This document shows, piece after piece, positions 1 through 64,000 of a stretch of 64,000 nucleotides of DNA. This DNA is from Caldisericaceae bacterium. GTDB taxonomy: Bacteria; Caldisericota; Caldisericia; Caldisericales; Caldisericaceae. The notes beneath the pieces were generated by a model. The model had not been told where the DNA came from. It searched no databases and saw only the letters and a program-made list of their open reading frames with translations. Made by a program: the position numbers and the translations under genes. The stretch is from contig JBMFRX010000005.1 of the NCBI GenBank assembly GCA_049967855.1, positions 1 to 64,000 of the forward strand, read 5' to 3'. The first letter of the stretch is position 1; every line of letters begins with the position of its first letter.

Positions 1-221
1 AAGTAACGGCTAAAGAAGTCATACAATTTAATAAACAAATCGTCTCTAAAAGTAGGATATTTTTCTAATGCTTTTTCAATGTCTTCTTTGAGTAGTTTTT
101 CAATTTGTGAATAGTAGGTTGATTTTATCCGCATCAAATTGATAAAGCCACCTTCGCCTTCAATATTAGCTCCGATAAAAACATCTTGCAATGCCTTATA
201 AAATTTCTCTTCTTCAGTCAT
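1..221 (-). CDS. 5' part of a site-specific DNA methyltransferase, probably a Type III R-M Mod subunit (runs off the window)
   Basis: Translated by hand from ATG at 221: MTEEEKFYKALQDVFIGANIEGEGGFINLMRIKSTYYSQIEKLLKEDIEKALEKYPTFRDDLFIKLYDFFSRY. Open to the window edge, with an AAGGTGG RBS upstream. The N-terminus resembles large Type III Mod proteins as I recall them; catalytic motifs lie outside the window. Confidence 0.65.
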   Translation of the reverse strand, partial: MTEEEKFYKALQDVFIGANIEGEGGFINLMRIKSTYYSQIEKLLKEDIEKALEKYPTFRDDLFIKLYDFFSRY

Positions 222-322
222 AATTGCCACCTTTATATGGAGTATAAGATGCTGTCACTGTGTTCAGTAAGCTTGTTACAATTCTCTTCACCTTTTCCTC
301 CATTCTTGCAACGTATATTCAT

Positions 323-350
323 ATTTTATTATTCACAATATAATTTGCAA
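323..350 (-). promoter_or_regulatory. sigma70-type promoter TTGCAA-N16-TAAAAT for the methyltransferase gene
   Basis: -35 at 345-350 and -10 at 323-328 on the minus strand. Confidence 0.55.
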
Positions 351-394
351 GTTTTTTTGACAGGAAAGTTGGGCTTTTGGAAAAACTCAAAGGA

Positions 395-431
395 GAGATT
401 CTTCCTCGCAAAAGGTGCTCGTCAGAATCAC
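395..431. repeat. REP-like imperfect palindrome (GAGATTCTTC...CAGAATCAC)
   Basis: GATTCT/AGAATC inverted arms, followed by a related GAGATTGCCGCG at about 438-449, just past the MFS stop codon. Confidence 0.4.
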
Positions 432-459
432 AACGATGAGATTGCCGCGGAACGGATGC

Positions 460-1713
460 TCAGGACACATTAGAAGGCTTCTTGAATGTTTCTCCTATGA
501 AGAGCACGATTATAAACAGCAGACCGAATAATGCGGCAAGCATCGCAAGTGGCAATGTGTATTGATTGGTCAGGGTGTGCAGGGCTTCCATCACGGGCAC
601 TATTGCAACAGCTGCTCCGTTGCCTAAAAGCTGCAAGTATGCCGATGAAATGCCTGCAAACTTTGCCCCCGCTATCTCTGCTGACATTGTAAGAATTATT
701 GGAAGAGTAGATACAACAAAGAAACCCATAACGATGGCGTTTACGGAATTTGCAAGGAGACCATTTGCAAACATCAGAACAATAACTGAAATTGTGCCTA
801 CAACAGATGCAAGCAAGAGAAAAGGTTTCCTTCTCATAAACTTGTCTGAGAGCATCGGGATAACAATGCATCCTATCATTCCACTGAAGACAAGACCTGC
901 GGATATGTTACCTGCGTCTACCATAGAGATGCGATGCACTTCGTTTAGTATTTTCTCAAGCCAGGTAACGAGGCCATTGAAAACGCCTATGCCAATGAGC
1001 GATATAAATCCAAGGATTATGAAATCTCTTGATTTAGAAATTCTCTTTATGCCGTCGATATAGGGAATTGCCTCCTCGTTGAAGCTTGTCTTTTCGGAAG
1101 CTGGCTCTGGTTTTGTCAGTAAAAAGAAAATGGGTATGCTTGTAATTCCTGTGATTCCATATATGAGAAGCATCTTCTCAAAGCCGAACGACTGCACGAG
1201 CGCAGGTGTTGCACCAAGCCCCAATATCATTCCAAGGAAAAGGGATAATGAACCAAGTCCAACGGCAGTTGCCTCTTCGTTCTTTGGAAACCACGACACT
1301 GAAAGTTTGGTGATGCCATTTAAGACGAAGGGCTGACCTATCGAGATGCCTATCTGGGAAATGAGAAGTATTGCAAACGAGTTGGGATTGAACAAACGGA
1401 GCAATGCAAAAGCACCTGTGAAGATAGCCCCGATTCCTACACCAAATTTGTATCCCTTTTTGTCGATTATGATGCCTGAAGGAATTGAAAGCAAAAGAAA
1501 AAACAGAGGAAACACAAGAGCAAGAAGCCCAACCTTCATTGCAGATATCTGCAAATGCTGCTCTACATAGGTGTCAATTGCAGCAAAGTTCAGCCAGTAC
1601 AGTTGAGTAAGAGCAGCAACATACATATAGACCGCAAGCACCACCCACCTGTACTTTGAAGATTTACTGCCGTAAGCCTTGTTTGAAAAATGATTATTGT
1701 TGGTTTCTTTCAC
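460..1713 (-). CDS. MFS transporter (12 TM)
   Basis: About 12 hydrophobic segments; motif-A-like GIIIDKKGYK and LSDKFMRRK. Confidence 0.9.
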   Translation of the reverse strand: MKETNNNHFSNKAYGSKSSKYRWVVLAVYMYVAALTQLYWLNFAAIDTYVEQHLQISAMKVGLLALVFPLFFLLLSIPSGIIIDKKGYKFGVGIGAIFTGAFALLRLFNPNSFAILLISQIGISIGQPFVLNGITKLSVSWFPKNEEATAVGLGSLSLFLGMILGLGATPALVQSFGFEKMLLIYGITGITSIPIFFLLTKPEPASEKTSFNEEAIPYIDGIKRISKSRDFIILGFISLIGIGVFNGLVTWLEKILNEVHRISMVDAGNISAGLVFSGMIGCIVIPMLSDKFMRRKPFLLLASVVGTISVIVLMFANGLLANSVNAIVMGFFVVSTLPIILTMSAEIAGAKFAGISSAYLQLLGNGAAVAIVPVMEALHTLTNQYTLPLAMLAALFGLLFIIVLFIGETFKKPSNVS

Positions 1714-1743
1714 TCTCTTCTCCTTAATTTCAAGTAGTAATAT

Positions 1744-1771
1744 ATTTTATGACTTGCAGCGGAATTTGCAA
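1744..1771 (-). promoter_or_regulatory. sigma70-type promoter TTGCAA-N16-TAAAAT for the MFS gene
   Basis: -35 at 1766-1771 and -10 at 1744-1749. Confidence 0.55.
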
Positions 1772-1820
1772 GGAATTTAAGTCTCTGTACGTTAGGAACG
1801 AGAATATATCTTCTGAAGAA

Positions 1821-1925
1821 GTTTAAACCTGACCTTGATTTGAAGTCTGATTTACTTTTTAAGTCAACTTAGCCTGACTTAGAAGCCTGACATCTCTTTT
1901 AAGTCAACTTTGCCTGACTTACAAG
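1821..1925. repeat. 40-bp-period tandem repeat with internal palindrome TAAGTCA-N8-TGACTTA
   Basis: 1857-1885 and 1897-1925 match at 27 of 29 nt; a degenerate earlier copy lies at 1821-1860. Confidence 0.8.
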
Positions 1926-2021
1926 AGTTTGAGAAACAAAGAGAGTGCGCAATGACAGCGTGAACTAAGGCGTGCAATGACTGGGCAGAGGCGAGGTTAT
2001 AAGGATGGAACTTTAATTATT

Positions 2022-2045
2022 AAAAAGGGGCTATGAGAAGCCCCT
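2022..2045 (-). terminator. intrinsic terminator of the ECF/psp operon
   Basis: AGGGGCT-atgaga-AGCCCCT stem with a T-tract on the minus strand. Confidence 0.7.
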
Positions 2046-2071
2046 GTGATTAGAAATATGAGTGAAAGTTA

Positions 2072-2410
2072 TTACGGTTCGCTTGGGACAACAAGGCACA
2101 TCACAATGTATATAACAATGCCAGTGCCTATTGAAAACAGCGTGAGCACAGCCCAAAGAATTCGAACGATTGAAGGGTCAAGGTTGAGATACTCGGCGAG
2201 TCCGCCGCATACACCACAGAGAACTCTGTCCTTGCGAGAGCGATACAGCCTTTTGCTTGAGAAATCTTCTGAGCTAATCTTAGCCGCGCATTCTTTGCAG
2301 TAGAGTTTATCACCGATTACCACAGAATCCTCTGCGCACACTGCTTTACCACAACGAGCACAGACTCCTACTGCGTCTCTATCTGGATGGTTATAGCATT
2401 TCATTGTCAC
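2072..2410 (-). CDS. PspC-domain membrane protein with an N-terminal B-box-like zinc finger
   Basis: PspC signature KRLYRSRKDRVLCGVCGGLAEYLNLDPSIVR; N-terminal CYNHPDRDAVGVCARCGKAVC...CKEC. Confidence 0.9.
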   Translation of the reverse strand: MTMKCYNHPDRDAVGVCARCGKAVCAEDSVVIGDKLYCKECAAKISSEDFSSKRLYRSRKDRVLCGVCGGLAEYLNLDPSIVRILWAVLTLFSIGTGIVIYIVMCLVVPSEP

Positions 2411-2940
2411 TCGCCTCTGTTTCTTGGAATAAACACAATAATACCGAGCAGAATGAGAAGCAAGCCTATGCCATATGTTCTCATAAGCTGGTAAACGCTA
2501 TCGGAGATATTCAGCGCAAATGGCAGGAATATGACAAATGCAAGCGCAACCAGTATGACCCCGCTGAAAATAGTTCTTTCGGAAAACTTGAAGAAAGCTC
2601 CCGAGAGAAGCAAAGCAAGCCCCACCGAGCCAATTATGAAAGCAAAAACCATCGGAGTAGTTGGGCGGATTAAGTCAAACGTGAAAAGAAGTGTTGAGAT
2701 TCCGATAAAAAGCAATGAAAGGTATGAGGTGGCTTCCTCCTTTTCCTTTGAAATAAAATGCTTCGCAGTGTAGTAAAGGCCTTCAAGTAAAAAGAAGATT
2801 CCTAAGAACGTAAAGAAGAAGTTGTTGGTTAGCCACAGGTTCCTGAGGATATAAGCAAACCCCAAAGAAACAAGCAAGCTTCCAAGTCCAAATCTTGAGT
2901 CAAAGTCTCTCATTTTTTCCTCCCATATTTCAATTTTCAC
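2407..2940 (-). CDS. multi-pass membrane protein (LiaF/LiaI-like)
   Basis: About 6 TM segments; overlaps its neighbours within the operon. Confidence 0.6.
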   Translation of the reverse strand: MKIEIWEEKMRDFDSRFGLGSLLVSLGFAYILRNLWLTNNFFFTFLGIFFLLEGLYYTAKHFISKEKEEATSYLSLLFIGISTLLFTFDLIRPTTPMVFAFIIGSVGLALLLSGAFFKFSERTIFSGVILVALAFVIFLPFALNISDSVYQLMRTYGIGLLLILLGIIVFIPRNRGE

Positions 2941-3910
2941 TTAATGAAATTCTTCCAACTGAAGCTAAGTTAAGCAAAATCTCTGCACCGTTGGCAGTGT
3001 AGGCACTGTTAAAATAGCTATTATCTGATTTGCTGAATCCCGACTGGGAAATATTGGTTGCACTGGCAGAAATCTTAGCTCCCTTGTTGGCTGGCACTGT
3101 AACATCAATATTCCCAATTCCGTTTGAGATGCTTCCATCACAGGTACTGTTTAGAGTGGATAAGTTAAGAGAAACGTTGCCTACCCCATTCTGAACATCG
3201 AGTCTTTTGCAAATAAACAAGCCCTCAATTGTAATGTTGCCCGCACCAAGCTTTGCTGACAAATCTTCAATGTCTCCGCCGTTCAATTTGATGCTGCCTG
3301 CCCCAAGTTCTATTTTGGTAGTATTAGAAGTGAGCAATCGACTATCGATATCTATGTTGCCCGCACCAAGCTTTATGCTGAGATTCACAGGGATTTTGTT
3401 TGAAACACATAGTTCAAGATTGCTGCCTGAGGGCTCAGTAATAATCTTTGGGACTGATTTGATGTTTTTAATTGTGACTGTTCCGTTGCTGTATGAAGCA
3501 CTGATATCGGACGAATCAGGATATGATACTGAGTAGAGCCTGTCTGAGCTTGTTGTTATGGAAAGCGTTTTTAAGGCTCCAAATTCAACGACGACGTTAA
3601 GAGTTTTTTCACCTGTCGCAGGCTGTATGGTAAAGAAATTCGAATTACTCTGTTTGAAAACTGGCGGGGCGAATCTGCTTGCCCCGTGGTAAGAGGCCAT
3701 TGCAAATATTATAGAAACTGCCAACACAAGAACTACTGCAACGATTAGGGCTGTTTTTTCTCTTGCTGCCTTGTCAAAACTGAGTGCCTTGTAGCAATCA
3801 GGGCAGTATATCTTGCCGTTCACTTCCTTTGAGCATTCACTGCACAAGGGCTTTTTGCATACAGAACATACTGCGACTGCGTCTCTATCTGGATGATAAT
3901 AGCATTTCAT
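2930..3910 (-). CDS. B-box-like zinc finger + TM + DUF4097/toast-rack beta-strand repeat protein (LiaG-like)
   Basis: CYYHPDRDAVAVCSVCKKPLCSEC...CPDC, one TM, then repeated KLGAGNI/ELGAGSI/NGVGNV/NGIGNI motifs. Confidence 0.8.
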   Translation of the reverse strand: MKCYYHPDRDAVAVCSVCKKPLCSECSKEVNGKIYCPDCYKALSFDKAAREKTALIVAVVLVLAVSIIFAMASYHGASRFAPPVFKQSNSNFFTIQPATGEKTLNVVVEFGALKTLSITTSSDRLYSVSYPDSSDISASYSNGTVTIKNIKSVPKIITEPSGSNLELCVSNKIPVNLSIKLGAGNIDIDSRLLTSNTTKIELGAGSIKLNGGDIEDLSAKLGAGNITIEGLFICKRLDVQNGVGNVSLNLSTLNSTCDGSISNGIGNIDVTVPANKGAKISASATNISQSGFSKSDNSYFNSAYTANGAEILLNLASVGRISLSEN

Positions 3911-4250
3911 CTTTTATCCCTCCCTGGATTATGAAACTCATAACGAAACTGAAGGTGAAGCTAACACATAATATTGTTAAGATTGCCCCCAAAAATGGGT
4001 TCCAAAGAGCCAGATTAAAATCGATATTGAACATACTAAATAGGAGAGAAAAAGTATTCCTCACAGCTTGCAAACGCAAAAGCTCAAATAGAGCAAACGT
4101 TGAGAAAGGAAAAATCAATGCCGAAGTAAGGATTACCCTGATGAGTTTTCTGCGGCCAATGGCAATTGCCACATTGGGATATACATCCAATTCCTTCATA
4201 TCTTGCTCACCTAAACTGTTGAGTGCTTTTAAGAAATCTCTTTCTTTCAT
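3885..4250 (-). CDS. small two-TM protein, putative anti-sigma factor
   Basis: Directly downstream of the ECF sigma gene; short soluble N-terminus plus two TM helices. Confidence 0.5.
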   Translation of the reverse strand: MKERDFLKALNSLGEQDMKELDVYPNVAIAIGRRKLIRVILTSALIFPFSTFALFELLRLQAVRNTFSLLFSMFNIDFNLALWNPFLGAILTILCVSFTFSFVMSFIIQGGIKDEMLLSSR

Positions 4251-4260
4251 ATCGTATTAT

Positions 4261-4288
4261 TTACTCAAGAAAAGGTTGTTTGGTTACA
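4261..4288 (-). promoter_or_regulatory. putative ECF promoter TGTAAC-N16-GAGTAA
   Basis: Lies in the sigma/anti-sigma gap and matches the motif at 22393-22420. Confidence 0.5.
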
Positions 4289-4314
4289 AAAAAATAAAAG
4301 TTTTTTCTGTGCCG

Positions 4315-4818
4315 TTAATTAAGTTTATCAAAGAGCATTTTACGAGCTCTGAAAAGTTGAACTTTGACGTTTTCTGGGGTTCTTCCGACGATTGTTGCAA
4401 TTTCCCTGATAGGTTTGCCCTTGATATAATACAGAATTATGATTTCTTTGAAGTCGTCTGGAAGTGAATAGATAGCTTCGTAAAGCTCTGTATAATCGAT
4501 TGGTTCTTCAGGCGTAATTTCCTGGTCGACCTCTGAGGATAGATTAAGAGAATGCTTTTTGAGATAGTCTTTGAGGCAGTTTGTTGCGATACGCACAAGG
4601 TATGGGAAAAAATCTCTGTCCACGTCAAAATTCTTGAGGCTTTTATAGGCTCTGAGAAATGCTTCCTGCACAACGTCTTCTGCTGTAGCACTGTCTCTCA
4701 CGGTTTTGTTTACAATATTGAAAAGGTGATTCTGGTATCTCCTTACAAGAATACCATAAAATTCTGTTTCTCCTTCAAGGCATCTTATAATACATAGCTT
4801 ATCGGTTGGCTCGTCCAT
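4315..4818 (-). CDS. ECF RNA polymerase sigma factor (SigW/RpoE-like)
   Basis: Region 2 AEDVVQEAFLRAYKSL and region 4 IREIATIVGRTPENVKVQLFRARKML; start probably the ATG at 4818, 7 nt after TATAAT. Confidence 0.93.
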   Translation of the reverse strand: MDEPTDKLCIIRCLEGETEFYGILVRRYQNHLFNIVNKTVRDSATAEDVVQEAFLRAYKSLKNFDVDRDFFPYLVRIATNCLKDYLKKHSLNLSSEVDQEITPEEPIDYTELYEAIYSLPDDFKEIIILYYIKGKPIREIATIVGRTPENVKVQLFRARKMLFDKLN

Positions 4819-5016
4819 TTGTTTTATTATATTTTTATTTGGCAATTTATAAAACGTTGTGAAGCTTTGCTATCGAATCGAAGAAACTATGAGGGCTTAG
4901 TCTGCTGAATTATTAATAATGATTGCTTCAACGGAAATTATTTCATAAGAATCTTTGTTGAACTTTTTGATTTTTTTTAATTTAGTATAGAATATAGGAA
5001 ATAAAAACAGGAGGGT

Positions 5017-5784
5017 TTGATGGCACTTAAGGGTAGCCTGGATGATGCTAGCATAAGCTCGCTTCTTGCAATAATAAAGGAGGCGAAAGACACAGGTAAG
5101 CTTACTGTGACCGCAAAGGATGGCGCAGTTTCAATCTATTTCAAAGAAGGAGTTCCTGTCAATGCTGAAGGAGATAAAAATGCTCTTGGGTCTGTTGAAA
5201 AGTTTGTAACACTTGAAAAAGGTGAATTCGAGTTTGTCAAACTTCCCGATGTCAAAGAGTCAAATGATAAGGAATTAATTCAAAGAATTATTGATGATCC
5301 TTCAAACACAAAAACCGAATGGAAAGAAATAAAGAAGAAATTTCCGATTTATGGAATTTCGTTCAATATAAGCGAAACTCAAACCAAAAATGAAATTGAA
5401 CTTACGAAAGATGAATGGAACATCCTTTTGGTTATGAGGAATCAGAGAAATCTTGCTATGATACTCAAAGCCTCTCCATACGGGGAACTTGAAACATTGA
5501 AACTGCTCTCTTCGCTCCTTGACAAGCAGCTTATTAGTATTTCGCTCTCTGATGAGGAGGCAATAACCGAGGATGATAACGTGGTGCCCGTAAGAGAGCG
5601 CAGTTGGGCAGCACTTACATCTCCAATAAACGGTAAGAACAATCTTGCTTTCTACAATAAAGTCGATGATGAAAAAGATTTCGTAACCATTTGCAAGGAA
5701 ATGAACATTTCACTAAGCGCAGGGCGCGAAATCCTGAAGTACCTATTCGAGCTAGGCAAAATAGGTCTTAAGAAAAAACAATAA
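5017..5784 (+). CDS. DUF4388 (PatA N-terminal-like) domain protein
   Basis: MALKGSLDD...TGKLTV...IYFKEG...GEFEF pattern; GGAGG RBS. Confidence 0.8.
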   Translation: MMALKGSLDDASISSLLAIIKEAKDTGKLTVTAKDGAVSIYFKEGVPVNAEGDKNALGSVEKFVTLEKGEFEFVKLPDVKESNDKELIQRIIDDPSNTKTEWKEIKKKFPIYGISFNISETQTKNEIELTKDEWNILLVMRNQRNLAMILKASPYGELETLKLLSSLLDKQLISISLSDEEAITEDDNVVPVRERSWAALTSPINGKNNLAFYNKVDDEKDFVTICKEMNISLSAGREILKYLFELGKIGLKKKQ

Positions 5785-5790
5785 AACTCG

Positions 5791-6639
5791 CTATTCTTTG
5801 TCGGTGTAGAAGTGAATTGAAAGAACCTCAGGGCCAACGTGAGTTCCAATGACTGGTCCAAGGCGAGTGAGCGTAACAGGAATGCCAAATTCTTTTTCAC
5901 ATATTTTCCTGTATTCCTCTGCCTCGTCGAGATTGTCTCCCCAGGCTATGGTCATATACTTTAAGCCTTTCTTATTGACTATTTCGTGAGTTAGTTCAAT
6001 CATTCTTTCTTTGCCGCGTTTCATTGTTCTTGGCTGCTCTAATGCGTTCACGTAACCATCATCAAAGAACAGAATTGGTTTTATTTTTACGATGCTTCCC
6101 ATAATTGCCTTTGCTTTTCCAATTCTTCCAAGCCTTGAAAGCCAGAAAAGGTCGCCCACAAGGAAAAATATGTTCATATGCTTCTGCAAGTTTGGGATTT
6201 CTTTCAGGATTTCTTCTTTGTTCATCTTATTTTCGTTCATCATTCTTACGATTTCCATAATCTGGAAACCAAGCCCCATAGAGGTGAACTTCGAATCGAA
6301 AATGTTAATTTCTGAACTGCCAATGGATTCCTTTGCAGCATTTGCAGAATTGACTGTTCCGCTTATCCCTGCAGAGATGTGTATGGAAACCACAGTGTTG
6401 CCCTGCTCCACAAGCGGTTTATAAATCGAAGCAAAGTCTTCAGGAGATGGCTGAGTTGTGTCGGGGAGTTCACCTTTTCCTATTCTTTTGTAGAATTCTT
6501 CGTCATTGATGGTGAGATGTTCCCTGAAAGTTGTATCTCCAAACCTCACATATAGAGGGGCAACTTTAATGTCGTTTTCGTCGAGAAATTTCTGCGGCAT
6601 ATAGCAGGTTGAATCTGTTACAATCTTCATTTTGTCCAT
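5791..6639 (-). CDS. DegV family fatty-acid binding protein
   Basis: IVTDST, TTQPSP, HISAGISGT, GRIG, IGTHVGP. Confidence 0.95.
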   Translation of the reverse strand: MDKMKIVTDSTCYMPQKFLDENDIKVAPLYVRFGDTTFREHLTINDEEFYKRIGKGELPDTTQPSPEDFASIYKPLVEQGNTVVSIHISAGISGTVNSANAAKESIGSSEINIFDSKFTSMGLGFQIMEIVRMMNENKMNKEEILKEIPNLQKHMNIFFLVGDLFWLSRLGRIGKAKAIMGSIVKIKPILFFDDGYVNALEQPRTMKRGKERMIELTHEIVNKKGLKYMTIAWGDNLDEAEEYRKICEKEFGIPVTLTRLGPVIGTHVGPEVLSIHFYTDKE

Positions 6640-6640
6640 A

Positions 6641-7483
6641 TTAAGCCTCCTTTGTAATGAATGCTATCCCTAAAAATTCTGGTCCAAGGTGAGAGCCGAG
6701 AACTGGGCCAACACGTCTTTTTTGAACAGGCATAGAAAAGTAATCTTCAACTATCTTTCTATAATTTTCGCCTCCGTGAACGTTGCCTCCGTAAATTGTG
6801 CTTACCTGCGCTATTCCGCCCTTTGAATTGCCGAATTTACTCACTAAATTGAGAAGCTCATCTTTTGCGCCGCGTTCTGTGCGGGAGATTTTGAGCAAAT
6901 CAATGCGCCCCTCATTTAAGTGGACTATAAAATAAAGCTTCATAATGTTGCTGATTGTTTTCTCAAAATTGTTTATTCTTCCGCCTCGTGCGAGGTAATC
7001 AATGTTCATAGGAAGAAAATAACCAAACACCTTTTTATAGTAGTCGTCTATAAAGGATGCAATGTCTTCTCTTGATGCTCCAGCTTTTGCAAGCTCGACA
7101 GCTTTTTGCACTTTGTAGAGAAGGTCTGTTGATGATGAAAGAGAATCAACGACAGTAATTTTGTCAGTTTTGAGAAGCCCTTTTGCAAGATTTGCGGAGT
7201 TGACTGTGCCTGACAGCTTTGAAGAAATATGTATTGAGACTATTTCATCTCCTTGCTCAATGATGGGCTTGTAAACGGCAAGGAAATCTTGTGGCGAGGG
7301 CTGCGATGTTTCAAACACTTCGCCAGACCCAAGTCGCCTGTAGAATTCATCATCAGAAATGTCAATTCCCTCTCTGAAGGAAACTCCATTCGACTTTACA
7401 TAGAGTGGTACAACCTTAACTCCAAGCGATTCTGCTTCACCGTCTTCAAAGTATGCTGTTGAATCTGTGACTATCTTGACCAT
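6641..7483 (-). CDS. DegV family fatty-acid binding protein
   Basis: IVTDST, TSQPSP, HISSKLSGT, GGRI, GSHLGP. Confidence 0.95.
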   Translation of the reverse strand: MVKIVTDSTAYFEDGEAESLGVKVVPLYVKSNGVSFREGIDISDDEFYRRLGSGEVFETSQPSPQDFLAVYKPIIEQGDEIVSIHISSKLSGTVNSANLAKGLLKTDKITVVDSLSSSTDLLYKVQKAVELAKAGASREDIASFIDDYYKKVFGYFLPMNIDYLARGGRINNFEKTISNIMKLYFIVHLNEGRIDLLKISRTERGAKDELLNLVSKFGNSKGGIAQVSTIYGGNVHGGENYRKIVEDYFSMPVQKRRVGPVLGSHLGPEFLGIAFITKEA

Positions 7484-7530
7484 TTCAATCTCCTCTTATT
7501 TTCAAACCACTCATTAAAGGCTTGTCATTC

Positions 7531-8085
7531 CTATTTGACTCTTGGAAGCCAAATGCCAGTCTGGTTTTGATATTTGCCCTTCTTATCTGCGTAGGATATT
7601 TCGCAGGGCTCATCAGACTCAAGAAAAAGCACCTGGGCAATTCCTTCGTTGGCGTAGATTTTGACAGGAAGCGGAGTTGTGTTTGATATCTCAATTGTTA
7701 CATAGCCTTCCCACATTGGCTCAAGTGGAGTGACATTCACAATGATGCCTGCCCGAGCGTAGGTGCTCTTGCCAAGCACAATACACAGGATATCACGAGG
7801 GATTTTGAAATATTCCACGCTTTTCCCAAGAGCAAAGGAATTTGGAGGGATTATGCATTCCCCGCCTTTGAAATCGACAAAGCTTGCAGTGGAAAAATTC
7901 TTAGGGTCAACGATGGTAGTGTTAATATTTGTGAACACTTTGAATTCGTCTGCTATTCGCATATCATAGCCGTATGAGGAAACACCAAAAGAAATCTTGC
8001 CTGAACCAATCTGAGAACTTTCGAATGGTTCTATCATTCCTTTACTTGCCTGCTGCTTTATCCACTTATCAGATTTAATGCTCAT
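7531..8085 (-). CDS. dcd: dCTP deaminase
   Basis: [31 protein letters not shown]. Confidence 0.97.
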
Positions 8086-8175
8086 ACACTAATTATATAA
8101 AATATCACAAAAATATAAAATAAAAGAACAACTGACAAGTTTTTGCAGCAGGAAAGCGAAATTTTGAAATGGAGA

Positions 8176-9528
8176 CTACGCAAGCAGAAGTTTCTTTGCA
8201 ATCTGGTTTTGCTTCTCTGTATATTTTGCTATATCAATGTTTGTAAATTCTCCGTTTTCAATAACCGTGTTTCCGTTTATCATTGAAAAGTCTACCTGCT
8301 TTGCATCGCAGAACACGAGTGCAGCAACTGGGTCTGAAAGTCCTCCTGCAAATTCAAGCCTATCAAGTTTAAAGCCAATGATATCGGCGGCCTTCCCCTC
8401 TTCGATGGAGCCAATCTCCTTTTCCCACTTCAGAACGCTTGCCCCTCCCATTGTTGCAAACTTAAGAACTTCTCTTGCACTAAGTGCATCTGCGCCATAT
8501 TTGACTCTCTGCAAAAGCAGGGCATTCCTTATCTCCATAAGGAAGTTTCCTGTATCGTTCGAAGAGCTTCCGTCAACGGCAAGGCTTATTTTGATGTTTG
8601 TTTTCTTCATAACAGACACAGGCGATATTCCAGAGCCAAGCCTCATATTTGAAGTTGGACAGTGAGCCATTCCAACATTTGCATTGGAGAGTTTCTTAAT
8701 GTCGGCATTATTCAAGTGAACAAGATGAGCAAACCAGACTCTGTCGGAAAGCCAGCCAACGCGTTCCATATAATCAACAGGCCTAACTCCAAACTTCGCT
8801 ATGCAGAAATCGTCTTCATCGTCTGTTTCTGCAAGGTGTGTGTGCATCAAAAGATTGTTTTTCTCGGCATATTTTGCTGTCTCTTTCATAAGGTTCTCGG
8901 TGACAGAGAAGGGCGAGCACGGTGCGAGGGCAACTTTCGACATAGAGAAAGGTTTGGTGTCATGGTAAAGTGAAACCACTCTCTCGTAGTCGGCAAGAAT
9001 CTCATCTTCGGTCTGCACAACAGAATTGGGAGGAAGCCCTCCATCTTTTTTAGAAAGCGACATACTACCTCTGGTTCCGTAGAAACGAACCCCTGTGATC
9101 CTTGCCCCTTCAATTTCTGCATCAAAAAGGTGCGGATGCCCTTTTGGAAAAAGGTAGAGATGATCGGTTGTGGTTGTGACTCCGCTCTTCATAAGCTCAA
9201 GAATAGCAGTTACGGTGGAGATTTTTACGGCTTCTTCATCAATATTCTTCCAGCGCTCATAAAGAAAAACAAGCCAGTCGAAAAGTTTAACATCCTGCAC
9301 TTCCTTCACGGCTCTGAAAAGTGACTGGTAAAAATGGTGGTGAGTGTTTATGAAGCCTGGCATAAAAAGCATCCCTTTGCCGTCTATGACTCTGTCTGCT
9401 TTTGGCTCGGTTCCTGTGCCCATCTGTTTGATTACGTTGCCGTCTATATATATCCAGCCGTTTTTTATTTCATCGAGATTTTTATTGAAAGTGGCTATGA
9501 CATCTGCATTCCTGATTAATGTTGTCAT
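8176..9528 (-). CDS. 8-oxoguanine deaminase-like amidohydrolase
   Basis: INTHHHFYQ, APCSPFSV, HTHLAE, VDGSSSND. Confidence 0.88.
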   Translation of the reverse strand: MTTLIRNADVIATFNKNLDEIKNGWIYIDGNVIKQMGTGTEPKADRVIDGKGMLFMPGFINTHHHFYQSLFRAVKEVQDVKLFDWLVFLYERWKNIDEEAVKISTVTAILELMKSGVTTTTDHLYLFPKGHPHLFDAEIEGARITGVRFYGTRGSMSLSKKDGGLPPNSVVQTEDEILADYERVVSLYHDTKPFSMSKVALAPCSPFSVTENLMKETAKYAEKNNLLMHTHLAETDDEDDFCIAKFGVRPVDYMERVGWLSDRVWFAHLVHLNNADIKKLSNANVGMAHCPTSNMRLGSGISPVSVMKKTNIKISLAVDGSSSNDTGNFLMEIRNALLLQRVKYGADALSAREVLKFATMGGASVLKWEKEIGSIEEGKAADIIGFKLDRLEFAGGLSDPVAALVFCDAKQVDFSMINGNTVIENGEFTNIDIAKYTEKQNQIAKKLLLA

Positions 9529-11819
9529 TTGTTTGCCTCCTTGAGTTTCTCATAAACGAGTTCGCTTGTCGCGGGGATTTTAAAAAGCCTTATTCCCGTT
9601 GCATTGTGAATTGCATTTGTAATTGCAGGTGCAGTTGCCACCATAACTGTTTCTGAGATACCCTTGGAGTTGAAAGGCCCTGTCTCTTCAGGGTTTATGA
9701 CGGGAATCGTTTCAATATTCAAGGGCGCATCTTTGATAGATGGGATAATGTAAGTTGAGAAATTGGGATTCTTGACAATGCCTTTTTCAATTATTACATC
9801 CTCTGTGAGCCCATAGCCCATTCCCATTACGAAGCCTCCTTCAACTTGTGCTTCATATCCCTGCCTGTTCATTACAACGCCTCCGTCAACGGCTTCTGCT
9901 CCTTCGAGAACGGTCACTTCACCTGTCAGAGTGTTTACCTCAACGTAAGCAACGTGAGCTGAGAATGCGAAAATGTGGTGGGGCAGCCCAAAAGCATTCT
10001 TAATTTCAATATCAGCTGTTGGCACCACAAAGTAGCCCTCTGTGACGGGAAGATGCCCTTCCTGCTGAACGAAAATATTTGCTAATTCCGCAAAGCTAAT
10101 AAATTTCTTTGGTTCTTCTTTTGAATAGATGAAGCCTTCTCCGAAATCAAGTGCAGATGGTTCAAGATTCATAACTTTGGAAGCTTTGTCAAGAAGAACT
10201 TTCTTCATTTTTTCTGCGGCGATTATTGAAGCTTTGCCTCCTGTGTAAACACCACGCGAGGCGCTTGTAGGTCCAGAATCAGCCGAAAGGAAAGAATCTC
10301 CCAGGATTACTTTCACATCCTTTATGTCTATGTTCATTTCATCTGCAACTATCTCTGCATATGATGTGCCAATCCCCTGGCCGTAGTCGACTGTACCGAC
10401 GCCAACAGTAAATCCTCCGTCTTCTCTCATTGAAAGGATTGCACCGCCGTAATCAGGCAGGCCCACTCCAAGCCCAGTGCCCTGATAGGTCAGTGCAACA
10501 CCTACTCCCCTTTTGAGCCAGGGTTTATTTGGGTCAGTTGCTTTGCAAAGCTCGCTCCTATTTTTCCATATATCGGATTGTTCAATGGCATCGAGAACCT
10601 GCGGTGTGCCAACGCTTGTTGTGAGTGTATTTCCCATAGGAGTTTTGTCGCCCTTTCTCAAGGCATTCTTTTTCCTGAGCTCTATCGGGTCAATCCCAAG
10701 TTTCTCGGCGATTATATCCATTTGAGTTTCGCAGGCAAAGGTTACCTGAGGTGCTCCAAAGCCTCTAAAAGCGCCTGCTACTCCGTTATTTGTGAAAACG
10801 GCATACCCGTCGATGTGCACATTGTCAACTCTGTATGGACCTGCCGCATGCTCTACTGCAAGATTCAATACAGGGCCACCTAAAGAGGAATAAGCTCCTT
10901 TATCCTGGATAATTTTTGCTTCGACTGCAAGTATTGTGCCATCTTTTTTTACGGCTGTTTTATAGTGCATTATATAGGGATGCCTTTTCCAATATGATAT
11001 TATGGACTCTTCTCTTGACAGTGTTATCTTTACGGGGCGTTTTGTTTTCAGTGCAAGAAGCCCGAGGATGGGCTGTATGGTGAGCTCGTCTTTTCCGCCA
11101 AATGCACCGCCAACAGGATAAGAGACTACCCTGATTTTCTTAGGGTTGATAGAAAGGCACCTTGCAAGTTGAAGCTGGTCTCTCTGAGGATACTGAGAGC
11201 CTGCATAAACGTTTAGATTGCCTTCTTCGTCAACGAAAGCAACTCCGCCTTCGGTTTCAAGAAAAGCATGTTCCTGTCTTCCTGTGTAGTAAGTGTTTTC
11301 AATGATTAGGTCAGCGTTTTTGAAAGCTTCATTTACGTCTCCGCGAGTTACCTCTGTGTGGAGTTGAATATTTCCCTCTTCGTGAACCTTTGGGGAATCT
11401 GGCTCAAGCGCTTTGACAGGGTCGTCAACAATTGGCAAAGGTTCATATTCAACTTGTATAAGGGATGCTGCCTTGTCGGCAATTTCCTCTGACTCTGCAG
11501 CCACCGCTGCTACGGCATCGCCGATATATCTCACTTTGTCGCTGCATAGAACAGGCATATCTGGGACTACTATTCCAAATCCATTAACACCCGGAACATC
11601 CTCGTATGTGATTACTGCTATTACTCCTTTCAGTGCTCTTGCTTTAGAAGTATCGATTTTGAGGATTCTTGCATGAGGGTATTTGGCTCTGAGAATTTTC
11701 CCGTAGAGCATATCTCGCAAAACCAAATCTGACATATATTTTATTGCCCCAGTTGCCTTATCGAGAGCATCGATCCTTTCAACGGATTTTCCAATGTACC
11801 TGGCTTTTTGTTCACTCAT
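9525..11819 (-). CDS. xanthine dehydrogenase family Mo-binding subunit (PucD/XdhA-like)
   Basis: VGGAFGGK, AFRGFGAPQ, GPTSASR, catalytic Glu in KGISE; start MSEQK after GGAGG. Confidence 0.93.
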   Translation of the reverse strand: MSEQKARYIGKSVERIDALDKATGAIKYMSDLVLRDMLYGKILRAKYPHARILKIDTSKARALKGVIAVITYEDVPGVNGFGIVVPDMPVLCSDKVRYIGDAVAAVAAESEEIADKAASLIQVEYEPLPIVDDPVKALEPDSPKVHEEGNIQLHTEVTRGDVNEAFKNADLIIENTYYTGRQEHAFLETEGGVAFVDEEGNLNVYAGSQYPQRDQLQLARCLSINPKKIRVVSYPVGGAFGGKDELTIQPILGLLALKTKRPVKITLSREESIISYWKRHPYIMHYKTAVKKDGTILAVEAKIIQDKGAYSSLGGPVLNLAVEHAAGPYRVDNVHIDGYAVFTNNGVAGAFRGFGAPQVTFACETQMDIIAEKLGIDPIELRKKNALRKGDKTPMGNTLTTSVGTPQVLDAIEQSDIWKNRSELCKATDPNKPWLKRGVGVALTYQGTGLGVGLPDYGGAILSMREDGGFTVGVGTVDYGQGIGTSYAEIVADEMNIDIKDVKVILGDSFLSADSGPTSASRGVYTGGKASIIAAEKMKKVLLDKASKVMNLEPSALDFGEGFIYSKEEPKKFISFAELANIFVQQEGHLPVTEGYFVVPTADIEIKNAFGLPHHIFAFSAHVAYVEVNTLTGEVTVLEGAEAVDGGVVMNRQGYEAQVEGGFVMGMGYGLTEDVIIEKGIVKNPNFSTYIIPSIKDAPLNIETIPVINPEETGPFNSKGISETVMVATAPAITNAIHNATGIRLFKIPATSELVYEKLKEANK

Positions 11820-12694
11820 CTTGCATTCCTCCATCCATTGTTAAAAAGCTCTACTAAGCCTTCATACAGAAGATTGGTGGACATATCTCTCCTGTACTCA
11901 AATGAGCCTCTAATATCTGAAATTGGCGAGACTTCCCTGAAAGCAAGTTTTGAGATATAAGAAATCTTATCAAGCGAGTCCAATGGTTCACTCATCAATG
12001 CGTTCTCTACTATTTTTCCCCTGACAACTGTCGGTGCAACAGCTCCAAAAGAAACCAGAGCCTTTGAGAAATGGTTTTCTGCATCCACCTGCAATTTGGC
12101 TGCAACGCTTATAACTGAGATTGCAATACCTTTTCTCTGACCAATCTTTTTGAAAAAGCCTGCTTCATTTTCCTTGAACTTTGGAATGACTATGTCGACC
12201 AGAAGCTCGTCGTTTCTTTTCACCGTTTTTCCTGGGCCTACGAAAAAGTCCTCCACGTTTATTGTTCTTTCTGAGGCTTTGCTTGCAAGTTTGAGCTTTG
12301 CTTCCGAGACGAAAAGCGCAGGAAGTGAATCGCCTGCAGGTGATGCGTTTGCAATATTTCCGCCAATGGTACCTCTGTTTCTTATTTGAGGCGAGCCGAT
12401 ACTTTTGCAGGCTTGTTGCAGCACAGGCAAAAACTTTTTAATCAAATCGCTTTCAACAATCTGAGTGTGAGTCGTGAGAGGAAGTATGTGTATGTATTCA
12501 CCATCCTCATATATTCCTTTGAGTTCTTTGATTGGGGAAATATCCAAAATTTCATCTTCCTTGAGCATATCTTGCTTCAGGCGAATAAGGATGTCAGTCC
12601 CTCCTGCAATCACTCTTATAGACTCTTTTCTGTCTGATAAAATGGAAAACGCTTCCTCAATTGTATTTGCTTTGAAGTAATCAATATCCTTCAT
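11816..12694 (-). CDS. xanthine dehydrogenase family FAD-binding subunit
   Basis: IAGGTD, QIRNRGTIGGNIANASPAGD, ISDIRGS. Confidence 0.93.
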   Translation of the reverse strand: MKDIDYFKANTIEEAFSILSDRKESIRVIAGGTDILIRLKQDMLKEDEILDISPIKELKGIYEDGEYIHILPLTTHTQIVESDLIKKFLPVLQQACKSIGSPQIRNRGTIGGNIANASPAGDSLPALFVSEAKLKLASKASERTINVEDFFVGPGKTVKRNDELLVDIVIPKFKENEAGFFKKIGQRKGIAISVISVAAKLQVDAENHFSKALVSFGAVAPTVVRGKIVENALMSEPLDSLDKISYISKLAFREVSPISDIRGSFEYRRDMSTNLLYEGLVELFNNGWRNAR

Positions 12695-13505
12695 GAGCAC
12701 TCCTTTCAGTTTTAACATTATCTAAAGAGCCTTTGTTGTTGGCTATAATCTCTGCAAGAATTGCAATAGATATTTCAAATGGCGTATCGCCGTTTATGTC
12801 TATTCCGACTGGGGCAAAAATCTGTTTGATAAATTCGTCCTTAACGCCAAGTTCGGTTGCTTTTGAAAAACACTTGTTGCGCCTGCCCGTGCTTCCTATC
12901 ATCCCAATATAAGAATACTTAACGTCCTTTTGCGCAAGCCCCTGGAGTATATATGGGTCGTCGATTCCGCCAAGAGTTACTATCACCACGATTGCTCCAT
13001 TGCGAATTGGCAAGGCATCAACGCTTTTGTAGATGTCTGCTCCTGTAAAAACCTGAGCGTCAGGAAATCGCTCTCTTGTGGCAAGTTCTTCGCGGTCATC
13101 AACAATTATGAATTCATAGCTTTTTGAGAGCCTTGCGATATCGTAAAGCATCTTCCCCAGATGCCCTGCTCCAAATATCACCAATTGCTGTGGAGAGCCA
13201 ATGTATTCAAGGTAAATCTCGATTTCGCCGCCGCATACCATTCCAAGTGACGTTTCCTCGCCCTCTTTCAGTATATGTTTGCGGAATGCTGTTCCGTGTG
13301 TTTTGAACAATTCGGCCGAAATCTCTATAGCCTCTTTTTCTATTCCGCCGCCTCCGACTGTACCATAGGTAGTTCCATCAGGCAAAATTATCATTTTGAA
13401 GCCAGACTTGCCTGATGTAGAATCCTGTGCATTCACAACTATTGCAAGCACAAATTCACTGTGATTGTTGATTAGTTCAACCATTTTTTCATAAATCTGA
13501 TACAT
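12681..13505 (-). CDS. XdhC/CoxI family Moco chaperone
   Basis: GTVGGG, LGMVCGG, IFGAGH, YIGMIGS, APVGIDI, EISIAILAEII. Confidence 0.93.
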   Translation of the reverse strand: MYQIYEKMVELINNHSEFVLAIVVNAQDSTSGKSGFKMIILPDGTTYGTVGGGGIEKEAIEISAELFKTHGTAFRKHILKEGEETSLGMVCGGEIEIYLEYIGSPQQLVIFGAGHLGKMLYDIARLSKSYEFIIVDDREELATRERFPDAQVFTGADIYKSVDALPIRNGAIVVIVTLGGIDDPYILQGLAQKDVKYSYIGMIGSTGRRNKCFSKATELGVKDEFIKQIFAPVGIDINGDTPFEISIAILAEIIANNKGSLDNVKTERSAHEGY

Positions 13506-14484
13506 CTATAAAACCTCCTTCGCCCATCTCGAGGATTTCGTCCCTTGAGAGTTTGTAATCTGATAGTACAATTGGTAGGATTCTGTGAAAACTTGTGTTC
13601 TTTTTGGCCAATGCAACGCCGCTAGGAAGCCCCAAAATAGGAGTTTTGTTAAGATAGGCAACAACGATATTTTGTCCTGGCCAGATAGGCAAGCCGTACT
13701 TCACTACGTCTGCTCCAAGCTTTTTGATGCTTTCCACGGTTCTGTCGTCAGGGTCGACGCCCATTCCTCCTATGAATACAACAAGGTTTGCCCCATTTGA
13801 CAGAGCGTTTAATGTCTTGCTAACTATCACTTCAGGGTTGTCAGGAAGGATTTCTCTTTCGCTTGTCTCCTGTCCTAACCCTCTCAGATACTCTGCAACA
13901 TTAAGGCTGACAGTTTCGGTTCGCCTGCCTTCGATGAATTCGTTTCCTACTGGAAACAAAGCTATCGTATGCTTCTTTATCGTATAAAGGTCGAAAATGG
14001 GAAAATAATCTGCTATAACTTTCCTTGCCTTGTCCATAACAGATACGGATATCTCTTTTGGCATAACTTTGCCTATTGCAACAGGAGTACCCTTCCTTAC
14101 GAAAGCAAGGTGTCTCTTTGAGGCAATACTTATATCGTCGATATCATTGAGCTTTCTTAACCCAATCTTGTTTACAAGAAATATGCCATCTGACTCTGCA
14201 AATATCTTGACCCTTGATTCAGAAGGCTCAGAAATGGAAAGGTTGCTTTGAATTGATGAAAGCATTATTTCTTTTGCGGCAGCGTCTTCGTGGATGTGAG
14301 ACTCATCGGTCTCGTCAAGTATCCAGACATAGTGCCTCCCGATAGAAAGGAGAAGCGGGATATCTGATTCTTGAATGATATGCCTTGCTCTAAAGGCAAC
14401 TTCGCGTTTGACTCCGCCGATTATGTTTGTGATATCTGTCCCAAGAGCCATTCCTATTGCTTCTTCTGTTTTTACTCTTTTCAT
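13489..14484 (-). CDS. molybdopterin-binding (MoeA/CinA-like) protein
   Basis: GNE, GGMGVDPDD, PIWPG motifs; probable start MKRVKTEEA. Confidence 0.8.
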   Translation of the reverse strand: MKRVKTEEAIGMALGTDITNIIGGVKREVAFRARHIIQESDIPLLLSIGRHYVWILDETDESHIHEDAAAKEIMLSSIQSNLSISEPSESRVKIFAESDGIFLVNKIGLRKLNDIDDISIASKRHLAFVRKGTPVAIGKVMPKEISVSVMDKARKVIADYFPIFDLYTIKKHTIALFPVGNEFIEGRRTETVSLNVAEYLRGLGQETSEREILPDNPEVIVSKTLNALSNGANLVVFIGGMGVDPDDRTVESIKKLGADVVKYGLPIWPGQNIVVAYLNKTPILGLPSGVALAKKNTSFHRILPIVLSDYKLSRDEILEMGEGGFIDVSDL

Positions 14485-14485
14485 A

Positions 14486-15094
14486 TCAATGCTCTCTTGA
14501 GGACAGATTATACAGAGAAAGCACTTTTTCGTAATCCTCTTTAGTATCCATATCAATAAGGATGGATTCATCTTCAACAGGTAAAAGTTTTACCAAATCC
14601 CTATCACTGAATAGAATATCCTTAAGGGTAGTTTTTGCAGGGTCTGCTTTTAAGATTCGTTGTGCAGTAGCCTGTGGAATGATTACTGGATGGCCTTTCC
14701 TTCCATTTGTGGTGGGAATCAATATTTCTCCCTCTGAATAGTGCTCTATTAATGTGTTTATTATGGCAGTATTCACAAGGACATTATCAGAAAGCCCTAT
14801 CAGAGTGTCTTTGCAGTTGGCAACTGCTACGCCCTTCTGTATTGAGGAAAACATTCCCATTTCGTAATTATCGTTTACGGCAATGGTTAATTTGTCTGAA
14901 TTAAAAGTTTTATTAATAAATGCTTTCACCATTTCTGCATTTTTCCCCAACACAAGAACGACTTCCTGGAGTTTCGAAGACAGGTACTCATTAAGAAGTA
15001 TTTCTATCACTGTTTTGTTGCCAATTTTCAATAGGATTTTCGGCTCCCCCATCCGCTCCGATTTCCCTGCAGCAAGCAAAACCCCTGTTATCAT
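14486..15094 (-). CDS. molybdenum cofactor cytidylyltransferase (MocA-like)
   Basis: LAAGKSERMG, GMFSSI, GHPV, DMDT; adjacent to xdh genes. Confidence 0.88.
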   Translation of the reverse strand: MITGVLLAAGKSERMGEPKILLKIGNKTVIEILLNEYLSSKLQEVVLVLGKNAEMVKAFINKTFNSDKLTIAVNDNYEMGMFSSIQKGVAVANCKDTLIGLSDNVLVNTAIINTLIEHYSEGEILIPTTNGRKGHPVIIPQATAQRILKADPAKTTLKDILFSDRDLVKLLPVEDESILIDMDTKEDYEKVLSLYNLSSREH

Positions 15095-15097
15095 TGT

Positions 15098-15565
15098 TTA
15101 GCTTTCCTTACTTACTCTCTCGACAGCTTTTATAATCTTAATGTATCCAGTGCATCTGCAAAGGTTGCCTGAAAGCCCTTCCCTGATTTCCTCTTCGTTT
15201 GGATGTGGATTTTTGGAGAGCAGAGAGTATGTTGATACTACAAACCCTGGAGTGCAGAAGCCGCACTGTACAGCGCCTTCTTCAACAAAAGCCTTCTGAA
15301 TAGGATGCGGGTTTTGAGGAGTCCCAATACCTTCAATTGTAGTTATCTTGGCTTTGTCGGCCTGAGCAGCAAGAACCAGGCACGATGTTACGGCTTCACC
15401 ATTCATAATGACGGTACAGGCTCCGCATTCGCCTTTATCGCATCCTTTCTTGGTACCTGTGAGGTTCAGTTTGTCGCGAAGAACCTGTAAAAGAGTCCAG
15501 TTTGATGGAACATCAAGTGAATAATGTTTTTCGTTTATATCCAGGCTAATGGAAACGCTTTTCAA
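15098..15565 (-). CDS. xanthine dehydrogenase family 2Fe-2S subunit
   Basis: GCDKGECGACTV, QCGFCTPG, NLCRCTGY. Confidence 0.95.
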   Translation of the reverse strand: MKSVSISLDINEKHYSLDVPSNWTLLQVLRDKLNLTGTKKGCDKGECGACTVIMNGEAVTSCLVLAAQADKAKITTIEGIGTPQNPHPIQKAFVEEGAVQCGFCTPGFVVSTYSLLSKNPHPNEEEIREGLSGNLCRCTGYIKIIKAVERVSKES

Positions 15566-15570
15566 TCAAA

Positions 15571-16806
15571 TCACCTCGTCTCAGAAAAGAAATGAACTTC
15601 GTCATTTAATTTCTCTTTCATTCTTATTGCATCAACAGGACATACTTGCATGCACATTGCACAACCAGTGCACTTTTCTTCATCTACAGAAGGAGTTCTT
15701 GTTTCCGAGTTCCACTCTATTGCCATATGGCCACCATCATGGCAGGCTGCATAGCAGAGACCGCAACCAATGCATTTGTCTGCGTTGATTTCTGAGTGAG
15801 TTTCGGGCTTTGGAAGGTCTTCCTGATTTTTAATATTCGGCAGAGCTTTGCCTACAATGTCGCTTGGACTGCTGAAGCCCATTTCGTCAAGATAATGTTC
15901 AAAACCACTCTTAAGGTCTCTTATTGTCCTGAATCCATAGTGCATAGGAAGCGTGCAGAATTGAACATTCTGTGCGCCAACAGCCATAAATTCAACAGCA
16001 TCTTTCCAGTTAAAAGCCCCGCCATTGCCAGATATTACTATGTCGACATTCTTGGCAATTTCTGCAATCGTTCTTAAGGTTAAGGGCTTTATCGCAGGTC
16101 CTGATAGTCCTGAGTAGGAACCTTCGCCAAATAGGGTCGGGTATGGTTCAAAAGTCTTGATATCGACACCAAGGAGAGATGGCACAGTATTGCTTGCAGT
16201 TATCCCGTCGGCCCCACCTCTTTTGACAGCTTTTGCAACTTCGACTATGTCGGTCACCTGAGGGGTGATTTTGATTAAGACAGGCGTAGTGTCAGCGGCT
16301 TCTTTTACCCAGCGTGTGACTTTTTCAGTGGCCTCTATGCTTTGAGCAAGCATCTTTCCTGCCTCTTCGCCCATACTGCCCTGTGGGCAACTGAAACTGC
16401 ACTCAATGAGGTCGGCACCTGCTTTTTTGAGTCGCCAGACGAGATTTTGCCAATCCTCTTTGCTTGCTCCCATTATTGAAGCTGCAATCATCCTGTCGGG
16501 GAATTCTTTCTTCAGGTACTTAATTCGCTCTTCTATATCGTTTATGTGATACTGAGAGATAAGGTCAATGTTTCCCAGGCCAACGACTTTCTTGCTCATT
16601 GGACCAAAAGATGACATCATTGGATTTTTCAAGTTCACTGGGTTGTTTTCAACGGAAGTTGTCTTAAGGATCACACCAGCCCAACCTGCTCTTAAACCAT
16701 TTTCCGCTATTTCAAGTTCGTCAGTTGGAGGTGCAGCCGAAAGAATAAAAGGGCTTTCGAGGTGCAATCCCAGGAAATTTATGGATAGATCTCTTCTCTT
16801 ATACAT
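15571..16806 (-). CDS. preA: dihydropyrimidine dehydrogenase subunit PreA-like (FMN, 2x4Fe-4S)
   Basis: FSCPQ catalytic Cys, KITP, SNT, GLSGPAIKP, C-terminal CIGCGLC and CTGCAMC. Confidence 0.88.
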   Translation of the reverse strand: MYKRRDLSINFLGLHLESPFILSAAPPTDELEIAENGLRAGWAGVILKTTSVENNPVNLKNPMMSSFGPMSKKVVGLGNIDLISQYHINDIEERIKYLKKEFPDRMIAASIMGASKEDWQNLVWRLKKAGADLIECSFSCPQGSMGEEAGKMLAQSIEATEKVTRWVKEAADTTPVLIKITPQVTDIVEVAKAVKRGGADGITASNTVPSLLGVDIKTFEPYPTLFGEGSYSGLSGPAIKPLTLRTIAEIAKNVDIVISGNGGAFNWKDAVEFMAVGAQNVQFCTLPMHYGFRTIRDLKSGFEHYLDEMGFSSPSDIVGKALPNIKNQEDLPKPETHSEINADKCIGCGLCYAACHDGGHMAIEWNSETRTPSVDEEKCTGCAMCMQVCPVDAIRMKEKLNDEVHFFSETR

Positions 16807-18067
16807 TTTCTCCTCCTGAAAGATATTGCAAAATATTCTGTGCTGCTTCTTTGCCGTCGTGGACAGATTCAACGATTGTGCTTGCCCCTCTCACTATGTC
16901 GCCGCCAGCAAATACGCCTTTGACAGATGTCATATAGTTCTCATCAACTTTGATAAGGTGATTTTCGGTTTTTTCAAGCTCAGGGAAATAGTTAGATGCT
17001 TTCTGTCCTATGGCTATTATGACTGCATCGAGCGGGATAACAAAATCCGAATCTGGCACTTCCTCAAAGGTGCTTCTTCCAGATGCATCAGGAGCGCCAA
17101 GCCGTGCCCTCCTTACAAGAATCCCTTGCACTTTGTCAGAGCCTCTAACTTCAAGCGGTATGGCAAGGAATTGGAAGGTAACTCCCACGTTGGTTGCCTC
17201 GTCTATTTCGTCCTTGAATGCTTTTAGTTCTTTTAATCCTCTGCGGTATATAACTTCAACATCTCTATCTCGGTTTTCAAGTTTAAGGACTGTGGCAATT
17301 TCAATTGCAACATTACCTCCGCCTATTACGCCCACTCTTTTCCCGAGCCCTGTTTTGAGGCCAGACTTGGCAATTTTGAGAAGTTCCCTTGCGTAGTATA
17401 CGCCTCTCAGGTTTGAATTGATGTTTGGCAAATCAAGTTCGCCAGTGAGTCCAGTGGAAATAAAAACAGCGTCAAACCCCTTTTCAATCTCGGAAAGACT
17501 TGTAATTTTCTTGTCTTTCACTTCACTTACGAAGTTCCTTAGAATAAATTTAGTTTCCTTCTCTGTGATTGCAGTGTCAAGTCGAGCCGCTGAAATCTCA
17601 TGCACTGGAATTCCGCCAAGGTTTTTCTTCTCAAATATGACGGTTGAAACACCCTCTTCTCCAAGTTCTCTTGCACAAGCCAATCCCGCAGGGCCTCCGC
17701 CAATGATTGCAACTTTTTTTGCTCCCATCTCAGGCTTTGCAAAATTCTTGTAGACATCTGTTGAATCTGTGACAAACCTGTGGAGTTCACGAATTCTAAT
17801 TGGTGAGTCGATTTTTGCGCGTGTGCAGGCAGACTGGCAAAAACTTTCTTCGGGACAGACACGCCCGCATGTTTCAATTAATGGATTAGCTTCAACCAAA
17901 ATCTCATGTGCGCCATTGAGGTTTCCTGTACGGATTGATTGAATAAACTCAGGGACTGGCACATGAGCTGGGCAAGCTTTCTCACAAGGGGCATCATAGC
18001 AGTAAAGACATCTCTCTGCCTCTATGAGGGCTTCTTCTTTTGAAAGGCTTCTCTTCTGTTCTTCCAT
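16799..18067 (-). CDS. preT: dihydropyrimidine dehydrogenase subunit PreT-like (GltD-type FAD/FeS)
   Basis: RCLYCYDAPCEKACP, CGRVCP, GGGPAG, GGGNVA, FAGGD; overlaps preA. Confidence 0.85.
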   Translation of the reverse strand: MEEQKRSLSKEEALIEAERCLYCYDAPCEKACPAHVPVPEFIQSIRTGNLNGAHEILVEANPLIETCGRVCPEESFCQSACTRAKIDSPIRIRELHRFVTDSTDVYKNFAKPEMGAKKVAIIGGGPAGLACARELGEEGVSTVIFEKKNLGGIPVHEISAARLDTAITEKETKFILRNFVSEVKDKKITSLSEIEKGFDAVFISTGLTGELDLPNINSNLRGVYYARELLKIAKSGLKTGLGKRVGVIGGGNVAIEIATVLKLENRDRDVEVIYRRGLKELKAFKDEIDEATNVGVTFQFLAIPLEVRGSDKVQGILVRRARLGAPDASGRSTFEEVPDSDFVIPLDAVIIAIGQKASNYFPELEKTENHLIKVDENYMTSVKGVFAGGDIVRGASTIVESVHDGKEAAQNILQYLSGGENV

Positions 18068-18097
18068 TATTCCTCCTTGAATGCAATTGTGGATATT

Positions 18098-18126
18098 ATT
18101 ATATATTATTGTCTATAAACTGTCAA
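18098..18126 (-). promoter_or_regulatory. consensus promoter TTGACA-N17-TATAAT for the preT-xdh operon
   Basis: Perfect -35 (18121-18126, inside the rsmI 3' end) and -10 (18098-18103). Confidence 0.8.
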
Positions 18127-18823
18127 CATCATCCGACGATTCTTCAACTGCTGAAGATTCAAGAGCTCCAACAACCACAATCACCTCGCCTTTGAGAGTT
18201 CGATTGGCTAGTTCTGCAAGGACGGTGCTTGTTTTTCCTCTGATGACCTCTTCGTAGATTTTGGTAAGCTCTCTTGCAATTGCAACAGGCCTGTCACCAA
18301 GTTCTGTTAAGATATCCTCCAAAATACTTTTCACTCGATACGGTGATTCAAAGAAAATGATTGGTCCGTAAAACCATTTTAGGTCGCTTATGATTTTGCG
18401 CCGTTTGCCAGTTTTTCGCGGGAGAAAGCCGTAGAAAAGGAACTTATCTGTGGGAAAACCTGAAAGGAGAAGTGCAGGGACAAATGAAGTTGGTCCAGGA
18501 AGTGCCTCCACCTTAATACCATTGGCTATACACTCTCTTATTAAAAGATATCCTGGGTCAGAAATGCCAGGAGTGCCTGCATCAGTCACGAGTGCCATAT
18601 TTTTGCCACTCAAAAGCTCTTGGACAATTCTTTTGAGTTTTGCTTCTTTTGTATATGAATGAAAGCTTATTACGGGAGTAGAAATTTCGTATTTGTTTAA
18701 CAAATTCCTGGTTACTCGAGTATCCTCTGCAAGAATTGAATCGCAGGATTTCAGGATATCGAGTACTCTGAGCGTTATGTCTCTAAGATTGCCAATTGGA
18801 GTAGGGCATATATAAAGGCTCAT
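18113..18823 (-). CDS. rsmI: 16S rRNA C1402 2'-O-methyltransferase
   Basis: PTPIGNLRDIT, AEDTR, DAGTPGISDPG, ARELTK. Confidence 0.97.
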   Translation of the reverse strand: MSLYICPTPIGNLRDITLRVLDILKSCDSILAEDTRVTRNLLNKYEISTPVISFHSYTKEAKLKRIVQELLSGKNMALVTDAGTPGISDPGYLLIRECIANGIKVEALPGPTSFVPALLLSGFPTDKFLFYGFLPRKTGKRRKIISDLKWFYGPIIFFESPYRVKSILEDILTELGDRPVAIARELTKIYEEVIRGKTSTVLAELANRTLKGEVIVVVGALESSAVEESSDDVDSL

Positions 18824-18828
18824 TTATT

Positions 18829-20754
18829 TTAGCCAGAAATTTCGAAAACCTCAATTTCATCTCCAACTTTTATATCATTAAAGTTCTTAAGGCCAATTCC
18901 GCATTCATATCCTTTGGCAACTTCTTTTGCATCCTCTTTAAAACGCTTTAGAGAAGAAATCTCAGTGGAATAAATAACTGCGTTGTTACGCAGAACCTTG
19001 GCTTTGGAATCTCTGATGACTTTTCCTTCTTCAACATAACAGCCAGCAATGGTGCCGACACCACTTACTTTGAAAACCTGCCTTACAAGTGCTTTGCCAA
19101 GGAAAACTTCTTTCTTCTCGACGGTTTGCATTCCTTTGAGTACTCTTTCGAGTTCGTCTGTCAGTTCAAAGATGATGTCATAAGTTTTTATATCAATTCC
19201 ACGTGAATTTGCCTCAAGCTTGGCCTCACTAGTCGCCCTTACGTTGAAGCCAAGGATAAAAGCCTTTGAAGCACTTGCGAGCAATACATCTCCCTTGACT
19301 ATCCCGCCGATGCCTTCGTGTATTACTTCAAGCGGCACAGGCGATTTGATTTCATGCACTGCCCTCTTGACTGCTTCCATCGTGCCCTGAGTGTCAGACC
19401 TCAAAACGACAAATAGCTTCTTTTCTTCCCTTTGAGACATTTCCTTTAGCAGTTCTTCAAGCGAGAGGTTGGGAACTGCAGCTGCAGAAAGATGAGAGCT
19501 TGATTCTGCTTCAAGTCTTTTTTCTTCTTCTTTGTACTCCGTTAAATCATTCAATTGATAGAAAATTTCTCCTGCTTCAGGGATAGTGGAAAGGCCTCCA
19601 ACTTCAATTGCGCTTACAGCTTCAGCTTTATCAATTTTCTTGCCAAAGGTGTCATTTATGAATCTTATTTTTCCAAGAGTACTGCTCACACGTATGTAAT
19701 CGCCAACTTTTAGCGTTCCTGTCTGAACAATTAATGTTGCAAGAGGGCCGCTGTTTTTATCTACTCTTGATTCAATTACAGTGCCTGAAGCAATTGTTTT
19801 TGGGTCTGTTTTTAGTTCGAGAAGCTCTGCCTGAAGAAGTATCATCTCCAAAAGCTCGTTTACGCCTGTTCCTTTTTTGGCTGAAACAGATACATAAATT
19901 GTTTGTCCGCCCCAATCTTCTGGCAATAAACCTCTATCGGCAAGTTGCTGCTTAACCATTTCAGGATCGGCTCCTGGTTTGTCAATTTTGTTGATGGCTA
20001 CGATGATAGGAACTTTTGCAGCTCTTGCATGATTGAGCGATTCGATTGTTTGCTCTTTAATTCCTTCATCTGCGGCAACGACAAGGATTACAATATCTGT
20101 AACAACCGAACCTCTCAGTCGCATCTCAGTAAAAGCCTCGTGTCCTGGAGTATCTATGAATATAAGTTTTTCGTTGTTGAAGTAGACAGTTGAAGCACCA
20201 ATTGCCTGGGTAATCTGTCCCTTTTCCTTATCGGCAACAGAGGTTTTTCTTATTGTATCAAGCAGAGTTGTCTTACCGTGGTCAACGTGTCCCATTACCG
20301 TTACAACAGGTCCTCTTTTCACAAATCGAGAAGAAAACTTTTCGTTCTTGAATTGAGGAACATCTGCGCCAAACTCATAAAGAAGGTAGTGAACTTCATC
20401 TTTTGAGAGTTTGAGAGACGGCTTGAACGGAAGCCCAAGCTTCATTATTCTTGCTCTCACTTCCTCAAATGGAATTGAATATTTCTTTGCAAAGTCGCCT
20501 ATGGTTATGTTTTGAGCGATTTTTGAAGACCGTTTCTCTTCCTCTTCTTTCTTTGTTCTGAGGTCTTTTACATACTCGGTTACAAGTTCTATTGTATCGT
20601 TATCCACAACGGAAAGGTTGCCTTTGCCTTTCATTCCGAGATCTTCCATAATTTCAATCAGCTTCAATGATTTTATTCCGAGTTCTTTTGCAAGTTCATA
20701 AACTCGTATCTTTGTTTCAACTGTTTTCTTTCCAGTATTACTTTCCTTCTTCAA
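18829..20754 (-). CDS. infB: translation initiation factor IF-2
   Basis: [22 protein letters not shown]; probable TTG start at 20754. Confidence 0.97.
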
Positions 20755-21793
20755 TGTGCTCACCTTCCTCACTTGCTTCAAATAGATGGATAAAGTAGCC
20801 TGTCAATTTTGAGGCAAGCATCACGTTGATTCCATCGATTCCAAGGGCGATAGGATATTCACTCTTGGCAACAAAAACGTTTGCCCCTTTACCATCTGCC
20901 AACAACTCAACTCGCTTCACCTTTCCAGGACTCATTGCATTTTCAATGTACAGAGCAGGATTGCTATTCCATCGTATAATGTCTATTCTCTCATAATTTA
21001 TTTCTCGCGACACGCTGTTTATCCTTACGCCTTTCTGTCCGATGCAGGCACCAACAGGGTCAATGTGAATGTCTTTTGCAGCTACGGCAATTTTCGCCCT
21101 AATTCCAGGTTCTCTAACGATTCCCTTAACATCAACCAATTTGTCTTCAACTTCAGGAATCTCAAGCTCAAGAAGCTTTTCTAAGAATTCCGAGGATGCT
21201 CGAGACAGAACAACAATTGGCCCACCATCTGACATCTTCACTTCTTTTATGTATGCCTTTATTATTTTTTCTCTAAAAATTCTCTCATTGGGAATTTGCT
21301 CTTCAGGAGGAATTATTCCCTCAATGTTATAGGGTTCAATGTTAACTCCAATATTGCCTCTGCCCTTTATCCTGGTGACTCTGCCGTTAACAATATCTCC
21401 AACTTTACCTGTGAACACGTTGTAAGTTATTTCGCGCTTTTTGTCAAGAATTTTTTGTTGAAATACTTGCTTTGCAGTCATTATTGCGGCTGAGGATAGA
21501 GATTTGAGAGGAATCTCAATCAGAATAGTTGCGCCGATTTCTGGTGACTCCGAGAAGTTCAAAGCTTCTTTCAAGCTTATTTCAAGGTTTGGGTTTGTAA
21601 CTTTGTCCACGATAGTTTTCTCGGCGTAAAGTCTCACGTCTCCCTTGGCAAGATTAACTTTGACAACAGCATTTGTTTCGTTGAACGTTTTCTCGTAGGC
21701 CGCTTTTAAGGTTGCATCTACGGCTTCAATTAGGTACTCTTTGGAGATACCTTCTTCTTTCTCTATGCTTTTTAATACATCTATGTCAATCAT
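20738..21793 (-). CDS. nusA: transcription factor NusA
   Basis: LEIPEV, REPGIRAKIAV, DPVGACIG. Confidence 0.96.
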   Translation of the reverse strand: MIDIDVLKSIEKEEGISKEYLIEAVDATLKAAYEKTFNETNAVVKVNLAKGDVRLYAEKTIVDKVTNPNLEISLKEALNFSESPEIGATILIEIPLKSLSSAAIMTAKQVFQQKILDKKREITYNVFTGKVGDIVNGRVTRIKGRGNIGVNIEPYNIEGIIPPEEQIPNERIFREKIIKAYIKEVKMSDGGPIVVLSRASSEFLEKLLELEIPEVEDKLVDVKGIVREPGIRAKIAVAAKDIHIDPVGACIGQKGVRINSVSREINYERIDIIRWNSNPALYIENAMSPGKVKRVELLADGKGANVFVAKSEYPIALGIDGINVMLASKLTGYFIHLFEASEEGEHIEEGK

Positions 21794-22245
21794 TTTTTGC
21801 CACCTTTTCTTTCGCTGAATTCTTTAACATAAAGAGAAACCTTGTTTATATCATTGAAAGGAATCTCTTTAACCCCCGAATCTGTCTCAAACTTAACGCT
21901 TTCACCAAAGTTACCCAGCAGTTTTCCTATTTCGGTTGTAGTTTTACCATCATTTGAATAAACTATCTTCGCATCTTTGCCAGCAAAAATGTCAATTTCT
22001 TCACGGCTCTTCAAAACTCTGTCAAGTCCAGCTGACAGGAACACGAGTTCATACTGTCCAGCAAAACCAAGTTTCTCAAGGTCTCTTGAAACATTATGAG
22101 TCAGAGTCTCCAAATCGCCAATAGAAATATTGCTGCCTGCTTTCGCAAGAACAGCTTCAATTTTCTCGCCCTGCACGCTGAACTCCAACAGAAGGAGTCC
22201 AAGCCTTTCGGCGTTTTCTTTAACAGCTTGTTTTATCTTATCCAT
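21790..22245 (-). CDS. rimP: ribosome maturation factor RimP
   Basis: Upstream of nusA; SAGLDRVL; start MDKIK after GGAGA. Confidence 0.85.
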   Translation of the reverse strand: MDKIKQAVKENAERLGLLLLEFSVQGEKIEAVLAKAGSNISIGDLETLTHNVSRDLEKLGFAGQYELVFLSAGLDRVLKSREEIDIFAGKDAKIVYSNDGKTTTEIGKLLGNFGESVKFETDSGVKEIPFNDINKVSLYVKEFSERKGGKK

Positions 22246-22254
22246 ATCTCCATC

Positions 22255-22287
22255 AAAACAAAATGTGGGTTTTCCTACCCACATTTT
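22255..22287 (-). promoter_or_regulatory. rimP leader hairpin (terminator-like attenuator)
   Basis: AAAATGTGGGT-loop-ACCCACATTTT 11-bp stem followed by GTTTT, between the promoter and the rimP start. Confidence 0.7.
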
Positions 22288-22307
22288 CACATAAAATCAC
22301 CTGATAT

Positions 22308-22335
22308 ATTGTAAAGGAAAATTCATTTTTTGCAA
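22308..22335 (-). promoter_or_regulatory. promoter TTGCAA-N16-TACAAT for the rimP operon
   Basis: -35 at 22330-22335 and -10 at 22308-22313. Confidence 0.6.
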
Positions 22336-22392
22336 ACTTTTTTTGTAAGAAACATGACTACTGGAAAGAAATTAGTTTTTTAAATAATTGCC

Positions 22393-22422
22393 TGGAACTT
22401 TTCTAAGTTTCTGTGAGTCTAA
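22393..22422 (+). promoter_or_regulatory. ECF-type promoter GGAACTT-N16-GTCTAA
   Basis: Close to the RpoE-type consensus; just upstream of the AAGGAGG RBS of the DUF4349 gene. Confidence 0.65.
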
Positions 22423-22440
22423 ATAGCAAGGAGGAAGAAG

Positions 22441-23370
22441 ATGAACATAAAACTCAGTAAAAGCAAAATAATTGTCGTCATCATTATTATGATGGTTTTG
22501 GGCACTGCAGGGACGTATCTTGTGTTGTTCAGTAAAGGCGCTGCTCAGAAACTAACGCCAGGTTTTGTTGATAAGAGCTTTGTAAGCAGTTCTCCTGGAG
22601 TATATACTGCCGCAAGTGGGGTTTCGACAGAGACAAGCCCACGATTAGGCGATTCAAGTGCGACTTAAATGGCTGGTCAGCCAGCAATCTCTGATTTGTC
22701 TTCGCAATTCGGCTTGAAAATAATCAAAAATGGAAACCTTGACTTGCTTGTTGAAAAGGGTAAATTTACAGAGGTTTTTAATAAAATTGCATCTGTCACC
22801 AATTCCTTCTCTGGCAACGTGACAAATTCAAACTACACAAAAGACAACGAAAATTACTATGGCACCGTAACGGTAATCATCCCCACAAAGGATTTTGACC
22901 AATTTGTTCAGAGTATTTCTGCGCTCGGCGAAGTCCTAACATTCAACGTAAATTCTGCTGATGTCACAGGGGAGTATGTTGACCTCAACTCAAAGCTCAA
23001 GGTCCTGAACGAACAAAATGATTTGTTGCTTTCGTGGTTGAAAGATGCAAAGAGTCTCCAGGATATGATCACTCTGAGGAATGAAATTCAGAACGTTCAA
23101 ACTGAAATTGAAACAACAAAAGGAAGGCTGAACTACATTTCTTTTCACACTGACTTTTCTTCTATTTCAGTAAACCTAAGTGAGGTTAACAAAACTCCTT
23201 TGCAGCCATCAGAATGGACTTTCATTGTTGATGCCCTCAGAAACTCTCTTTATTATCTTGTAAAATCCTTTTTTGCTCTCTTGGTTTTCATACTGGTAAC
23301 CTTTCCCTGGGGACTGCTTGCCTTTGGCGTTTACAAACTTATAAGCAAGGGAAGAAAGACACCTTCTTAG
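22441..23370 (+). pseudogene. DUF4349 membrane protein interrupted by an in-frame TAA at 22666-22668
   Basis: 75-aa TM plus linker ORF followed in the same frame by the DUF4349 domain (DVTGEYVDL...EIETTKGRLNY) and a C-terminal TM; no RBS before the second ATG. Confidence 0.6.
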
Positions 23371-23544
23371 GATATTTGTTGTACTGTTGGAAGTGGTCCA
23401 AACAAAATCAAGCTTGGCACTTTAGGATAGTTTTCGAAAGTATGTTCTAAAAAGACAAAATGGCTGGATGCGTTTTTAAACGAAGTTCTGAGCTTGGGTT
23501 TAAGGCAGGTCAAGCACCAGGTTGTAAATTTCACGTACAAGCTA

Positions 23545-23572
23545 TTGACTTTTGGTGTATTTTTGCTAAAAT
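23545..23572 (+). promoter_or_regulatory. promoter TTGACT-N16-TAAAAT (with TGn) for the regulator-acn-icd-acl operon
   Basis: -35 at 23545-23550 and -10 at 23567-23572. Confidence 0.65.
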
Positions 23573-23616
23573 CAAGATGCAATAAAAAATTTTAAACGAT
23601 ATTCAAAAATTTTGAA

Positions 23617-24294
23617 ATGTTTAAAAAAAATGATGCACGCACAATAGAATCACTGAAAAATGTTGTTAAGGGCCTGGCCGCGTTTCTAGGAGACGATGCG
23701 GAAGTAGTATTACATTCACTTGAAGATATGAACCATTCGATTGTGGCAATAGAAAACGGGCATATAACAGGAAGAGTCGTTGGGTCTTCACTTACTGACG
23801 CAGGCAGGAAAATCATAAAGGATGTGAACATCAACGATAAGCCCTTTATCGGTCCTTACAGAAGTATTTCACCAACAGGCAAAATCTTAAGGTCTGTCAC
23901 CATTCCTATCAAGAACCCAGAGAAAGAGGTGATAGGTTTCATATGTATCAATATGGACATAGCCAAATTCCTGCAGCTTGAGAAACTTGTGAGCGACTTT
24001 ACAGAGTTTTCGAGAGAGAAGATATCAAATGGAGATCTTGAGAAGACAGGCGACAACATAGAACTTGAAGACCTTCGCAGGAAAATATTTGAAGAAGTTT
24101 TAGTGAAGAGCGGAGCCAAAGGTGAAATCCCTTTGAAAGAACGCAACAAATTCATCATAGAAGAACTCTACAGGAGAGACTTTTTTAGAGTAAAAGATTC
24201 GATTGATTTTGTAGCTCAAAAGCTTGGCGTGTCAATTTTCACTGTCTATAACTATTTAAGGGAATTGAAATTCGAAAAAAACGAAAGGAGGTAG
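23617..24294 (+). CDS. YheO/DauR-like PAS + HTH transcriptional regulator
   Basis: EVVLHSL...SIVAIENGHITGRVVG, GFICINMD, VAQKLGVSIFTVYNYL. Confidence 0.92.
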   Translation: MFKKNDARTIESLKNVVKGLAAFLGDDAEVVLHSLEDMNHSIVAIENGHITGRVVGSSLTDAGRKIIKDVNINDKPFIGPYRSISPTGKILRSVTIPIKNPEKEVIGFICINMDIAKFLQLEKLVSDFTEFSREKISNGDLEKTGDNIELEDLRRKIFEEVLVKSGAKGEIPLKERNKFIIEELYRRDFFRVKDSIDFVAQKLGVSIFTVYNYLRELKFEKNERR

Positions 24295-24296
24295 TT

Positions 24297-26258
24297 ATGG
24301 GTAAGAACATTATTGAAAAAATCCTTGACAGTCACATTGTCGAAGGATTGCCCCAAAAGGGAGAGGAAGTTGGTATCAAGGTTGACCAGACTCTGACTCA
24401 GGATGCAACTGGTACTGCTGCTTATCTTGAGTTTGAGGCGATTGGATTTACTGAAGTCAAAACAGAAGCTGTAAGTTACGTTGACCACAACACTGTACAG
24501 GTAGGCTTTGAAAATGCTGACGACCACAAATACCTGCGAACTGTTGCCGAAAAGTACGGGATTACTTTTTCACGGCCAGGCAATGGTATCTGCCATCAAG
24601 TGCATCTGGAGAGGTTTGCAAAACCAGGGAAAGTGCTTATTGGTTCAGACAGCCACACTCCCACTGCTGGAGGCGTAGGTTCACTTGCAATAGGAGTTGG
24701 CGGACTCGATGTTGCTGTGGCAATGGGCGGTGGTCCATTCTATCTTAACTATCCAAAGGTTATCAAAATCAACCTTAAGGGACATTTGCAACCTTGGGTT
24801 TCTGCGAAGGACGTGATTCTGAAAGTGCTTGAGGTGCTTACGACAAAAGGAAATGTGGGCTATGCAATTGAGTATGCTGGAGAAGGTGTCAAAACGCTTA
24901 GCGTTCCAGACAGAGCAACTATTACCAATATGGGAGCTGAAACAGGTGTAACAACTTCGGTTTTTCCATCAGACGAGATAACAAAAGATTTTCTCAGGAA
25001 GGAAAATCGCGAAGAGGATTGGATTCTGCTTGAGCCAGATTCTGACGCAACGTATGACAAGGTGATTGAGTTAGACCTTTCAGAGATTGAACCAATGGTT
25101 GCCCTTCCGCATTCTCCAGACAACGTGAAAAAAGTAAGTGAAGTTGAAGGGACAAAAGTGAACCAGGTAGCCGTGGGAAGTTGCACTAACTCTTCCTACA
25201 GAGACCTTATGACTGTCGCTAACATTCTGAGAGGGAGAGTGGCTTACAAGGACCTTGAGTTTGGAGTCGCACCAGGGTCAAGGCAGGTAATTGAAATGAT
25301 TACCGAAAATGGCGGAATGGATGCTCTTGTTAAAGCTGGCGCAAGGATAATGGAAACTGCTTGTGGTTTTTGCATTGGTAATAGTTTCTCTCCAGGAAGC
25401 GGCGAGGTATCACTGAGAACAAATAACAGGAACTTTAAGGGACGCAGTGGAACGGCGGATGCAAACGTCTACCTTGTGAGCCCAGAGACAGCAGCTGCCG
25501 CAGTTATAACAGGAGAGATTACTGACCCAAGAAAATTAGGAGAAATGGGCATAAAATATGAGGACATTAAGCTCCCCGATAGGTTTATAAAGGATGATTC
25601 TATGTATATCTTCCCGTTGCCAAAGGAAGAACGTGAGAAAGTGACAGTGTTTAGCGGGCCAAATATTCAACCTATACCAAAGAATGATCCACTTCCTGAG
25701 TCTTTGAAGGGCTATGCAACTATTAAAGTTGGTGACAAAATTACTACAGATCACATAATGCCTGCAGGGCAATATTTGAAGTACCGTTCGAACATTCCCA
25801 AGTATGCAGAACATGTTTTTGAACCAGTTGACCCGACATTTGCAAATAGAGCGCTTGAAAACAAGCAGAAAGGGTTTGCTAATTTTGTAATAGCTGGTGA
25901 AAGCTATGGTCAGGGGTCGTCAAGAGAGCATGCTGCGCTTTGTCCAATGTATCTTGGAGTGAAAGCAGTCATAGCTAAAACGATCGAAAGGATACATCTT
26001 GCAAACCTCGCTAATTTTGGCATTGTTCCGCTTCAGTTTGTCAATCCTTCAGACTATGATTTTGTTGAACAGGGCGACGAAATCGAGATTCCTGATATAA
26101 CAAAGAGCCTTGAAGATAAGAAAGAAGAAATTGTGGCTTTTGACAAGACAAAAAATAGAGAAATGAAGCTTAAAGTTATGTTGACTGAAAGACAGATCAA
26201 TTTCGTTTTAGCAGGAGGGCTATTGCCCTATACAGGAAAGATAGGAGGCAAGGAATGA
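24297..26258 (+). CDS. aconitate hydratase
   Basis: [19 protein letters not shown], FeS ligands GSCTN and CGFCIG, TTDHI, GSSRE. Confidence 0.95.
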
Positions 26259-27475
26259 AAATTACAGTAGAAAACGGGAAAATGAATGTTCCCGACAACC
26301 CAACGATTCCTTACATCATTGGTGATGGCATTGGAATCGACATTACTCCAGTAGCATTAAAGGTTTTTGATGCTGCCGTTGAGAAGGCCTATGGTGGTAA
26401 GCGCAAAGTCGAGTGGATGAAAGTGCTTGCAGGGCAAGAGGCAATTGACAAAACAGGAGAACTTCTCCCGAAGGAAACACTTGATGCAATCAAAGATTAC
26501 GTCATTTCAATTAAAGGTCCTCTTGAAACGCCAATAGGGAAAGGTTTCAGGTCGCTGAACGTCACACTCAGGCAAACACTTGATCTTTTTGTCTGCTTCA
26601 GACCCGTGAAGTACATCAAAGGAGTTCCATCTCCTATGAAGGAGCCAGAGCTTGTTGATGTTATGGTGTTCAGAGAAAATACCGAGGATGTCTATGCTGG
26701 CATAGAGTGGCCTGCGAATTCTGATAAAGCAAGAGAAGTAATTAATTTTTTGAAGGAAAAGATGGGGGTAAACATCCGAGAAGACTCAGGAATTGGTATA
26801 AAACCTATAAGCATAACTGGTTCACGGAGAATTGGCAAGGCTGCCATAGATTATGCGCTTGAGCATGGAAGAAAATCAGTGACTATTATGCACAAGGGAA
26901 ATATTATGAAATACACCGAAGGGCTCTTCCAGGCAGAGATTTATAAACTTGCAGAAGAACAATACAAAGACAGAGTTATCACCGAGGAGGAAGTCAATGA
27001 AAAATATGGAGGAAAAGTTCCTCAAGGTATGCTGATTCTCAAACACAGAATTGCCGACTCAATGTTCCAGCAGATGATTTTAAGGCCTGACGAATATGAT
27101 GTAATAGTTACGCCAAATCTCAACGGAGATTACATTTCAGATGCAGTTGCTGCGCAGGTTGGAGGAATTGGCATTGCCCCAGGAGCAAATATCAACTTCG
27201 AGAACAAGATTGCACTCTTTGAGGCAACTCACGGCACTTCCCCGAAGCATGCAGGTAAGAACGAAGTCAACCCTGGTTCGATAATTCTTTCAGGAGCGGA
27301 AATGTTCGAATATATGGGATGGAAGGAAGTAAAACAAATGATTCTTAACTCCATCGAAAAAACAGTCCTTGAAAAATACGTTACGTACGACTTTGCTCGT
27401 CTGATGGACGGAGCAACAAAAGTTTCAACTTCTGAGTTTGGTGACAGAATGATAAAGAATATGGAGGCAATTTAA
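26255..27475 (+). CDS. icd: isocitrate dehydrogenase (E. coli type)
   Basis: [40 protein letters not shown]. Confidence 0.96.
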
Positions 27476-28719
27476 TGGCTCAAAGAGGAATAAGAGAGTT
27501 CCATGCTAAGAAGTTTCTCTCTAAATTTTTTGAAGAGCATCCAGAATATGGTTTTAGCTATGACGGAAGAATAGTTCTTGTAACCCCAGAGTCAAACTTC
27601 GAAAAACTGGCTGAAGAAAATAGCTGGCTCAAGGAAGGAAGACTCGTAGCCAAGCCAGATATGCTCTTTGGAAAGAGAGGCAAACATGGTCTCGTCCTCC
27701 TCAATGCGACCTTTGATGAAGCAGTGAATTGGGTTCAAGAAAGGATGAATAAAGAAGTTCAGGTGGGTAAGACAAAAGGGGTTCTTACCCACTTTTTGAT
27801 TGAACCTTTTGTGCCTCATGAAAAGGAGTACTACGTCGCCATTAAGACAGAGGAAGAAGGCGACAGAATATATTTTTCAGACATAGGCGGAATAGACATT
27901 GAGGAAAATTGGGAACATGTTGAGGAATTTTTTGTACCGATTGAAGGCAAAATCGAACAAATGCATCTTGAGGGAATTGACCCCTTGATTGAATCTTTTA
28001 TTAAAGCTCTGTACAATTTCTTTGTGGAATACGATTTCACTTACCTTGAAATAAATCCTTTTGCAATAAACAATGGAAAAGTTGTGCCTCTTGATTTTGT
28101 TGCAAGACTTGACGACACTGCCTTATTCAAGGACAGCGTGAAATGGGGTGATGTAGAATTCCCAACACCTTTCGGAAGAAGTTTTACTAAAGAGGAACAA
28201 TACATAAGAAGCCTCGACGAGAAAACTGGGGCGTCGCTCAAACTTACAATTCTTAACCCTGACGGCCATGTATGGCTTATGGTTGCAGGCGGGGGAGCAA
28301 GTGTAATCTACACTGACACTGTTGTTGACCTTGGCTTTGGGCAGGAGCTGGCAAATTATGGAGAGTACTCTGGCGACCCAACTGAGCAAGAAACTTATGA
28401 ATATGCAAAGACGATACTTGACCTTATGACAAGGAATAAGGATGAGAAAGGAAAAGTTCTCATCATTGGTGGTGGGATTGCCAACTTTACGGATGTTGCA
28501 AAAACTTTCAAAGGAATAATAAGAGCTCTTACGGAGTACAAAGATAAGCTCAAAGAGAATAATGTGAAGATATTCGTTAGAAGAGGCGGCCCAAATTACA
28601 AAGAAGGGCTTAAGATGATGGAAAAGCTTGGTGCTGATATAGGCGTACCGATAGAAGTTTACGGACCAGACCTCCATATGACCCGCGTTGTCAAAATGGC
28701 GCTCGGAGGCGAAAAATGA
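27475..28719 (+). CDS. aclB: ATP citrate lyase, ATP-grasp/citrate-binding subunit
   Basis: KPDMLFGKRGK, MVAGGGAS, NYGEYSG, GGGIANFT, RRGGPNY. Confidence 0.93.
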   Translation: MAQRGIREFHAKKFLSKFFEEHPEYGFSYDGRIVLVTPESNFEKLAEENSWLKEGRLVAKPDMLFGKRGKHGLVLLNATFDEAVNWVQERMNKEVQVGKTKGVLTHFLIEPFVPHEKEYYVAIKTEEEGDRIYFSDIGGIDIEENWEHVEEFFVPIEGKIEQMHLEGIDPLIESFIKALYNFFVEYDFTYLEINPFAINNGKVVPLDFVARLDDTALFKDSVKWGDVEFPTPFGRSFTKEEQYIRSLDEKTGASLKLTILNPDGHVWLMVAGGGASVIYTDTVVDLGFGQELANYGEYSGDPTEQETYEYAKTILDLMTRNKDEKGKVLIIGGGIANFTDVAKTFKGIIRALTEYKDKLKENNVKIFVRRGGPNYKEGLKMMEKLGADIGVPIEVYGPDLHMTRVVKMALGGEK

Positions 28720-30548
28720 ACATATTTGAAAGAAACACTCAGGCAATAATATACGGTAGGCAGACAAAACCTGCTCAGAGGATGCTTGATTTTGACTTCA
28801 TTGCTAAAAGGGAAACTCCTTCTGTGGCTTGTTTTATAGACCCAACAGAGAGTGGATTTGAAACGCTTTTCTTTGGAAGCGAAGAAGTTTTGATTCCTGT
28901 TTACAAAACGATTAACGAGGCAGTCAAGAAGCATGGGGATGCGACTGTTATGGTTAATTTTGCTTCGTTCAGGTCTGCTTATGAAACCACTTTTGAGGCA
29001 ATAAACACAGAAACTATAAAAACAATCGTGGTGATAGCAGAAGGAGTGCCTGAAAGAGACGAAAGGATACTCGCTCACCTGGCAAAAGAAAAGGGAAAGG
29101 TAATTATAGGGCCTGCAACTGTTGGTGGAATAGCTGCAGGCAAGTTCAGGATTGGAAATACTGGTGGAACTATTGAAAACATTGTTGCCTCAAAACTGCA
29201 CAGGCCTGGTAGTGTAGGACTTGTTACTAAGTCTGGCGGAATGCTTAATGAAATGTTCAATATTGTAGCCAATAACTCTGATGGTGCTTTTGAAGGTATT
29301 GCTATTGGTGGTGACAGGTACCCTGGCTCATCTCTTGTTGACCATCTTGTGAGGCTAAACAACATTCCTGAAGTTAAGTTTCTTGTGATGCTCGGAGAGG
29401 TTGGCGGCCTTGAGGAATACAAAGTAATTGAGGCTCTGAAAAATGGCCAAATAAACAAGCCTCTTGTGGCTTGGGTTACGGGGACGTGCTCAAAGATTTT
29501 CCCAACAGAAGTTCAATTTGGGCATGCAGGAGCTCGGGCCAATGCCACCAACGAAACTGCTGACAGCAAAAATATTGCCCTTAGGGAAGCAGGCGCAATT
29601 GTTCCCTCATCATTTGATGAACTGCCAGAGAAGATCAAAGCAGTCTACGAAGAACTAAAGAAGAGCGGTGTCATTGGAGAAGTTAATGAGTTTACCCCGC
29701 CATCCCTTCCTATCGATTATGATACTGCTGTCAAGAACGGAATCGTTCGCAGGCATAGGCAGTTTGTGACAACTATTTCTGACGACAGGGGAGATGAGGT
29801 AAAGTATGCTGGCATTCCTCTTTCAGAGCTGATTGAGTCTAAGAAGACCATTGGTGATATCATAGGTTTGCTTTGGCTCAAGAAACAACTTCCTGAATAT
29901 GCCGCAAAATTCATTGAGCTTGTTATAGAGACAGTTGCAGACCACGGACCCTGCGTTTCAGGAGCTCACAATGCTATTGTAGCAGCTCGTGCTGGCAAAG
30001 ACCTTGTCTCATCAGTTGCTTCTGGATTGCTGACAATAGGGCCGCGGTTTGGAGGAGCTATAGACGGAGCTGGATACTACTTCAAGTGGGGTAAAGACAA
30101 CAACTTGAGTGCAAGAGAGTTTGTTGATGAGATGAAGGAGAAAGGTATACCAATACCTGGCATTGGGCATAGAGTTAAAAGTCTTAAGAATCCAGACAAA
30201 AGAGTGGTTATTTTGAAGGAGTTTGCGAAGAAAAATTTCTCTCAGACTGAATATCTTGACTATGCACTCGAAGTTGAACAAGTTACAACTTCCAAAAAAG
30301 AGAATCTCATTCTTAACGTTGATGGATGCACTGGCGTGTTGCTTGTTGATTTGCTGAAATCACTTGGCTTTAATGACGAGGAAATCAAAGAGCGGATAGA
30401 TGCTGGATTGTTGAACGCATTCTTTGTGCTTGGAAGAACCATCGGAATGATAGGGCATGTGATCGATCAAAAGATGCTTAAATCAAACCTTTATAGAACT
30501 CCGTATGACGATGTGTTGTACAAATTACCTCGAAAGGAAGACCTATAA
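28716..30548 (+). CDS. aclA: ATP citrate lyase, CoA-binding/phospho-His/citryl-CoA lyase subunit
   Basis: GPATVGG, QFGHAGA, DHGPCVSGAHN, GIGHRVKS, LNVDG. Confidence 0.95.
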   Translation: MNIFERNTQAIIYGRQTKPAQRMLDFDFIAKRETPSVACFIDPTESGFETLFFGSEEVLIPVYKTINEAVKKHGDATVMVNFASFRSAYETTFEAINTETIKTIVVIAEGVPERDERILAHLAKEKGKVIIGPATVGGIAAGKFRIGNTGGTIENIVASKLHRPGSVGLVTKSGGMLNEMFNIVANNSDGAFEGIAIGGDRYPGSSLVDHLVRLNNIPEVKFLVMLGEVGGLEEYKVIEALKNGQINKPLVAWVTGTCSKIFPTEVQFGHAGARANATNETADSKNIALREAGAIVPSSFDELPEKIKAVYEELKKSGVIGEVNEFTPPSLPIDYDTAVKNGIVRRHRQFVTTISDDRGDEVKYAGIPLSELIESKKTIGDIIGLLWLKKQLPEYAAKFIELVIETVADHGPCVSGAHNAIVAARAGKDLVSSVASGLLTIGPRFGGAIDGAGYYFKWGKDNNLSAREFVDEMKEKGIPIPGIGHRVKSLKNPDKRVVILKEFAKKNFSQTEYLDYALEVEQVTTSKKENLILNVDGCTGVLLVDLLKSLGFNDEEIKERIDAGLLNAFFVLGRTIGMIGHVIDQKMLKSNLYRTPYDDVLYKLPRKEDL

Positions 30549-30575
30549 TAGGCAATCATAACAAGTTATGCAAAC

Positions 30576-30604
30576 GAGAGCTCTCATTTATTGAGGGCTC
30601 TTTT
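30576..30604. terminator. intrinsic terminator between aclA and convergent ispE
   Basis: GAGAGCTCTCA-tttat-TGAGGGCTCTTTT. Confidence 0.7.
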
Positions 30605-30615
30605 AATAATGCGAA

Positions 30616-31455
30616 TTAGATAGTTTCGGTAAGAACGTGTCTCAAGCCTGCTTTCTGTAGTTTCCTAGAAATGTATTTAGCTTGTTCCAATTTATCGAAC
30701 AAGGAAAAGAACGATGAACCAGACCCAGTCAAATGAAACTTTGTGCTTGTAAAATGTTCAACAAAGTCGAAAAGTTTGCGATAACGCGAGTCAATTTTCT
30801 TGAACAGCAATTCAAAGTCGTTGTATGCAAGGTCGTTCAACATAGAAGCATTGTAATCTGTTGAGAGTGCCGAAATAAACTTATCTGTGTATGTTCCGTT
30901 TGAGAAGCTTCCAAATTTGTCAAAAAGTTCATAGGCAAGCCTTGTAGGAGAATGGAAGACTGGAAAAATAATTATAATATAAATTTTATTAAGGTTTTGA
31001 ATGGGCTCGACAGTGTCACCTACTCCGCTCACAAAGGCTGTTGACCCGTTGAAAAAGAAAGGAACGTCTGAGCCAATTCTTTTGCCAAGTTGGATGAGTG
31101 ACGCATCACTCAGAGGATTCCCGAACAACCTATTAAGTAGAAACAGAGTTGCCCTTGCATCGGAACTCCCGCCACCAAGCCCAGAACCTACGGGAATGGA
31201 CTTCTTTACGGAAATATTCACTGGCTCTATTATAGATGTTGCTTCTCTGAAAATATCCCTTGCAATGTGGACAGTAGTTATCTTTGAAAACACCTTCCTG
31301 TTAAATGAAACTTCGTCAATGAAGGCATTCTCAATGGAAATACGGTCGCTTAACTTTATTTTTTGAAAAACCGATGCTATTTGATGGTAAGCATCTTCAG
31401 TTTTGCCTGTTATCTCGAGAGTCAAGTTTAATTTTGCATTAGCATATTCTATCAT
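30616..31455 (-). CDS. ispE: 4-diphosphocytidyl-2-C-methyl-D-erythritol kinase
   Basis: AKLNLTL, IPVGSGLGGGSSDA, GSDVPFF, LTGSGS; probable start MIEY. Confidence 0.95.
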   Translation of the reverse strand: MIEYANAKLNLTLEITGKTEDAYHQIASVFQKIKLSDRISIENAFIDEVSFNRKVFSKITTVHIARDIFREATSIIEPVNISVKKSIPVGSGLGGGSSDARATLFLLNRLFGNPLSDASLIQLGKRIGSDVPFFFNGSTAFVSGVGDTVEPIQNLNKIYIIIIFPVFHSPTRLAYELFDKFGSFSNGTYTDKFISALSTDYNASMLNDLAYNDFELLFKKIDSRYRKLFDFVEHFTSTKFHLTGSGSSFFSLFDKLEQAKYISRKLQKAGLRHVLTETI

Positions 31456-31505
31456 GCAATTATTATACATTTCTTTTGCATAAATAAAATCAATTCAATT
31501 TTTTA

Positions 31506-31533
31506 TTGACTTTTATTGTAAACTAATTACAAT
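31506..31533 (+). promoter_or_regulatory. promoter TTGACT-N16-TACAAT for pheS
   Basis: -35 at 31506-31511 and -10 at 31528-31533. Confidence 0.65.
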
Positions 31534-31556
31534 TAAACTAATACGGAGGAATTTTT

Positions 31557-32573
31557 ATGGACGATATTGAAAAGATAAAAAAAGAATTTGATACCAAACT
31601 GCATGAAGTCAAAGCGAGCTCTTTAAAGGAAATTGAAGATGAGTATTTGAGCCGAAAAGGGCTTATAGCTAATTTGTTCCAGCAGATGAAAGACCTTGAT
31701 GAAGAGTCAAGGCGGAAATTTGGCAAAGAACTCAACATATTTAAGTCTTACGTCGAAAGCGAAATAGAGCACAGAAAGAGTGAACTTGAAGAGGCGCAAA
31801 GACAGGAAGAGCTTGAGAAAGAAAAGATTGACATTACAATTCCTGGTTTGAGGCTATCAAATGGTGCTTTGCACATATTGACGCAGACAATTAAAGAGGT
31901 GGAAGATATATTCATTTCGATGGGATTTGACATAAGAACAGGACCTGAGATTGAAAGCGACTATTACAATTTTGAGGCGCTCAATATACCTGAGTATCAC
32001 CCTGCGCGCGATATGCAGGACACATTCTACATTGCACCAAAGCTTCTGCTTAGAACACAGACTTCCCCGATACAGATTAGAACAATGGAAGCCCAGAAAC
32101 CTCCTATTAGAATGATTGCAACAGGACGCTGTTATAGGAGAGATGCTGTGGATAGTTCTCATTCTCCAATATTTCACCAGGTGGAAGGGCTTGTTATTGA
32201 TAAAGACATCTCTTTCAGAGACTTAAAGGGTGTGCTTGCCGAGTTTACCAGAAAGATGTTTGGTGAGTCAGTTCGAGTAAGGTTTACGCCATCCTATTTT
32301 CCTTTTGTAGAGCCTGGTGCAGAAACCGCTATAAGCTGCGTTATGTGTGGAGGAAAAGGTTGTCCTGTTTGCAAATTCTCGGGGTGGCTTGAGATGGGCG
32401 GTTCTGGAATGGTGCATCCTAATGTCCTTAGAAACGTTGGAATAGACCCTGAAAAGTACCAGGGATTTGCATTTGGCTGGGGAATAGAAAGGATTGCTAT
32501 GGTGAAGTATGAAATACCTGACATCAGGTTTTTCTATCAAAACGACATCAGGTTCTTGAACCAGTTCAAGTAG
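31557..32573 (+). CDS. pheS: phenylalanyl-tRNA synthetase alpha subunit
   Basis: HPARDMQDTFY, FHQVEG, YFPFVEP, GFAFGWGIER. Confidence 0.98.
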   Translation: MDDIEKIKKEFDTKLHEVKASSLKEIEDEYLSRKGLIANLFQQMKDLDEESRRKFGKELNIFKSYVESEIEHRKSELEEAQRQEELEKEKIDITIPGLRLSNGALHILTQTIKEVEDIFISMGFDIRTGPEIESDYYNFEALNIPEYHPARDMQDTFYIAPKLLLRTQTSPIQIRTMEAQKPPIRMIATGRCYRRDAVDSSHSPIFHQVEGLVIDKDISFRDLKGVLAEFTRKMFGESVRVRFTPSYFPFVEPGAETAISCVMCGGKGCPVCKFSGWLEMGGSGMVHPNVLRNVGIDPEKYQGFAFGWGIERIAMVKYEIPDIRFFYQNDIRFLNQFK

Positions 32574-32586
32574 GGGGAGGTGAGCG

Positions 32587-34977
32587 ATGATAATTTCTTT
32601 CAGGTTGTTAAAAGGCTTAATTGACTTTGACTATACCCCCCAAACTCTTTCGCAAATGCTCACTTCATTAGGCATCGAAGTTGAAGGAATCAGGAAAGTG
32701 AACCACACTTTTGAAGGCATAGTTACGGGAAAAGTTCTTTCTGTTAATAGAATCAAAGAGACAGAGCTTTTTGAAGTGGAATTGGGGTATAAGGACTCGC
32801 GTGTGACGGTTATTACTTCAGCAAAAAATCTAAAAGCAAACGATGTTGTTGGATTTGCACCTGTCGGCAGCAAAATAGCTAACGGAAATATCATTCAAGA
32901 CAAAAGCTTTATGGGACACGTCTCTCAGGGGATGCTCTGCTCTGCAGAAGAGCTTGGCTTAGAGAACGAGCTTCTAAGTGCAGAGGAAAAGGAGGGTATC
33001 TTTGTTTTGCCGCAGGATACTCCCGTAGGTGTGCCCTTCGAAGAAGTTCTTCCTATTGATGACGATTTACTTGAGGTTTCGCTCCTTCCAGATAGGGCTG
33101 ACGCATTTTACAGTGTTGGTTTTGCTCGTTGGGTTGAAATTTTAAGCGCACGCAATAATGGCCGAAAGGCTGATTTCAGTAAACTTGAGTCATATTATGA
33201 TGTGCAGGATGAGTTTGAGAATAATTTTGAAGTGGAACTTGCTAATACCAATCTGTGTCCTTTGTACTCTTCAAGAATTATAAGAAATATAGACATCAAG
33301 AAGAGCTCTTACGAGTTGAGGAGAGAGCTGTTTCTTTTGAGAATTCGTCCTATCAACAATATTGTTGACATAACAAACCTTGTTGCAAAGAAATATGGGC
33401 AGCCGCTTCACGCATTTGACTTTGATAAGCTGCAAGGAAAGATAATCGTTCGTACCGCTAAAGAAGGCGAGAAGCTAAGGACTCTTGATGGAGTTCACAG
33501 AAATCTAAATACAAGCAACCTTTTAATTACTGACTTGTCTGGCCCAATTGCAATTGCAGGTGTAATGGGCGGTGAGGCAACGGCTGTCACGCAAGAAACG
33601 CGAAATGTCTTCATAGAGAGTGCATATTTTGACCCAATGACGATTGCATATAGTTCAAGAAGCATTGGCTTGATAACTGATGCTTCGGCATTGTTCGAGA
33701 AAGGCGTAGACAGCTCATTCCAATCAGAGGCATCTCGCATAGCAGCAGCCCTTATAAAGAAAGAGGCGGGAGGTTCAGTATCCTCAGAGAGGATTACAGG
33801 GAAGCACATTCAGGGGAAAGTGGTTGAGGCAAGGTTCCAACGAATAAGTTCTTATCTTGGTGAACAAATCCCTGAGAATGATGTGAAAAAATACCTTGAA
33901 TACGAAGGGCTGGAATTTGATGAAAAGACAGATTCAGTAATCGTAAGGGCGCCTGCCTTTAGACAGGACATCAACATCGAAGAAGACGTTATAGAAGAAG
34001 TTTTCAGAATGAAGGGCTATAACGAGCTTGAAGAATCGACTATAGTGAGCCCCGTGCGAAGTGGTGGGAGGTCAGAACAAGGAAATTTCCTACTCGATTT
34101 GAAGTCTTTCCTCGTTGAGTATGGATTGTTGGAAGTGAGTACTTTTTCTTTACTAAATCCGCAGTTGATTAATCAAACAAGCAAATCTCCTGAAGAGGAA
34201 TGGGTTAGATTGATGAACCCATTGTCGGAAGATATGAACATACTGAGACCTTCTCTTTTGCCGATGGTTTATCAGGTTTTAAAGCGGAACTTGAACGTAG
34301 GCGCTTCGAGCATTGCAATATTTGAACTGGACACAGTTTTCAATAAGATTGGTCAGGATTACAAAGAAAGAACGGAGCTTGTTATAATACTTAAGGGCGA
34401 AAGATTGCTGCAGAACGGTTTTAAGAAACATCTCCCGTACGATTTCTATTATCTCAAGGGCATACTTGAGGATGTTTTCGAAAGATTCAATATCCAAAGT
34501 GATTTTGAGAGAAAGCACTTCCCGTACCTCCATCCTTATCAATCGTCAGCGATTTACTGCGACGGAGAGGAGATAGGACATTTGGGCAGGCTTTCTAAAG
34601 ACCTTGATAAAGAGGCATACTTTGCTTCGGTTGATGTTGACATTCTAATGAAGTTGTCTGGCAAAGCGAGAAAATTCAAGGCATTCTCTTTGTATCCATC
34701 TGTAAAAAGAGACATAGCCGTAGTTGTCAATGAGGACGTGGACGAGATTGAAGTAAGGAAGGCAATCTTGTCGAACAACATAAAGGAACTTATAGATGTT
34801 AAGCTGTTTGATTTGTACAGAGGAGCTCCGATTCCTGACGGAAAGAAAAATCTTGCCTATTCGCTGGAATTTTCTTCGCAGGAGAAAACATTCAGAAGCG
34901 AGGAAATTGACGAGTTTATTTCACAGATTGAACGCTCCATAAATACAGCCGTCAAGGGTGAGCTCAGAAGGAAATGA
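32587..34977 (+). CDS. pheT: phenylalanyl-tRNA synthetase beta subunit
   Basis: SQGMLCS, INNIVD, GQPLHAFD, AGVMGG, RDIAVVV, FDLY. Confidence 0.97.
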   Translation: MIISFRLLKGLIDFDYTPQTLSQMLTSLGIEVEGIRKVNHTFEGIVTGKVLSVNRIKETELFEVELGYKDSRVTVITSAKNLKANDVVGFAPVGSKIANGNIIQDKSFMGHVSQGMLCSAEELGLENELLSAEEKEGIFVLPQDTPVGVPFEEVLPIDDDLLEVSLLPDRADAFYSVGFARWVEILSARNNGRKADFSKLESYYDVQDEFENNFEVELANTNLCPLYSSRIIRNIDIKKSSYELRRELFLLRIRPINNIVDITNLVAKKYGQPLHAFDFDKLQGKIIVRTAKEGEKLRTLDGVHRNLNTSNLLITDLSGPIAIAGVMGGEATAVTQETRNVFIESAYFDPMTIAYSSRSIGLITDASALFEKGVDSSFQSEASRIAAALIKKEAGGSVSSERITGKHIQGKVVEARFQRISSYLGEQIPENDVKKYLEYEGLEFDEKTDSVIVRAPAFRQDINIEEDVIEEVFRMKGYNELEESTIVSPVRSGGRSEQGNFLLDLKSFLVEYGLLEVSTFSLLNPQLINQTSKSPEEEWVRLMNPLSEDMNILRPSLLPMVYQVLKRNLNVGASSIAIFELDTVFNKIGQDYKERTELVIILKGERLLQNGFKKHLPYDFYYLKGILEDVFERFNIQSDFERKHFPYLHPYQSSAIYCDGEEIGHLGRLSKDLDKEAYFASVDVDILMKLSGKARKFKAFSLYPSVKRDIAVVVNEDVDEIEVRKAILSNNIKELIDVKLFDLYRGAPIPDGKKNLAYSLEFSSQEKTFRSEEIDEFISQIERSINTAVKGELRRK

Positions 34978-36644
34978 TAAACTGGGAGATTTATCAGAGA
35001 CTCTTGGATATCAAGACTCTGTTTGAGCTTGAGGGAAAATCCACTGAGGCATCGCTCTATGAGCAATCTGCCTACAGCATCGCTGCTCTTGAGTATCCAA
35101 TTGAGACTTCGTTAGACAGGCTCTATTTTCTTCCTCGATTTGTGAAGGAAGACATTGAAGAGATGTTAAACGGCCAAGAGTGTACAACCAGAGAGTCTCT
35201 TGAAAAGGTCATACCTAAAAGCTTGCGTGCCATATCAAGAATTCCAGGTTTGAGGGCAGATGATGCAAAAAAGATTTATGAGAGTATTTCTGCTGACTCG
35301 ATAGATGATATAAAAAATGCGGTTGATTCTGGGAAAATTTCAGCCATTTTTGGAGAAAGATTTGAGAATGAATTGAGACGTCGACTTTTTGAGTATCAGA
35401 AGGACAACCGCTCTTTAAATCTCTTTGACTCATTTTCATATGCAAAATCAATAATAATGAGCCTGGAGGGCTATTTTAAAATAGAGCTAGCAGGAAGCGT
35501 AAGGCGTGGAAAAGAAATTACCGAAAACATTGACTTTGTAGTGCTTGCAAACATTGATGAAGGTTATGAGAAAATTATGAACGTTATCCCTGCTAAACGT
35601 TGTGAACGAGAACGAGAAGATGCCCTGCATCTCAGGGACAAGTATGGAAATCTTTTGAATTTCTACTTTGCAGATGCCGAGTTTTACTATTCTAAGCTCC
35701 AATACTACACGGGTTCTAAGCTTCATAATAGAGCCCTTGCAGAAATAGCTAAGGCAAAAGGCTTTAAGATTGCTAAACGCGGTTATATACTGGTTGGAGC
35801 GAGCAGCGAGGAAGAATTTTACGAAAAGTTGGGTATGAAGTATATTCCACCTGAAGTGAGAGAAGGAGAAGATGAAATCGAACTTGCAGAGAAGGGAAGC
35901 CTACCAAAGCTAGTCGAAGCAAAAGACATAAAAGGGGATTTGCACGTTCACTCAGATTTTAGTGACGGAACAAATTCTATTTACGAGCTCAAAGACGAAA
36001 CTGCTTTCTTAGGATACGATTATTTTGCTGTTACAGACCACTCTTCATCTCTCAAAATAGCTAACGGACTTAGTCATAAGAGGCTATTAAGAGAAATTGA
36101 AATTATTGATAAAATAAATAGTGAGAAATCTTCACCTTATATTTTGAAAGGAACTGAAACGGAGATTAATGATGATGGAAGTATTGATACAAGTTCTGAA
36201 GAAAGAGGAAGGCTCGACTTGGTTGTTGGTGCACTGCACTCTTTTTCTCAGAGAAGCGCTGAGAACACAGAAAGGATTGTTAAAGCAATGAAGAATAATT
36301 TAATTAACACACTTGCCCACCCGACAGGTAGAATTATCAACGTTAGAGAATCAATTGCCATAGACTTTGACAAGGTTTGTTCTGTAGCCTCATCAAGTGA
36401 CACCGCTCTTGAGGTGAACCTGTTTCCAAACAGAATTGACCTCTCTAGCAACCTTGTAAAACAAGCTTTATCAAACGGTGTTAAGAGATTTACTGTTGGA
36501 ACAGATGCTCATAGCGCAGGCCACTTGCATTTTATGGAATACGGCTTAAAAATACTTAGACGAGCCTGGCTGTTGCCAGAAAATATTTTAAATACATTTG
36601 AGCTTGAGGAGCTTAAGAAAACCCTATGGATGAAGAAACATTAA
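34974..36644 (+). CDS. polX: PolX-PHP protein with a degenerate polymerase active site
   Basis: AGSVRRG, YTGSKLHN, YIPPEVRE; intact PHP motifs DLHVHS, TDHS, AHPTG, TDAH. Confidence 0.9.
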   Translation: MINWEIYQRLLDIKTLFELEGKSTEASLYEQSAYSIAALEYPIETSLDRLYFLPRFVKEDIEEMLNGQECTTRESLEKVIPKSLRAISRIPGLRADDAKKIYESISADSIDDIKNAVDSGKISAIFGERFENELRRRLFEYQKDNRSLNLFDSFSYAKSIIMSLEGYFKIELAGSVRRGKEITENIDFVVLANIDEGYEKIMNVIPAKRCEREREDALHLRDKYGNLLNFYFADAEFYYSKLQYYTGSKLHNRALAEIAKAKGFKIAKRGYILVGASSEEEFYEKLGMKYIPPEVREGEDEIELAEKGSLPKLVEAKDIKGDLHVHSDFSDGTNSIYELKDETAFLGYDYFAVTDHSSSLKIANGLSHKRLLREIEIIDKINSEKSSPYILKGTETEINDDGSIDTSSEERGRLDLVVGALHSFSQRSAENTERIVKAMKNNLINTLAHPTGRIINVRESIAIDFDKVCSVASSSDTALEVNLFPNRIDLSSNLVKQALSNGVKRFTVGTDAHSAGHLHFMEYGLKILRRAWLLPENILNTFELEELKKTLWMKKH

Positions 36645-38983
36645 GAATACTTGGATACTTTGACATCACCGATGAATTGTCTCGCCTCTGTATAACGAGT
36701 GGAGGAAAGGATTTTGCTCATAGACTTAAACCTCTTGAAACTTATGATGAAGCTCTCTTAGAGCTTAAGGAGACCACTGAGGCAAAGTTCTTTTATGACA
36801 AAGAGGGAGACTTGCCTTTCGTTGAATTTGTCGATGTTGAGCCCATACTTGACAGCATTCGAGTTTTATCAATCGTAAGAGGCGAAGAGCTACTGAGAAT
36901 TGCAAGTTTTATAAATACCCTCATAGAAATAAAGGACATAGGTGAATCGTTCAGTGACCAGCTGTCTCTCTTGAGAAATTATACCTCCAGAATAAGCGCT
37001 CTCCCTGAGATTGCAGAGAAAATTTATCATTCCATTGAACCAGATGGCACCGTAAAAGACGATGCGTCGCCTTTGCTTTCAATAATAAGAAGGGAAATAA
37101 AAATATCATACGGAAGAATTCAGACAATATTGCAAAGCTTCATTTACTCCAAAGATTACGAGGATGTCATACAGGACCCTATTATTACTAAGAGAAATGG
37201 AAGATACGTAATTCCGATACGACAGAATGTTAGGCCTGCCTTTCAGTATATTGTTCAAGGCGAATCGAGCACGCGCTTAACTGTTTTTGCTGAGCCAATC
37301 TCTGTAGTTGAACTTAATAACAAACTCGTTGACCTTGCATCAAAAGAAAAAGCCGAAGAAGAAAGGATAATTTTGGAAATAGAGGAACTTATTGCATCAA
37401 AGATGGGCAGCATATCAAGCTCCTTAGGAGAAGTCTACAAGCTGGATTTCATTTTTGCAAAGGCAAAGCTTTCCTCAAAGCTCAAAGGAGAAGAACCAGA
37501 ACTTGCAACCGATTGCGAGATTTACCTTGCTGAAGCACGCCATCCTTTTATTCCTGAGGAAGTCGTTGTGCCTATAAACGTTGAGGTTGGCAAAAACTTC
37601 AGAATGCTTGTAATTACCGGGCCAAACACTGGCGGCAAAACTGTAACTCTTAAAACCATTGGTTTGTTGACTTTAATGGCAATGTCGGGGCTGCATATCC
37701 CTGCTTATTCTTCGTCGAAGATTGGCTTCTTCAGTAAGGTGTTTGCTGATATTGGGGATGAGCAGAGCATACAGCAAAGTCTTTCGACGTTTTCGTCACA
37801 TATGAGAAAAATCATCAATATTCTTAACAATGCCGATAATAGAAGCCTTGTGCTGATAGATGAACTTGGCGCAGGAACAGATCCAGAAGAGGGCTCTGCG
37901 CTTGGTTATGCAATACTTAAGAAACTTTATGAAATTGAAGCGACTACTGTCGTTTCTACTCACCACAGCAAACTTAAAGAGTTCCCATACAAGTTTAAAC
38001 TTTCTCAGAACGCAGCGGTTGGATTTGACACTGAAACCCTTGCTCCGACTTACCATCTCTATATTGGGATACCAGGAGAAAGCCATGCTTTTGTCATTGC
38101 AAAGAATCTCGGCCTTGCTGATGATATTCTTAATGAGGCTGAGAGCCAGCTATCAGAGGACTTTGTAGAATCCAAAGAGATAATTTCGAGGATGTCTCAA
38201 GAGCAAAAAAAGATTGGAGAATCAAGAGAAATCATAGAGAAAAACAGGGAAGAAGCCGAAGAACTCAAAAAAACTTTAGAAAAAAAGGTTCAGGATATTG
38301 ACGACAGAAAGCGGGTTGAGGTAAAGAAAGCTTACGATGAAGCGAGAAGAATTGTTGATGAAACCAAGAAAACTATGAACGAAATTCTTGAAAACCTCGA
38401 TAATGCAATAAAGAGCCAGAAAGTGATTCAGGAACTCAAAAAAACTTTTACAGAAGAAAGCCAGAAAATTGAAGAAGCCATTGAGCAATCCGAGCCAAAA
38501 GAAAATGTTGACATATGCGAGATTCAGGAGGGGACGCTTGTCTATGTGCCTCATTTCAACAAGCAGGGCATCGTTTTATCCAAACTTGAAGATAAAGGAA
38601 AACTTGTGATACAGATGGGGAGCATTAGAGCCTCTGTGTCCATAAATGATGTCAAAGCTATCAACAATGCAACTTATACTCCTCCTGTGCAGAAAGATGA
38701 GGAAAAAAGCGAAATACTTAAAGAGTTATCAAATTTGCAAGTCCCAATGAAGATAGACCTTCACGGTCTGACTGCTGAAGAGGCAATAGAGAAGCTCGAT
38801 AAATACCTGGATTCGGCATATCTTGTTGGAATGCCTTTCGTGTATGTTGTCCATGGCAAAGGTTCTGGAGCCTTAAGAGAAGCCGTAATCAATTACCTTA
38901 GAGCAAAAGAACATGTGTCTCACTTTTATATTGGCACACCTGAGGAAGGCGGAAGTGGTGTGACAATAGTTTACTTAAAATGA
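36626..38983 (+). CDS. mutS2: MutS2 with Smr domain
   Basis: TGPNTGGKT, DIGDEQS, DELGAGTDP, IDLHG...HGKGSG. Confidence 0.96.
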   Translation: MDEETLRILGYFDITDELSRLCITSGGKDFAHRLKPLETYDEALLELKETTEAKFFYDKEGDLPFVEFVDVEPILDSIRVLSIVRGEELLRIASFINTLIEIKDIGESFSDQLSLLRNYTSRISALPEIAEKIYHSIEPDGTVKDDASPLLSIIRREIKISYGRIQTILQSFIYSKDYEDVIQDPIITKRNGRYVIPIRQNVRPAFQYIVQGESSTRLTVFAEPISVVELNNKLVDLASKEKAEEERIILEIEELIASKMGSISSSLGEVYKLDFIFAKAKLSSKLKGEEPELATDCEIYLAEARHPFIPEEVVVPINVEVGKNFRMLVITGPNTGGKTVTLKTIGLLTLMAMSGLHIPAYSSSKIGFFSKVFADIGDEQSIQQSLSTFSSHMRKIINILNNADNRSLVLIDELGAGTDPEEGSALGYAILKKLYEIEATTVVSTHHSKLKEFPYKFKLSQNAAVGFDTETLAPTYHLYIGIPGESHAFVIAKNLGLADDILNEAESQLSEDFVESKEIISRMSQEQKKIGESREIIEKNREEAEELKKTLEKKVQDIDDRKRVEVKKAYDEARRIVDETKKTMNEILENLDNAIKSQKVIQELKKTFTEESQKIEEAIEQSEPKENVDICEIQEGTLVYVPHFNKQGIVLSKLEDKGKLVIQMGSIRASVSINDVKAINNATYTPPVQKDEEKSEILKELSNLQVPMKIDLHGLTAEEAIEKLDKYLDSAYLVGMPFVYVVHGKGSGALREAVINYLRAKEHVSHFYIGTPEEGGSGVTIVYLK

Positions 38984-39025
38984 TTTAATCTCTGATGGCA
39001 TTTAAGAGATTGTGTTCATAACTGA

Positions 39026-41251
39026 ATGGAGCAAAGTGTGAGTAATAGAATTCTTATTTTCTTTGACTTGGAAACCACTGGCCTTGATGCAGATTCCGAC
39101 GATGTTATAGAAATCGGAGCCATAAAGACAAGTGACGGCGAAGTTATCGAGAAATTTCACAGTTTGGTTAAGCCTCGAAAGGGTTTAACTAAATTTATAA
39201 CAAACCTTACGGGAATTACAGAAGAAGACCTTAAAGATGCTAAAGAAGCCGAGCAGATAAAAGAATCCATCAGTAATTTCATAAACAATTACCCGTTAAT
39301 AGCTCATAACGCTTCTTTCGACAAAATGTTTCTTGAGAAACTTCTTTCAAGGCCGTTGCAAAACCCTGTATTTGATACGCTGGAGCTTGCGAGAATATTT
39401 TTCCCTGATATGGCGTCTCACAGTCTTCAGAACCTGGTGCGACAACTTTCTATAAAAGACGCAGGGCCGCACCGAGCGCTTGGTGATACAGAAATGCTGC
39501 TGGATTTGTACAGGAAAATTGTTGCCGAAAAGGAAAATTTCCCTGCAAAATTGCTCAAGGTGATAAGAGAAACCGTCATAGATACAGACTATAGTGAGCT
39601 CTTTGGGGATGATTGGGATTTCTCAAATAATGATGAAGATTTTACGTTATTTGGAACATATACTGCGCCAGAACTTGTTTTGCCTTTTAATGAGAGCAGC
39701 GAACACTCACAGTTTGAAAGCGGAGTTTTTTACATTGAGTCTGACTCAAGCAAAAATGCAATTGATGAAGCTTACAAGATAGCAAAGTCTGGCAGGAAGG
39801 TTGTAATCTCTTTTTACTCGACTGATGAAATTGACTATGCAGCTCAAAAGTTCAAAGCACAAGGTTTTGATGTAGAAAAAATAGTGCAAATCGAAGGTAT
39901 GCTGTGTCCGAAGAAGATACAATTCTTTATGGAACACAGGGAGTATATTCCTCGAGCATTCAGGTCGCATTTTGCAATCCTTGTTTCTTATCTTTACAAA
40001 ACGAAGAATCTTGTCGTTACCGATGCCCCAACTCATATATTGAAAAATCCTTTGGTAAAAGTGTTTTCAAGCTGTGACGAACCATTAGAAAAGTGCGAGT
40101 TTGAAAATCAGTGTCCTTTTTTCAACAAACGTGAGAGACTTTCCCAGGCGCAGGTTGTTTTGACCAGCCACCAATTCATTGTAAAAGATTCGTTTTTCAA
40201 CAGCGTGTTTGCCTCGAGTAGTCTTATAGTAGTTGATGCTTTCAGATTGCCAAAGATTGTTTATAACGCAAGGATAAGCTATTCATTGGAGGAATTGGAG
40301 ATGATTTTGAAGTACTACGGGGGTAAGAGTGACTCAGAACAGCTTCTTAGAATAGTTTTTGAGAGAATCGAGAATACTGAATCTAAGGATTTTTCAAAAG
40401 AAATTGAAGCGCTCAGAACGATATTCAGTGGTATAAAGAACGAGCCCTTGAGGAATTTTTTTATAAGAGATAGTTATTACATTGACAGAAGAGGAAGTAG
40501 GACAAGCATAGTAGCCTCTAATGAGCGGCCAGAAAATCTGTTCAGAAAAGTGAATTCGACTTACAGTTCTATCCTATTTTTTTCTCCAAAGAATACAATC
40601 GAAGAAGTAAATATCATTGAGGAATTTACAGGACTTGATGGTAAGCTGCTTACCATAGGCGTTCCCAATGAGCATAAAAACGTGATTTCAATAGTGCCGC
40701 TCTACCTATCTCCCTCTTACAACGGTTCCTTTATGGGTGAGTTCGTTGACTTTTTCTCGAAGGTTCACAGGGAAGGGTACAGTTCGGCAATAATTTTCAA
40801 CCAGCAAACGCTTCTCAAAGAAGTTTATTTCGAAATGAAAAACAGAGGAGTCGACCCAAAAGCAATCGGAATTGACCTTGCCCAAGGAAGTTCAAAAATA
40901 GATTTATTTCTATATGACTATCCGTTTCAAAAGGATTATGATGAAGTTTTCTTTGTGAAACTTCCTTCTATACAAAGCGAAAACTATATAAATGAGAGTT
41001 TTGAATATTTTTCCGCGATTATAATAAGAAACGTAGCAGAGACTATTGTGCAGCAATCTGAAAATCCGAAGATATTTTTCTATTTTGACAGCAAGCTGAA
41101 AAGAGAAGACTTCAGAGCAAAATTTGAAGAACTGTTTGTTACGTTCCCACTCTTTTTAGAGAAGGAAGAATCAGTTTTGCGTATGCTTACAACCTGGTCT
41201 GCTCGGCACATCTCAAATAAGAAAGATGGGCCTCCGTTTAAAGAAGAGTAA
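39026..41251 (+). CDS. DEDDh 3'-5' exonuclease fused to a degenerate DinG-like helicase
   Basis: DLETTG, AHNASFD, HRALGD; C-terminal Cys cluster, TSH, KLP and FDS remnants; no Walker A or DEAH motif. Confidence 0.8.
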   Translation: MEQSVSNRILIFFDLETTGLDADSDDVIEIGAIKTSDGEVIEKFHSLVKPRKGLTKFITNLTGITEEDLKDAKEAEQIKESISNFINNYPLIAHNASFDKMFLEKLLSRPLQNPVFDTLELARIFFPDMASHSLQNLVRQLSIKDAGPHRALGDTEMLLDLYRKIVAEKENFPAKLLKVIRETVIDTDYSELFGDDWDFSNNDEDFTLFGTYTAPELVLPFNESSEHSQFESGVFYIESDSSKNAIDEAYKIAKSGRKVVISFYSTDEIDYAAQKFKAQGFDVEKIVQIEGMLCPKKIQFFMEHREYIPRAFRSHFAILVSYLYKTKNLVVTDAPTHILKNPLVKVFSSCDEPLEKCEFENQCPFFNKRERLSQAQVVLTSHQFIVKDSFFNSVFASSSLIVVDAFRLPKIVYNARISYSLEELEMILKYYGGKSDSEQLLRIVFERIENTESKDFSKEIEALRTIFSGIKNEPLRNFFIRDSYYIDRRGSRTSIVASNERPENLFRKVNSTYSSILFFSPKNTIEEVNIIEEFTGLDGKLLTIGVPNEHKNVISIVPLYLSPSYNGSFMGEFVDFFSKVHREGYSSAIIFNQQTLLKEVYFEMKNRGVDPKAIGIDLAQGSSKIDLFLYDYPFQKDYDEVFFVKLPSIQSENYINESFEYFSAIIIRNVAETIVQQSENPKIFFYFDSKLKREDFRAKFEELFVTFPLFLEKEESVLRMLTTWSARHISNKKDGPPFKEE

Positions 41252-41338
41252 AAAGGCTGCGAACTTTTTTGTAAACTGAGAATAAGCATAAAAACAATCT
41301 TACAGGGAACTTGCGGTTGTTTTACTCAATTTTGGCAC

Positions 41339-41366
41339 TTGACAAGAAATCCTAATTCTGTAAACT
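41339..41366 (+). promoter_or_regulatory. promoter TTGACA-N16-TAAACT for rpsU
   Basis: -35 at 41339-41344 and -10 at 41361-41366. Confidence 0.65.
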
Positions 41367-41419
41367 AAGGTATATAAGTTGAAAGGAGGCGAATTTCTGG
41401 CTCCGGCTGGATTGGAACA

Positions 41420-41584
41420 GTGGCAGAGGTACATAAGAGACAAAATGAAACCGTTGAAGACCTTTTGAAAAGGTTTCGCAGAGAGTGCGTTAGAGACGGT
41501 CTTTACACAGAGATAAAGAAGAGAAGATACTACTTACCTCCAAGTGTAAAGAAGAAGTTGAAAGAACCTAACAAGAGAAAGTAA
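41420..41584 (+). CDS. rpsU: 30S ribosomal protein bS21 (missed by the ORF track)
   Basis: GTG start; MAEVHKRQNETVEDLLKRFRRECVRDGLYTEIKKRRYYLPPSVKKKLKEPNKRK (54 aa). Confidence 0.93.
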   Translation: MAEVHKRQNETVEDLLKRFRRECVRDGLYTEIKKRRYYLPPSVKKKLKEPNKRK

Positions 41585-41589
41585 AAACG

Positions 41590-41612
41590 GGCAGGGTAAT
41601 ACCTGCCTTATT
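41590..41612 (+). terminator. hairpin/terminator after rpsU
   Basis: GGCAGG-gtaata-CCTGCC then TTATT. Confidence 0.55.
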
Positions 41613-41635
41613 AGGAATAAGGGAGGGAAACTCAA

Positions 41636-41887
41636 ATGGCTGTAGGTGCAGTTACAAAAAAAGTGTCAGTTTTGATTCTTACCGATGTGTATATTATTAG
41701 AGGCTACATCAATAGTCCAGCAAATATGCGCCTTTCAGATTCAATCAACAAATTCCTGAGAGAAACTCAATTCTTAGCAGTTACTGATGCAGAAATCACC
41801 GTAGTTTCAACAGGTGCCTTGCTTGAAAAGCGCGACTTTGTGCTTGTAAACAAAGACCTGGTAAGGGGACTTTCTCCTAACGAGTAG
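41636..41887 (+). CDS. small hypothetical protein (DUF6812-like)
   Basis: IRGYI...RLSD...FLAVTDA...FVLVNKD; GGGAGG RBS. Confidence 0.7.
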   Translation: MAVGAVTKKVSVLILTDVYIIRGYINSPANMRLSDSINKFLRETQFLAVTDAEITVVSTGALLEKRDFVLVNKDLVRGLSPNE

Positions 41888-43133
41888 TTTTATCGCCGTT
41901 ATTTAATAAGGCTTCCTTCAGGCTGTCTATTGTTGGCTCTATTACAACAGGGCTCTTCACAGCCTTTAGTGCACTGTCAACATCCTTTAGTCCATTTCCT
42001 GTTACAATAACAACAACTTTGCTTTTCTTTGATATCGTTTCGCTTCTTAACGCTTTCAAATATCCCGCAAAACCAGCCGCACCAGCAGGCTCTGCAAAAA
42101 TGCCTTGAACTGTACCAAGTAATTTTATCGCCTCAAGAATTTCATTGTCAGACACCGATACCCCAAATCCCCCCGAATTCTTTATATCTCTCACTGCCAT
42201 CAAGCCATTGCGAGGAACACCCACAGAAATGCTGTCAGCTATGGTTCGAGGATTTTCGATATTATGAATGATTCCATCCCCATTGACAGCCTCAACAATC
42301 GGGCTGCAGCCTTCTGCCTGGACAGCAACAAGCCTTGGCATCTTGCTTATGAAGCCAAGTTTATACAAATCATAAAAGCCTTTGTTTACTCCTGAGATGA
42401 TGCATCCATCACCTACGGAAACAAAAACATAGTCTGGAACATCAAAATCTAATTGCTCGGCAATTTCAAGCGAGACAGTCTTTTTTCCTTCTACCATATA
42501 TGGGTTAAATGAAGTGTTACGGTTGTACCAACCGAAATTCTCAGTTGCTTCAATTGACAAGTCGAAAGCCTCGTCGTAGCTCCCGTTTACTGCGAAAACC
42601 GTTGCTCCAAAGACGAGCAGCTGTGCAAGCTTAGCCTTTGGGGCAGTTTTTGGAACAAAAATATAATTCTTGAGCCCGAGTGAAGCAGATGCCCCAGCAA
42701 GAGAAGAAGCTGCATTTCCAGTTGAAGCACACGTTAGAGTGTCAATGTTCAGTTCCTGCGCCTTAACAACAGCAATAGCTGACGCTCTGTCCTTGAGAGA
42801 AGCTGTTGGATTTCTACCATCGTCTTTTATCCAGAGCGAGCTAACTCCAAGGTATTCTCTTACCCTTTGTGCTGTGTAGAGCGGTGTCCAGCCAACCTGC
42901 AATGGGCCAACAAAATTTTCTTGCTGAACAGGTAAAAGTGGAAGATATCTCCACATTGAATACTCTCTGTTTTCAGAAAGAGTCTTCTTAGTGAAGAATT
43001 GTCTTATCCTGTCGTAATTGTAATTTACCTCAAGGATGCCATTGTTGCCGCAGTGAGGACAGGTATACCTTACCTCATCTGGTTTGTATTCCCTGCCGCA
43101 TACAAGGCACTTCAAAGAGACAATGTTATCCAT
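41877..43133 (-). CDS. threonine synthase-like PLP enzyme (fold type II)
   Basis: N-terminal CLVC/CPHC, NPTASLKDR (PLP Lys), ASTGNAA, VGDG, AEPAG, TGNGLKD. Confidence 0.88.
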   Translation of the reverse strand: MDNIVSLKCLVCGREYKPDEVRYTCPHCGNNGILEVNYNYDRIRQFFTKKTLSENREYSMWRYLPLLPVQQENFVGPLQVGWTPLYTAQRVREYLGVSSLWIKDDGRNPTASLKDRASAIAVVKAQELNIDTLTCASTGNAASSLAGASASLGLKNYIFVPKTAPKAKLAQLLVFGATVFAVNGSYDEAFDLSIEATENFGWYNRNTSFNPYMVEGKKTVSLEIAEQLDFDVPDYVFVSVGDGCIISGVNKGFYDLYKLGFISKMPRLVAVQAEGCSPIVEAVNGDGIIHNIENPRTIADSISVGVPRNGLMAVRDIKNSGGFGVSVSDNEILEAIKLLGTVQGIFAEPAGAAGFAGYLKALRSETISKKSKVVVIVTGNGLKDVDSALKAVKSPVVIEPTIDSLKEALLNNGDKTTR

Positions 43134-44084
43134 TTATTTCTCCTCTCGCGAAAAAGGCAGACCAAGTTCTCTTGGCACACCGAGGTGTTTGAAACGAACA
43201 ATAAGTGTTGATATTATTACAACAATTAAAGTGAGGAAGTAAGGTTGCATTGAAAGTAAAGAAGAAGGAATTGTTGTGCCTGATGCCTGCAGGAGGAATT
43301 GCAACGAATCAATACCACCGAAAAGGTAAGCTCCAAATATAGCTATAATCGGATCCCACATTGCAAATATGACAAGGGCGACTGCAATCCATCCTCTTCC
43401 TGCGGTAATGCCATCAAGCCAGAATGGTGCGTATCCAATTGTTAGATAGGCTCCGCCAGCTCCAGCGAGTAATCCTCCAAAAAATGTCCAGAAATATCTT
43501 GTTGCGTACACATCCACACCCATAGCGTCTGCTGCAACAGCATTTTCGCCTACTGCACGCAAATGTACGCCGACCTTCGTTTTATAAAGAATATACCACA
43601 TTGCAATTGCAAGAACGTATGAAAAATAGACAATCATATCCTGTTTGAAAAAGATGTTTCCTATTACAGGTATTTTAGAAAGAATCGGAATACTTATTTT
43701 TGAGAAACCGTTCTTCAGCTGAAGGTTGACGAATTTCTGTCCGTAGAAATTTGTAATTCCAAGACCAAAAATGGTCAAGGCAAGGCCGCTAACAACCTGT
43801 TTGCCCTGTAGCGTGATTGTTATAAATGCGTGTATGAGAGAGGCAAGCCCTCCCGCAAGCATTCCAGCGAGAAAACCAAGGTAAGGATTCTTTGTTAGAT
43901 ATGTTACGATAAAGCCTATAAAAGCTCCAATAATCATCATCCCTTCAATGCCGAGGTTCATAACGCCCGAGCGCTCGGTGAATATCTCGCCAACAGTTGG
44001 GAAAAGTATAATTGTCCCAGAACGAACGGCAGTGTAGAAGAGATTTGTGAGAATAGTCAATAGAGATGGGCTTAACATTTTCAT
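43134..44084 (-). CDS. nucleoside/purine ABC transporter permease
   Basis: ERSGVMNLGIEG, RAVGEN, GRGWIAVA. Confidence 0.92.
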   Translation of the reverse strand: MKMLSPSLLTILTNLFYTAVRSGTIILFPTVGEIFTERSGVMNLGIEGMMIIGAFIGFIVTYLTKNPYLGFLAGMLAGGLASLIHAFITITLQGKQVVSGLALTIFGLGITNFYGQKFVNLQLKNGFSKISIPILSKIPVIGNIFFKQDMIVYFSYVLAIAMWYILYKTKVGVHLRAVGENAVAADAMGVDVYATRYFWTFFGGLLAGAGGAYLTIGYAPFWLDGITAGRGWIAVALVIFAMWDPIIAIFGAYLFGGIDSLQFLLQASGTTIPSSLLSMQPYFLTLIVVIISTLIVRFKHLGVPRELGLPFSREEK

Positions 44085-45151
44085 TGCCTCCTTTTTGTTA
44101 CATAGTGAACTGAATAACGCAGGAAGATTTCGCTGCCGATGAGGGCAAAAAGTATAGCGCTCTCAATCACAGAAACAATACCAAATGGAACCTGCATAGT
44201 TATCTGAATCTGATAACCTCCTGCAGCAAGTGCTCCTAAGAGTAGAGAAACAAAAACTGCCGTGAAGGGCTCAAGGTAAGAAAGCCAGGCAGCTATAATG
44301 GCAGTGTAGCCGTAATCAGGGTTTATTTCGATTTGCATCAGGTGTATAACGCCAGAAACCTGCGCCATCCCTGCAAGCCCAGCGAGGGCACCACTTATTA
44401 GCATTGCTATGATTATGTTTCTCTTAACATTGATTCCTGCGTAGAGAGCAGCATCCTTGCTTCCGCCAATAATCCTCATCTCGTAGCCAAGTCTTGTTTT
44501 CTTGATAATATACCAGATTATTAGGGCAGCAACTATTCCAAATATCAAGCCAAGGTGGACTCTTGAATTTGGGATAATTTTGTAGAGCTGCGCGTTATTC
44601 GGGAACATTTTCGAAAGCGGAAAGCCATGACTTGTTGGGTCTCTCCAAGGACCGTACATAAGGTACTTCAGGAAGTAGAGCGCTACATAGTTGAGGAGCA
44701 GAGTACTTATTACTTCGTTTACATCCCAGTACGCTTTCAACACCGCAGGGATAAAAGCCCAAAAGGCACCACCTATCATTCCAGCAATGACCATTATCAG
44801 AAGAAACAAAGGCTTCGACGTTGAAGGTGGGAGAAAAAGTGCAAAATATGCACTTGCAATAGCTCCTACTATGTACTGGCCATATGCTCCAATGTTCCAG
44901 AAGTTCATCTTGAAAACCAGTATCAAGCCAACGGAGATTAGTATCAATGGAGTCGCAAAGACAAGTGTTTCTGTGAAAGTATATTTACTTCCAAAAGAAC
45001 CTATTATTATTGCCTTGAAAGCTGACAAGGGATTTATTCCTGCAAGTGCTATTGCAATAGCTCCAATAATCAAGCCAATCAAAACTGATATCAAAGGAAT
45101 AAGCACTCTTAATTTAGTGGGAGTGTTTTCTCTTTTCTCAAATTTAAGCAT
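44081..45151 (-). CDS. nucleoside/purine ABC transporter permease
   Basis: WNIGAYGQ, NEVISTLLLNY, GYTAI. Confidence 0.92.
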   Translation of the reverse strand: MLKFEKRENTPTKLRVLIPLISVLIGLIIGAIAIALAGINPLSAFKAIIIGSFGSKYTFTETLVFATPLILISVGLILVFKMNFWNIGAYGQYIVGAIASAYFALFLPPSTSKPLFLLIMVIAGMIGGAFWAFIPAVLKAYWDVNEVISTLLLNYVALYFLKYLMYGPWRDPTSHGFPLSKMFPNNAQLYKIIPNSRVHLGLIFGIVAALIIWYIIKKTRLGYEMRIIGGSKDAALYAGINVKRNIIIAMLISGALAGLAGMAQVSGVIHLMQIEINPDYGYTAIIAAWLSYLEPFTAVFVSLLLGALAAGGYQIQITMQVPFGIVSVIESAILFALIGSEIFLRYSVHYVTKRRQ

Positions 45152-46682
45152 AGGAAGCTCCTTTCGCATTTTCAGTTGACTTTGAACCGCCCATCAGTAA
45201 GCCAATTTCATCAATATTTGCGTTTTTGCCTTCAAATATACCTGTCATTTTTCCGCCGTACATCACACCGATTCTGTCTGATATCATTAGCAGTTCGTCG
45301 AGGTCCTCAGAGATAAGAAGCACTGCCGCGCCATTGTCGCGTGCCTCAAGCAATTTTTTACGTACGAATTCTGTTGAACCTATATCAAGGCCTCGTGTAG
45401 GGTGAACAGCTATCAAGAGGACAGGGTCTTCTTTTATTTCCCTTGCAAGCAGGAGCTTCTGCATATTTCCGCCTGAAAGCAGCTTTACAGGAGCATCTAT
45501 TCTGGGGACGACGATGTTGAACTCTTCAACGAGTCTGTTTGTGTATTCCTGGGCTTGTCTGAAGTCTATCAGGCCTTTTGTCCCAACTGGCCTCCTCTTG
45601 TAGCAACGGAGTATAGCATTTTCAACAGACGATAAAGTTGGAACAAGGCCAGTCCTTAAACGATCTGCTGGTATGTAGTTTACCTTCAAGGCAATAATTC
45701 TTGAGGGCGAATGGTTTGTAATGTCAGCACCATTTAGAAATAATCTTCCTGAATAAGCTTTTCTCAGCCCGGTAATAACTTCTGCAAGCTCTTCCTGACC
45801 GTTACCTGCCACACCTGCTATGCCGAAAACCTCGCCGCTATTAACCGAGAAACTCAAACCATTGACTGTCTTGATGCCTCTATTGTTATATGATTCAAGT
45901 TTCTCAACTCTCAGAACTTCTTTTCTATTTTCAATTTGCTTTATATCAAATCTGAATAGCACTTCTCGCCCTACCATCATTTGAGCAAGTTCGTGCTCAT
46001 TGGTTTCGCTCCTATTAACGGTACCAACAACCTTACCCTTTTTGAGTACTGTGATCCTGTCTGAAATATTAAGGACTTCCTCAAGCTTGTGGCTTATGAA
46101 AACTATTGATTTTCCGTCTGATCTTATTTTGTTTATTATCGAAAACAATGAATCTATTTCTTTTGGAGTGAGGACAGCCGTTGGTTCATCAAGAATCAAT
46201 ATTTTCGCGCCTCTGTAAAGCATCTTAATTATCTCGGCTCTTTGCTGCTCTCCGACTGATAATTGCCAGATTTTCGAAAAAGGGCTAATTTGCAGATTGT
46301 ATCTTTCGGAGATGTCGGAGATGCTTTTTGCAATTTTTTTGCTATCTACAACAAATCCTTGCCTCTGAAAGCCAAGCACTATATTCTCAGCAACAGTCAA
46401 AGTATCCACAAGCATAAAGTGCTGGTGAATCATACCAATGCCGAGTTTCATAGAATCGACTGGTGAATTGATATCTGCTTTTTTGCCATCAATGTAAATG
46501 TCTCCTTCATTAGGATAATAAAGTCCGTCGAGGACATTCATCAGAGTTGTCTTGCCAGCGCCGTTTTCACCGAGAAGGGTATGAACCTCTCCTTCATATA
46601 GGTCGAAATTAACATGGTCATTTGCTACAACCCCTGGAAAATGCTTTGTTATGTTTTTCGCTTCAAGAACCGTTTTTCTCAT
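45144..46682 (-). CDS. CUT2-type ABC transporter ATPase (two ABC domains)
   Basis: GENGAGKT, LSVGEQQR, DEPTAVL, LSGGNMQK, PTRGLD. Confidence 0.95.
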   Translation of the reverse strand: MRKTVLEAKNITKHFPGVVANDHVNFDLYEGEVHTLLGENGAGKTTLMNVLDGLYYPNEGDIYIDGKKADINSPVDSMKLGIGMIHQHFMLVDTLTVAENIVLGFQRQGFVVDSKKIAKSISDISERYNLQISPFSKIWQLSVGEQQRAEIIKMLYRGAKILILDEPTAVLTPKEIDSLFSIINKIRSDGKSIVFISHKLEEVLNISDRITVLKKGKVVGTVNRSETNEHELAQMMVGREVLFRFDIKQIENRKEVLRVEKLESYNNRGIKTVNGLSFSVNSGEVFGIAGVAGNGQEELAEVITGLRKAYSGRLFLNGADITNHSPSRIIALKVNYIPADRLRTGLVPTLSSVENAILRCYKRRPVGTKGLIDFRQAQEYTNRLVEEFNIVVPRIDAPVKLLSGGNMQKLLLAREIKEDPVLLIAVHPTRGLDIGSTEFVRKKLLEARDNGAAVLLISEDLDELLMISDRIGVMYGGKMTGIFEGKNANIDEIGLLMGGSKSTENAKGASYA

Positions 46683-46713
46683 CTTCTCACCTTAGCCTCT
46701 GTTTATAAAAATA

Positions 46714-46739
46714 TGCCCCGTTGGTTGATTAACGGGGCA
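46714..46739 (-). terminator. stem-loop between the BMP and ATPase genes
   Basis: TGCCCCGTT-loop-AACGGGGCA followed by TATTTTT on the minus strand. Confidence 0.6.
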
Positions 46740-46753
46740 CGATAATTACAAAG

Positions 46754-47860
46754 TTAAGAGCCGCTCTTTGGGATTGTTCCTACTACTCCTTGAACAAACC
46801 ACTGCAAACTGAGCTGGTCTGCGTCTGAAAGCCTTTCGCCAGCTTTGACCATAAGTTTCCCACTCTGGTCGTAGATTGGCCCATCAAATGGGTCATACTT
46901 ACCATCAAGAATATCTTGTTTTCTCTTGTTAACATAGTCCTGGACGTTTGCTGGAACAAAGGAGGCCATTGGAGCTAAGTCGACGATACCGTCTTTCATG
47001 CCACCCCAATATGAATCTGACTTCCACGTACCGTTATGAACTGCCTCAAGCACTTGTTTGTAGTAAACCCCCCAGTGCCAGATACGAGATGTCAAAACAG
47101 CTTTTGGCGCCGCAGAGGACATATCGTTGTCATAGCCTATGCCGTATTTGCCTGCTTTTTCTGCTTCGACAAGAGGTGCTGGGTCGTCAACTCCGCTTGC
47201 AATAATATCAGCACCGCTCGCAAGGAAAGTGTCAGCAGCCTGAGCCTCTTTGGTTGGGTCAAACCATGAGTTGGTGTAAACCACGTGAACTTCTGCTTTT
47301 GGATTTACTTCTCTTACGCCAATGGTGAAGGAGTCGATTTCTCTAATAACCTCAGGCGTAGAGAATGGTGCCACGAAGCCAATATAATTAGACTTTGTCA
47401 TCATTCCTGCGACAAGTCCTGACAAATAATCAGGCTGTTCCATTCTGCCGAAATAATTGCCCATATTTGGCAGGGTTTTGTAGCCTGAACAGTGTTCAAA
47501 GATTACATCAGGATAATCTTTAGCAACATTATATGTAGGATCCATAAAGCCAAAACTTGTTGTAAAGATAACCTTGTACCCCTGGTTAGCATAGTCCCTG
47601 AGGACTTTCTCGCATTCAGAGCCTTCTGGCACGTTCTCAGAATAAGCAGTCTGAACATAAGGAAGCTGCTGCTCGAGATAGAGCCTTCCGTCATCGTGTG
47701 CCTGGGTCCACCCGCCATCATTCTTTGGGCCAACATAAATAAAGGCAACTTTAATCTTTTCCTCAGGTTTAGTAGCTTGCTTTGTACTGCAGCCAGCAAA
47801 AACCGAAGAAATCATTACCACTAAAAGCAACACTGCTAAGACTTTTAGTTTCTTGCTCAT
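46754..47860 (-). CDS. BMP family purine/nucleoside-binding lipoprotein
   Basis: Lipobox FAGC, DGGWTQAHD, TTSFGF, WFDP. Confidence 0.93.
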   Translation of the reverse strand: MSKKLKVLAVLLLVVMISSVFAGCSTKQATKPEEKIKVAFIYVGPKNDGGWTQAHDDGRLYLEQQLPYVQTAYSENVPEGSECEKVLRDYANQGYKVIFTTSFGFMDPTYNVAKDYPDVIFEHCSGYKTLPNMGNYFGRMEQPDYLSGLVAGMMTKSNYIGFVAPFSTPEVIREIDSFTIGVREVNPKAEVHVVYTNSWFDPTKEAQAADTFLASGADIIASGVDDPAPLVEAEKAGKYGIGYDNDMSSAAPKAVLTSRIWHWGVYYKQVLEAVHNGTWKSDSYWGGMKDGIVDLAPMASFVPANVQDYVNKRKQDILDGKYDPFDGPIYDQSGKLMVKAGERLSDADQLSLQWFVQGVVGTIPKSGS

Positions 47861-47926
47861 ACTTACCTCCTATTTAGTTTTTTAAAAGACTGATAGAATT
47901 GCTAACTTAATTTTCAAACACGTTAT

Positions 47927-47954
47927 ATTGTAATATTAATTGCGATTTAGTCAA
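47927..47954 (-). promoter_or_regulatory. promoter TTGACT-N16-TACAAT for the BMP/ABC genes
   Basis: -35 at 47949-47954 and -10 at 47927-47932. Confidence 0.65.
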
Positions 47955-47982
47955 AATGCTTTGGAACGCCTTATTTTTGTTA

Positions 47983-49359
47983 CTATAAAGCACTCTTTAC
48001 ATACCTTCCGTATCCTCTTTTGCCAACGACACCAACTGAGTCGTCAAAAACCAATTCACCTCTTACAAATGTTTTCTTCACTTTGCCTACGAGCTTTTGC
48101 CTGTCGATAACCGAGTATTTGCCTTTGCTCTCAAGCAACTCTGCTTGAACAGTCCACTCTTCGTCAGGATCAATAAAAACTAAATCAGCATCTGACCCAA
48201 TTGCCAGCGAGCCTTTCTTTGGGTATAGTCCATAACGTTTTGCGGCATTTGTTGAAAGAAGTTCCTGAATCTTGCTCAGCGTGAGTTTGGAAGAGTGAAA
48301 CCCGAAGTTCAGGAGTATCGGTGCCATCAACTGTGTTCCTGGAATGCCAGCATAATTCTCAAAAAAATCTTCACTACTCTTTTCTTTTGGATATTGCGCT
48401 GCTGCGTGGTCGCTTGCTACAAAGCTTATAATGCCTTTCTTGAGTCCTTCCCACAGTGCATCGCGGTCTTCTTCGTAGCGCACAGGTGGAGCAGTTTTAA
48501 GTATTGGCCCAAGCCTCACATAATCTTGAGATACAAAAAGCAGATAATGAGGGCATGTTTCAGTGGTTATGTCAATCTGACGGGATTTTGCCCACTCTAT
48601 GACATTTAGCCCTGCTTTTGAAGAGAGGTGAACGATGTGAAGTTTGTTGCCAACTTTCTCTGCGATGCTTGCAACAGTCCATATTGCAACAGGCTCTGCC
48701 CCGTAAACTCTTGCTTCAGGCCAGCTTGCTGGGTCTTTGCGTCCAAGTGAACGCAGGTATTGCGTGTAATAATCTACGAGATAAAAATCTTCAGAATGCA
48801 CAGCGCAAACAACGTTTAAATCTTTTAGAAGCCTGAATGCTTTGTCCATAAGCGGAACAGGCATTCTTGGATAAGTATCCATTCCAGAAATAGTATAAAA
48901 CTTTACTCCAACGATTCCTCTTTGATGCAAATCTCTGAGACTTGTAAGATACTCTCCTGATTCTACTTGAGATGGTGTCACTCCTCCCCAGAAGGCAAAG
49001 TCGACATAAGCCTTAACACTTACAATGTTTAGCTTATTATCAAAGTTTTCTGCTGTTGTAACAGGAGGGACAGAAGTACAGGGCATATCAATGACTGTTG
49101 TAATTCCGCCTGCGGCTGCGCTTCTTGTGCCTGTCTCAAAATCCTCTCTTTGGGTGTAACCTGGGTCGTCGAAATGCACGTGGGGATCTATAAAGCCTGG
49201 CATTATTATTGCATTGTGAGCGTCAATTTCCTTTTCAACCTGCGTTGAAGTATGTTCAAAGGGAAATATGGAGTTTATTTTGCCATCTTCTATATAAATG
49301 GTTGCCTTCTCTAATTCGTTCTCCTGCTTTACAAGAAAGCCGTTTTTTATCCTGATCAT
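47983..49359 (-). CDS. allantoinase/hydantoinase-like cyclic amidohydrolase
   Basis: DPHVHF, GGITT, VKFY, HSE, HIVHLS, ETCPHY, SDH. Confidence 0.85.
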   Translation of the reverse strand: MIRIKNGFLVKQENELEKATIYIEDGKINSIFPFEHTSTQVEKEIDAHNAIIMPGFIDPHVHFDDPGYTQREDFETGTRSAAAGGITTVIDMPCTSVPPVTTAENFDNKLNIVSVKAYVDFAFWGGVTPSQVESGEYLTSLRDLHQRGIVGVKFYTISGMDTYPRMPVPLMDKAFRLLKDLNVVCAVHSEDFYLVDYYTQYLRSLGRKDPASWPEARVYGAEPVAIWTVASIAEKVGNKLHIVHLSSKAGLNVIEWAKSRQIDITTETCPHYLLFVSQDYVRLGPILKTAPPVRYEEDRDALWEGLKKGIISFVASDHAAAQYPKEKSSEDFFENYAGIPGTQLMAPILLNFGFHSSKLTLSKIQELLSTNAAKRYGLYPKKGSLAIGSDADLVFIDPDEEWTVQAELLESKGKYSVIDRQKLVGKVKKTFVRGELVFDDSVGVVGKRGYGRYVKSAL

Positions 49360-51087
49360 CTACTCCTCCAGAAAAAGAGGAACAAACTCAAATTTATCAA
49401 CATCCACAAGGCCTTTGTCTGTAATCTTGAGTTTGGGTATCACAGGCAACGCCATAAAAGCGAGAGTCATAAAAGGATCGCTTATTGTAGCCTTGTTCTC
49501 TTGCTTGACAAGGCTATGCAATTCTTTGAGGGAATCTGCTACCTCTTCCAAAGGCCGATTGGTCATCAATCCACCGTACGGAAGAGCAAGGGAAGCAAGC
49601 ACTTTGCCATCCTTTGTTATGGCAATTCCTCCGCCCATTGCTTCAAGCTGCGCCACAGCTAGTAAAATGTCTGCATCATTTACTCCTGCGGCTATAATAT
49701 TGTGAGAATCGTGCGCAATTGACGTAGCAAATGCTCCGTTCTTGATGCCGATTCCGTTGATGAATCCGCACATCACATTACCGGTGGCATGGTGCCTCTC
49801 GAAAACAGCTATCTTTATGACATCACGTTGAGTGTCTGATACAGCATTTCCTTCAACGACCTTCGGCTCTACGATGAGTTCATCGGTAAGAACAGAGTCA
49901 GGGATAGTTTTTATTACTCTCATTTTGTTACCTTTTGCTTTGACAATGAGTTTATCAAAAGTTGCCTGCTTAAGATTTATTGTGTTCTTTACTGCATCCT
50001 CGTGAAAAGCAACATCGGTATTGAAAAATGCTCTCCCTTCTTTTGCAACTTGCCTGCCATTTTTCAAAACTGATTGAATCTTGAGAACATCGTCGAAGAT
50101 TGCAATGTCGGCAACAAAACCTGGAGCAATACCGCCCTTCCTTCTAAACCCAAAGAAACTCGAGGGGTTCAGAGTTGCAAGTCTCACCGCGACAGGCAGA
50201 GGGATGTTGTTCTTCTCGAGTAAATGTATGGCATAGTTAATGTTTCCTTCAAAAAGCAAGTCCTCAGGATGCTTGTCGTCTGAACACAGCATAATCCTGT
50301 GTTTTGTTTTGTCAGAAATGATTGGCATAAGGCGTAATACGTCACGTGTTACAGAGCCTTCCCTCATCATTATGTACATTCCCTTTGACAATTTCTCAAG
50401 TGCTTCTTCTGGAGTTGTGCATTCGTGGTCTGCCATTACACCAGCTGTAAGATAAGCATTAAGGTCATTGCCAGAAAGCCCTGGAGAATGTCCGTCGATA
50501 ATCGTATCGTAGAACAAACTGACCTTGTCCATCACTTCTGGCGACCTGTGCAGTACCCCAGGGTAGTTCATTAGCTCGGCAAGGCCCAAAACTCTTTCGT
50601 TGCCTTTAAGTATTTGCAGGTCTTCTGCATAAAGGTGTGCCCCTGAAGTTTCAAAACTTGTTGCAGGAACGCAACTTGAAAGGAGAAAATAGATGTCAAC
50701 AGGCAGGTTTTTGGAGGAATTAAGCATAAATTGAATCCCTGGTATCCCTGCAACGTTTGCAATTTCGTGAGGGTCTGCTACAACGGTTGTAGTTCCAAGC
50801 GGAAGCACGGCTTTTGCAAACTCAGGCGGAATGAGCATTGTGCTCTCTATGTGAAGGTGAGAATCAATAAATGAAGGAGAAATAAATGCCCCGTCAACGT
50901 CTATTACCTCTTTCGCGCTTTCGTAATCTCCAACGCCTGCGATTCTACCTTTGTGGATTAAGACATTTTTCTTCTCAATCTCTTCATTAAAAACATTTAT
51001 CAGGCGTCCGTTGGTAAGTAGAGTGTCTCCCAACCGTTCTCCTCTTGCAACTTCAATTAGCTCGGCCAGGTCTTCTTTAGAGATCAT
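49360..51087 (-). CDS. ade: adenine deaminase
   Basis: DSHLHIES, DPHEIANV, DGHSP, DHE, SDD, AHDSHN. Confidence 0.95.
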   Translation of the reverse strand: MISKEDLAELIEVARGERLGDTLLTNGRLINVFNEEIEKKNVLIHKGRIAGVGDYESAKEVIDVDGAFISPSFIDSHLHIESTMLIPPEFAKAVLPLGTTTVVADPHEIANVAGIPGIQFMLNSSKNLPVDIYFLLSSCVPATSFETSGAHLYAEDLQILKGNERVLGLAELMNYPGVLHRSPEVMDKVSLFYDTIIDGHSPGLSGNDLNAYLTAGVMADHECTTPEEALEKLSKGMYIMMREGSVTRDVLRLMPIISDKTKHRIMLCSDDKHPEDLLFEGNINYAIHLLEKNNIPLPVAVRLATLNPSSFFGFRRKGGIAPGFVADIAIFDDVLKIQSVLKNGRQVAKEGRAFFNTDVAFHEDAVKNTINLKQATFDKLIVKAKGNKMRVIKTIPDSVLTDELIVEPKVVEGNAVSDTQRDVIKIAVFERHHATGNVMCGFINGIGIKNGAFATSIAHDSHNIIAAGVNDADILLAVAQLEAMGGGIAITKDGKVLASLALPYGGLMTNRPLEEVADSLKELHSLVKQENKATISDPFMTLAFMALPVIPKLKITDKGLVDVDKFEFVPLFLEE

Positions 51088-51114
51088 CTTTTGCCTCTTT
51101 CGTTTGAGGAGAAC

Positions 51115-52446
51115 TTAAGATTCCATTTTCCGCCAGAGCGTTCTGGCAACTTCCATAGACTTTTTCATTATCTCTTCCTCATCAAACTTGGTGAAATTGT
51201 GATTATCAAGAACAGCTTCCCCGTTTATGAAAACTGATGAAACTGCACTGTCCCTCAACCCAAAAATTAGGTGCCCAAAGAAGTTATCGCTGTTCAATGG
51301 GGTGGGAGGATAGTAATCAAGAGCAACAAAATCCGCATAAGCCCCTTCTTTTATTACCCCAAGAGGAGCTCTAAAGAATTTAGAGAAAATTTTACTATTA
51401 TTCTCAAAAAGCATTTTCTTGGCAAGTTGCCATCCCACTTGAGGGTCTCTATAAACAAGTTTAGGAAGTATATAAGCCACTTTTACCGATTCAAGCATCG
51501 ATGGAGTATAACCGTCAGTTCCCAGGCCGACAACTATGCCTTCATTGTCCATTTCAAGCACTGGTGGCACTCCAACGGCGTTATTCATATTTGATTCGGG
51601 ATTGTGTACAACCATAGTCTCCGTTTCCCTTAGGAGTTCTATTTCTTTGCTATCGATGTGCACGCAGTGTACTGCAAGGGTTTTGTTTCCGAGGATACCA
51701 AAGTCGTTTAATCTGAAAAGAACTCTCTTTCCCGACCTTTCAAGTGAGTCTTCAACGTCTTCTATTCCTTCTGCAACGTGCACGTGGAATCCTGAATTAA
51801 GGGAACTTTCATACTCCTTCGCCAGCCTCAGAGTGTCATCTGACAAGGTAAGTGAAGCATGCAGTCCAAAAGAAGCTGCAACAGAATTTCTGTCTTTTTC
51901 TTTCTTTATAAACCTTACGTTCTCTAAAATGGATTGCTTTGCAAGTTCTGTCCCCCATCTGTCAGAAACCTCATAAGCAAGAACACCTCTTACTCCTGTT
52001 TTATTGAGGGCTTCCTCAAGTATGTCGAGGCTGCCATCGACCATTCCAAATGAGGCGTGATGGTCAATTATTGAGGTCGTACCGCTCTTTATCCCTTCAA
52101 GGAGAGCCACCAGGGCACTGTAAAATATCTCATCGTAGGTCGAGAGGTTCCTGTCAAGCTTCCACCAAATCTGCTTAAGAATGTCAACAAAAGTCCTTGG
52201 AGTTGCTCCACTAAAGCCATACCCTCTTGCAAAAGTGCTGTAAAGGTGCATATGTGTATTTAATAGCCCAGGTATAACGAGTTTACTATGCATATTAATG
52301 AATTCGGCGTCTGGAAAAGCTTTTAAGAGAGTTTCAGTTTGGGCGATTGATATAATTTTCCCGTTGTCTTCAAGGATTGCACCATTTGCAAGAAATGGGA
52401 GAGTTTCATCAAGAGTTACCAGAGAACAATTTCCTATAATTTTCAT
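51115..52446 (-). CDS. ssnA: SsnA-type aminohydrolase
   Basis: THMHLYSTFARG, WWKLD, DHHAS, GLHAS, HVAEG, HNPESNMNNAVG, GTDG. Confidence 0.9.
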   Translation of the reverse strand: MKIIGNCSLVTLDETLPFLANGAILEDNGKIISIAQTETLLKAFPDAEFINMHSKLVIPGLLNTHMHLYSTFARGYGFSGATPRTFVDILKQIWWKLDRNLSTYDEIFYSALVALLEGIKSGTTSIIDHHASFGMVDGSLDILEEALNKTGVRGVLAYEVSDRWGTELAKQSILENVRFIKKEKDRNSVAASFGLHASLTLSDDTLRLAKEYESSLNSGFHVHVAEGIEDVEDSLERSGKRVLFRLNDFGILGNKTLAVHCVHIDSKEIELLRETETMVVHNPESNMNNAVGVPPVLEMDNEGIVVGLGTDGYTPSMLESVKVAYILPKLVYRDPQVGWQLAKKMLFENNSKIFSKFFRAPLGVIKEGAYADFVALDYYPPTPLNSDNFFGHLIFGLRDSAVSSVFINGEAVLDNHNFTKFDEEEIMKKSMEVARTLWRKMES

Positions 52447-52458
52447 TTTTTCCTCCAG

Positions 52459-52740
52459 TTAAATTAGTTCAGTGTTGAAGTTTATCACCTTTACGCGTAG
52501 ATCCGATTCGATAAAGGTTACAACTGACGCAAGCGTAGAATTTAGATGAGAGCCTTCTGTATTTACGCTAACGATGGCAAGCTGTGCATATCTCACTGAG
52601 TTTAGTTTTCCCACTTCTGCTACTGAAACATTGTAGCTGGCTCTTATCTTTGCGAGCAGACTCAGCACAACAGAACGCTTCTCTTTAAGCGAGAAAGAAT
52701 CTAAAACTTCAATGTCAATGGTGCACAGCCCTATTCTCAT
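52459..52740 (-). CDS. DUF503 (YlxP-like) protein
   Basis: SLKEKRSVV...YNVSVAEV. Confidence 0.9.
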   Translation of the reverse strand: MRIGLCTIDIEVLDSFSLKEKRSVVLSLLAKIRASYNVSVAEVGKLNSVRYAQLAIVSVNTEGSHLNSTLASVVTFIESDLRVKVINFNTELI

Positions 52741-53852
52741 TAAAGAATTGCTTTTTCAGTATCCTTGTCAAAAATATTAATCTTTGAGATATCAACAAAG
52801 AGTGTGACTTTCTGTCCCATCTTGTAATCTTCGTTCGCACTCATTCTTGCGACGCACAAGGAGTCGTTCACTCTGAAGTGCACAAACGTTTCAGAACCCA
52901 TAAGCTCTACGAAATCTATAGTAATATCCAGTTTTTGCATCACTGACTTATCAAGACCTTCTATTTCTTTCGGAAGATAGAAGTCTTTAGCTCTAACTCC
53001 CAAAAGTACTGATTTGTTGCCGAGCTTTGCTTCTTCAATCTTTTGCGCCTGATCTTTCATCAGCTTTACTGAAATGTCCTTGTTCTTGAGGTACAGTTCT
53101 CCGCCTTCCTGTGATACTTCAGTGTCAATAAAGTTCATTGGAGGAGTTCCTATGAAACCTGCGACAAATTTATTCACAGGTTTGTCAAATACGTCTTTAG
53201 GCGTCCCTATCTGCTGTATTAGACCCTTATTCATAACTACAACTCTGTCGCCAAGAGTCATTGCCTCGGTTTGGTCGTGTGTTACGTAAACGGTTGTTAC
53301 TCCAAGCCTTTCGTGCAATCGAATAAGTTCGCCTCTTGTCTGGACTCTCAGTTTTGCATCGAGGTTTGATAATGGTTCGTCCATCAAGAAAACTTGTGGG
53401 TCTCTTACGATTGCTCTTGCCAGAGCAACTCTTTGTCTTTGACCTCCAGAGAGCTCCTTTGGCTTCCTAGTGAGTAAGTTCTCAAGGCCAAGCATACCTG
53501 CAACTTCCTTTACTTTCTTATCAATTACATCTTTAGGGACCTTACGCATAGTTAATCCGAAGGAGATATTTTGATAAACATTCATATGGGGATAAAGTGC
53601 ATAGCTCTGAAATACCATTGCAATATTTCTGTCTTTTGGAGCTACTTCGTTAACAACTCTGTTTCCGATGTAGATAGTTCCGCTACTAAGTTCCTCAAGC
53701 CCTGCGATAAGCCTTAGGGTAGTTGTTTTGCCGCAACCCGACGGCCCTAACAAGACAAGGAACTCACCGTCTTTGACGTTTAAGCTAATGTTATCAACCG
53801 CAATAACTGAACCAAACTTTTTTGTAACATTTTCCAACATTACTTCTGCCAT
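52740..53852 (-). CDS. stand-alone sugar ABC ATPase (MsmX/MalK family)
   Basis: GPSGCGKT, VFQSYALYPHM, LSGGQRQR, DEPLSNLD, FIGTPPMN. Confidence 0.95.
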   Translation of the reverse strand: MAEVMLENVTKKFGSVIAVDNISLNVKDGEFLVLLGPSGCGKTTTLRLIAGLEELSSGTIYIGNRVVNEVAPKDRNIAMVFQSYALYPHMNVYQNISFGLTMRKVPKDVIDKKVKEVAGMLGLENLLTRKPKELSGGQRQRVALARAIVRDPQVFLMDEPLSNLDAKLRVQTRGELIRLHERLGVTTVYVTHDQTEAMTLGDRVVVMNKGLIQQIGTPKDVFDKPVNKFVAGFIGTPPMNFIDTEVSQEGGELYLKNKDISVKLMKDQAQKIEEAKLGNKSVLLGVRAKDFYLPKEIEGLDKSVMQKLDITIDFVELMGSETFVHFRVNDSLCVARMSANEDYKMGQKVTLFVDISKINIFDKDTEKAIL

Positions 53853-53887
53853 TGCATCCTCCTAATTTATAACATAATGTAATTAAT

Positions 53888-53915
53888 TTGTAAATTTAGC
53901 GATTTTATATAAAAT
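53888..53915 (+). promoter_or_regulatory. promoter TTGTAA-N16-TAAAAT for the GH57 operon
   Basis: -35 at 53888-53893 and -10 at 53910-53915. Confidence 0.5.
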
Positions 53916-53952
53916 ATGATAATCAAAATTCAAAAAAAAACAAAGGAGTAGT

Positions 53953-55404
53953 ATGGAAGAAAATTTGACGAGTGATAAGCTAACTTTATGGTTGCATATG
54001 CATCAGCCTGATTATTGGGATTCTGTCAACAATATTCAGTATCTTCCCTGGGTAAGGAAGCACTCAACAAAAGCTTATTATATGATACCTAAACTGATAT
54101 CCAAATCACAAGCAAAAATTAATATCAATTTTTCTGGAATTTTGTTGGAGCAACTTTCAGCGTATGCTTCTGGGTCTATTGAAGATGTCTATGAAGCGCT
54201 TGAAAACAAAGATGCGAAAACTCTCACCCAGTCGGAAATTTCATTTATTGTCGATAGATTTCTTATTCCTCTTCCGAATGAATCAGAGAGATTTAAATAC
54301 CTTCGTGATAAAAAAATGCACGGGCAAAACCTGTCCGTTGATGAAATCAGGGATGTTCAGGTGCTTTTCAAGTTGCTTTTTTTTGCTCCACTTGATGAAG
54401 AGGTTATCGAGCTGAATAAAAAGAGTGCCCATTTTAGTGAGAACGACAAGCAAGTGCTTAGCTTGGTAGAGAAAAAGATAATCCAGGGCATTTTTCCACT
54501 CTACAGGCAGCTTGCAAATGACAAGCGCGTTGAGCTTACGGTTACCCCATACTATCACCCTATTCTGCCTCTTCTTATAGATGTAAACAGTGCGAAGAGA
54601 AGCAAAAGCAACGCCATTTTACCCAATATCGTTTTTTCTCACCAGGATGATGCTCTCTACAATATCCAGAAATCAATAGAAATATTTCAAAAAGTGTTTG
54701 GGTTTAAGCCAGTTGGAATGTGGCCTGCGGAGGGGAGTATTTCTGCAGAAGCACTGGATTTGATTAAAGCCAGTGGATTTGAGTTTGTTGGAAGTGACGA
54801 AATGGTCCTCAAGAAGTCATTTCAAGGACCACAGGGAGCTTACACTGTTCGTGGCCTCAAGGTTCTCTTCAGAGACCATATAAACTCCGATAAGATAGGA
54901 TTTGTGTACAACAAGGAGCATCCGCAAGATGCAGTAAATGACCTTCTTGCTCAGAAAAAATCAATTTTGATTCTTGACGGTGAAAATCCTTGGGATTATT
55001 ATTCAGACCTTGGAATGGAGTTTTTGTCGACTCTTTTTAACAATCTCAATGAGGATAACTGCTCGTTTGCAAGCGAAGTTTCTCCGTCGGCTCCTTTGCA
55101 ATCTATCGAGCCTGGGTCCTGGATAAATGGGTATTTTGATACCTGGATTGGTGATGAGGAATCAAATCGAGCCTGGACGTATCTTGCCGAAGCAAGAGAT
55201 AAGTTTTCACAGAATGCAGGCGCAATGGAGGAAGTTTACAAGGCAGAGTCAAGCGACTTTTTTTGGTGGTACAGTAATTTTCACAGAAGGGAAGTGAACC
55301 ACGACTTTGACTTTTTATTCAGAAACCATCTTATAAGAGCTTATTTGAATGCAGGGGAGAAAGTTCCTGAGTATCTGCTTTATCCTGTTAAGGTAAAGCT
55401 TTGA
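53953..55404 (+). CDS. glycoside hydrolase family 57 (amylase/amylopullulanase-like)
   Basis: HMHQP, PYYHPILPL, WPAEG (nucleophile), LDGENPW (acid/base), AESSDFFWW. Confidence 0.92.
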   Translation: MEENLTSDKLTLWLHMHQPDYWDSVNNIQYLPWVRKHSTKAYYMIPKLISKSQAKININFSGILLEQLSAYASGSIEDVYEALENKDAKTLTQSEISFIVDRFLIPLPNESERFKYLRDKKMHGQNLSVDEIRDVQVLFKLLFFAPLDEEVIELNKKSAHFSENDKQVLSLVEKKIIQGIFPLYRQLANDKRVELTVTPYYHPILPLLIDVNSAKRSKSNAILPNIVFSHQDDALYNIQKSIEIFQKVFGFKPVGMWPAEGSISAEALDLIKASGFEFVGSDEMVLKKSFQGPQGAYTVRGLKVLFRDHINSDKIGFVYNKEHPQDAVNDLLAQKKSILILDGENPWDYYSDLGMEFLSTLFNNLNEDNCSFASEVSPSAPLQSIEPGSWINGYFDTWIGDEESNRAWTYLAEARDKFSQNAGAMEEVYKAESSDFFWWYSNFHRREVNHDFDFLFRNHLIRAYLNAGEKVPEYLLYPVKVKL

Positions 55405-55442
55405 TTTTTTCAATAGTATTATATAATTTATGGAGGTAAGAA

Positions 55443-56450
55443 ATGCCAGAACTTAGAAGGGATCCAACTACCGATAAATGGGTAATAATTGCAACGGAAC
55501 GTGCCGCAAGGCCCAATGATTTTAAGCAAGAAGAGGAGCCAGCTGCAGGTTCAGCGAATTGTCCTTTTTGTGAAGGAAACGAAGCAAAAACTCCGCCTGA
55601 AATAACATCTGTCCGTAAGGATGGAAGTCTCCCAAACGGTCCAGGTTGGGAGGTGAGGGTTATACCAAACAAGTTCCCAGCTCTCAAAATTGAAGGTGAA
55701 GAAAACCGTCACGGTAACGGAGTCTATGATGAGATGAACGGCATCGGAGCGCACGAGATTATAGTAGAATCGCCAAATCACAGTGATTCCCTTGAGACGT
55801 TACCTATAGAACACATTGGCAAAATAATTTGGATTTTTAAAGAGAGATTACTCGATTTAAGAAAGGATAGCAGATTGCGATACATTTTGGTTTTTAAGAA
55901 TAAAGGTAAACGTGCAGGAGCTTCTCTTGAACATTCGCATTCTCAGCTTATTGCAACTCCTGTTCTTCCTGACCTTGTAAAGAATGAATTGAATGTTGCC
56001 TCGCGTTACTACGGCTTTAAGGAAAGATGCGTCTACTGTGACATTATTGACCAGGAGAAGTACGAAGACAAAAGAGTGATACTCGAAAACGACCTATTCA
56101 TTGCAATCACCCCGTTTGCTTCAATTGTGCCTTTCGAGGTAATGATTTTGCCTAAAGAACACTGCTCTGATTTTGGCCAAATTAAGTTGAGCTCGGTTAA
56201 TAGCCTTGCAGAGATATTGCAGAACTCCCTGAGATTGATTAATAAGGTCGTGCCGAATGTTGCGTATAATTTTTACATTCATACCTCCCCACTTGATGAT
56301 TTAATGTTACCTCATTATCACTGGCACATCGAAATTCTGCCGCGGTTAACCCACACAGCTGGGTTTGAGTGGGGTTCTGGGCTTTACATTAATCCAATGC
56401 CGCCTGAGCAGGCTGCAGCATTCTTGAAGGAAGCTAAGGAGGTAAAATGA
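55443..56450 (+). CDS. GalT-family nucleotidyltransferase (HSHSQ type)
   Basis: ELRRDP, RAARP, CPFC, NKFPAL, GAHE, GASLEHSHSQ, HWHIE, GFEWG. Confidence 0.9.
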   Translation: MPELRRDPTTDKWVIIATERAARPNDFKQEEEPAAGSANCPFCEGNEAKTPPEITSVRKDGSLPNGPGWEVRVIPNKFPALKIEGEENRHGNGVYDEMNGIGAHEIIVESPNHSDSLETLPIEHIGKIIWIFKERLLDLRKDSRLRYILVFKNKGKRAGASLEHSHSQLIATPVLPDLVKNELNVASRYYGFKERCVYCDIIDQEKYEDKRVILENDLFIAITPFASIVPFEVMILPKEHCSDFGQIKLSSVNSLAEILQNSLRLINKVVPNVAYNFYIHTSPLDDLMLPHYHWHIEILPRLTHTAGFEWGSGLYINPMPPEQAAAFLKEAKEVK

Positions 56451-57874
56451 AAATAGGAATTGTAGCAAGCGAAGCAGTTCCTTTCGCAAAGACTGGTGGT
56501 CTTGCTGATGTTACAGGGGCGCTGTTCAAAATTTTTGGTGAACTTGGAAACGAGACTTTTCTTTTTATGCCTCTTTTCAAACAAGCTAGGCGCAAATCGG
56601 ACGGAGCTCAAAAGATAGGAACCGTCAGTGTAAATATAGGTGACAGACTTGTTGAAGGCACTGTTTATACAAAACAGGTTTATGCAAGATCCGTTGCAGT
56701 ATTCATTGAGGCAGACGAGTATTTTGGAAGAGAAGAGCTGTATGGAGTTAAAGGCGTAGATTATACTGACAATGCCGAGCGCTTTGGTTTCTTTGACAGG
56801 GCAGTTCTTGAAGCTATTAAGCTTCTGGGCGTTAAACTCGATGTGTTGCACCTTAATGACTGGCAGACTGGTTTGATACCACTTTTCCTTAAAGAAGATA
56901 ATTTAGGTGCAAAATCGGTTTTCACTATACATAACCTTGCCTATCAGGGGAATTTTGATGATGCTATCCTTGATATGCTTCACATTGACAGAAAGTACTA
57001 CACACAGGAAGGTATAGAGTTTTATGGAAAAATGAGTTTTCTTAAGTCTGGCTTAATATACTCTGACTTTATTACAACCGTGAGCCCAACATATGCAAGG
57101 GAAATTCTCACTCAACAGTTTGGAGAGCGGCTTGACGGCGTTCTTAACACACGTAAATCAAGTCTTAGGGGAATATTGAATGGAATAGACTACGAAATTT
57201 GGAACCCTGAGAGTGATAAAAACATTTATACTAAGTTTGGTTCCGAAAACCTCTCGCTGAAAGAAGAAAATAAGATTGCTTTTCTTAAAGAGGTCGGCAT
57301 CCAGAATACAAAGGCTCCTCTTTTTGGTATGGTCACGAGGATTGCTTCCCAGAAAGGACTGGACATAATGATTCAAAGTCTTTCTGAATCGCTCGATAGG
57401 CTTGATTCAACGTTTGTTATTCTTGGAACAGGTGATAAGAGCCTTGAGGATGGACTGAAAGCACTTGAACTTAAATATCCTACAAAGATAAAGGCGATAA
57501 TAGGTTTCGATGATGCGCTTGCTCACAAGATTTACGCTTCATCTGATTTTTTCCTGATGCCGTCTAAGTATGAGCCGTGCGGGCTTGGCCAGCTAATAGC
57601 TCTGCGTTATGCGACTCTGCCTGTAGTAAATGGAACTGGGGGCTTGAAGGACACGGTTGATGACTACAATGAATACACGCACTGTGGGAATGGTTTTATG
57701 ATGAGTGAATTCACCAAGGAGGCACTAACAGAGGCAATTGATAGGGCTTGTTCTCTCTATAAAGATGCTGAGATTTTGGAAAATATGCGTTCTTTAGCAA
57801 TGAAGTGCGATTTCTCCTGGGAAAATTCAGCTAGAAAATATCTTGAATTATTCAGTAGCATTGTGAGGCACTGA
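56447..57874 (+). CDS. glgA: glycogen synthase
   Basis: KTGGLADV, HLNDWQ, TIHNLAYQG, QKG, EPCGL. Confidence 0.96.
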   Translation: MKIGIVASEAVPFAKTGGLADVTGALFKIFGELGNETFLFMPLFKQARRKSDGAQKIGTVSVNIGDRLVEGTVYTKQVYARSVAVFIEADEYFGREELYGVKGVDYTDNAERFGFFDRAVLEAIKLLGVKLDVLHLNDWQTGLIPLFLKEDNLGAKSVFTIHNLAYQGNFDDAILDMLHIDRKYYTQEGIEFYGKMSFLKSGLIYSDFITTVSPTYAREILTQQFGERLDGVLNTRKSSLRGILNGIDYEIWNPESDKNIYTKFGSENLSLKEENKIAFLKEVGIQNTKAPLFGMVTRIASQKGLDIMIQSLSESLDRLDSTFVILGTGDKSLEDGLKALELKYPTKIKAIIGFDDALAHKIYASSDFFLMPSKYEPCGLGQLIALRYATLPVVNGTGGLKDTVDDYNEYTHCGNGFMMSEFTKEALTEAIDRACSLYKDAEILENMRSLAMKCDFSWENSARKYLELFSSIVRH

Positions 57875-59298
57875 TGGAAATAAAGTTTGGAACATCTGGC
57901 TGGAGGGGAGTAATAGCAGAGGATTTCACTTTTGAGAATGTGAGGATAGCAACCAAAGGTATAGCTATTTACCTAACTTCGAAAAATGCAAAATCAGTTG
58001 TAATGGGCTATGACACAAGATTTTTGTCAGAGGATTTCGCAGCAGTTGCATCAAAAATCTTGGCCAAAGCGGGCATAAAGGTTTTCTTATCAACAAATGA
58101 CCTGCCAACCCCTGTAATTGCTTACGAAATAAGGAAGAGGCAAGCTGATGGAGGAATAAATTTCACTGCATCGCACAATGATTACATTTATAATGGATTG
58201 AAATTCTCAGCTAAGTCTGGTGGTCCAGCTTTGCCTGAGGACACTCAGCAGATAGAGAGCAACATAAACAGGATTCTTGCAAATAAAAGTGGCTTTGATA
58301 TAGAATATACTGAAGAAAGTGATTTAATAGAGACTTTTGAGAGCACAACTTACAGTGAAGATTTAGTTAAGTTGATTGACCTTGAGCCAATTAAGAGCAG
58401 AAAGCTCTCGGTAGTTTATGAACCTTTTTTTGGTACAGGCAGAAGATTCACTCCTGGATTGCTTGAGGGCATTACCAACTTTACAATGATTCACGGAGTG
58501 CGAGACCCTCTTTTTGCTAAGATGCATCCTGAGCCTATTGAGTCAAACCTCATTGACCTCAGGAACGCTGTCGTATCCAAAGGTTGCGACCTTGGCGTTT
58601 CAACCGATGGAGACGCTGACAGATTTGGTTTTGTTGACAAGGATGGCTCTTTTATCAGCCCTGACAAAATTCTATCCATTATCTATTATTATCTTCTTTC
58701 GGAAAGAGGATTCAAAGGAAACGTAGTGAGAACCGTTGCAACTACACACCTGCTCGACAGGATAGCAAAGGGTTTTGGCTTTGAGGCTTTAGAAACTCCC
58801 GTAGGCTTCAAGTATATTGGAGATGCTCTTGAAAAAGGTGAGGCAGTTTTCGGAGGAGAGGAAAGCGGAGGTTTGTCAATTAAAGGCTGGCTTCCTGAAA
58901 AAGATGGAATGCTTGCGATTTTACTTGTCGCTGAAATTGTATCAAGAAGGAAAAAGTCACTTACAGAGTTGTTCAACGAGTTAACCGCAAGATATGGAGA
59001 ATCGTATTCTTCAAGACTTGACTTTCCTTTTGAGGGCAACAAAGAGGCAGTTGAAGGCAATATACTTGAAGAGGTAAGGAAGCTTAAAGAGTCTCAGGTA
59101 ATTGCATCTATTGATGAAGTAGACGGTATAAGAGGAACGATGGATGACGGAAGCTGGATACTCTTCAGGCCGTCTGGCACGGAGCCAAAAATGAGAATTT
59201 ATTTTGAAGCCACTACTCAAGAAAGGCTTAATCAATTGTTAAAGTTTGGCAGGGAGATTTTTAAACAGCCAACAGAGGGAGGCAAAAATGATATTTGA
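57874..59298 (+). CDS. phosphoglucomutase/phosphomannomutase
   Basis: FGTSGWRG, TASHN, DGDADR, GEESGG, RPSGTEP. Confidence 0.95.
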   Translation: MEIKFGTSGWRGVIAEDFTFENVRIATKGIAIYLTSKNAKSVVMGYDTRFLSEDFAAVASKILAKAGIKVFLSTNDLPTPVIAYEIRKRQADGGINFTASHNDYIYNGLKFSAKSGGPALPEDTQQIESNINRILANKSGFDIEYTEESDLIETFESTTYSEDLVKLIDLEPIKSRKLSVVYEPFFGTGRRFTPGLLEGITNFTMIHGVRDPLFAKMHPEPIESNLIDLRNAVVSKGCDLGVSTDGDADRFGFVDKDGSFISPDKILSIIYYYLLSERGFKGNVVRTVATTHLLDRIAKGFGFEALETPVGFKYIGDALEKGEAVFGGEESGGLSIKGWLPEKDGMLAILLVAEIVSRRKKSLTELFNELTARYGESYSSRLDFPFEGNKEAVEGNILEEVRKLKESQVIASIDEVDGIRGTMDDGSWILFRPSGTEPKMRIYFEATTQERLNQLLKFGREIFKQPTEGGKNDI

Positions 59299-60694
59299 TT
59301 TTTATAATGCACTTTTGGAAAGAGTTGGCAGTAACGGCATTGAATACAGTGAAATTGAGGGCTACAAGGAGAGGCTTGAACAGATAAAGAAAGCGATAAG
59401 CGCAAAAAAAGTGAACGACTATTTTGCTCTGACACTTCCGACAGTAATGAAAGAACAATTGAGTGAGATAAAAAGTTATGCAAAGTTCGTCCAGGACGGC
59501 TTTGACAATTTTGTCGTTGTAGGTATGGGTGGGTCTTCGCTTGGCAACGAGATGCTCCATTACGCAATGAAGGGTATTTACTACAATGATGGAAAACATA
59601 ATGGACTCCCGAAGATGTATTTTCTTGAGAACATTGACCCCGAATCTACTACAAGACTGCTTGAGAATCTAGATTTAAAAAGGACGATGTTCAATATTAT
59701 CACAAAGTCTGGCGGTACTAGCGAAACGATAATGAATTTTCTTACCATAATCAGGTGCTTGAATGATAAGGGAATTGATTTCAAAAATAATGTTGTCGTG
59801 ACAACTGACCCACAACACGGGTTTCTGAGAAGATTTGCTGGTGAGTATGGAATAAAGTCTTTTTCTATTCCTCAACTGGTTGGCGGAAGGTTCTCTGTGC
59901 TTTCTCCTGTGGGACTTCTCTCTGCGAGCGTGGAAGGAATAGATGTGGAGGCTTTGCTGAATGGAGCAGCGCTTGAAGCAGAAAGAATTGAAAAAGTTGA
60001 TGCGCTTTCTTCTTCTGCTTTTGTTTTCCCTCTTTTGCAATTTTTGTTGCAAAAAAACAGGAAGGTAAATATCACTTCCATCCTTAGTTACTCAGATGGC
60101 TTAAGCTACTTTGGCAGATGGTACACGCAACTGCTTGCAGAAAGCATTGGCAAGGAGAGCAGCAGGGATGGCGAAACTATAAATGCAGGAATTACCCCGC
60201 TTCCTACAAAAGGGGCTACTGACCAGCACTCCATACTTCAGCTCTTTATGGAAGGCCCATTTGACAAGTTGATAGTATTCCTAAGCGTTGACAAATACAA
60301 CAGCACTACTAACACAGGTAATGTTCTAAATTCAGATGACGAGACAATAAGCTATCTGCAAAACAAGAATTACACCGACCTTATAAAAACGGAGTTCTTG
60401 ACAACACGACTTGCATTGACGAGTAAAGGCCGACCGAATGTCACCTTTAAGCTTGACTCTGTTAACGAGGAGGAGTTAGGAAGATTAATCTACTCATTTG
60501 AATACGGGGTAATTGTGTTAGGGGAGCTTCTTAACATTAATGCAATTAATCAACCAGCAGTGGAACTTGGCAAGAGATTCACCTACGCATTAATGGGAAG
60601 AAAAGGGTTTGACAAGGAGAAGGAAGAATTTTTCAACCTTGCAAAAGGGAACGATAAATATGTAATTAAAGAGGCAATTAATGAAAAGAACTGA
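59288..60694 (+). CDS. pgi: glucose-6-phosphate isomerase
   Basis: GMGGSSLG, KSGGTSET, GGRFSVL, AESIGK, DQHS, QPAVELGK. Confidence 0.95.
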   Translation: MIFDFYNALLERVGSNGIEYSEIEGYKERLEQIKKAISAKKVNDYFALTLPTVMKEQLSEIKSYAKFVQDGFDNFVVVGMGGSSLGNEMLHYAMKGIYYNDGKHNGLPKMYFLENIDPESTTRLLENLDLKRTMFNIITKSGGTSETIMNFLTIIRCLNDKGIDFKNNVVVTTDPQHGFLRRFAGEYGIKSFSIPQLVGGRFSVLSPVGLLSASVEGIDVEALLNGAALEAERIEKVDALSSSAFVFPLLQFLLQKNRKVNITSILSYSDGLSYFGRWYTQLLAESIGKESSRDGETINAGITPLPTKGATDQHSILQLFMEGPFDKLIVFLSVDKYNSTTNTGNVLNSDDETISYLQNKNYTDLIKTEFLTTRLALTSKGRPNVTFKLDSVNEEELGRLIYSFEYGVIVLGELLNINAINQPAVELGKRFTYALMGRKGFDKEKEEFFNLAKGNDKYVIKEAINEKN

Positions 60695-61826
60695 TAAGAT
60701 TATTGCAGTTGTTCTTGTAGTTTTTTTTTCTTTTTCGGCAGGGTACATTGCTGGTTACAAATATCCGCCATTTAACTTAGCGACTTTGTCTAACAACAAC
60801 CATACTCTTTTGATTCAGACTGCTGATACCATCGAAAAGAACTTTTACAAAAATGTTACCGAGGAGTCTCTAATTAAGGGAATGGTTGATTCGCTTAACG
60901 ATCCCTACACTGTTTTTATGAACCCTGAAGAAACAAATGCGCTTAACGAGGAAATAAGTGGAACTTATGCAGGCATCGGGGTAGTGATACAGGAGAACGC
61001 AACTTACAAGCTGCCTCAAATACTAACTGTTTTTCAGCCATCTCCTGCTTTTTCAGCTGGGCTTAAGAAAGGAGATATCATCCGAACTGCCGATGGGAAG
61101 GACCTTAAAGGGCTAAACCTTGACGAGGTTTCTCTCATCATCAAAGGCAAAATAGGCACAAAGGTTACTTTGACAATACTGAGAGGCAAAGAGACACTCA
61201 CCTTTCAGGTGGAAAGAGCAACAATTAACATTCCTCTTATAAATGTTAAATACCTTGATAATGGAAATATAGGATACCTCCAGATGAATATGTTCTCTGA
61301 AGGGCTTTCTACAGCAGTTAGTAAGGCGCTTGACGGGTTTAAGGCAAAGAACGTAAAAGGCATAATTCTTGACTTGAGAGATAATCCAGGCGGATTACTA
61401 TCGGAAGCTCAAGGTGTCGCAGGTGACTTTATGAATTCGAATATCCTCCTGTGGACCAAGGACAGAAATGGCGTTGAGAAGCCGCTTGACTTCACCGGGA
61501 AAAAGCTTAATCTTCCAGTTGTTATCCTTGTGAATGGTGGCACTGCCAGCGCATCTGAAATTTTCACTGGTGCAATGAAATACTACGGAGAAGCCACTGT
61601 CGTTGGAGAAAAAACATTTGGAAAAGGTGTAATTCAGCAAGTATTCAATTTGCCTGGTAACTATACCGTGAAGGTAACTATTGAAGAGTATTTGCTCCCC
61701 GATAAGACTTCGATTAACGGAAAGGGTATCGAACCAGATGTTGTTGTTGCAAATAACCCAGATAATGTGGATGTCGATGCTCAACTTGACAAAGCAGTTG
61801 AGATAATTAAAGGTAAAATAAAGTGA
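60681..61826 (+). CDS. C-terminal processing protease, S41 family with PDZ
   Basis: LNDPY, DLRDNPGG, TASASE, TFGKG, GIEPD. Confidence 0.95.
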   Translation: MKRTDKIIAVVLVVFFSFSAGYIAGYKYPPFNLATLSNNNHTLLIQTADTIEKNFYKNVTEESLIKGMVDSLNDPYTVFMNPEETNALNEEISGTYAGIGVVIQENATYKLPQILTVFQPSPAFSAGLKKGDIIRTADGKDLKGLNLDEVSLIIKGKIGTKVTLTILRGKETLTFQVERATINIPLINVKYLDNGNIGYLQMNMFSEGLSTAVSKALDGFKAKNVKGIILDLRDNPGGLLSEAQGVAGDFMNSNILLWTKDRNGVEKPLDFTGKKLNLPVVILVNGGTASASEIFTGAMKYYGEATVVGEKTFGKGVIQQVFNLPGNYTVKVTIEEYLLPDKTSINGKGIEPDVVVANNPDNVDVDAQLDKAVEIIKGKIK

Positions 61827-62380
61827 TAATTATCGTCTCGGGTCCCTCAGGAGTTGGCAAGGGCACTGTAGTGAAGGAAATTGGCAAGCGCTTAAGCGAC
61901 CTAAAGATAGGAATCACCTGTACTACCCGTAAACCCAGGGTGGGTGAGAAAAATGGTGTCGATTACTACTTTGTAAGCGAAGAGGAGTTTGAAAAGCTAG
62001 TAAGCGAGAATAGGCTCGCCGAGCACTCATTGGTGCACGGGAACCACTATGGTACTCCAATGGATGAAATTGAACAAGGACTCCACGATATGGATATCGT
62101 ATTTCAAATTGATGTTCAGGGGGCAAAGAAAATTAAGAACCTCTACAATGATGCCTTGCTTATCTTTCTAATGCCGCCAAGCCTGGATAGCCTTCTGTTA
62201 CGACTCAACGGAAGGGGCACAGAAACAGCAGAAGAGAGGGATAGAAGGATAAAGCGTGCACAGGAGGAAATGGAAGAGCGTATCTATTACGATTATATTG
62301 TGACTAATGACAATCTTGAGAAGGCTGTAAACGAAATAATTGACATCATAAAAAGTGAAAGATTGAATAGAGGGGCTTGA
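61823..62380 (+). CDS. gmk: guanylate kinase
   Basis: SGPSGVGKGT, TTRKPR, DYYF, YGT, IDVQG. Confidence 0.97.
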   Translation: MIIIVSGPSGVGKGTVVKEIGKRLSDLKIGITCTTRKPRVGEKNGVDYYFVSEEEFEKLVSENRLAEHSLVHGNHYGTPMDEIEQGLHDMDIVFQIDVQGAKKIKNLYNDALLIFLMPPSLDSLLLRLNGRGTETAEERDRRIKRAQEEMEERIYYDYIVTNDNLEKAVNEIIDIIKSERLNRGA

Positions 62381-62394
62381 GCAATCAGCCCCCC
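62371..62394. terminator. hairpin spanning the convergent stop codons of gmk and the surface protein gene
   Basis: GGGGCTTGA-gcaa-TCAGCCCC. Confidence 0.5.
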
Positions 62395-64000
62395 ATTTGT
62401 ATTGTAATTTCCTTTGAAGTCGAATTGTAACTAACTGTCCCGTCAAATGATTCCCCAATGAACCTCAGTGGAACCATTGTTCTTCCTGGAGGAATTATTG
62501 TAGGTGCAACATCAAGTGTTGTATTTTGAAGATTGACTTTAGCGGTTTTGTTTCCAATCCATAGCTCTATTAGCTTTGGAGCAAGAGTATCTGTTGCTTC
62601 GCGTCTTATCGTAACTTTACGCGTATTAGAATCCCATTCGACAGATGCGCCAAATGCCTGAGAAATAAAACGGACAGGAACAAGGGTTCTTTCAGAAAGT
62701 TTGTCTATAAACGGTGCTGCGTCAAGTTTTATAAGGTTTCCGTTGACATAAGCATTCGTTGAGCCAATTGTGAGTTTAACTGTAACTGCTCCTGTTGGGA
62801 TGATTTTAAAATTGATGTACACAGTTTCATCTCCACCGTTTGATGATATTTTTACTGGAATCGAGTAGGAGTCAGGATTGAGGCTTGAGGAATCTATTGA
62901 AAAGGAAAGCAAGGTAGCAGCCGAAAATGATGTCGAGCTGAATTTTACAAAGGAGGGCGCATTTATCGTGCCTGACAGAATACCTGAACCAGCGTTTTCA
63001 ATTGGAATCTTTCCTTCAAAAGTGCTACCCTTTTGAATTGTTCCAAGGTCAATGATATTGTTCGGGAGCAAAACAGGATTCCCAAGGTTCACAGAGAAAA
63101 CGTTTCCATTTGTATCGCCAAAGTACATATTTCTGGTTGCGCCATCAATGAAGATTGCAGACGGACTGGTTAGAGTGTCTGGAAACAAAGGGTAAAAAGC
63201 TGTACCATTTGCGGAAGAATACACGCCGAATGTAGAGAGAACCACAAAAATCCTGTTTGAATAATTAAGAAGAGACAGAACATAAGGATTGCCAGCTTTC
63301 ACGCTAATAGATTTTAGAGCAGTAGGATTGCTTATTGGGGCTGTAAACATTCCTTGATTAGTTCCAACGAAAAGAGAGCTTCCAAGGTAAGATAGAGACG
63401 TGATTGAGTAGTCCTTTAAAATATTGCTCCAGTTACAAGTTTCTCCCAAATTGTCAGAGTAAAATAGCCCAAAATGGTCAGTTCCCAAAAAACACCTGCC
63501 AGAGGGAGCCTTTAAAAAAGAAGTCGTTCGCAGAGTTGGAAGGCCTCCATTTCGCTCCACCCACGTTGTTCCGCCGTCGAAACTCACGTGAAAACCGCTG
63601 CAAACCGAAGTAACATATATAGTTGAACCATCTGAATTTACTGAAGTCACCGTTGGACAATCTACCTTGGCGCTAAGTGAGCTCCAGCTGTCAGCGTTGT
63701 ATTTTCCTGAATACAATCCACCATTTTTTGTCCCGATGAAAACGGTATCGTTCACTTTGGTAACGCCAGAAATTGAAAGGTCCTCTAAGCCCTTGTTTTT
63801 TTGAGTAAACGTTTTGCCACTGTTTAAGGAAACGTAAAGGCCGTTATCTGTTCCAACAAAAACCTTTTCGTTTTCTGAGAAAATTGTCGTAACTTGGTAT
63901 GGGAGAGAGGTTACTTTATTCAACACGCTCAAAGCGGCTGCACTAAGCCCATATGAAAATACAAGAAAACAAATTAACAAATAAAATACAGCTTTTTTAA
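62385..64000 (-). CDS. secreted surface protein: beta-propeller/BNR repeats + Ig-like + copper-amine-oxidase-like stalk domain (start just outside the window)
   Basis: Frame is open to the edge (KKAVFYLLIC signal peptide); SLNSGKTF and SFDGGTTW repeats; RTLVPVRFISQAFGASVEWD and RTMVPLRFIGE. Confidence 0.85.
   Translation of the reverse strand, partial: KKAVFYLLICFLVFSYGLSAAALSVLNKVTSLPYQVTTIFSENEKVFVGTDNGLYVSLNSGKTFTQKNKGLEDLSISGVTKVNDTVFIGTKNGGLYSGKYNADSWSSLSAKVDCPTVTSVNSDGSTIYVTSVCSGFHVSFDGGTTWVERNGGLPTLRTTSFLKAPSGRCFLGTDHFGLFYSDNLGETCNWSNILKDYSITSLSYLGSSLFVGTNQGMFTAPISNPTALKSISVKAGNPYVLSLLNYSNRIFVVLSTFGVYSSANGTAFYPLFPDTLTSPSAIFIDGATRNMYFGDTNGNVFSVNLGNPVLLPNNIIDLGTIQKGSTFEGKIPIENAGSGILSGTINAPSFVKFSSTSFSAATLLSFSIDSSSLNPDSYSIPVKISSNGGDETVYINFKIIPTGAVTVKLTIGSTNAYVNGNLIKLDAAPFIDKLSERTLVPVRFISQAFGASVEWDSNTRKVTIRREATDTLAPKLIELWIGNKTAKVNLQNTTLDVAPTIIPPGRTMVPLRFIGESFDGTVSYNSTSKEITIQMGG

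Follow-up and report, generated by a model that had tools for sequence, protein, structure and literature searches.

Reduction of the purine ring during anaerobic urate breakdown is known from YgfK (DOPOR), which accepted only 2,8-dioxopurine when offered three isomers (Liu et al., bioRxiv 2025.04.24.650524). The C. difficile PydA homologue UacX has been assayed and reduces yanthine (2,8-dioxopurine) in the place of YgfK (Li et al. 2025, PMC12507026). A clade of the DHODH/DPD superfamily that is found with hyuA, ygeW, ygeY, ssnA and xdh, Dehydrogenase X1, is described as branching off before PydA/PreA (Barba et al. 2013, PMC4016543). In DPD, ND2 of N668 contacts uracil O4 (PMC10970046, table). 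The place of uracil O4 is occupied in 2,8-dioxopurine by N9.

Here, we describe a PreT/PreA pair with a serine at this position of PreA (Ser-type PreA). We put the probability at roughly 80% that this pair is an NAD(P)H-dependent 2,8-dioxopurine reductase doing the job of YgfK. It heads nine minus-strand genes in the window, by which we mean the whole stretch of 64,000 nucleotides that was analysed. The gene order and the consensus promoter before preT are as the initial annotation gave them. Spacing at the gene junctions ranges from -17 to +5 nt (the preT and preA reading frames overlap by 8 nt), and a clear ribosome-binding site precedes most of the genes:

18098..18126, minus strand: sigma-70-type promoter TTGACA-17-TATAAT, a 12/12 consensus match that overlaps the rsmI end
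16799..18067, minus strand: preT, PreT-like FAD/2x[4Fe-4S] NAD(P)H-oxidising subunit, 422 aa (family profiles)
15571..16806, minus strand: preA, Ser-type, FMN barrel plus 2x[4Fe-4S], 411 aa (NF006183, 435.7 bits, cut-off 335)
15098..15565, minus strand: 2Fe-2S subunit of an Xdh-family enzyme (family profiles)
14486..15094, minus strand: MocA-like molybdenum cofactor nucleotidyltransferase (142 bits, under the cut-off of 186)
13489..14484, minus strand: MoCF_biosynth-domain protein (domain profiles)
12681..13505, minus strand: XdhC/CoxI maturation factor (family profiles)
11816..12694, minus strand: FAD subunit of the Xdh-family enzyme (family profiles)
9525..11819, minus strand: Mo subunit, nearest model PucD (688 bits, under the cut-off of 784)
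8176..9528, minus strand: 8-oxoguanine deaminase family (608 bits, over the cut-off of 532)

The promoter, at 18126-18098, was the sole 12-of-12 site among 33 hits in a scan of 7400-19000, and a strict TT(G/A)AC(A/T)..TA(T/A/C)AAT site lies 31-37 nt upstream of preT in 11 of 22 related loci.

By its NF006183 score and its adjoining PreT, PreA belongs with the PreA/DPD enzymes, and its nearest fold is DPD, but the position of DPD N668 is held by Ser137. Its motifs NIDLIS (79-84) and ECSFSCPQ (135-142) align with NIELIS and ELNLSCPH of pig DPD. Residues N79 (N609), S139 (S670), C140 (C671), N206 (N736) and T207 (T737) are kept, while S137 stands at N668 (N668S) and D81 at E611 (E611D). Of the altered substrate pocket that the initial annotation had proposed, the exchange of Asn for Ser and the motifs themselves hold; the C, F and Q of the second motif are not peculiar, because E. 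coli PreA already reads ECNFSCPQ (with NMEQIA as its first motif), leaving only N668S and E611D as diagnostic. ECSFSCPQG is present in all of the best 120 homologues (120/120), down to an identity of about 61%, and is not a matter of chance. In a tree built with the motif columns left out of the alignment, Ser-type PreA still forms a separate clade (99% SH-aLRT), positioned with PreA/DPD. Further Ser clades (EYSLSCPQ and ECSMSCPQ) exist without an assigned gene context, which counts against the reading as a purine reductase. PreA is likely the catalytic subunit of a 2,8-dioxopurine reductase, while its partner PreT carries a YRR motif, as do YgfK and GltD, and from this motif likely takes its hydride from NADPH.

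We infer 2,8-dioxopurine as the substrate because the serine swap is found with urate-breakdown genes in genomes without YgfK. Against PreTA as a replacement for YgfK, the initial annotation had said, would be a true ygfK elsewhere in the genome together with reduction of uracil/thymine only; a profile search that recovered 4 of 4 known carriers found none in this Caldisericaceae-like genome, which is 99.99% complete, so that the sequence-level half of this objection fell away. Elsewhere in the window, ssnA opens a second operon, and further genes of interest lie after it:

51115..52446, minus strand: SsnA, first gene of the second operon, an enzyme that acts after YgfK/UacX (TIGR03314, 548 over 456; NF005540, 573 over 444)
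49360..51087, minus strand: adenine deaminase (TIGR01178, above cut-off)
47983..49359, minus strand: allantoinase-like cyclic amidohydrolase, candidate for the HyuA step (TIGR03178, 374 over 358; TIGR02033, 270 under 393)
43134..47860, minus strand: BMP/PnrA-type binding protein, ABC ATPase and two permeases (neighbourhood and families), likely for nucleoside uptake
41877..43133, minus strand: extra threonine-synthase-like PLP enzyme, candidate for the YgeX (lyase) step (family profiles)

In this genome, ssnA lies 33 kb from preTA, outside the preTA operon. SsnA and YgeY both score over their family cut-offs, while the homologues of HyuA, YgeW and carbamate kinase are under theirs, yet in matching slots. 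An XdhD orthologue on contig C2 (56123-58447) is 41% identical to E. coli XdhD, is grouped with it at 100% and keeps Glu606. Together with the absence of ygfK, these genes favour the replacement of YgfK that had been proposed. The allantoinase-like gene occupies the same slot in loci L005 and L020, and in 26 of 49 loci the threonine-synthase-like gene is a neighbour of ssnA or preTA. The genome holds three PALP proteins, two of them ThrC-like and one a 490-aa PLP enzyme; the second ThrC homologue adjoins aspartokinase and asd on contig C2, and an E. coli YgeX query for YgeX/DpaL gave no match in the genome. Nor were SelD and YqeC, the clostridial-form selenium machinery, found there.

The operon Mo subunit keeps the catalytic Glu and has Asp, Leu, Leu and Ser at the columns that we take to be E802, R880, F1009 and A1078 of XOR, with an XdhB-type row serving as the bridge for the mapping. 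With Leu and Ser at the F1009 and A1078 columns, and placed together with C. difficile XdhD in a single group of weak support (92), it is a candidate urate-reducing enzyme, next to the C2 orthologue with its XdhD-type Glu606. It departs from known XDH and DOPDH at the columns of E802 and R880, and among solved structures nicotinate dehydrogenase is closest to it. These departures, the substitute enzymes at later steps and a Ser that could still bind O4 would suit a dearomatising reductase of this route that acts on another bicycle (xanthine, 6,8-dioxopurine, urate or a pterin-like compound), or one broad enough for pyrimidines and 2,8-dioxopurine alike. We regard this as unlikely. The operon deaminase, which retains the HxHxxQ and PCS motifs of 3HPA/7WW2, scores far higher on 3HPA (434 bits) and on 7WW2, named 8-oxoguanine deaminase (430 bits), than on 2PAJ (223 bits), presumably the isoxanthopterin deaminase. 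The presence of true SsnA and YgeY, and of an XdhD that retains Glu606, indicates the 2,8-dioxopurine route, and the selectivity of YgfK among the three isomers speaks against the other bicycles.

Across phyla, Ser-type PreA is found together with ssnA and only seldom with ygfK. Among 50 chosen Ser-type carriers (50 of 72 loci, longer contigs favoured), 49 hold ssnA (31 over cut-off), and one holds the YgfK N-terminus as a fragment. In a sample of 401 Bacillota genomes, ssnA is present in 21/21 with Ser-type versus 2/19 with Asn-type PreA, against a background of 86/401; these classes come from 42 of 43 over-cut-off genomes, with the centre genome G004 left out and one Cys-type and one truncated row outside both. 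The two ssnA-bearing Asn-type genomes possess their own UacX-type or YgfK gene, and two Bacillota (G054 and G320) hold YgfK together with a Ser-type PreA that is without the Cys (ECSISFPH). With at least 50% identity as a proxy for the Ser motif, 57 of 93 Caldisericota genomes have a PreA-like protein and ssnA, 5 the PreA-like protein only (one of these is 95% complete), 3 ssnA only and 28 neither, while ygfK was found in none of the 93. The counts are not independent, because the samples contain kin. In the neighbourhoods, ssnA, ygeY or ygeW lies within 10 kb in at least 42 of 49 loci, mostly of Bacteroidota and Ignavibacteria, although counts of nearby ssnA are biased by windows widened toward known ssnA genes and we use the genome-level counts instead; ygfK is near Ser-type preTA in 0 of 49. 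None of the three genes is nearby in 12 of 26 long loci. Of 33 Ser-type loci picked because ssnA was not close by, 29 have it elsewhere in the genome, and in 4 genomes it was not found (MAGs). Two Thermoanaerobacterales unite nearly all route genes and Ser-type PreTA in one cluster, which in G004 reads thrC-like, PLP enzyme, SHMT, FAD, Mo, deaminase, XdhD-like, ghxQ, ssnA, ade, allantoinase-like, ygeY, ygeW-like, preT, preA, and is near-identical in G016. The G004 proteins are 61% (Mo), 69% (deaminase), 62% (PreT) and 78% (PreA) identical to those of the window, and the XdhD-like protein is 69% identical to that on C2.

These distributions bear on whether PreTA is an ordinary uracil/thymine dehydrogenase that tolerates N668S and is co-regulated with purine genes in general nucleobase catabolism. 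Such an enzyme would explain the family score, the five kept DPD residues, the DPD fold and the 41% identity to E. coli PreA, and the genome does hold a cytosine-deaminase-like gene. We find it quite improbable, as the one dihydropyrimidinase candidate scanned in the window is under the cut-off (TIGR02033, 270 against 393), no beta-ureidopropionase/hydantase is over that of TIGR01879, and, of the 19 Asn-type PreA in Bacillota, 14 adjoin hydantoinase and none adjoins ssnA. Moreover, eight Caldisericota carry an Asn-type PreA in addition, and about 60 ssnA-bearing Caldisericota would be left without a reductase. That PreTA stands in for a missing dihydroorotate dehydrogenase in pyrimidine synthesis, as PreA being the sole PF01180 protein of the genome might suggest, is barely credible given that OMP decarboxylase was not found, that many carriers own a separate short PF01180-sized homologue and that the tree puts PreA with PreA/DPD.

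For PreTA as a 2,8-dioxopurine reductase, a mechanism can be modelled on DPD. PreT would take a hydride from NADPH, and electrons would pass from FAD through four [4Fe-4S] clusters to the FMN in PreA, where FMNH2 would give a hydride to C6 and Cys140 would protonate C5. N79, N206 and T207 would grip the N1/O2/N3 edge common to 2,8-dioxopurine and uracil, while Ser137, in place of the O4-binding Asn, would leave room for the N9-H of the fused ring. Upstream, the C2 XdhD orthologue likely forms 2,8-dioxopurine from urate, and purines likely enter the route by way of the operon's Mo enzyme, its deaminase and its Moco genes. Downstream, SsnA would open the PreTA product, and the final steps would fall to the allantoinase-like enzyme, carbamate kinase together with the YgeW-like carbamoyltransferase, YgeY and a PLP enzyme.

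Databases label the Ser-type clade uracil dehydrogenase. If our reading is true, it supplies a step that is lacking in many genomes that carry ssnA without ygfK, and the urate pathway of 2025 would also cover Caldisericota, Ignavibacteria and further environmental anaerobes. By the two-residue signature NID...ECSFSCP, likely purine reductases can be told from true PreA, a distinction of weight for surveys in which preTA is counted as uracil or 5-fluorouracil reductase. A selenium-free, NAD(P)H-driven version could suit engineered urate-degrading strains.

With E. coli PreT/PreA and pig DPD, a solved single-chain enzyme to whose halves PreT and PreA correspond, the pair shares the two-subunit layout (E. 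coli), the SCP catalytic loop and the uracil N1/O2/N3 contacts, but it differs in N668S, E611D, its separate clade, its purine-cluster context and YRR in place of the ARE of E. coli PreT. Within the clade, PreTA is split or fused as one chain of 830-860 aa. YgfK, an NAD(P)H:2,8-dioxopurine oxidoreductase, is alike in pathway slot and in its NAD(P)H-FAD-FeS-FMN layout (bioRxiv 2025.04.24.650524; PMC12507026), and its N-terminal domain folds like DPD, whereas it is one 1032-aa chain with the FMN domain first, and that domain has no significant sequence match to PreA. An assignment of PreA to YgfK was rejected, there being no chain of ~1000 aa over the TIGR03315 cut-off and no YgfK N-terminal domain. 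When the PDB was searched by sequence with the YgfK N-terminal domain, there was no hit, and the direct profile alignment of this domain with PreA was out of register and not significant (probability 9.6%). Because this alignment failed, the serine of YgfK rests on a two-step alignment and on strand order: PreA S137 aligns with UacX S123, which aligns with YgfK S226 (probability 90%), and the models put both serines at the point where barrel strand 4 ends. YgfK thus probably also has Ser at the DPD 668 position; for UacX-type proteins this assignment, from the alignment, is firm.

UacX, identified here with L194 from its organism, layout and domains (the listed accessions did not include Q181U4), resembles PreA in its DHO_dh barrel with 4Fe-4S tail, in Ser at DPD 668 and Asn at 609 and 736, and in its linkage to ssnA clusters without ygfK. 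It differs in being 28.6% identical to PreA and about 360 aa long, in reading ELSTHY without the catalytic Cys, in having no PreT or FAD/NAD(P)H partner (it was assayed with methyl viologen) and in its own branch, whose union with the Ser-type PreA clade is rejected (p-AU 0.0007). PreA, with no ELSTHY, a PreT partner and a different clade, was therefore not accepted as a UacX member, and as UacX-type proteins are without the Cys, the chemistry is not uniform across these reductases. The early divergence described for Dehydrogenase X1 fits the UacX branch, whereas the Ser-type clade sits with PreA but may still overlap with X1. The initial annotation had called a YgfK-free variant undescribed, which goes too far, as UacX had already been assayed as a replacement for YgfK (Li et al. 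2025, PMC12507026); what stands is a distinct, PreT-partnered clade, of which no description was found in the literature searched (subscription journals being mostly outside its reach). Ser-type PreTA is likely a new variant and a third version of this step, not a new pathway. The odds appear evenly balanced that purine-ring reduction arose three times from the DHODH/DPD barrel (YgfK, UacX and the PreTA clade), each time with Ser at the O4-reading Asn so that one residue marks the switch, and that the clade represents, across many uncultured phyla of anaerobes, a urate route that needs no selenium and in which an allantoinase-like enzyme takes the place of HyuA and a threonine-synthase-like one that of YgeX.

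The PreT/PreA pair of the window (PreTA) is real and conserved, and we put at about 80% the probability that it is a third form of 2,8-dioxopurine reductase. The nine genes of the operon, which the initial annotation had ordered as preT, preA, 2Fe-2S, mocA, Moco protein, xdhC, FAD subunit, Mo subunit and 8-oxoguanine deaminase, were confirmed in the sequence with junctions of -17 to +5 nt, as was the single consensus promoter (TTGACA-17-TATAAT, a perfect match, at 18126-18098). PreA starts at an ATG at 16806, is 411 aa long and scores above the NCBIfam PreA cut-off; the final gene likewise exceeds the 8-oxoguanine deaminase family cut-off. The closest model for the Mo subunit is PucD, below its cut-off, and this enzyme is without the usual R880 and E802 residues and clusters weakly with C. 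difficile XdhD. The Mo enzyme and the deaminase would likely channel purines toward urate. A deaminase gene of this family also lies immediately next to ssnA in many Bacillota clusters of the UacX type (L148-L160), and is therefore a recurring member of the urate route. Elsewhere in the window, 23617-30548 (+ strand) carries a YheO-like regulator and, after it, what we take to be genes for aconitase, isocitrate dehydrogenase and two ATP citrate lyase subunits.

Aligned with pig DPD, the window PreA retains N609, S670, C671, N736 and T737, and is altered at N668 (Ser), E611 (Asp) and H673 (Gln), which bears out the proposed replacement of a uracil-binding Asn by Ser. The broader proposal of two unusual PreA motifs, ECSFSCPQ and NIDLIS, survives for the Ser and Asp alone, since E. 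coli PreA already has ECNFSCPQ. According to a table in a published review (PMC10970046), O4 of fluorouracil bound to DPD is contacted by ND2 of N668, and N1, O2 and N3 are read by N609, T737 and N736. As 5-ureido-dihydrouracil is one product of the YgfK/UacX-SsnA step (PMC12507026), we infer that 2,8-dioxopurine overlays uracil with N9 at the place of O4; the sole altered direct side-chain contact, N668S, would face the ring edge where the two molecules differ.

N668S marks a clade and is not a private mutation: ECSFSCPQG is present in 120/120 of the best homologues, the closest named relatives being Caldisericum species (86-87% identity). In a tree computed with the motif columns left out, all Asp/Ser-type proteins form one branch inside the PreA/DPD group (99% SH-aLRT). 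To this branch belong Bacillota forms with an SCPH ending, as well as proteins of 830-860 aa in which PreT and PreA are fused into one chain. Asp, Ser and Cys occupy the three positions in 63 of 64 further homologue loci inspected. By record title, carriers include Caldisericota, Bacillota, Bacteroidota/Ignavibacteria, Zixibacteria, Eisenbacteria, Krumholzibacteria, WOR-3, deltaproteobacteria and others. Other Ser-bearing relatives are fused proteins of 800-860 aa with NCDNVS/EYSLSCPQGG (P0192, P0223, P0225, P0254) and proteins with Asp at N736 (ECSMSCPQ, CAIDT; P0146, P0151, P0162). Two more DPD-like clades in Bacillota (L304-L312 and L313-L318; NLELFT/ELNVSCPM and ELNFGCPHP), mostly adjoining Xdh-family genes, are perhaps reductases for other N-heterocycles.

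Co-occurrence counts, all inflated by related genomes, place ssnA, ygeY or ygeW within 10 kb in 42/49 loci (mostly Bacteroidota/Ignavibacteria) and ygfK in 0/49. Across 50 carrier genomes, ssnA is found in 49 (E below 1e-60; 31 above cut-off) and a YgfK fragment in one. Among 93 Caldisericota, 57 have PreA and ssnA, five PreA alone, three ssnA alone and 28 neither, with ygfK in none; eight additionally keep an Asn-type PreA, which fits separate jobs for the two. In 401 Bacillota genomes drawn without regard to trait, ssnA occurs in 21/21 Ser-type versus 2/19 Asn-type genomes (background 86/401), and in those two a UacX-type or YgfK gene adjoins ssnA. Counting against the association, ssnA, ygeY and ygeW are all missing nearby in 12 of the 26 long loci taken from the further homologue search, and two Bacillota have YgfK together with a Cys-less Ser-type PreA. 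Where the locus lacks nearby ssnA, the gene lies elsewhere in 29 of 33 genomes, one with a weak YgfK fragment. The Cys-less Ser-type PreA proteins (ECSISFPH; L126:6988-8208, L128:6905-8131) have no adjacent preT and lie in clusters that also contain YgfK.

The window's own genome (G000), rated 99.99% complete, contains no ygfK: its TIGR03315 matches are GltD-like halves only, and a YgfK N-terminal profile that recovers 4/4 known carriers has no match there. PreA is its sole PF01180 protein. The other route genes are scattered:

Window 52446-41877, - strand: second purine operon, ssnA first
Contig C11: carbamate kinase, YgeY (above cut-off), YgeW-like carbamoyltransferase
Contig C2: E. coli XdhD orthologue, Glu606 retained

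In two Thermoanaerobacterales (G004, G016), preT, preA and nearly all of the scattered genes sit together in a single cluster, the copies being 46-78% identical to those of G000. The second operon encodes SsnA and adenine deaminase, both above cut-off; beyond these it codes for an enzyme resembling allantoinase, an ABC transporter of the BMP type and one more ThrC-like enzyme. The ssnA-ade-allantoinase-like order is conserved in genomes G005 and G006, where the transporter is on the opposite strand. Searches of G000 found no YgeX, SelD, YqeC, PyrF or ureidopropionase, and no guanine deaminase above cut-off. A PLP (PALP) enzyme of ~490 aa found repeatedly in clusters of this route (G000:C16:13919-15406, L029:12467-13924, L330:11141-12541), distantly CysK-like and below all NCBIfam cut-offs (G000 vs L029, 57%), is a second candidate for the absent YgeX step. 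Two additional Xdh-family clusters lie at C2:22703-30210 and C1:13759-22507, one with an AllG-like protein, cyclase and NCS2 permease, the other with a cytosine-deaminase-like gene and BMP transporter; this 1.3-Mb genome, without selD, has four Mo hydroxylases.

In the proposed mechanism, PreT, whose YRR motif is shared with YgfK and GltD, would oxidise NADPH; the motif is replaced by ARE in E. coli PreT, but YRR also occurs in some partners of Asn-type PreA. Electrons would pass from FAD through Fe-S to FMN, with hydride delivered to C6 and C5 protonated by Cys140. The contig C2 XdhD likely provides 2,8-dioxopurine, Glu606 being the residue proposed for yanthine formation by Li et al. (PMC12507026), and SsnA, which these authors found necessary for the YgfK reaction, would draw the PreTA reaction forward.

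A C. difficile DHO_dh protein of the ssnA cluster, taken as UacX by organism, layout and domains, reads NTELWS/ELSTHY, and its Ser aligns with Ser137 of PreA. The Ser of YgfK (NTEWST/TLSTMHGC) aligns with that of UacX at 90% probability, and the YgfK domain has a DPD-like fold in its predicted model, where Ser immediately follows strand 4; in the PreA model Ser137 ends strand 4. Equivalence of the YgfK and PreA residues is the weakest link of this argument, because direct profile alignment of PreA with YgfK gave no significant match. A single clade of UacX and Ser-type PreA was rejected (p-AU 0.0007, in a tree from which YgfK, too distant, was absent), and the shared Ser thus points to convergence. 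UacX-like paralogues with ELPTHCPH also occur in Caldisericota family f7 (L421, as a tandem pair, and L422).

The PreTA reading is well supported and directly testable, although both the pathway and one version of it without YgfK have been published before. The suggestion of an undescribed YgfK-free variant accordingly needs narrowing: UacX is an assayed YgfK replacement (Li et al., PMC12507026), and what stands is the Ser-type, PreT-partnered form, of which the literature searched yielded no description. Li et al. label every PF01180 gene adjoining ssnA as UacX, so their label may conceal the Ser-type clade. Liu et al. (bioRxiv 2025.04.24.650524), whose text never mentions PreA, show that YgfK reduces 2,8-dioxopurine in dependence on NADPH and that the C. 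sporogenes route requires SelD. Dehydrogenase X1 of Barba et al. 2013 (PMC4016543) accompanies the same route genes and diverges before PreA. The window PreTA is thus predicted to work like YgfK and UacX, yet belongs to neither, and as a PreA it fails one defining residue.
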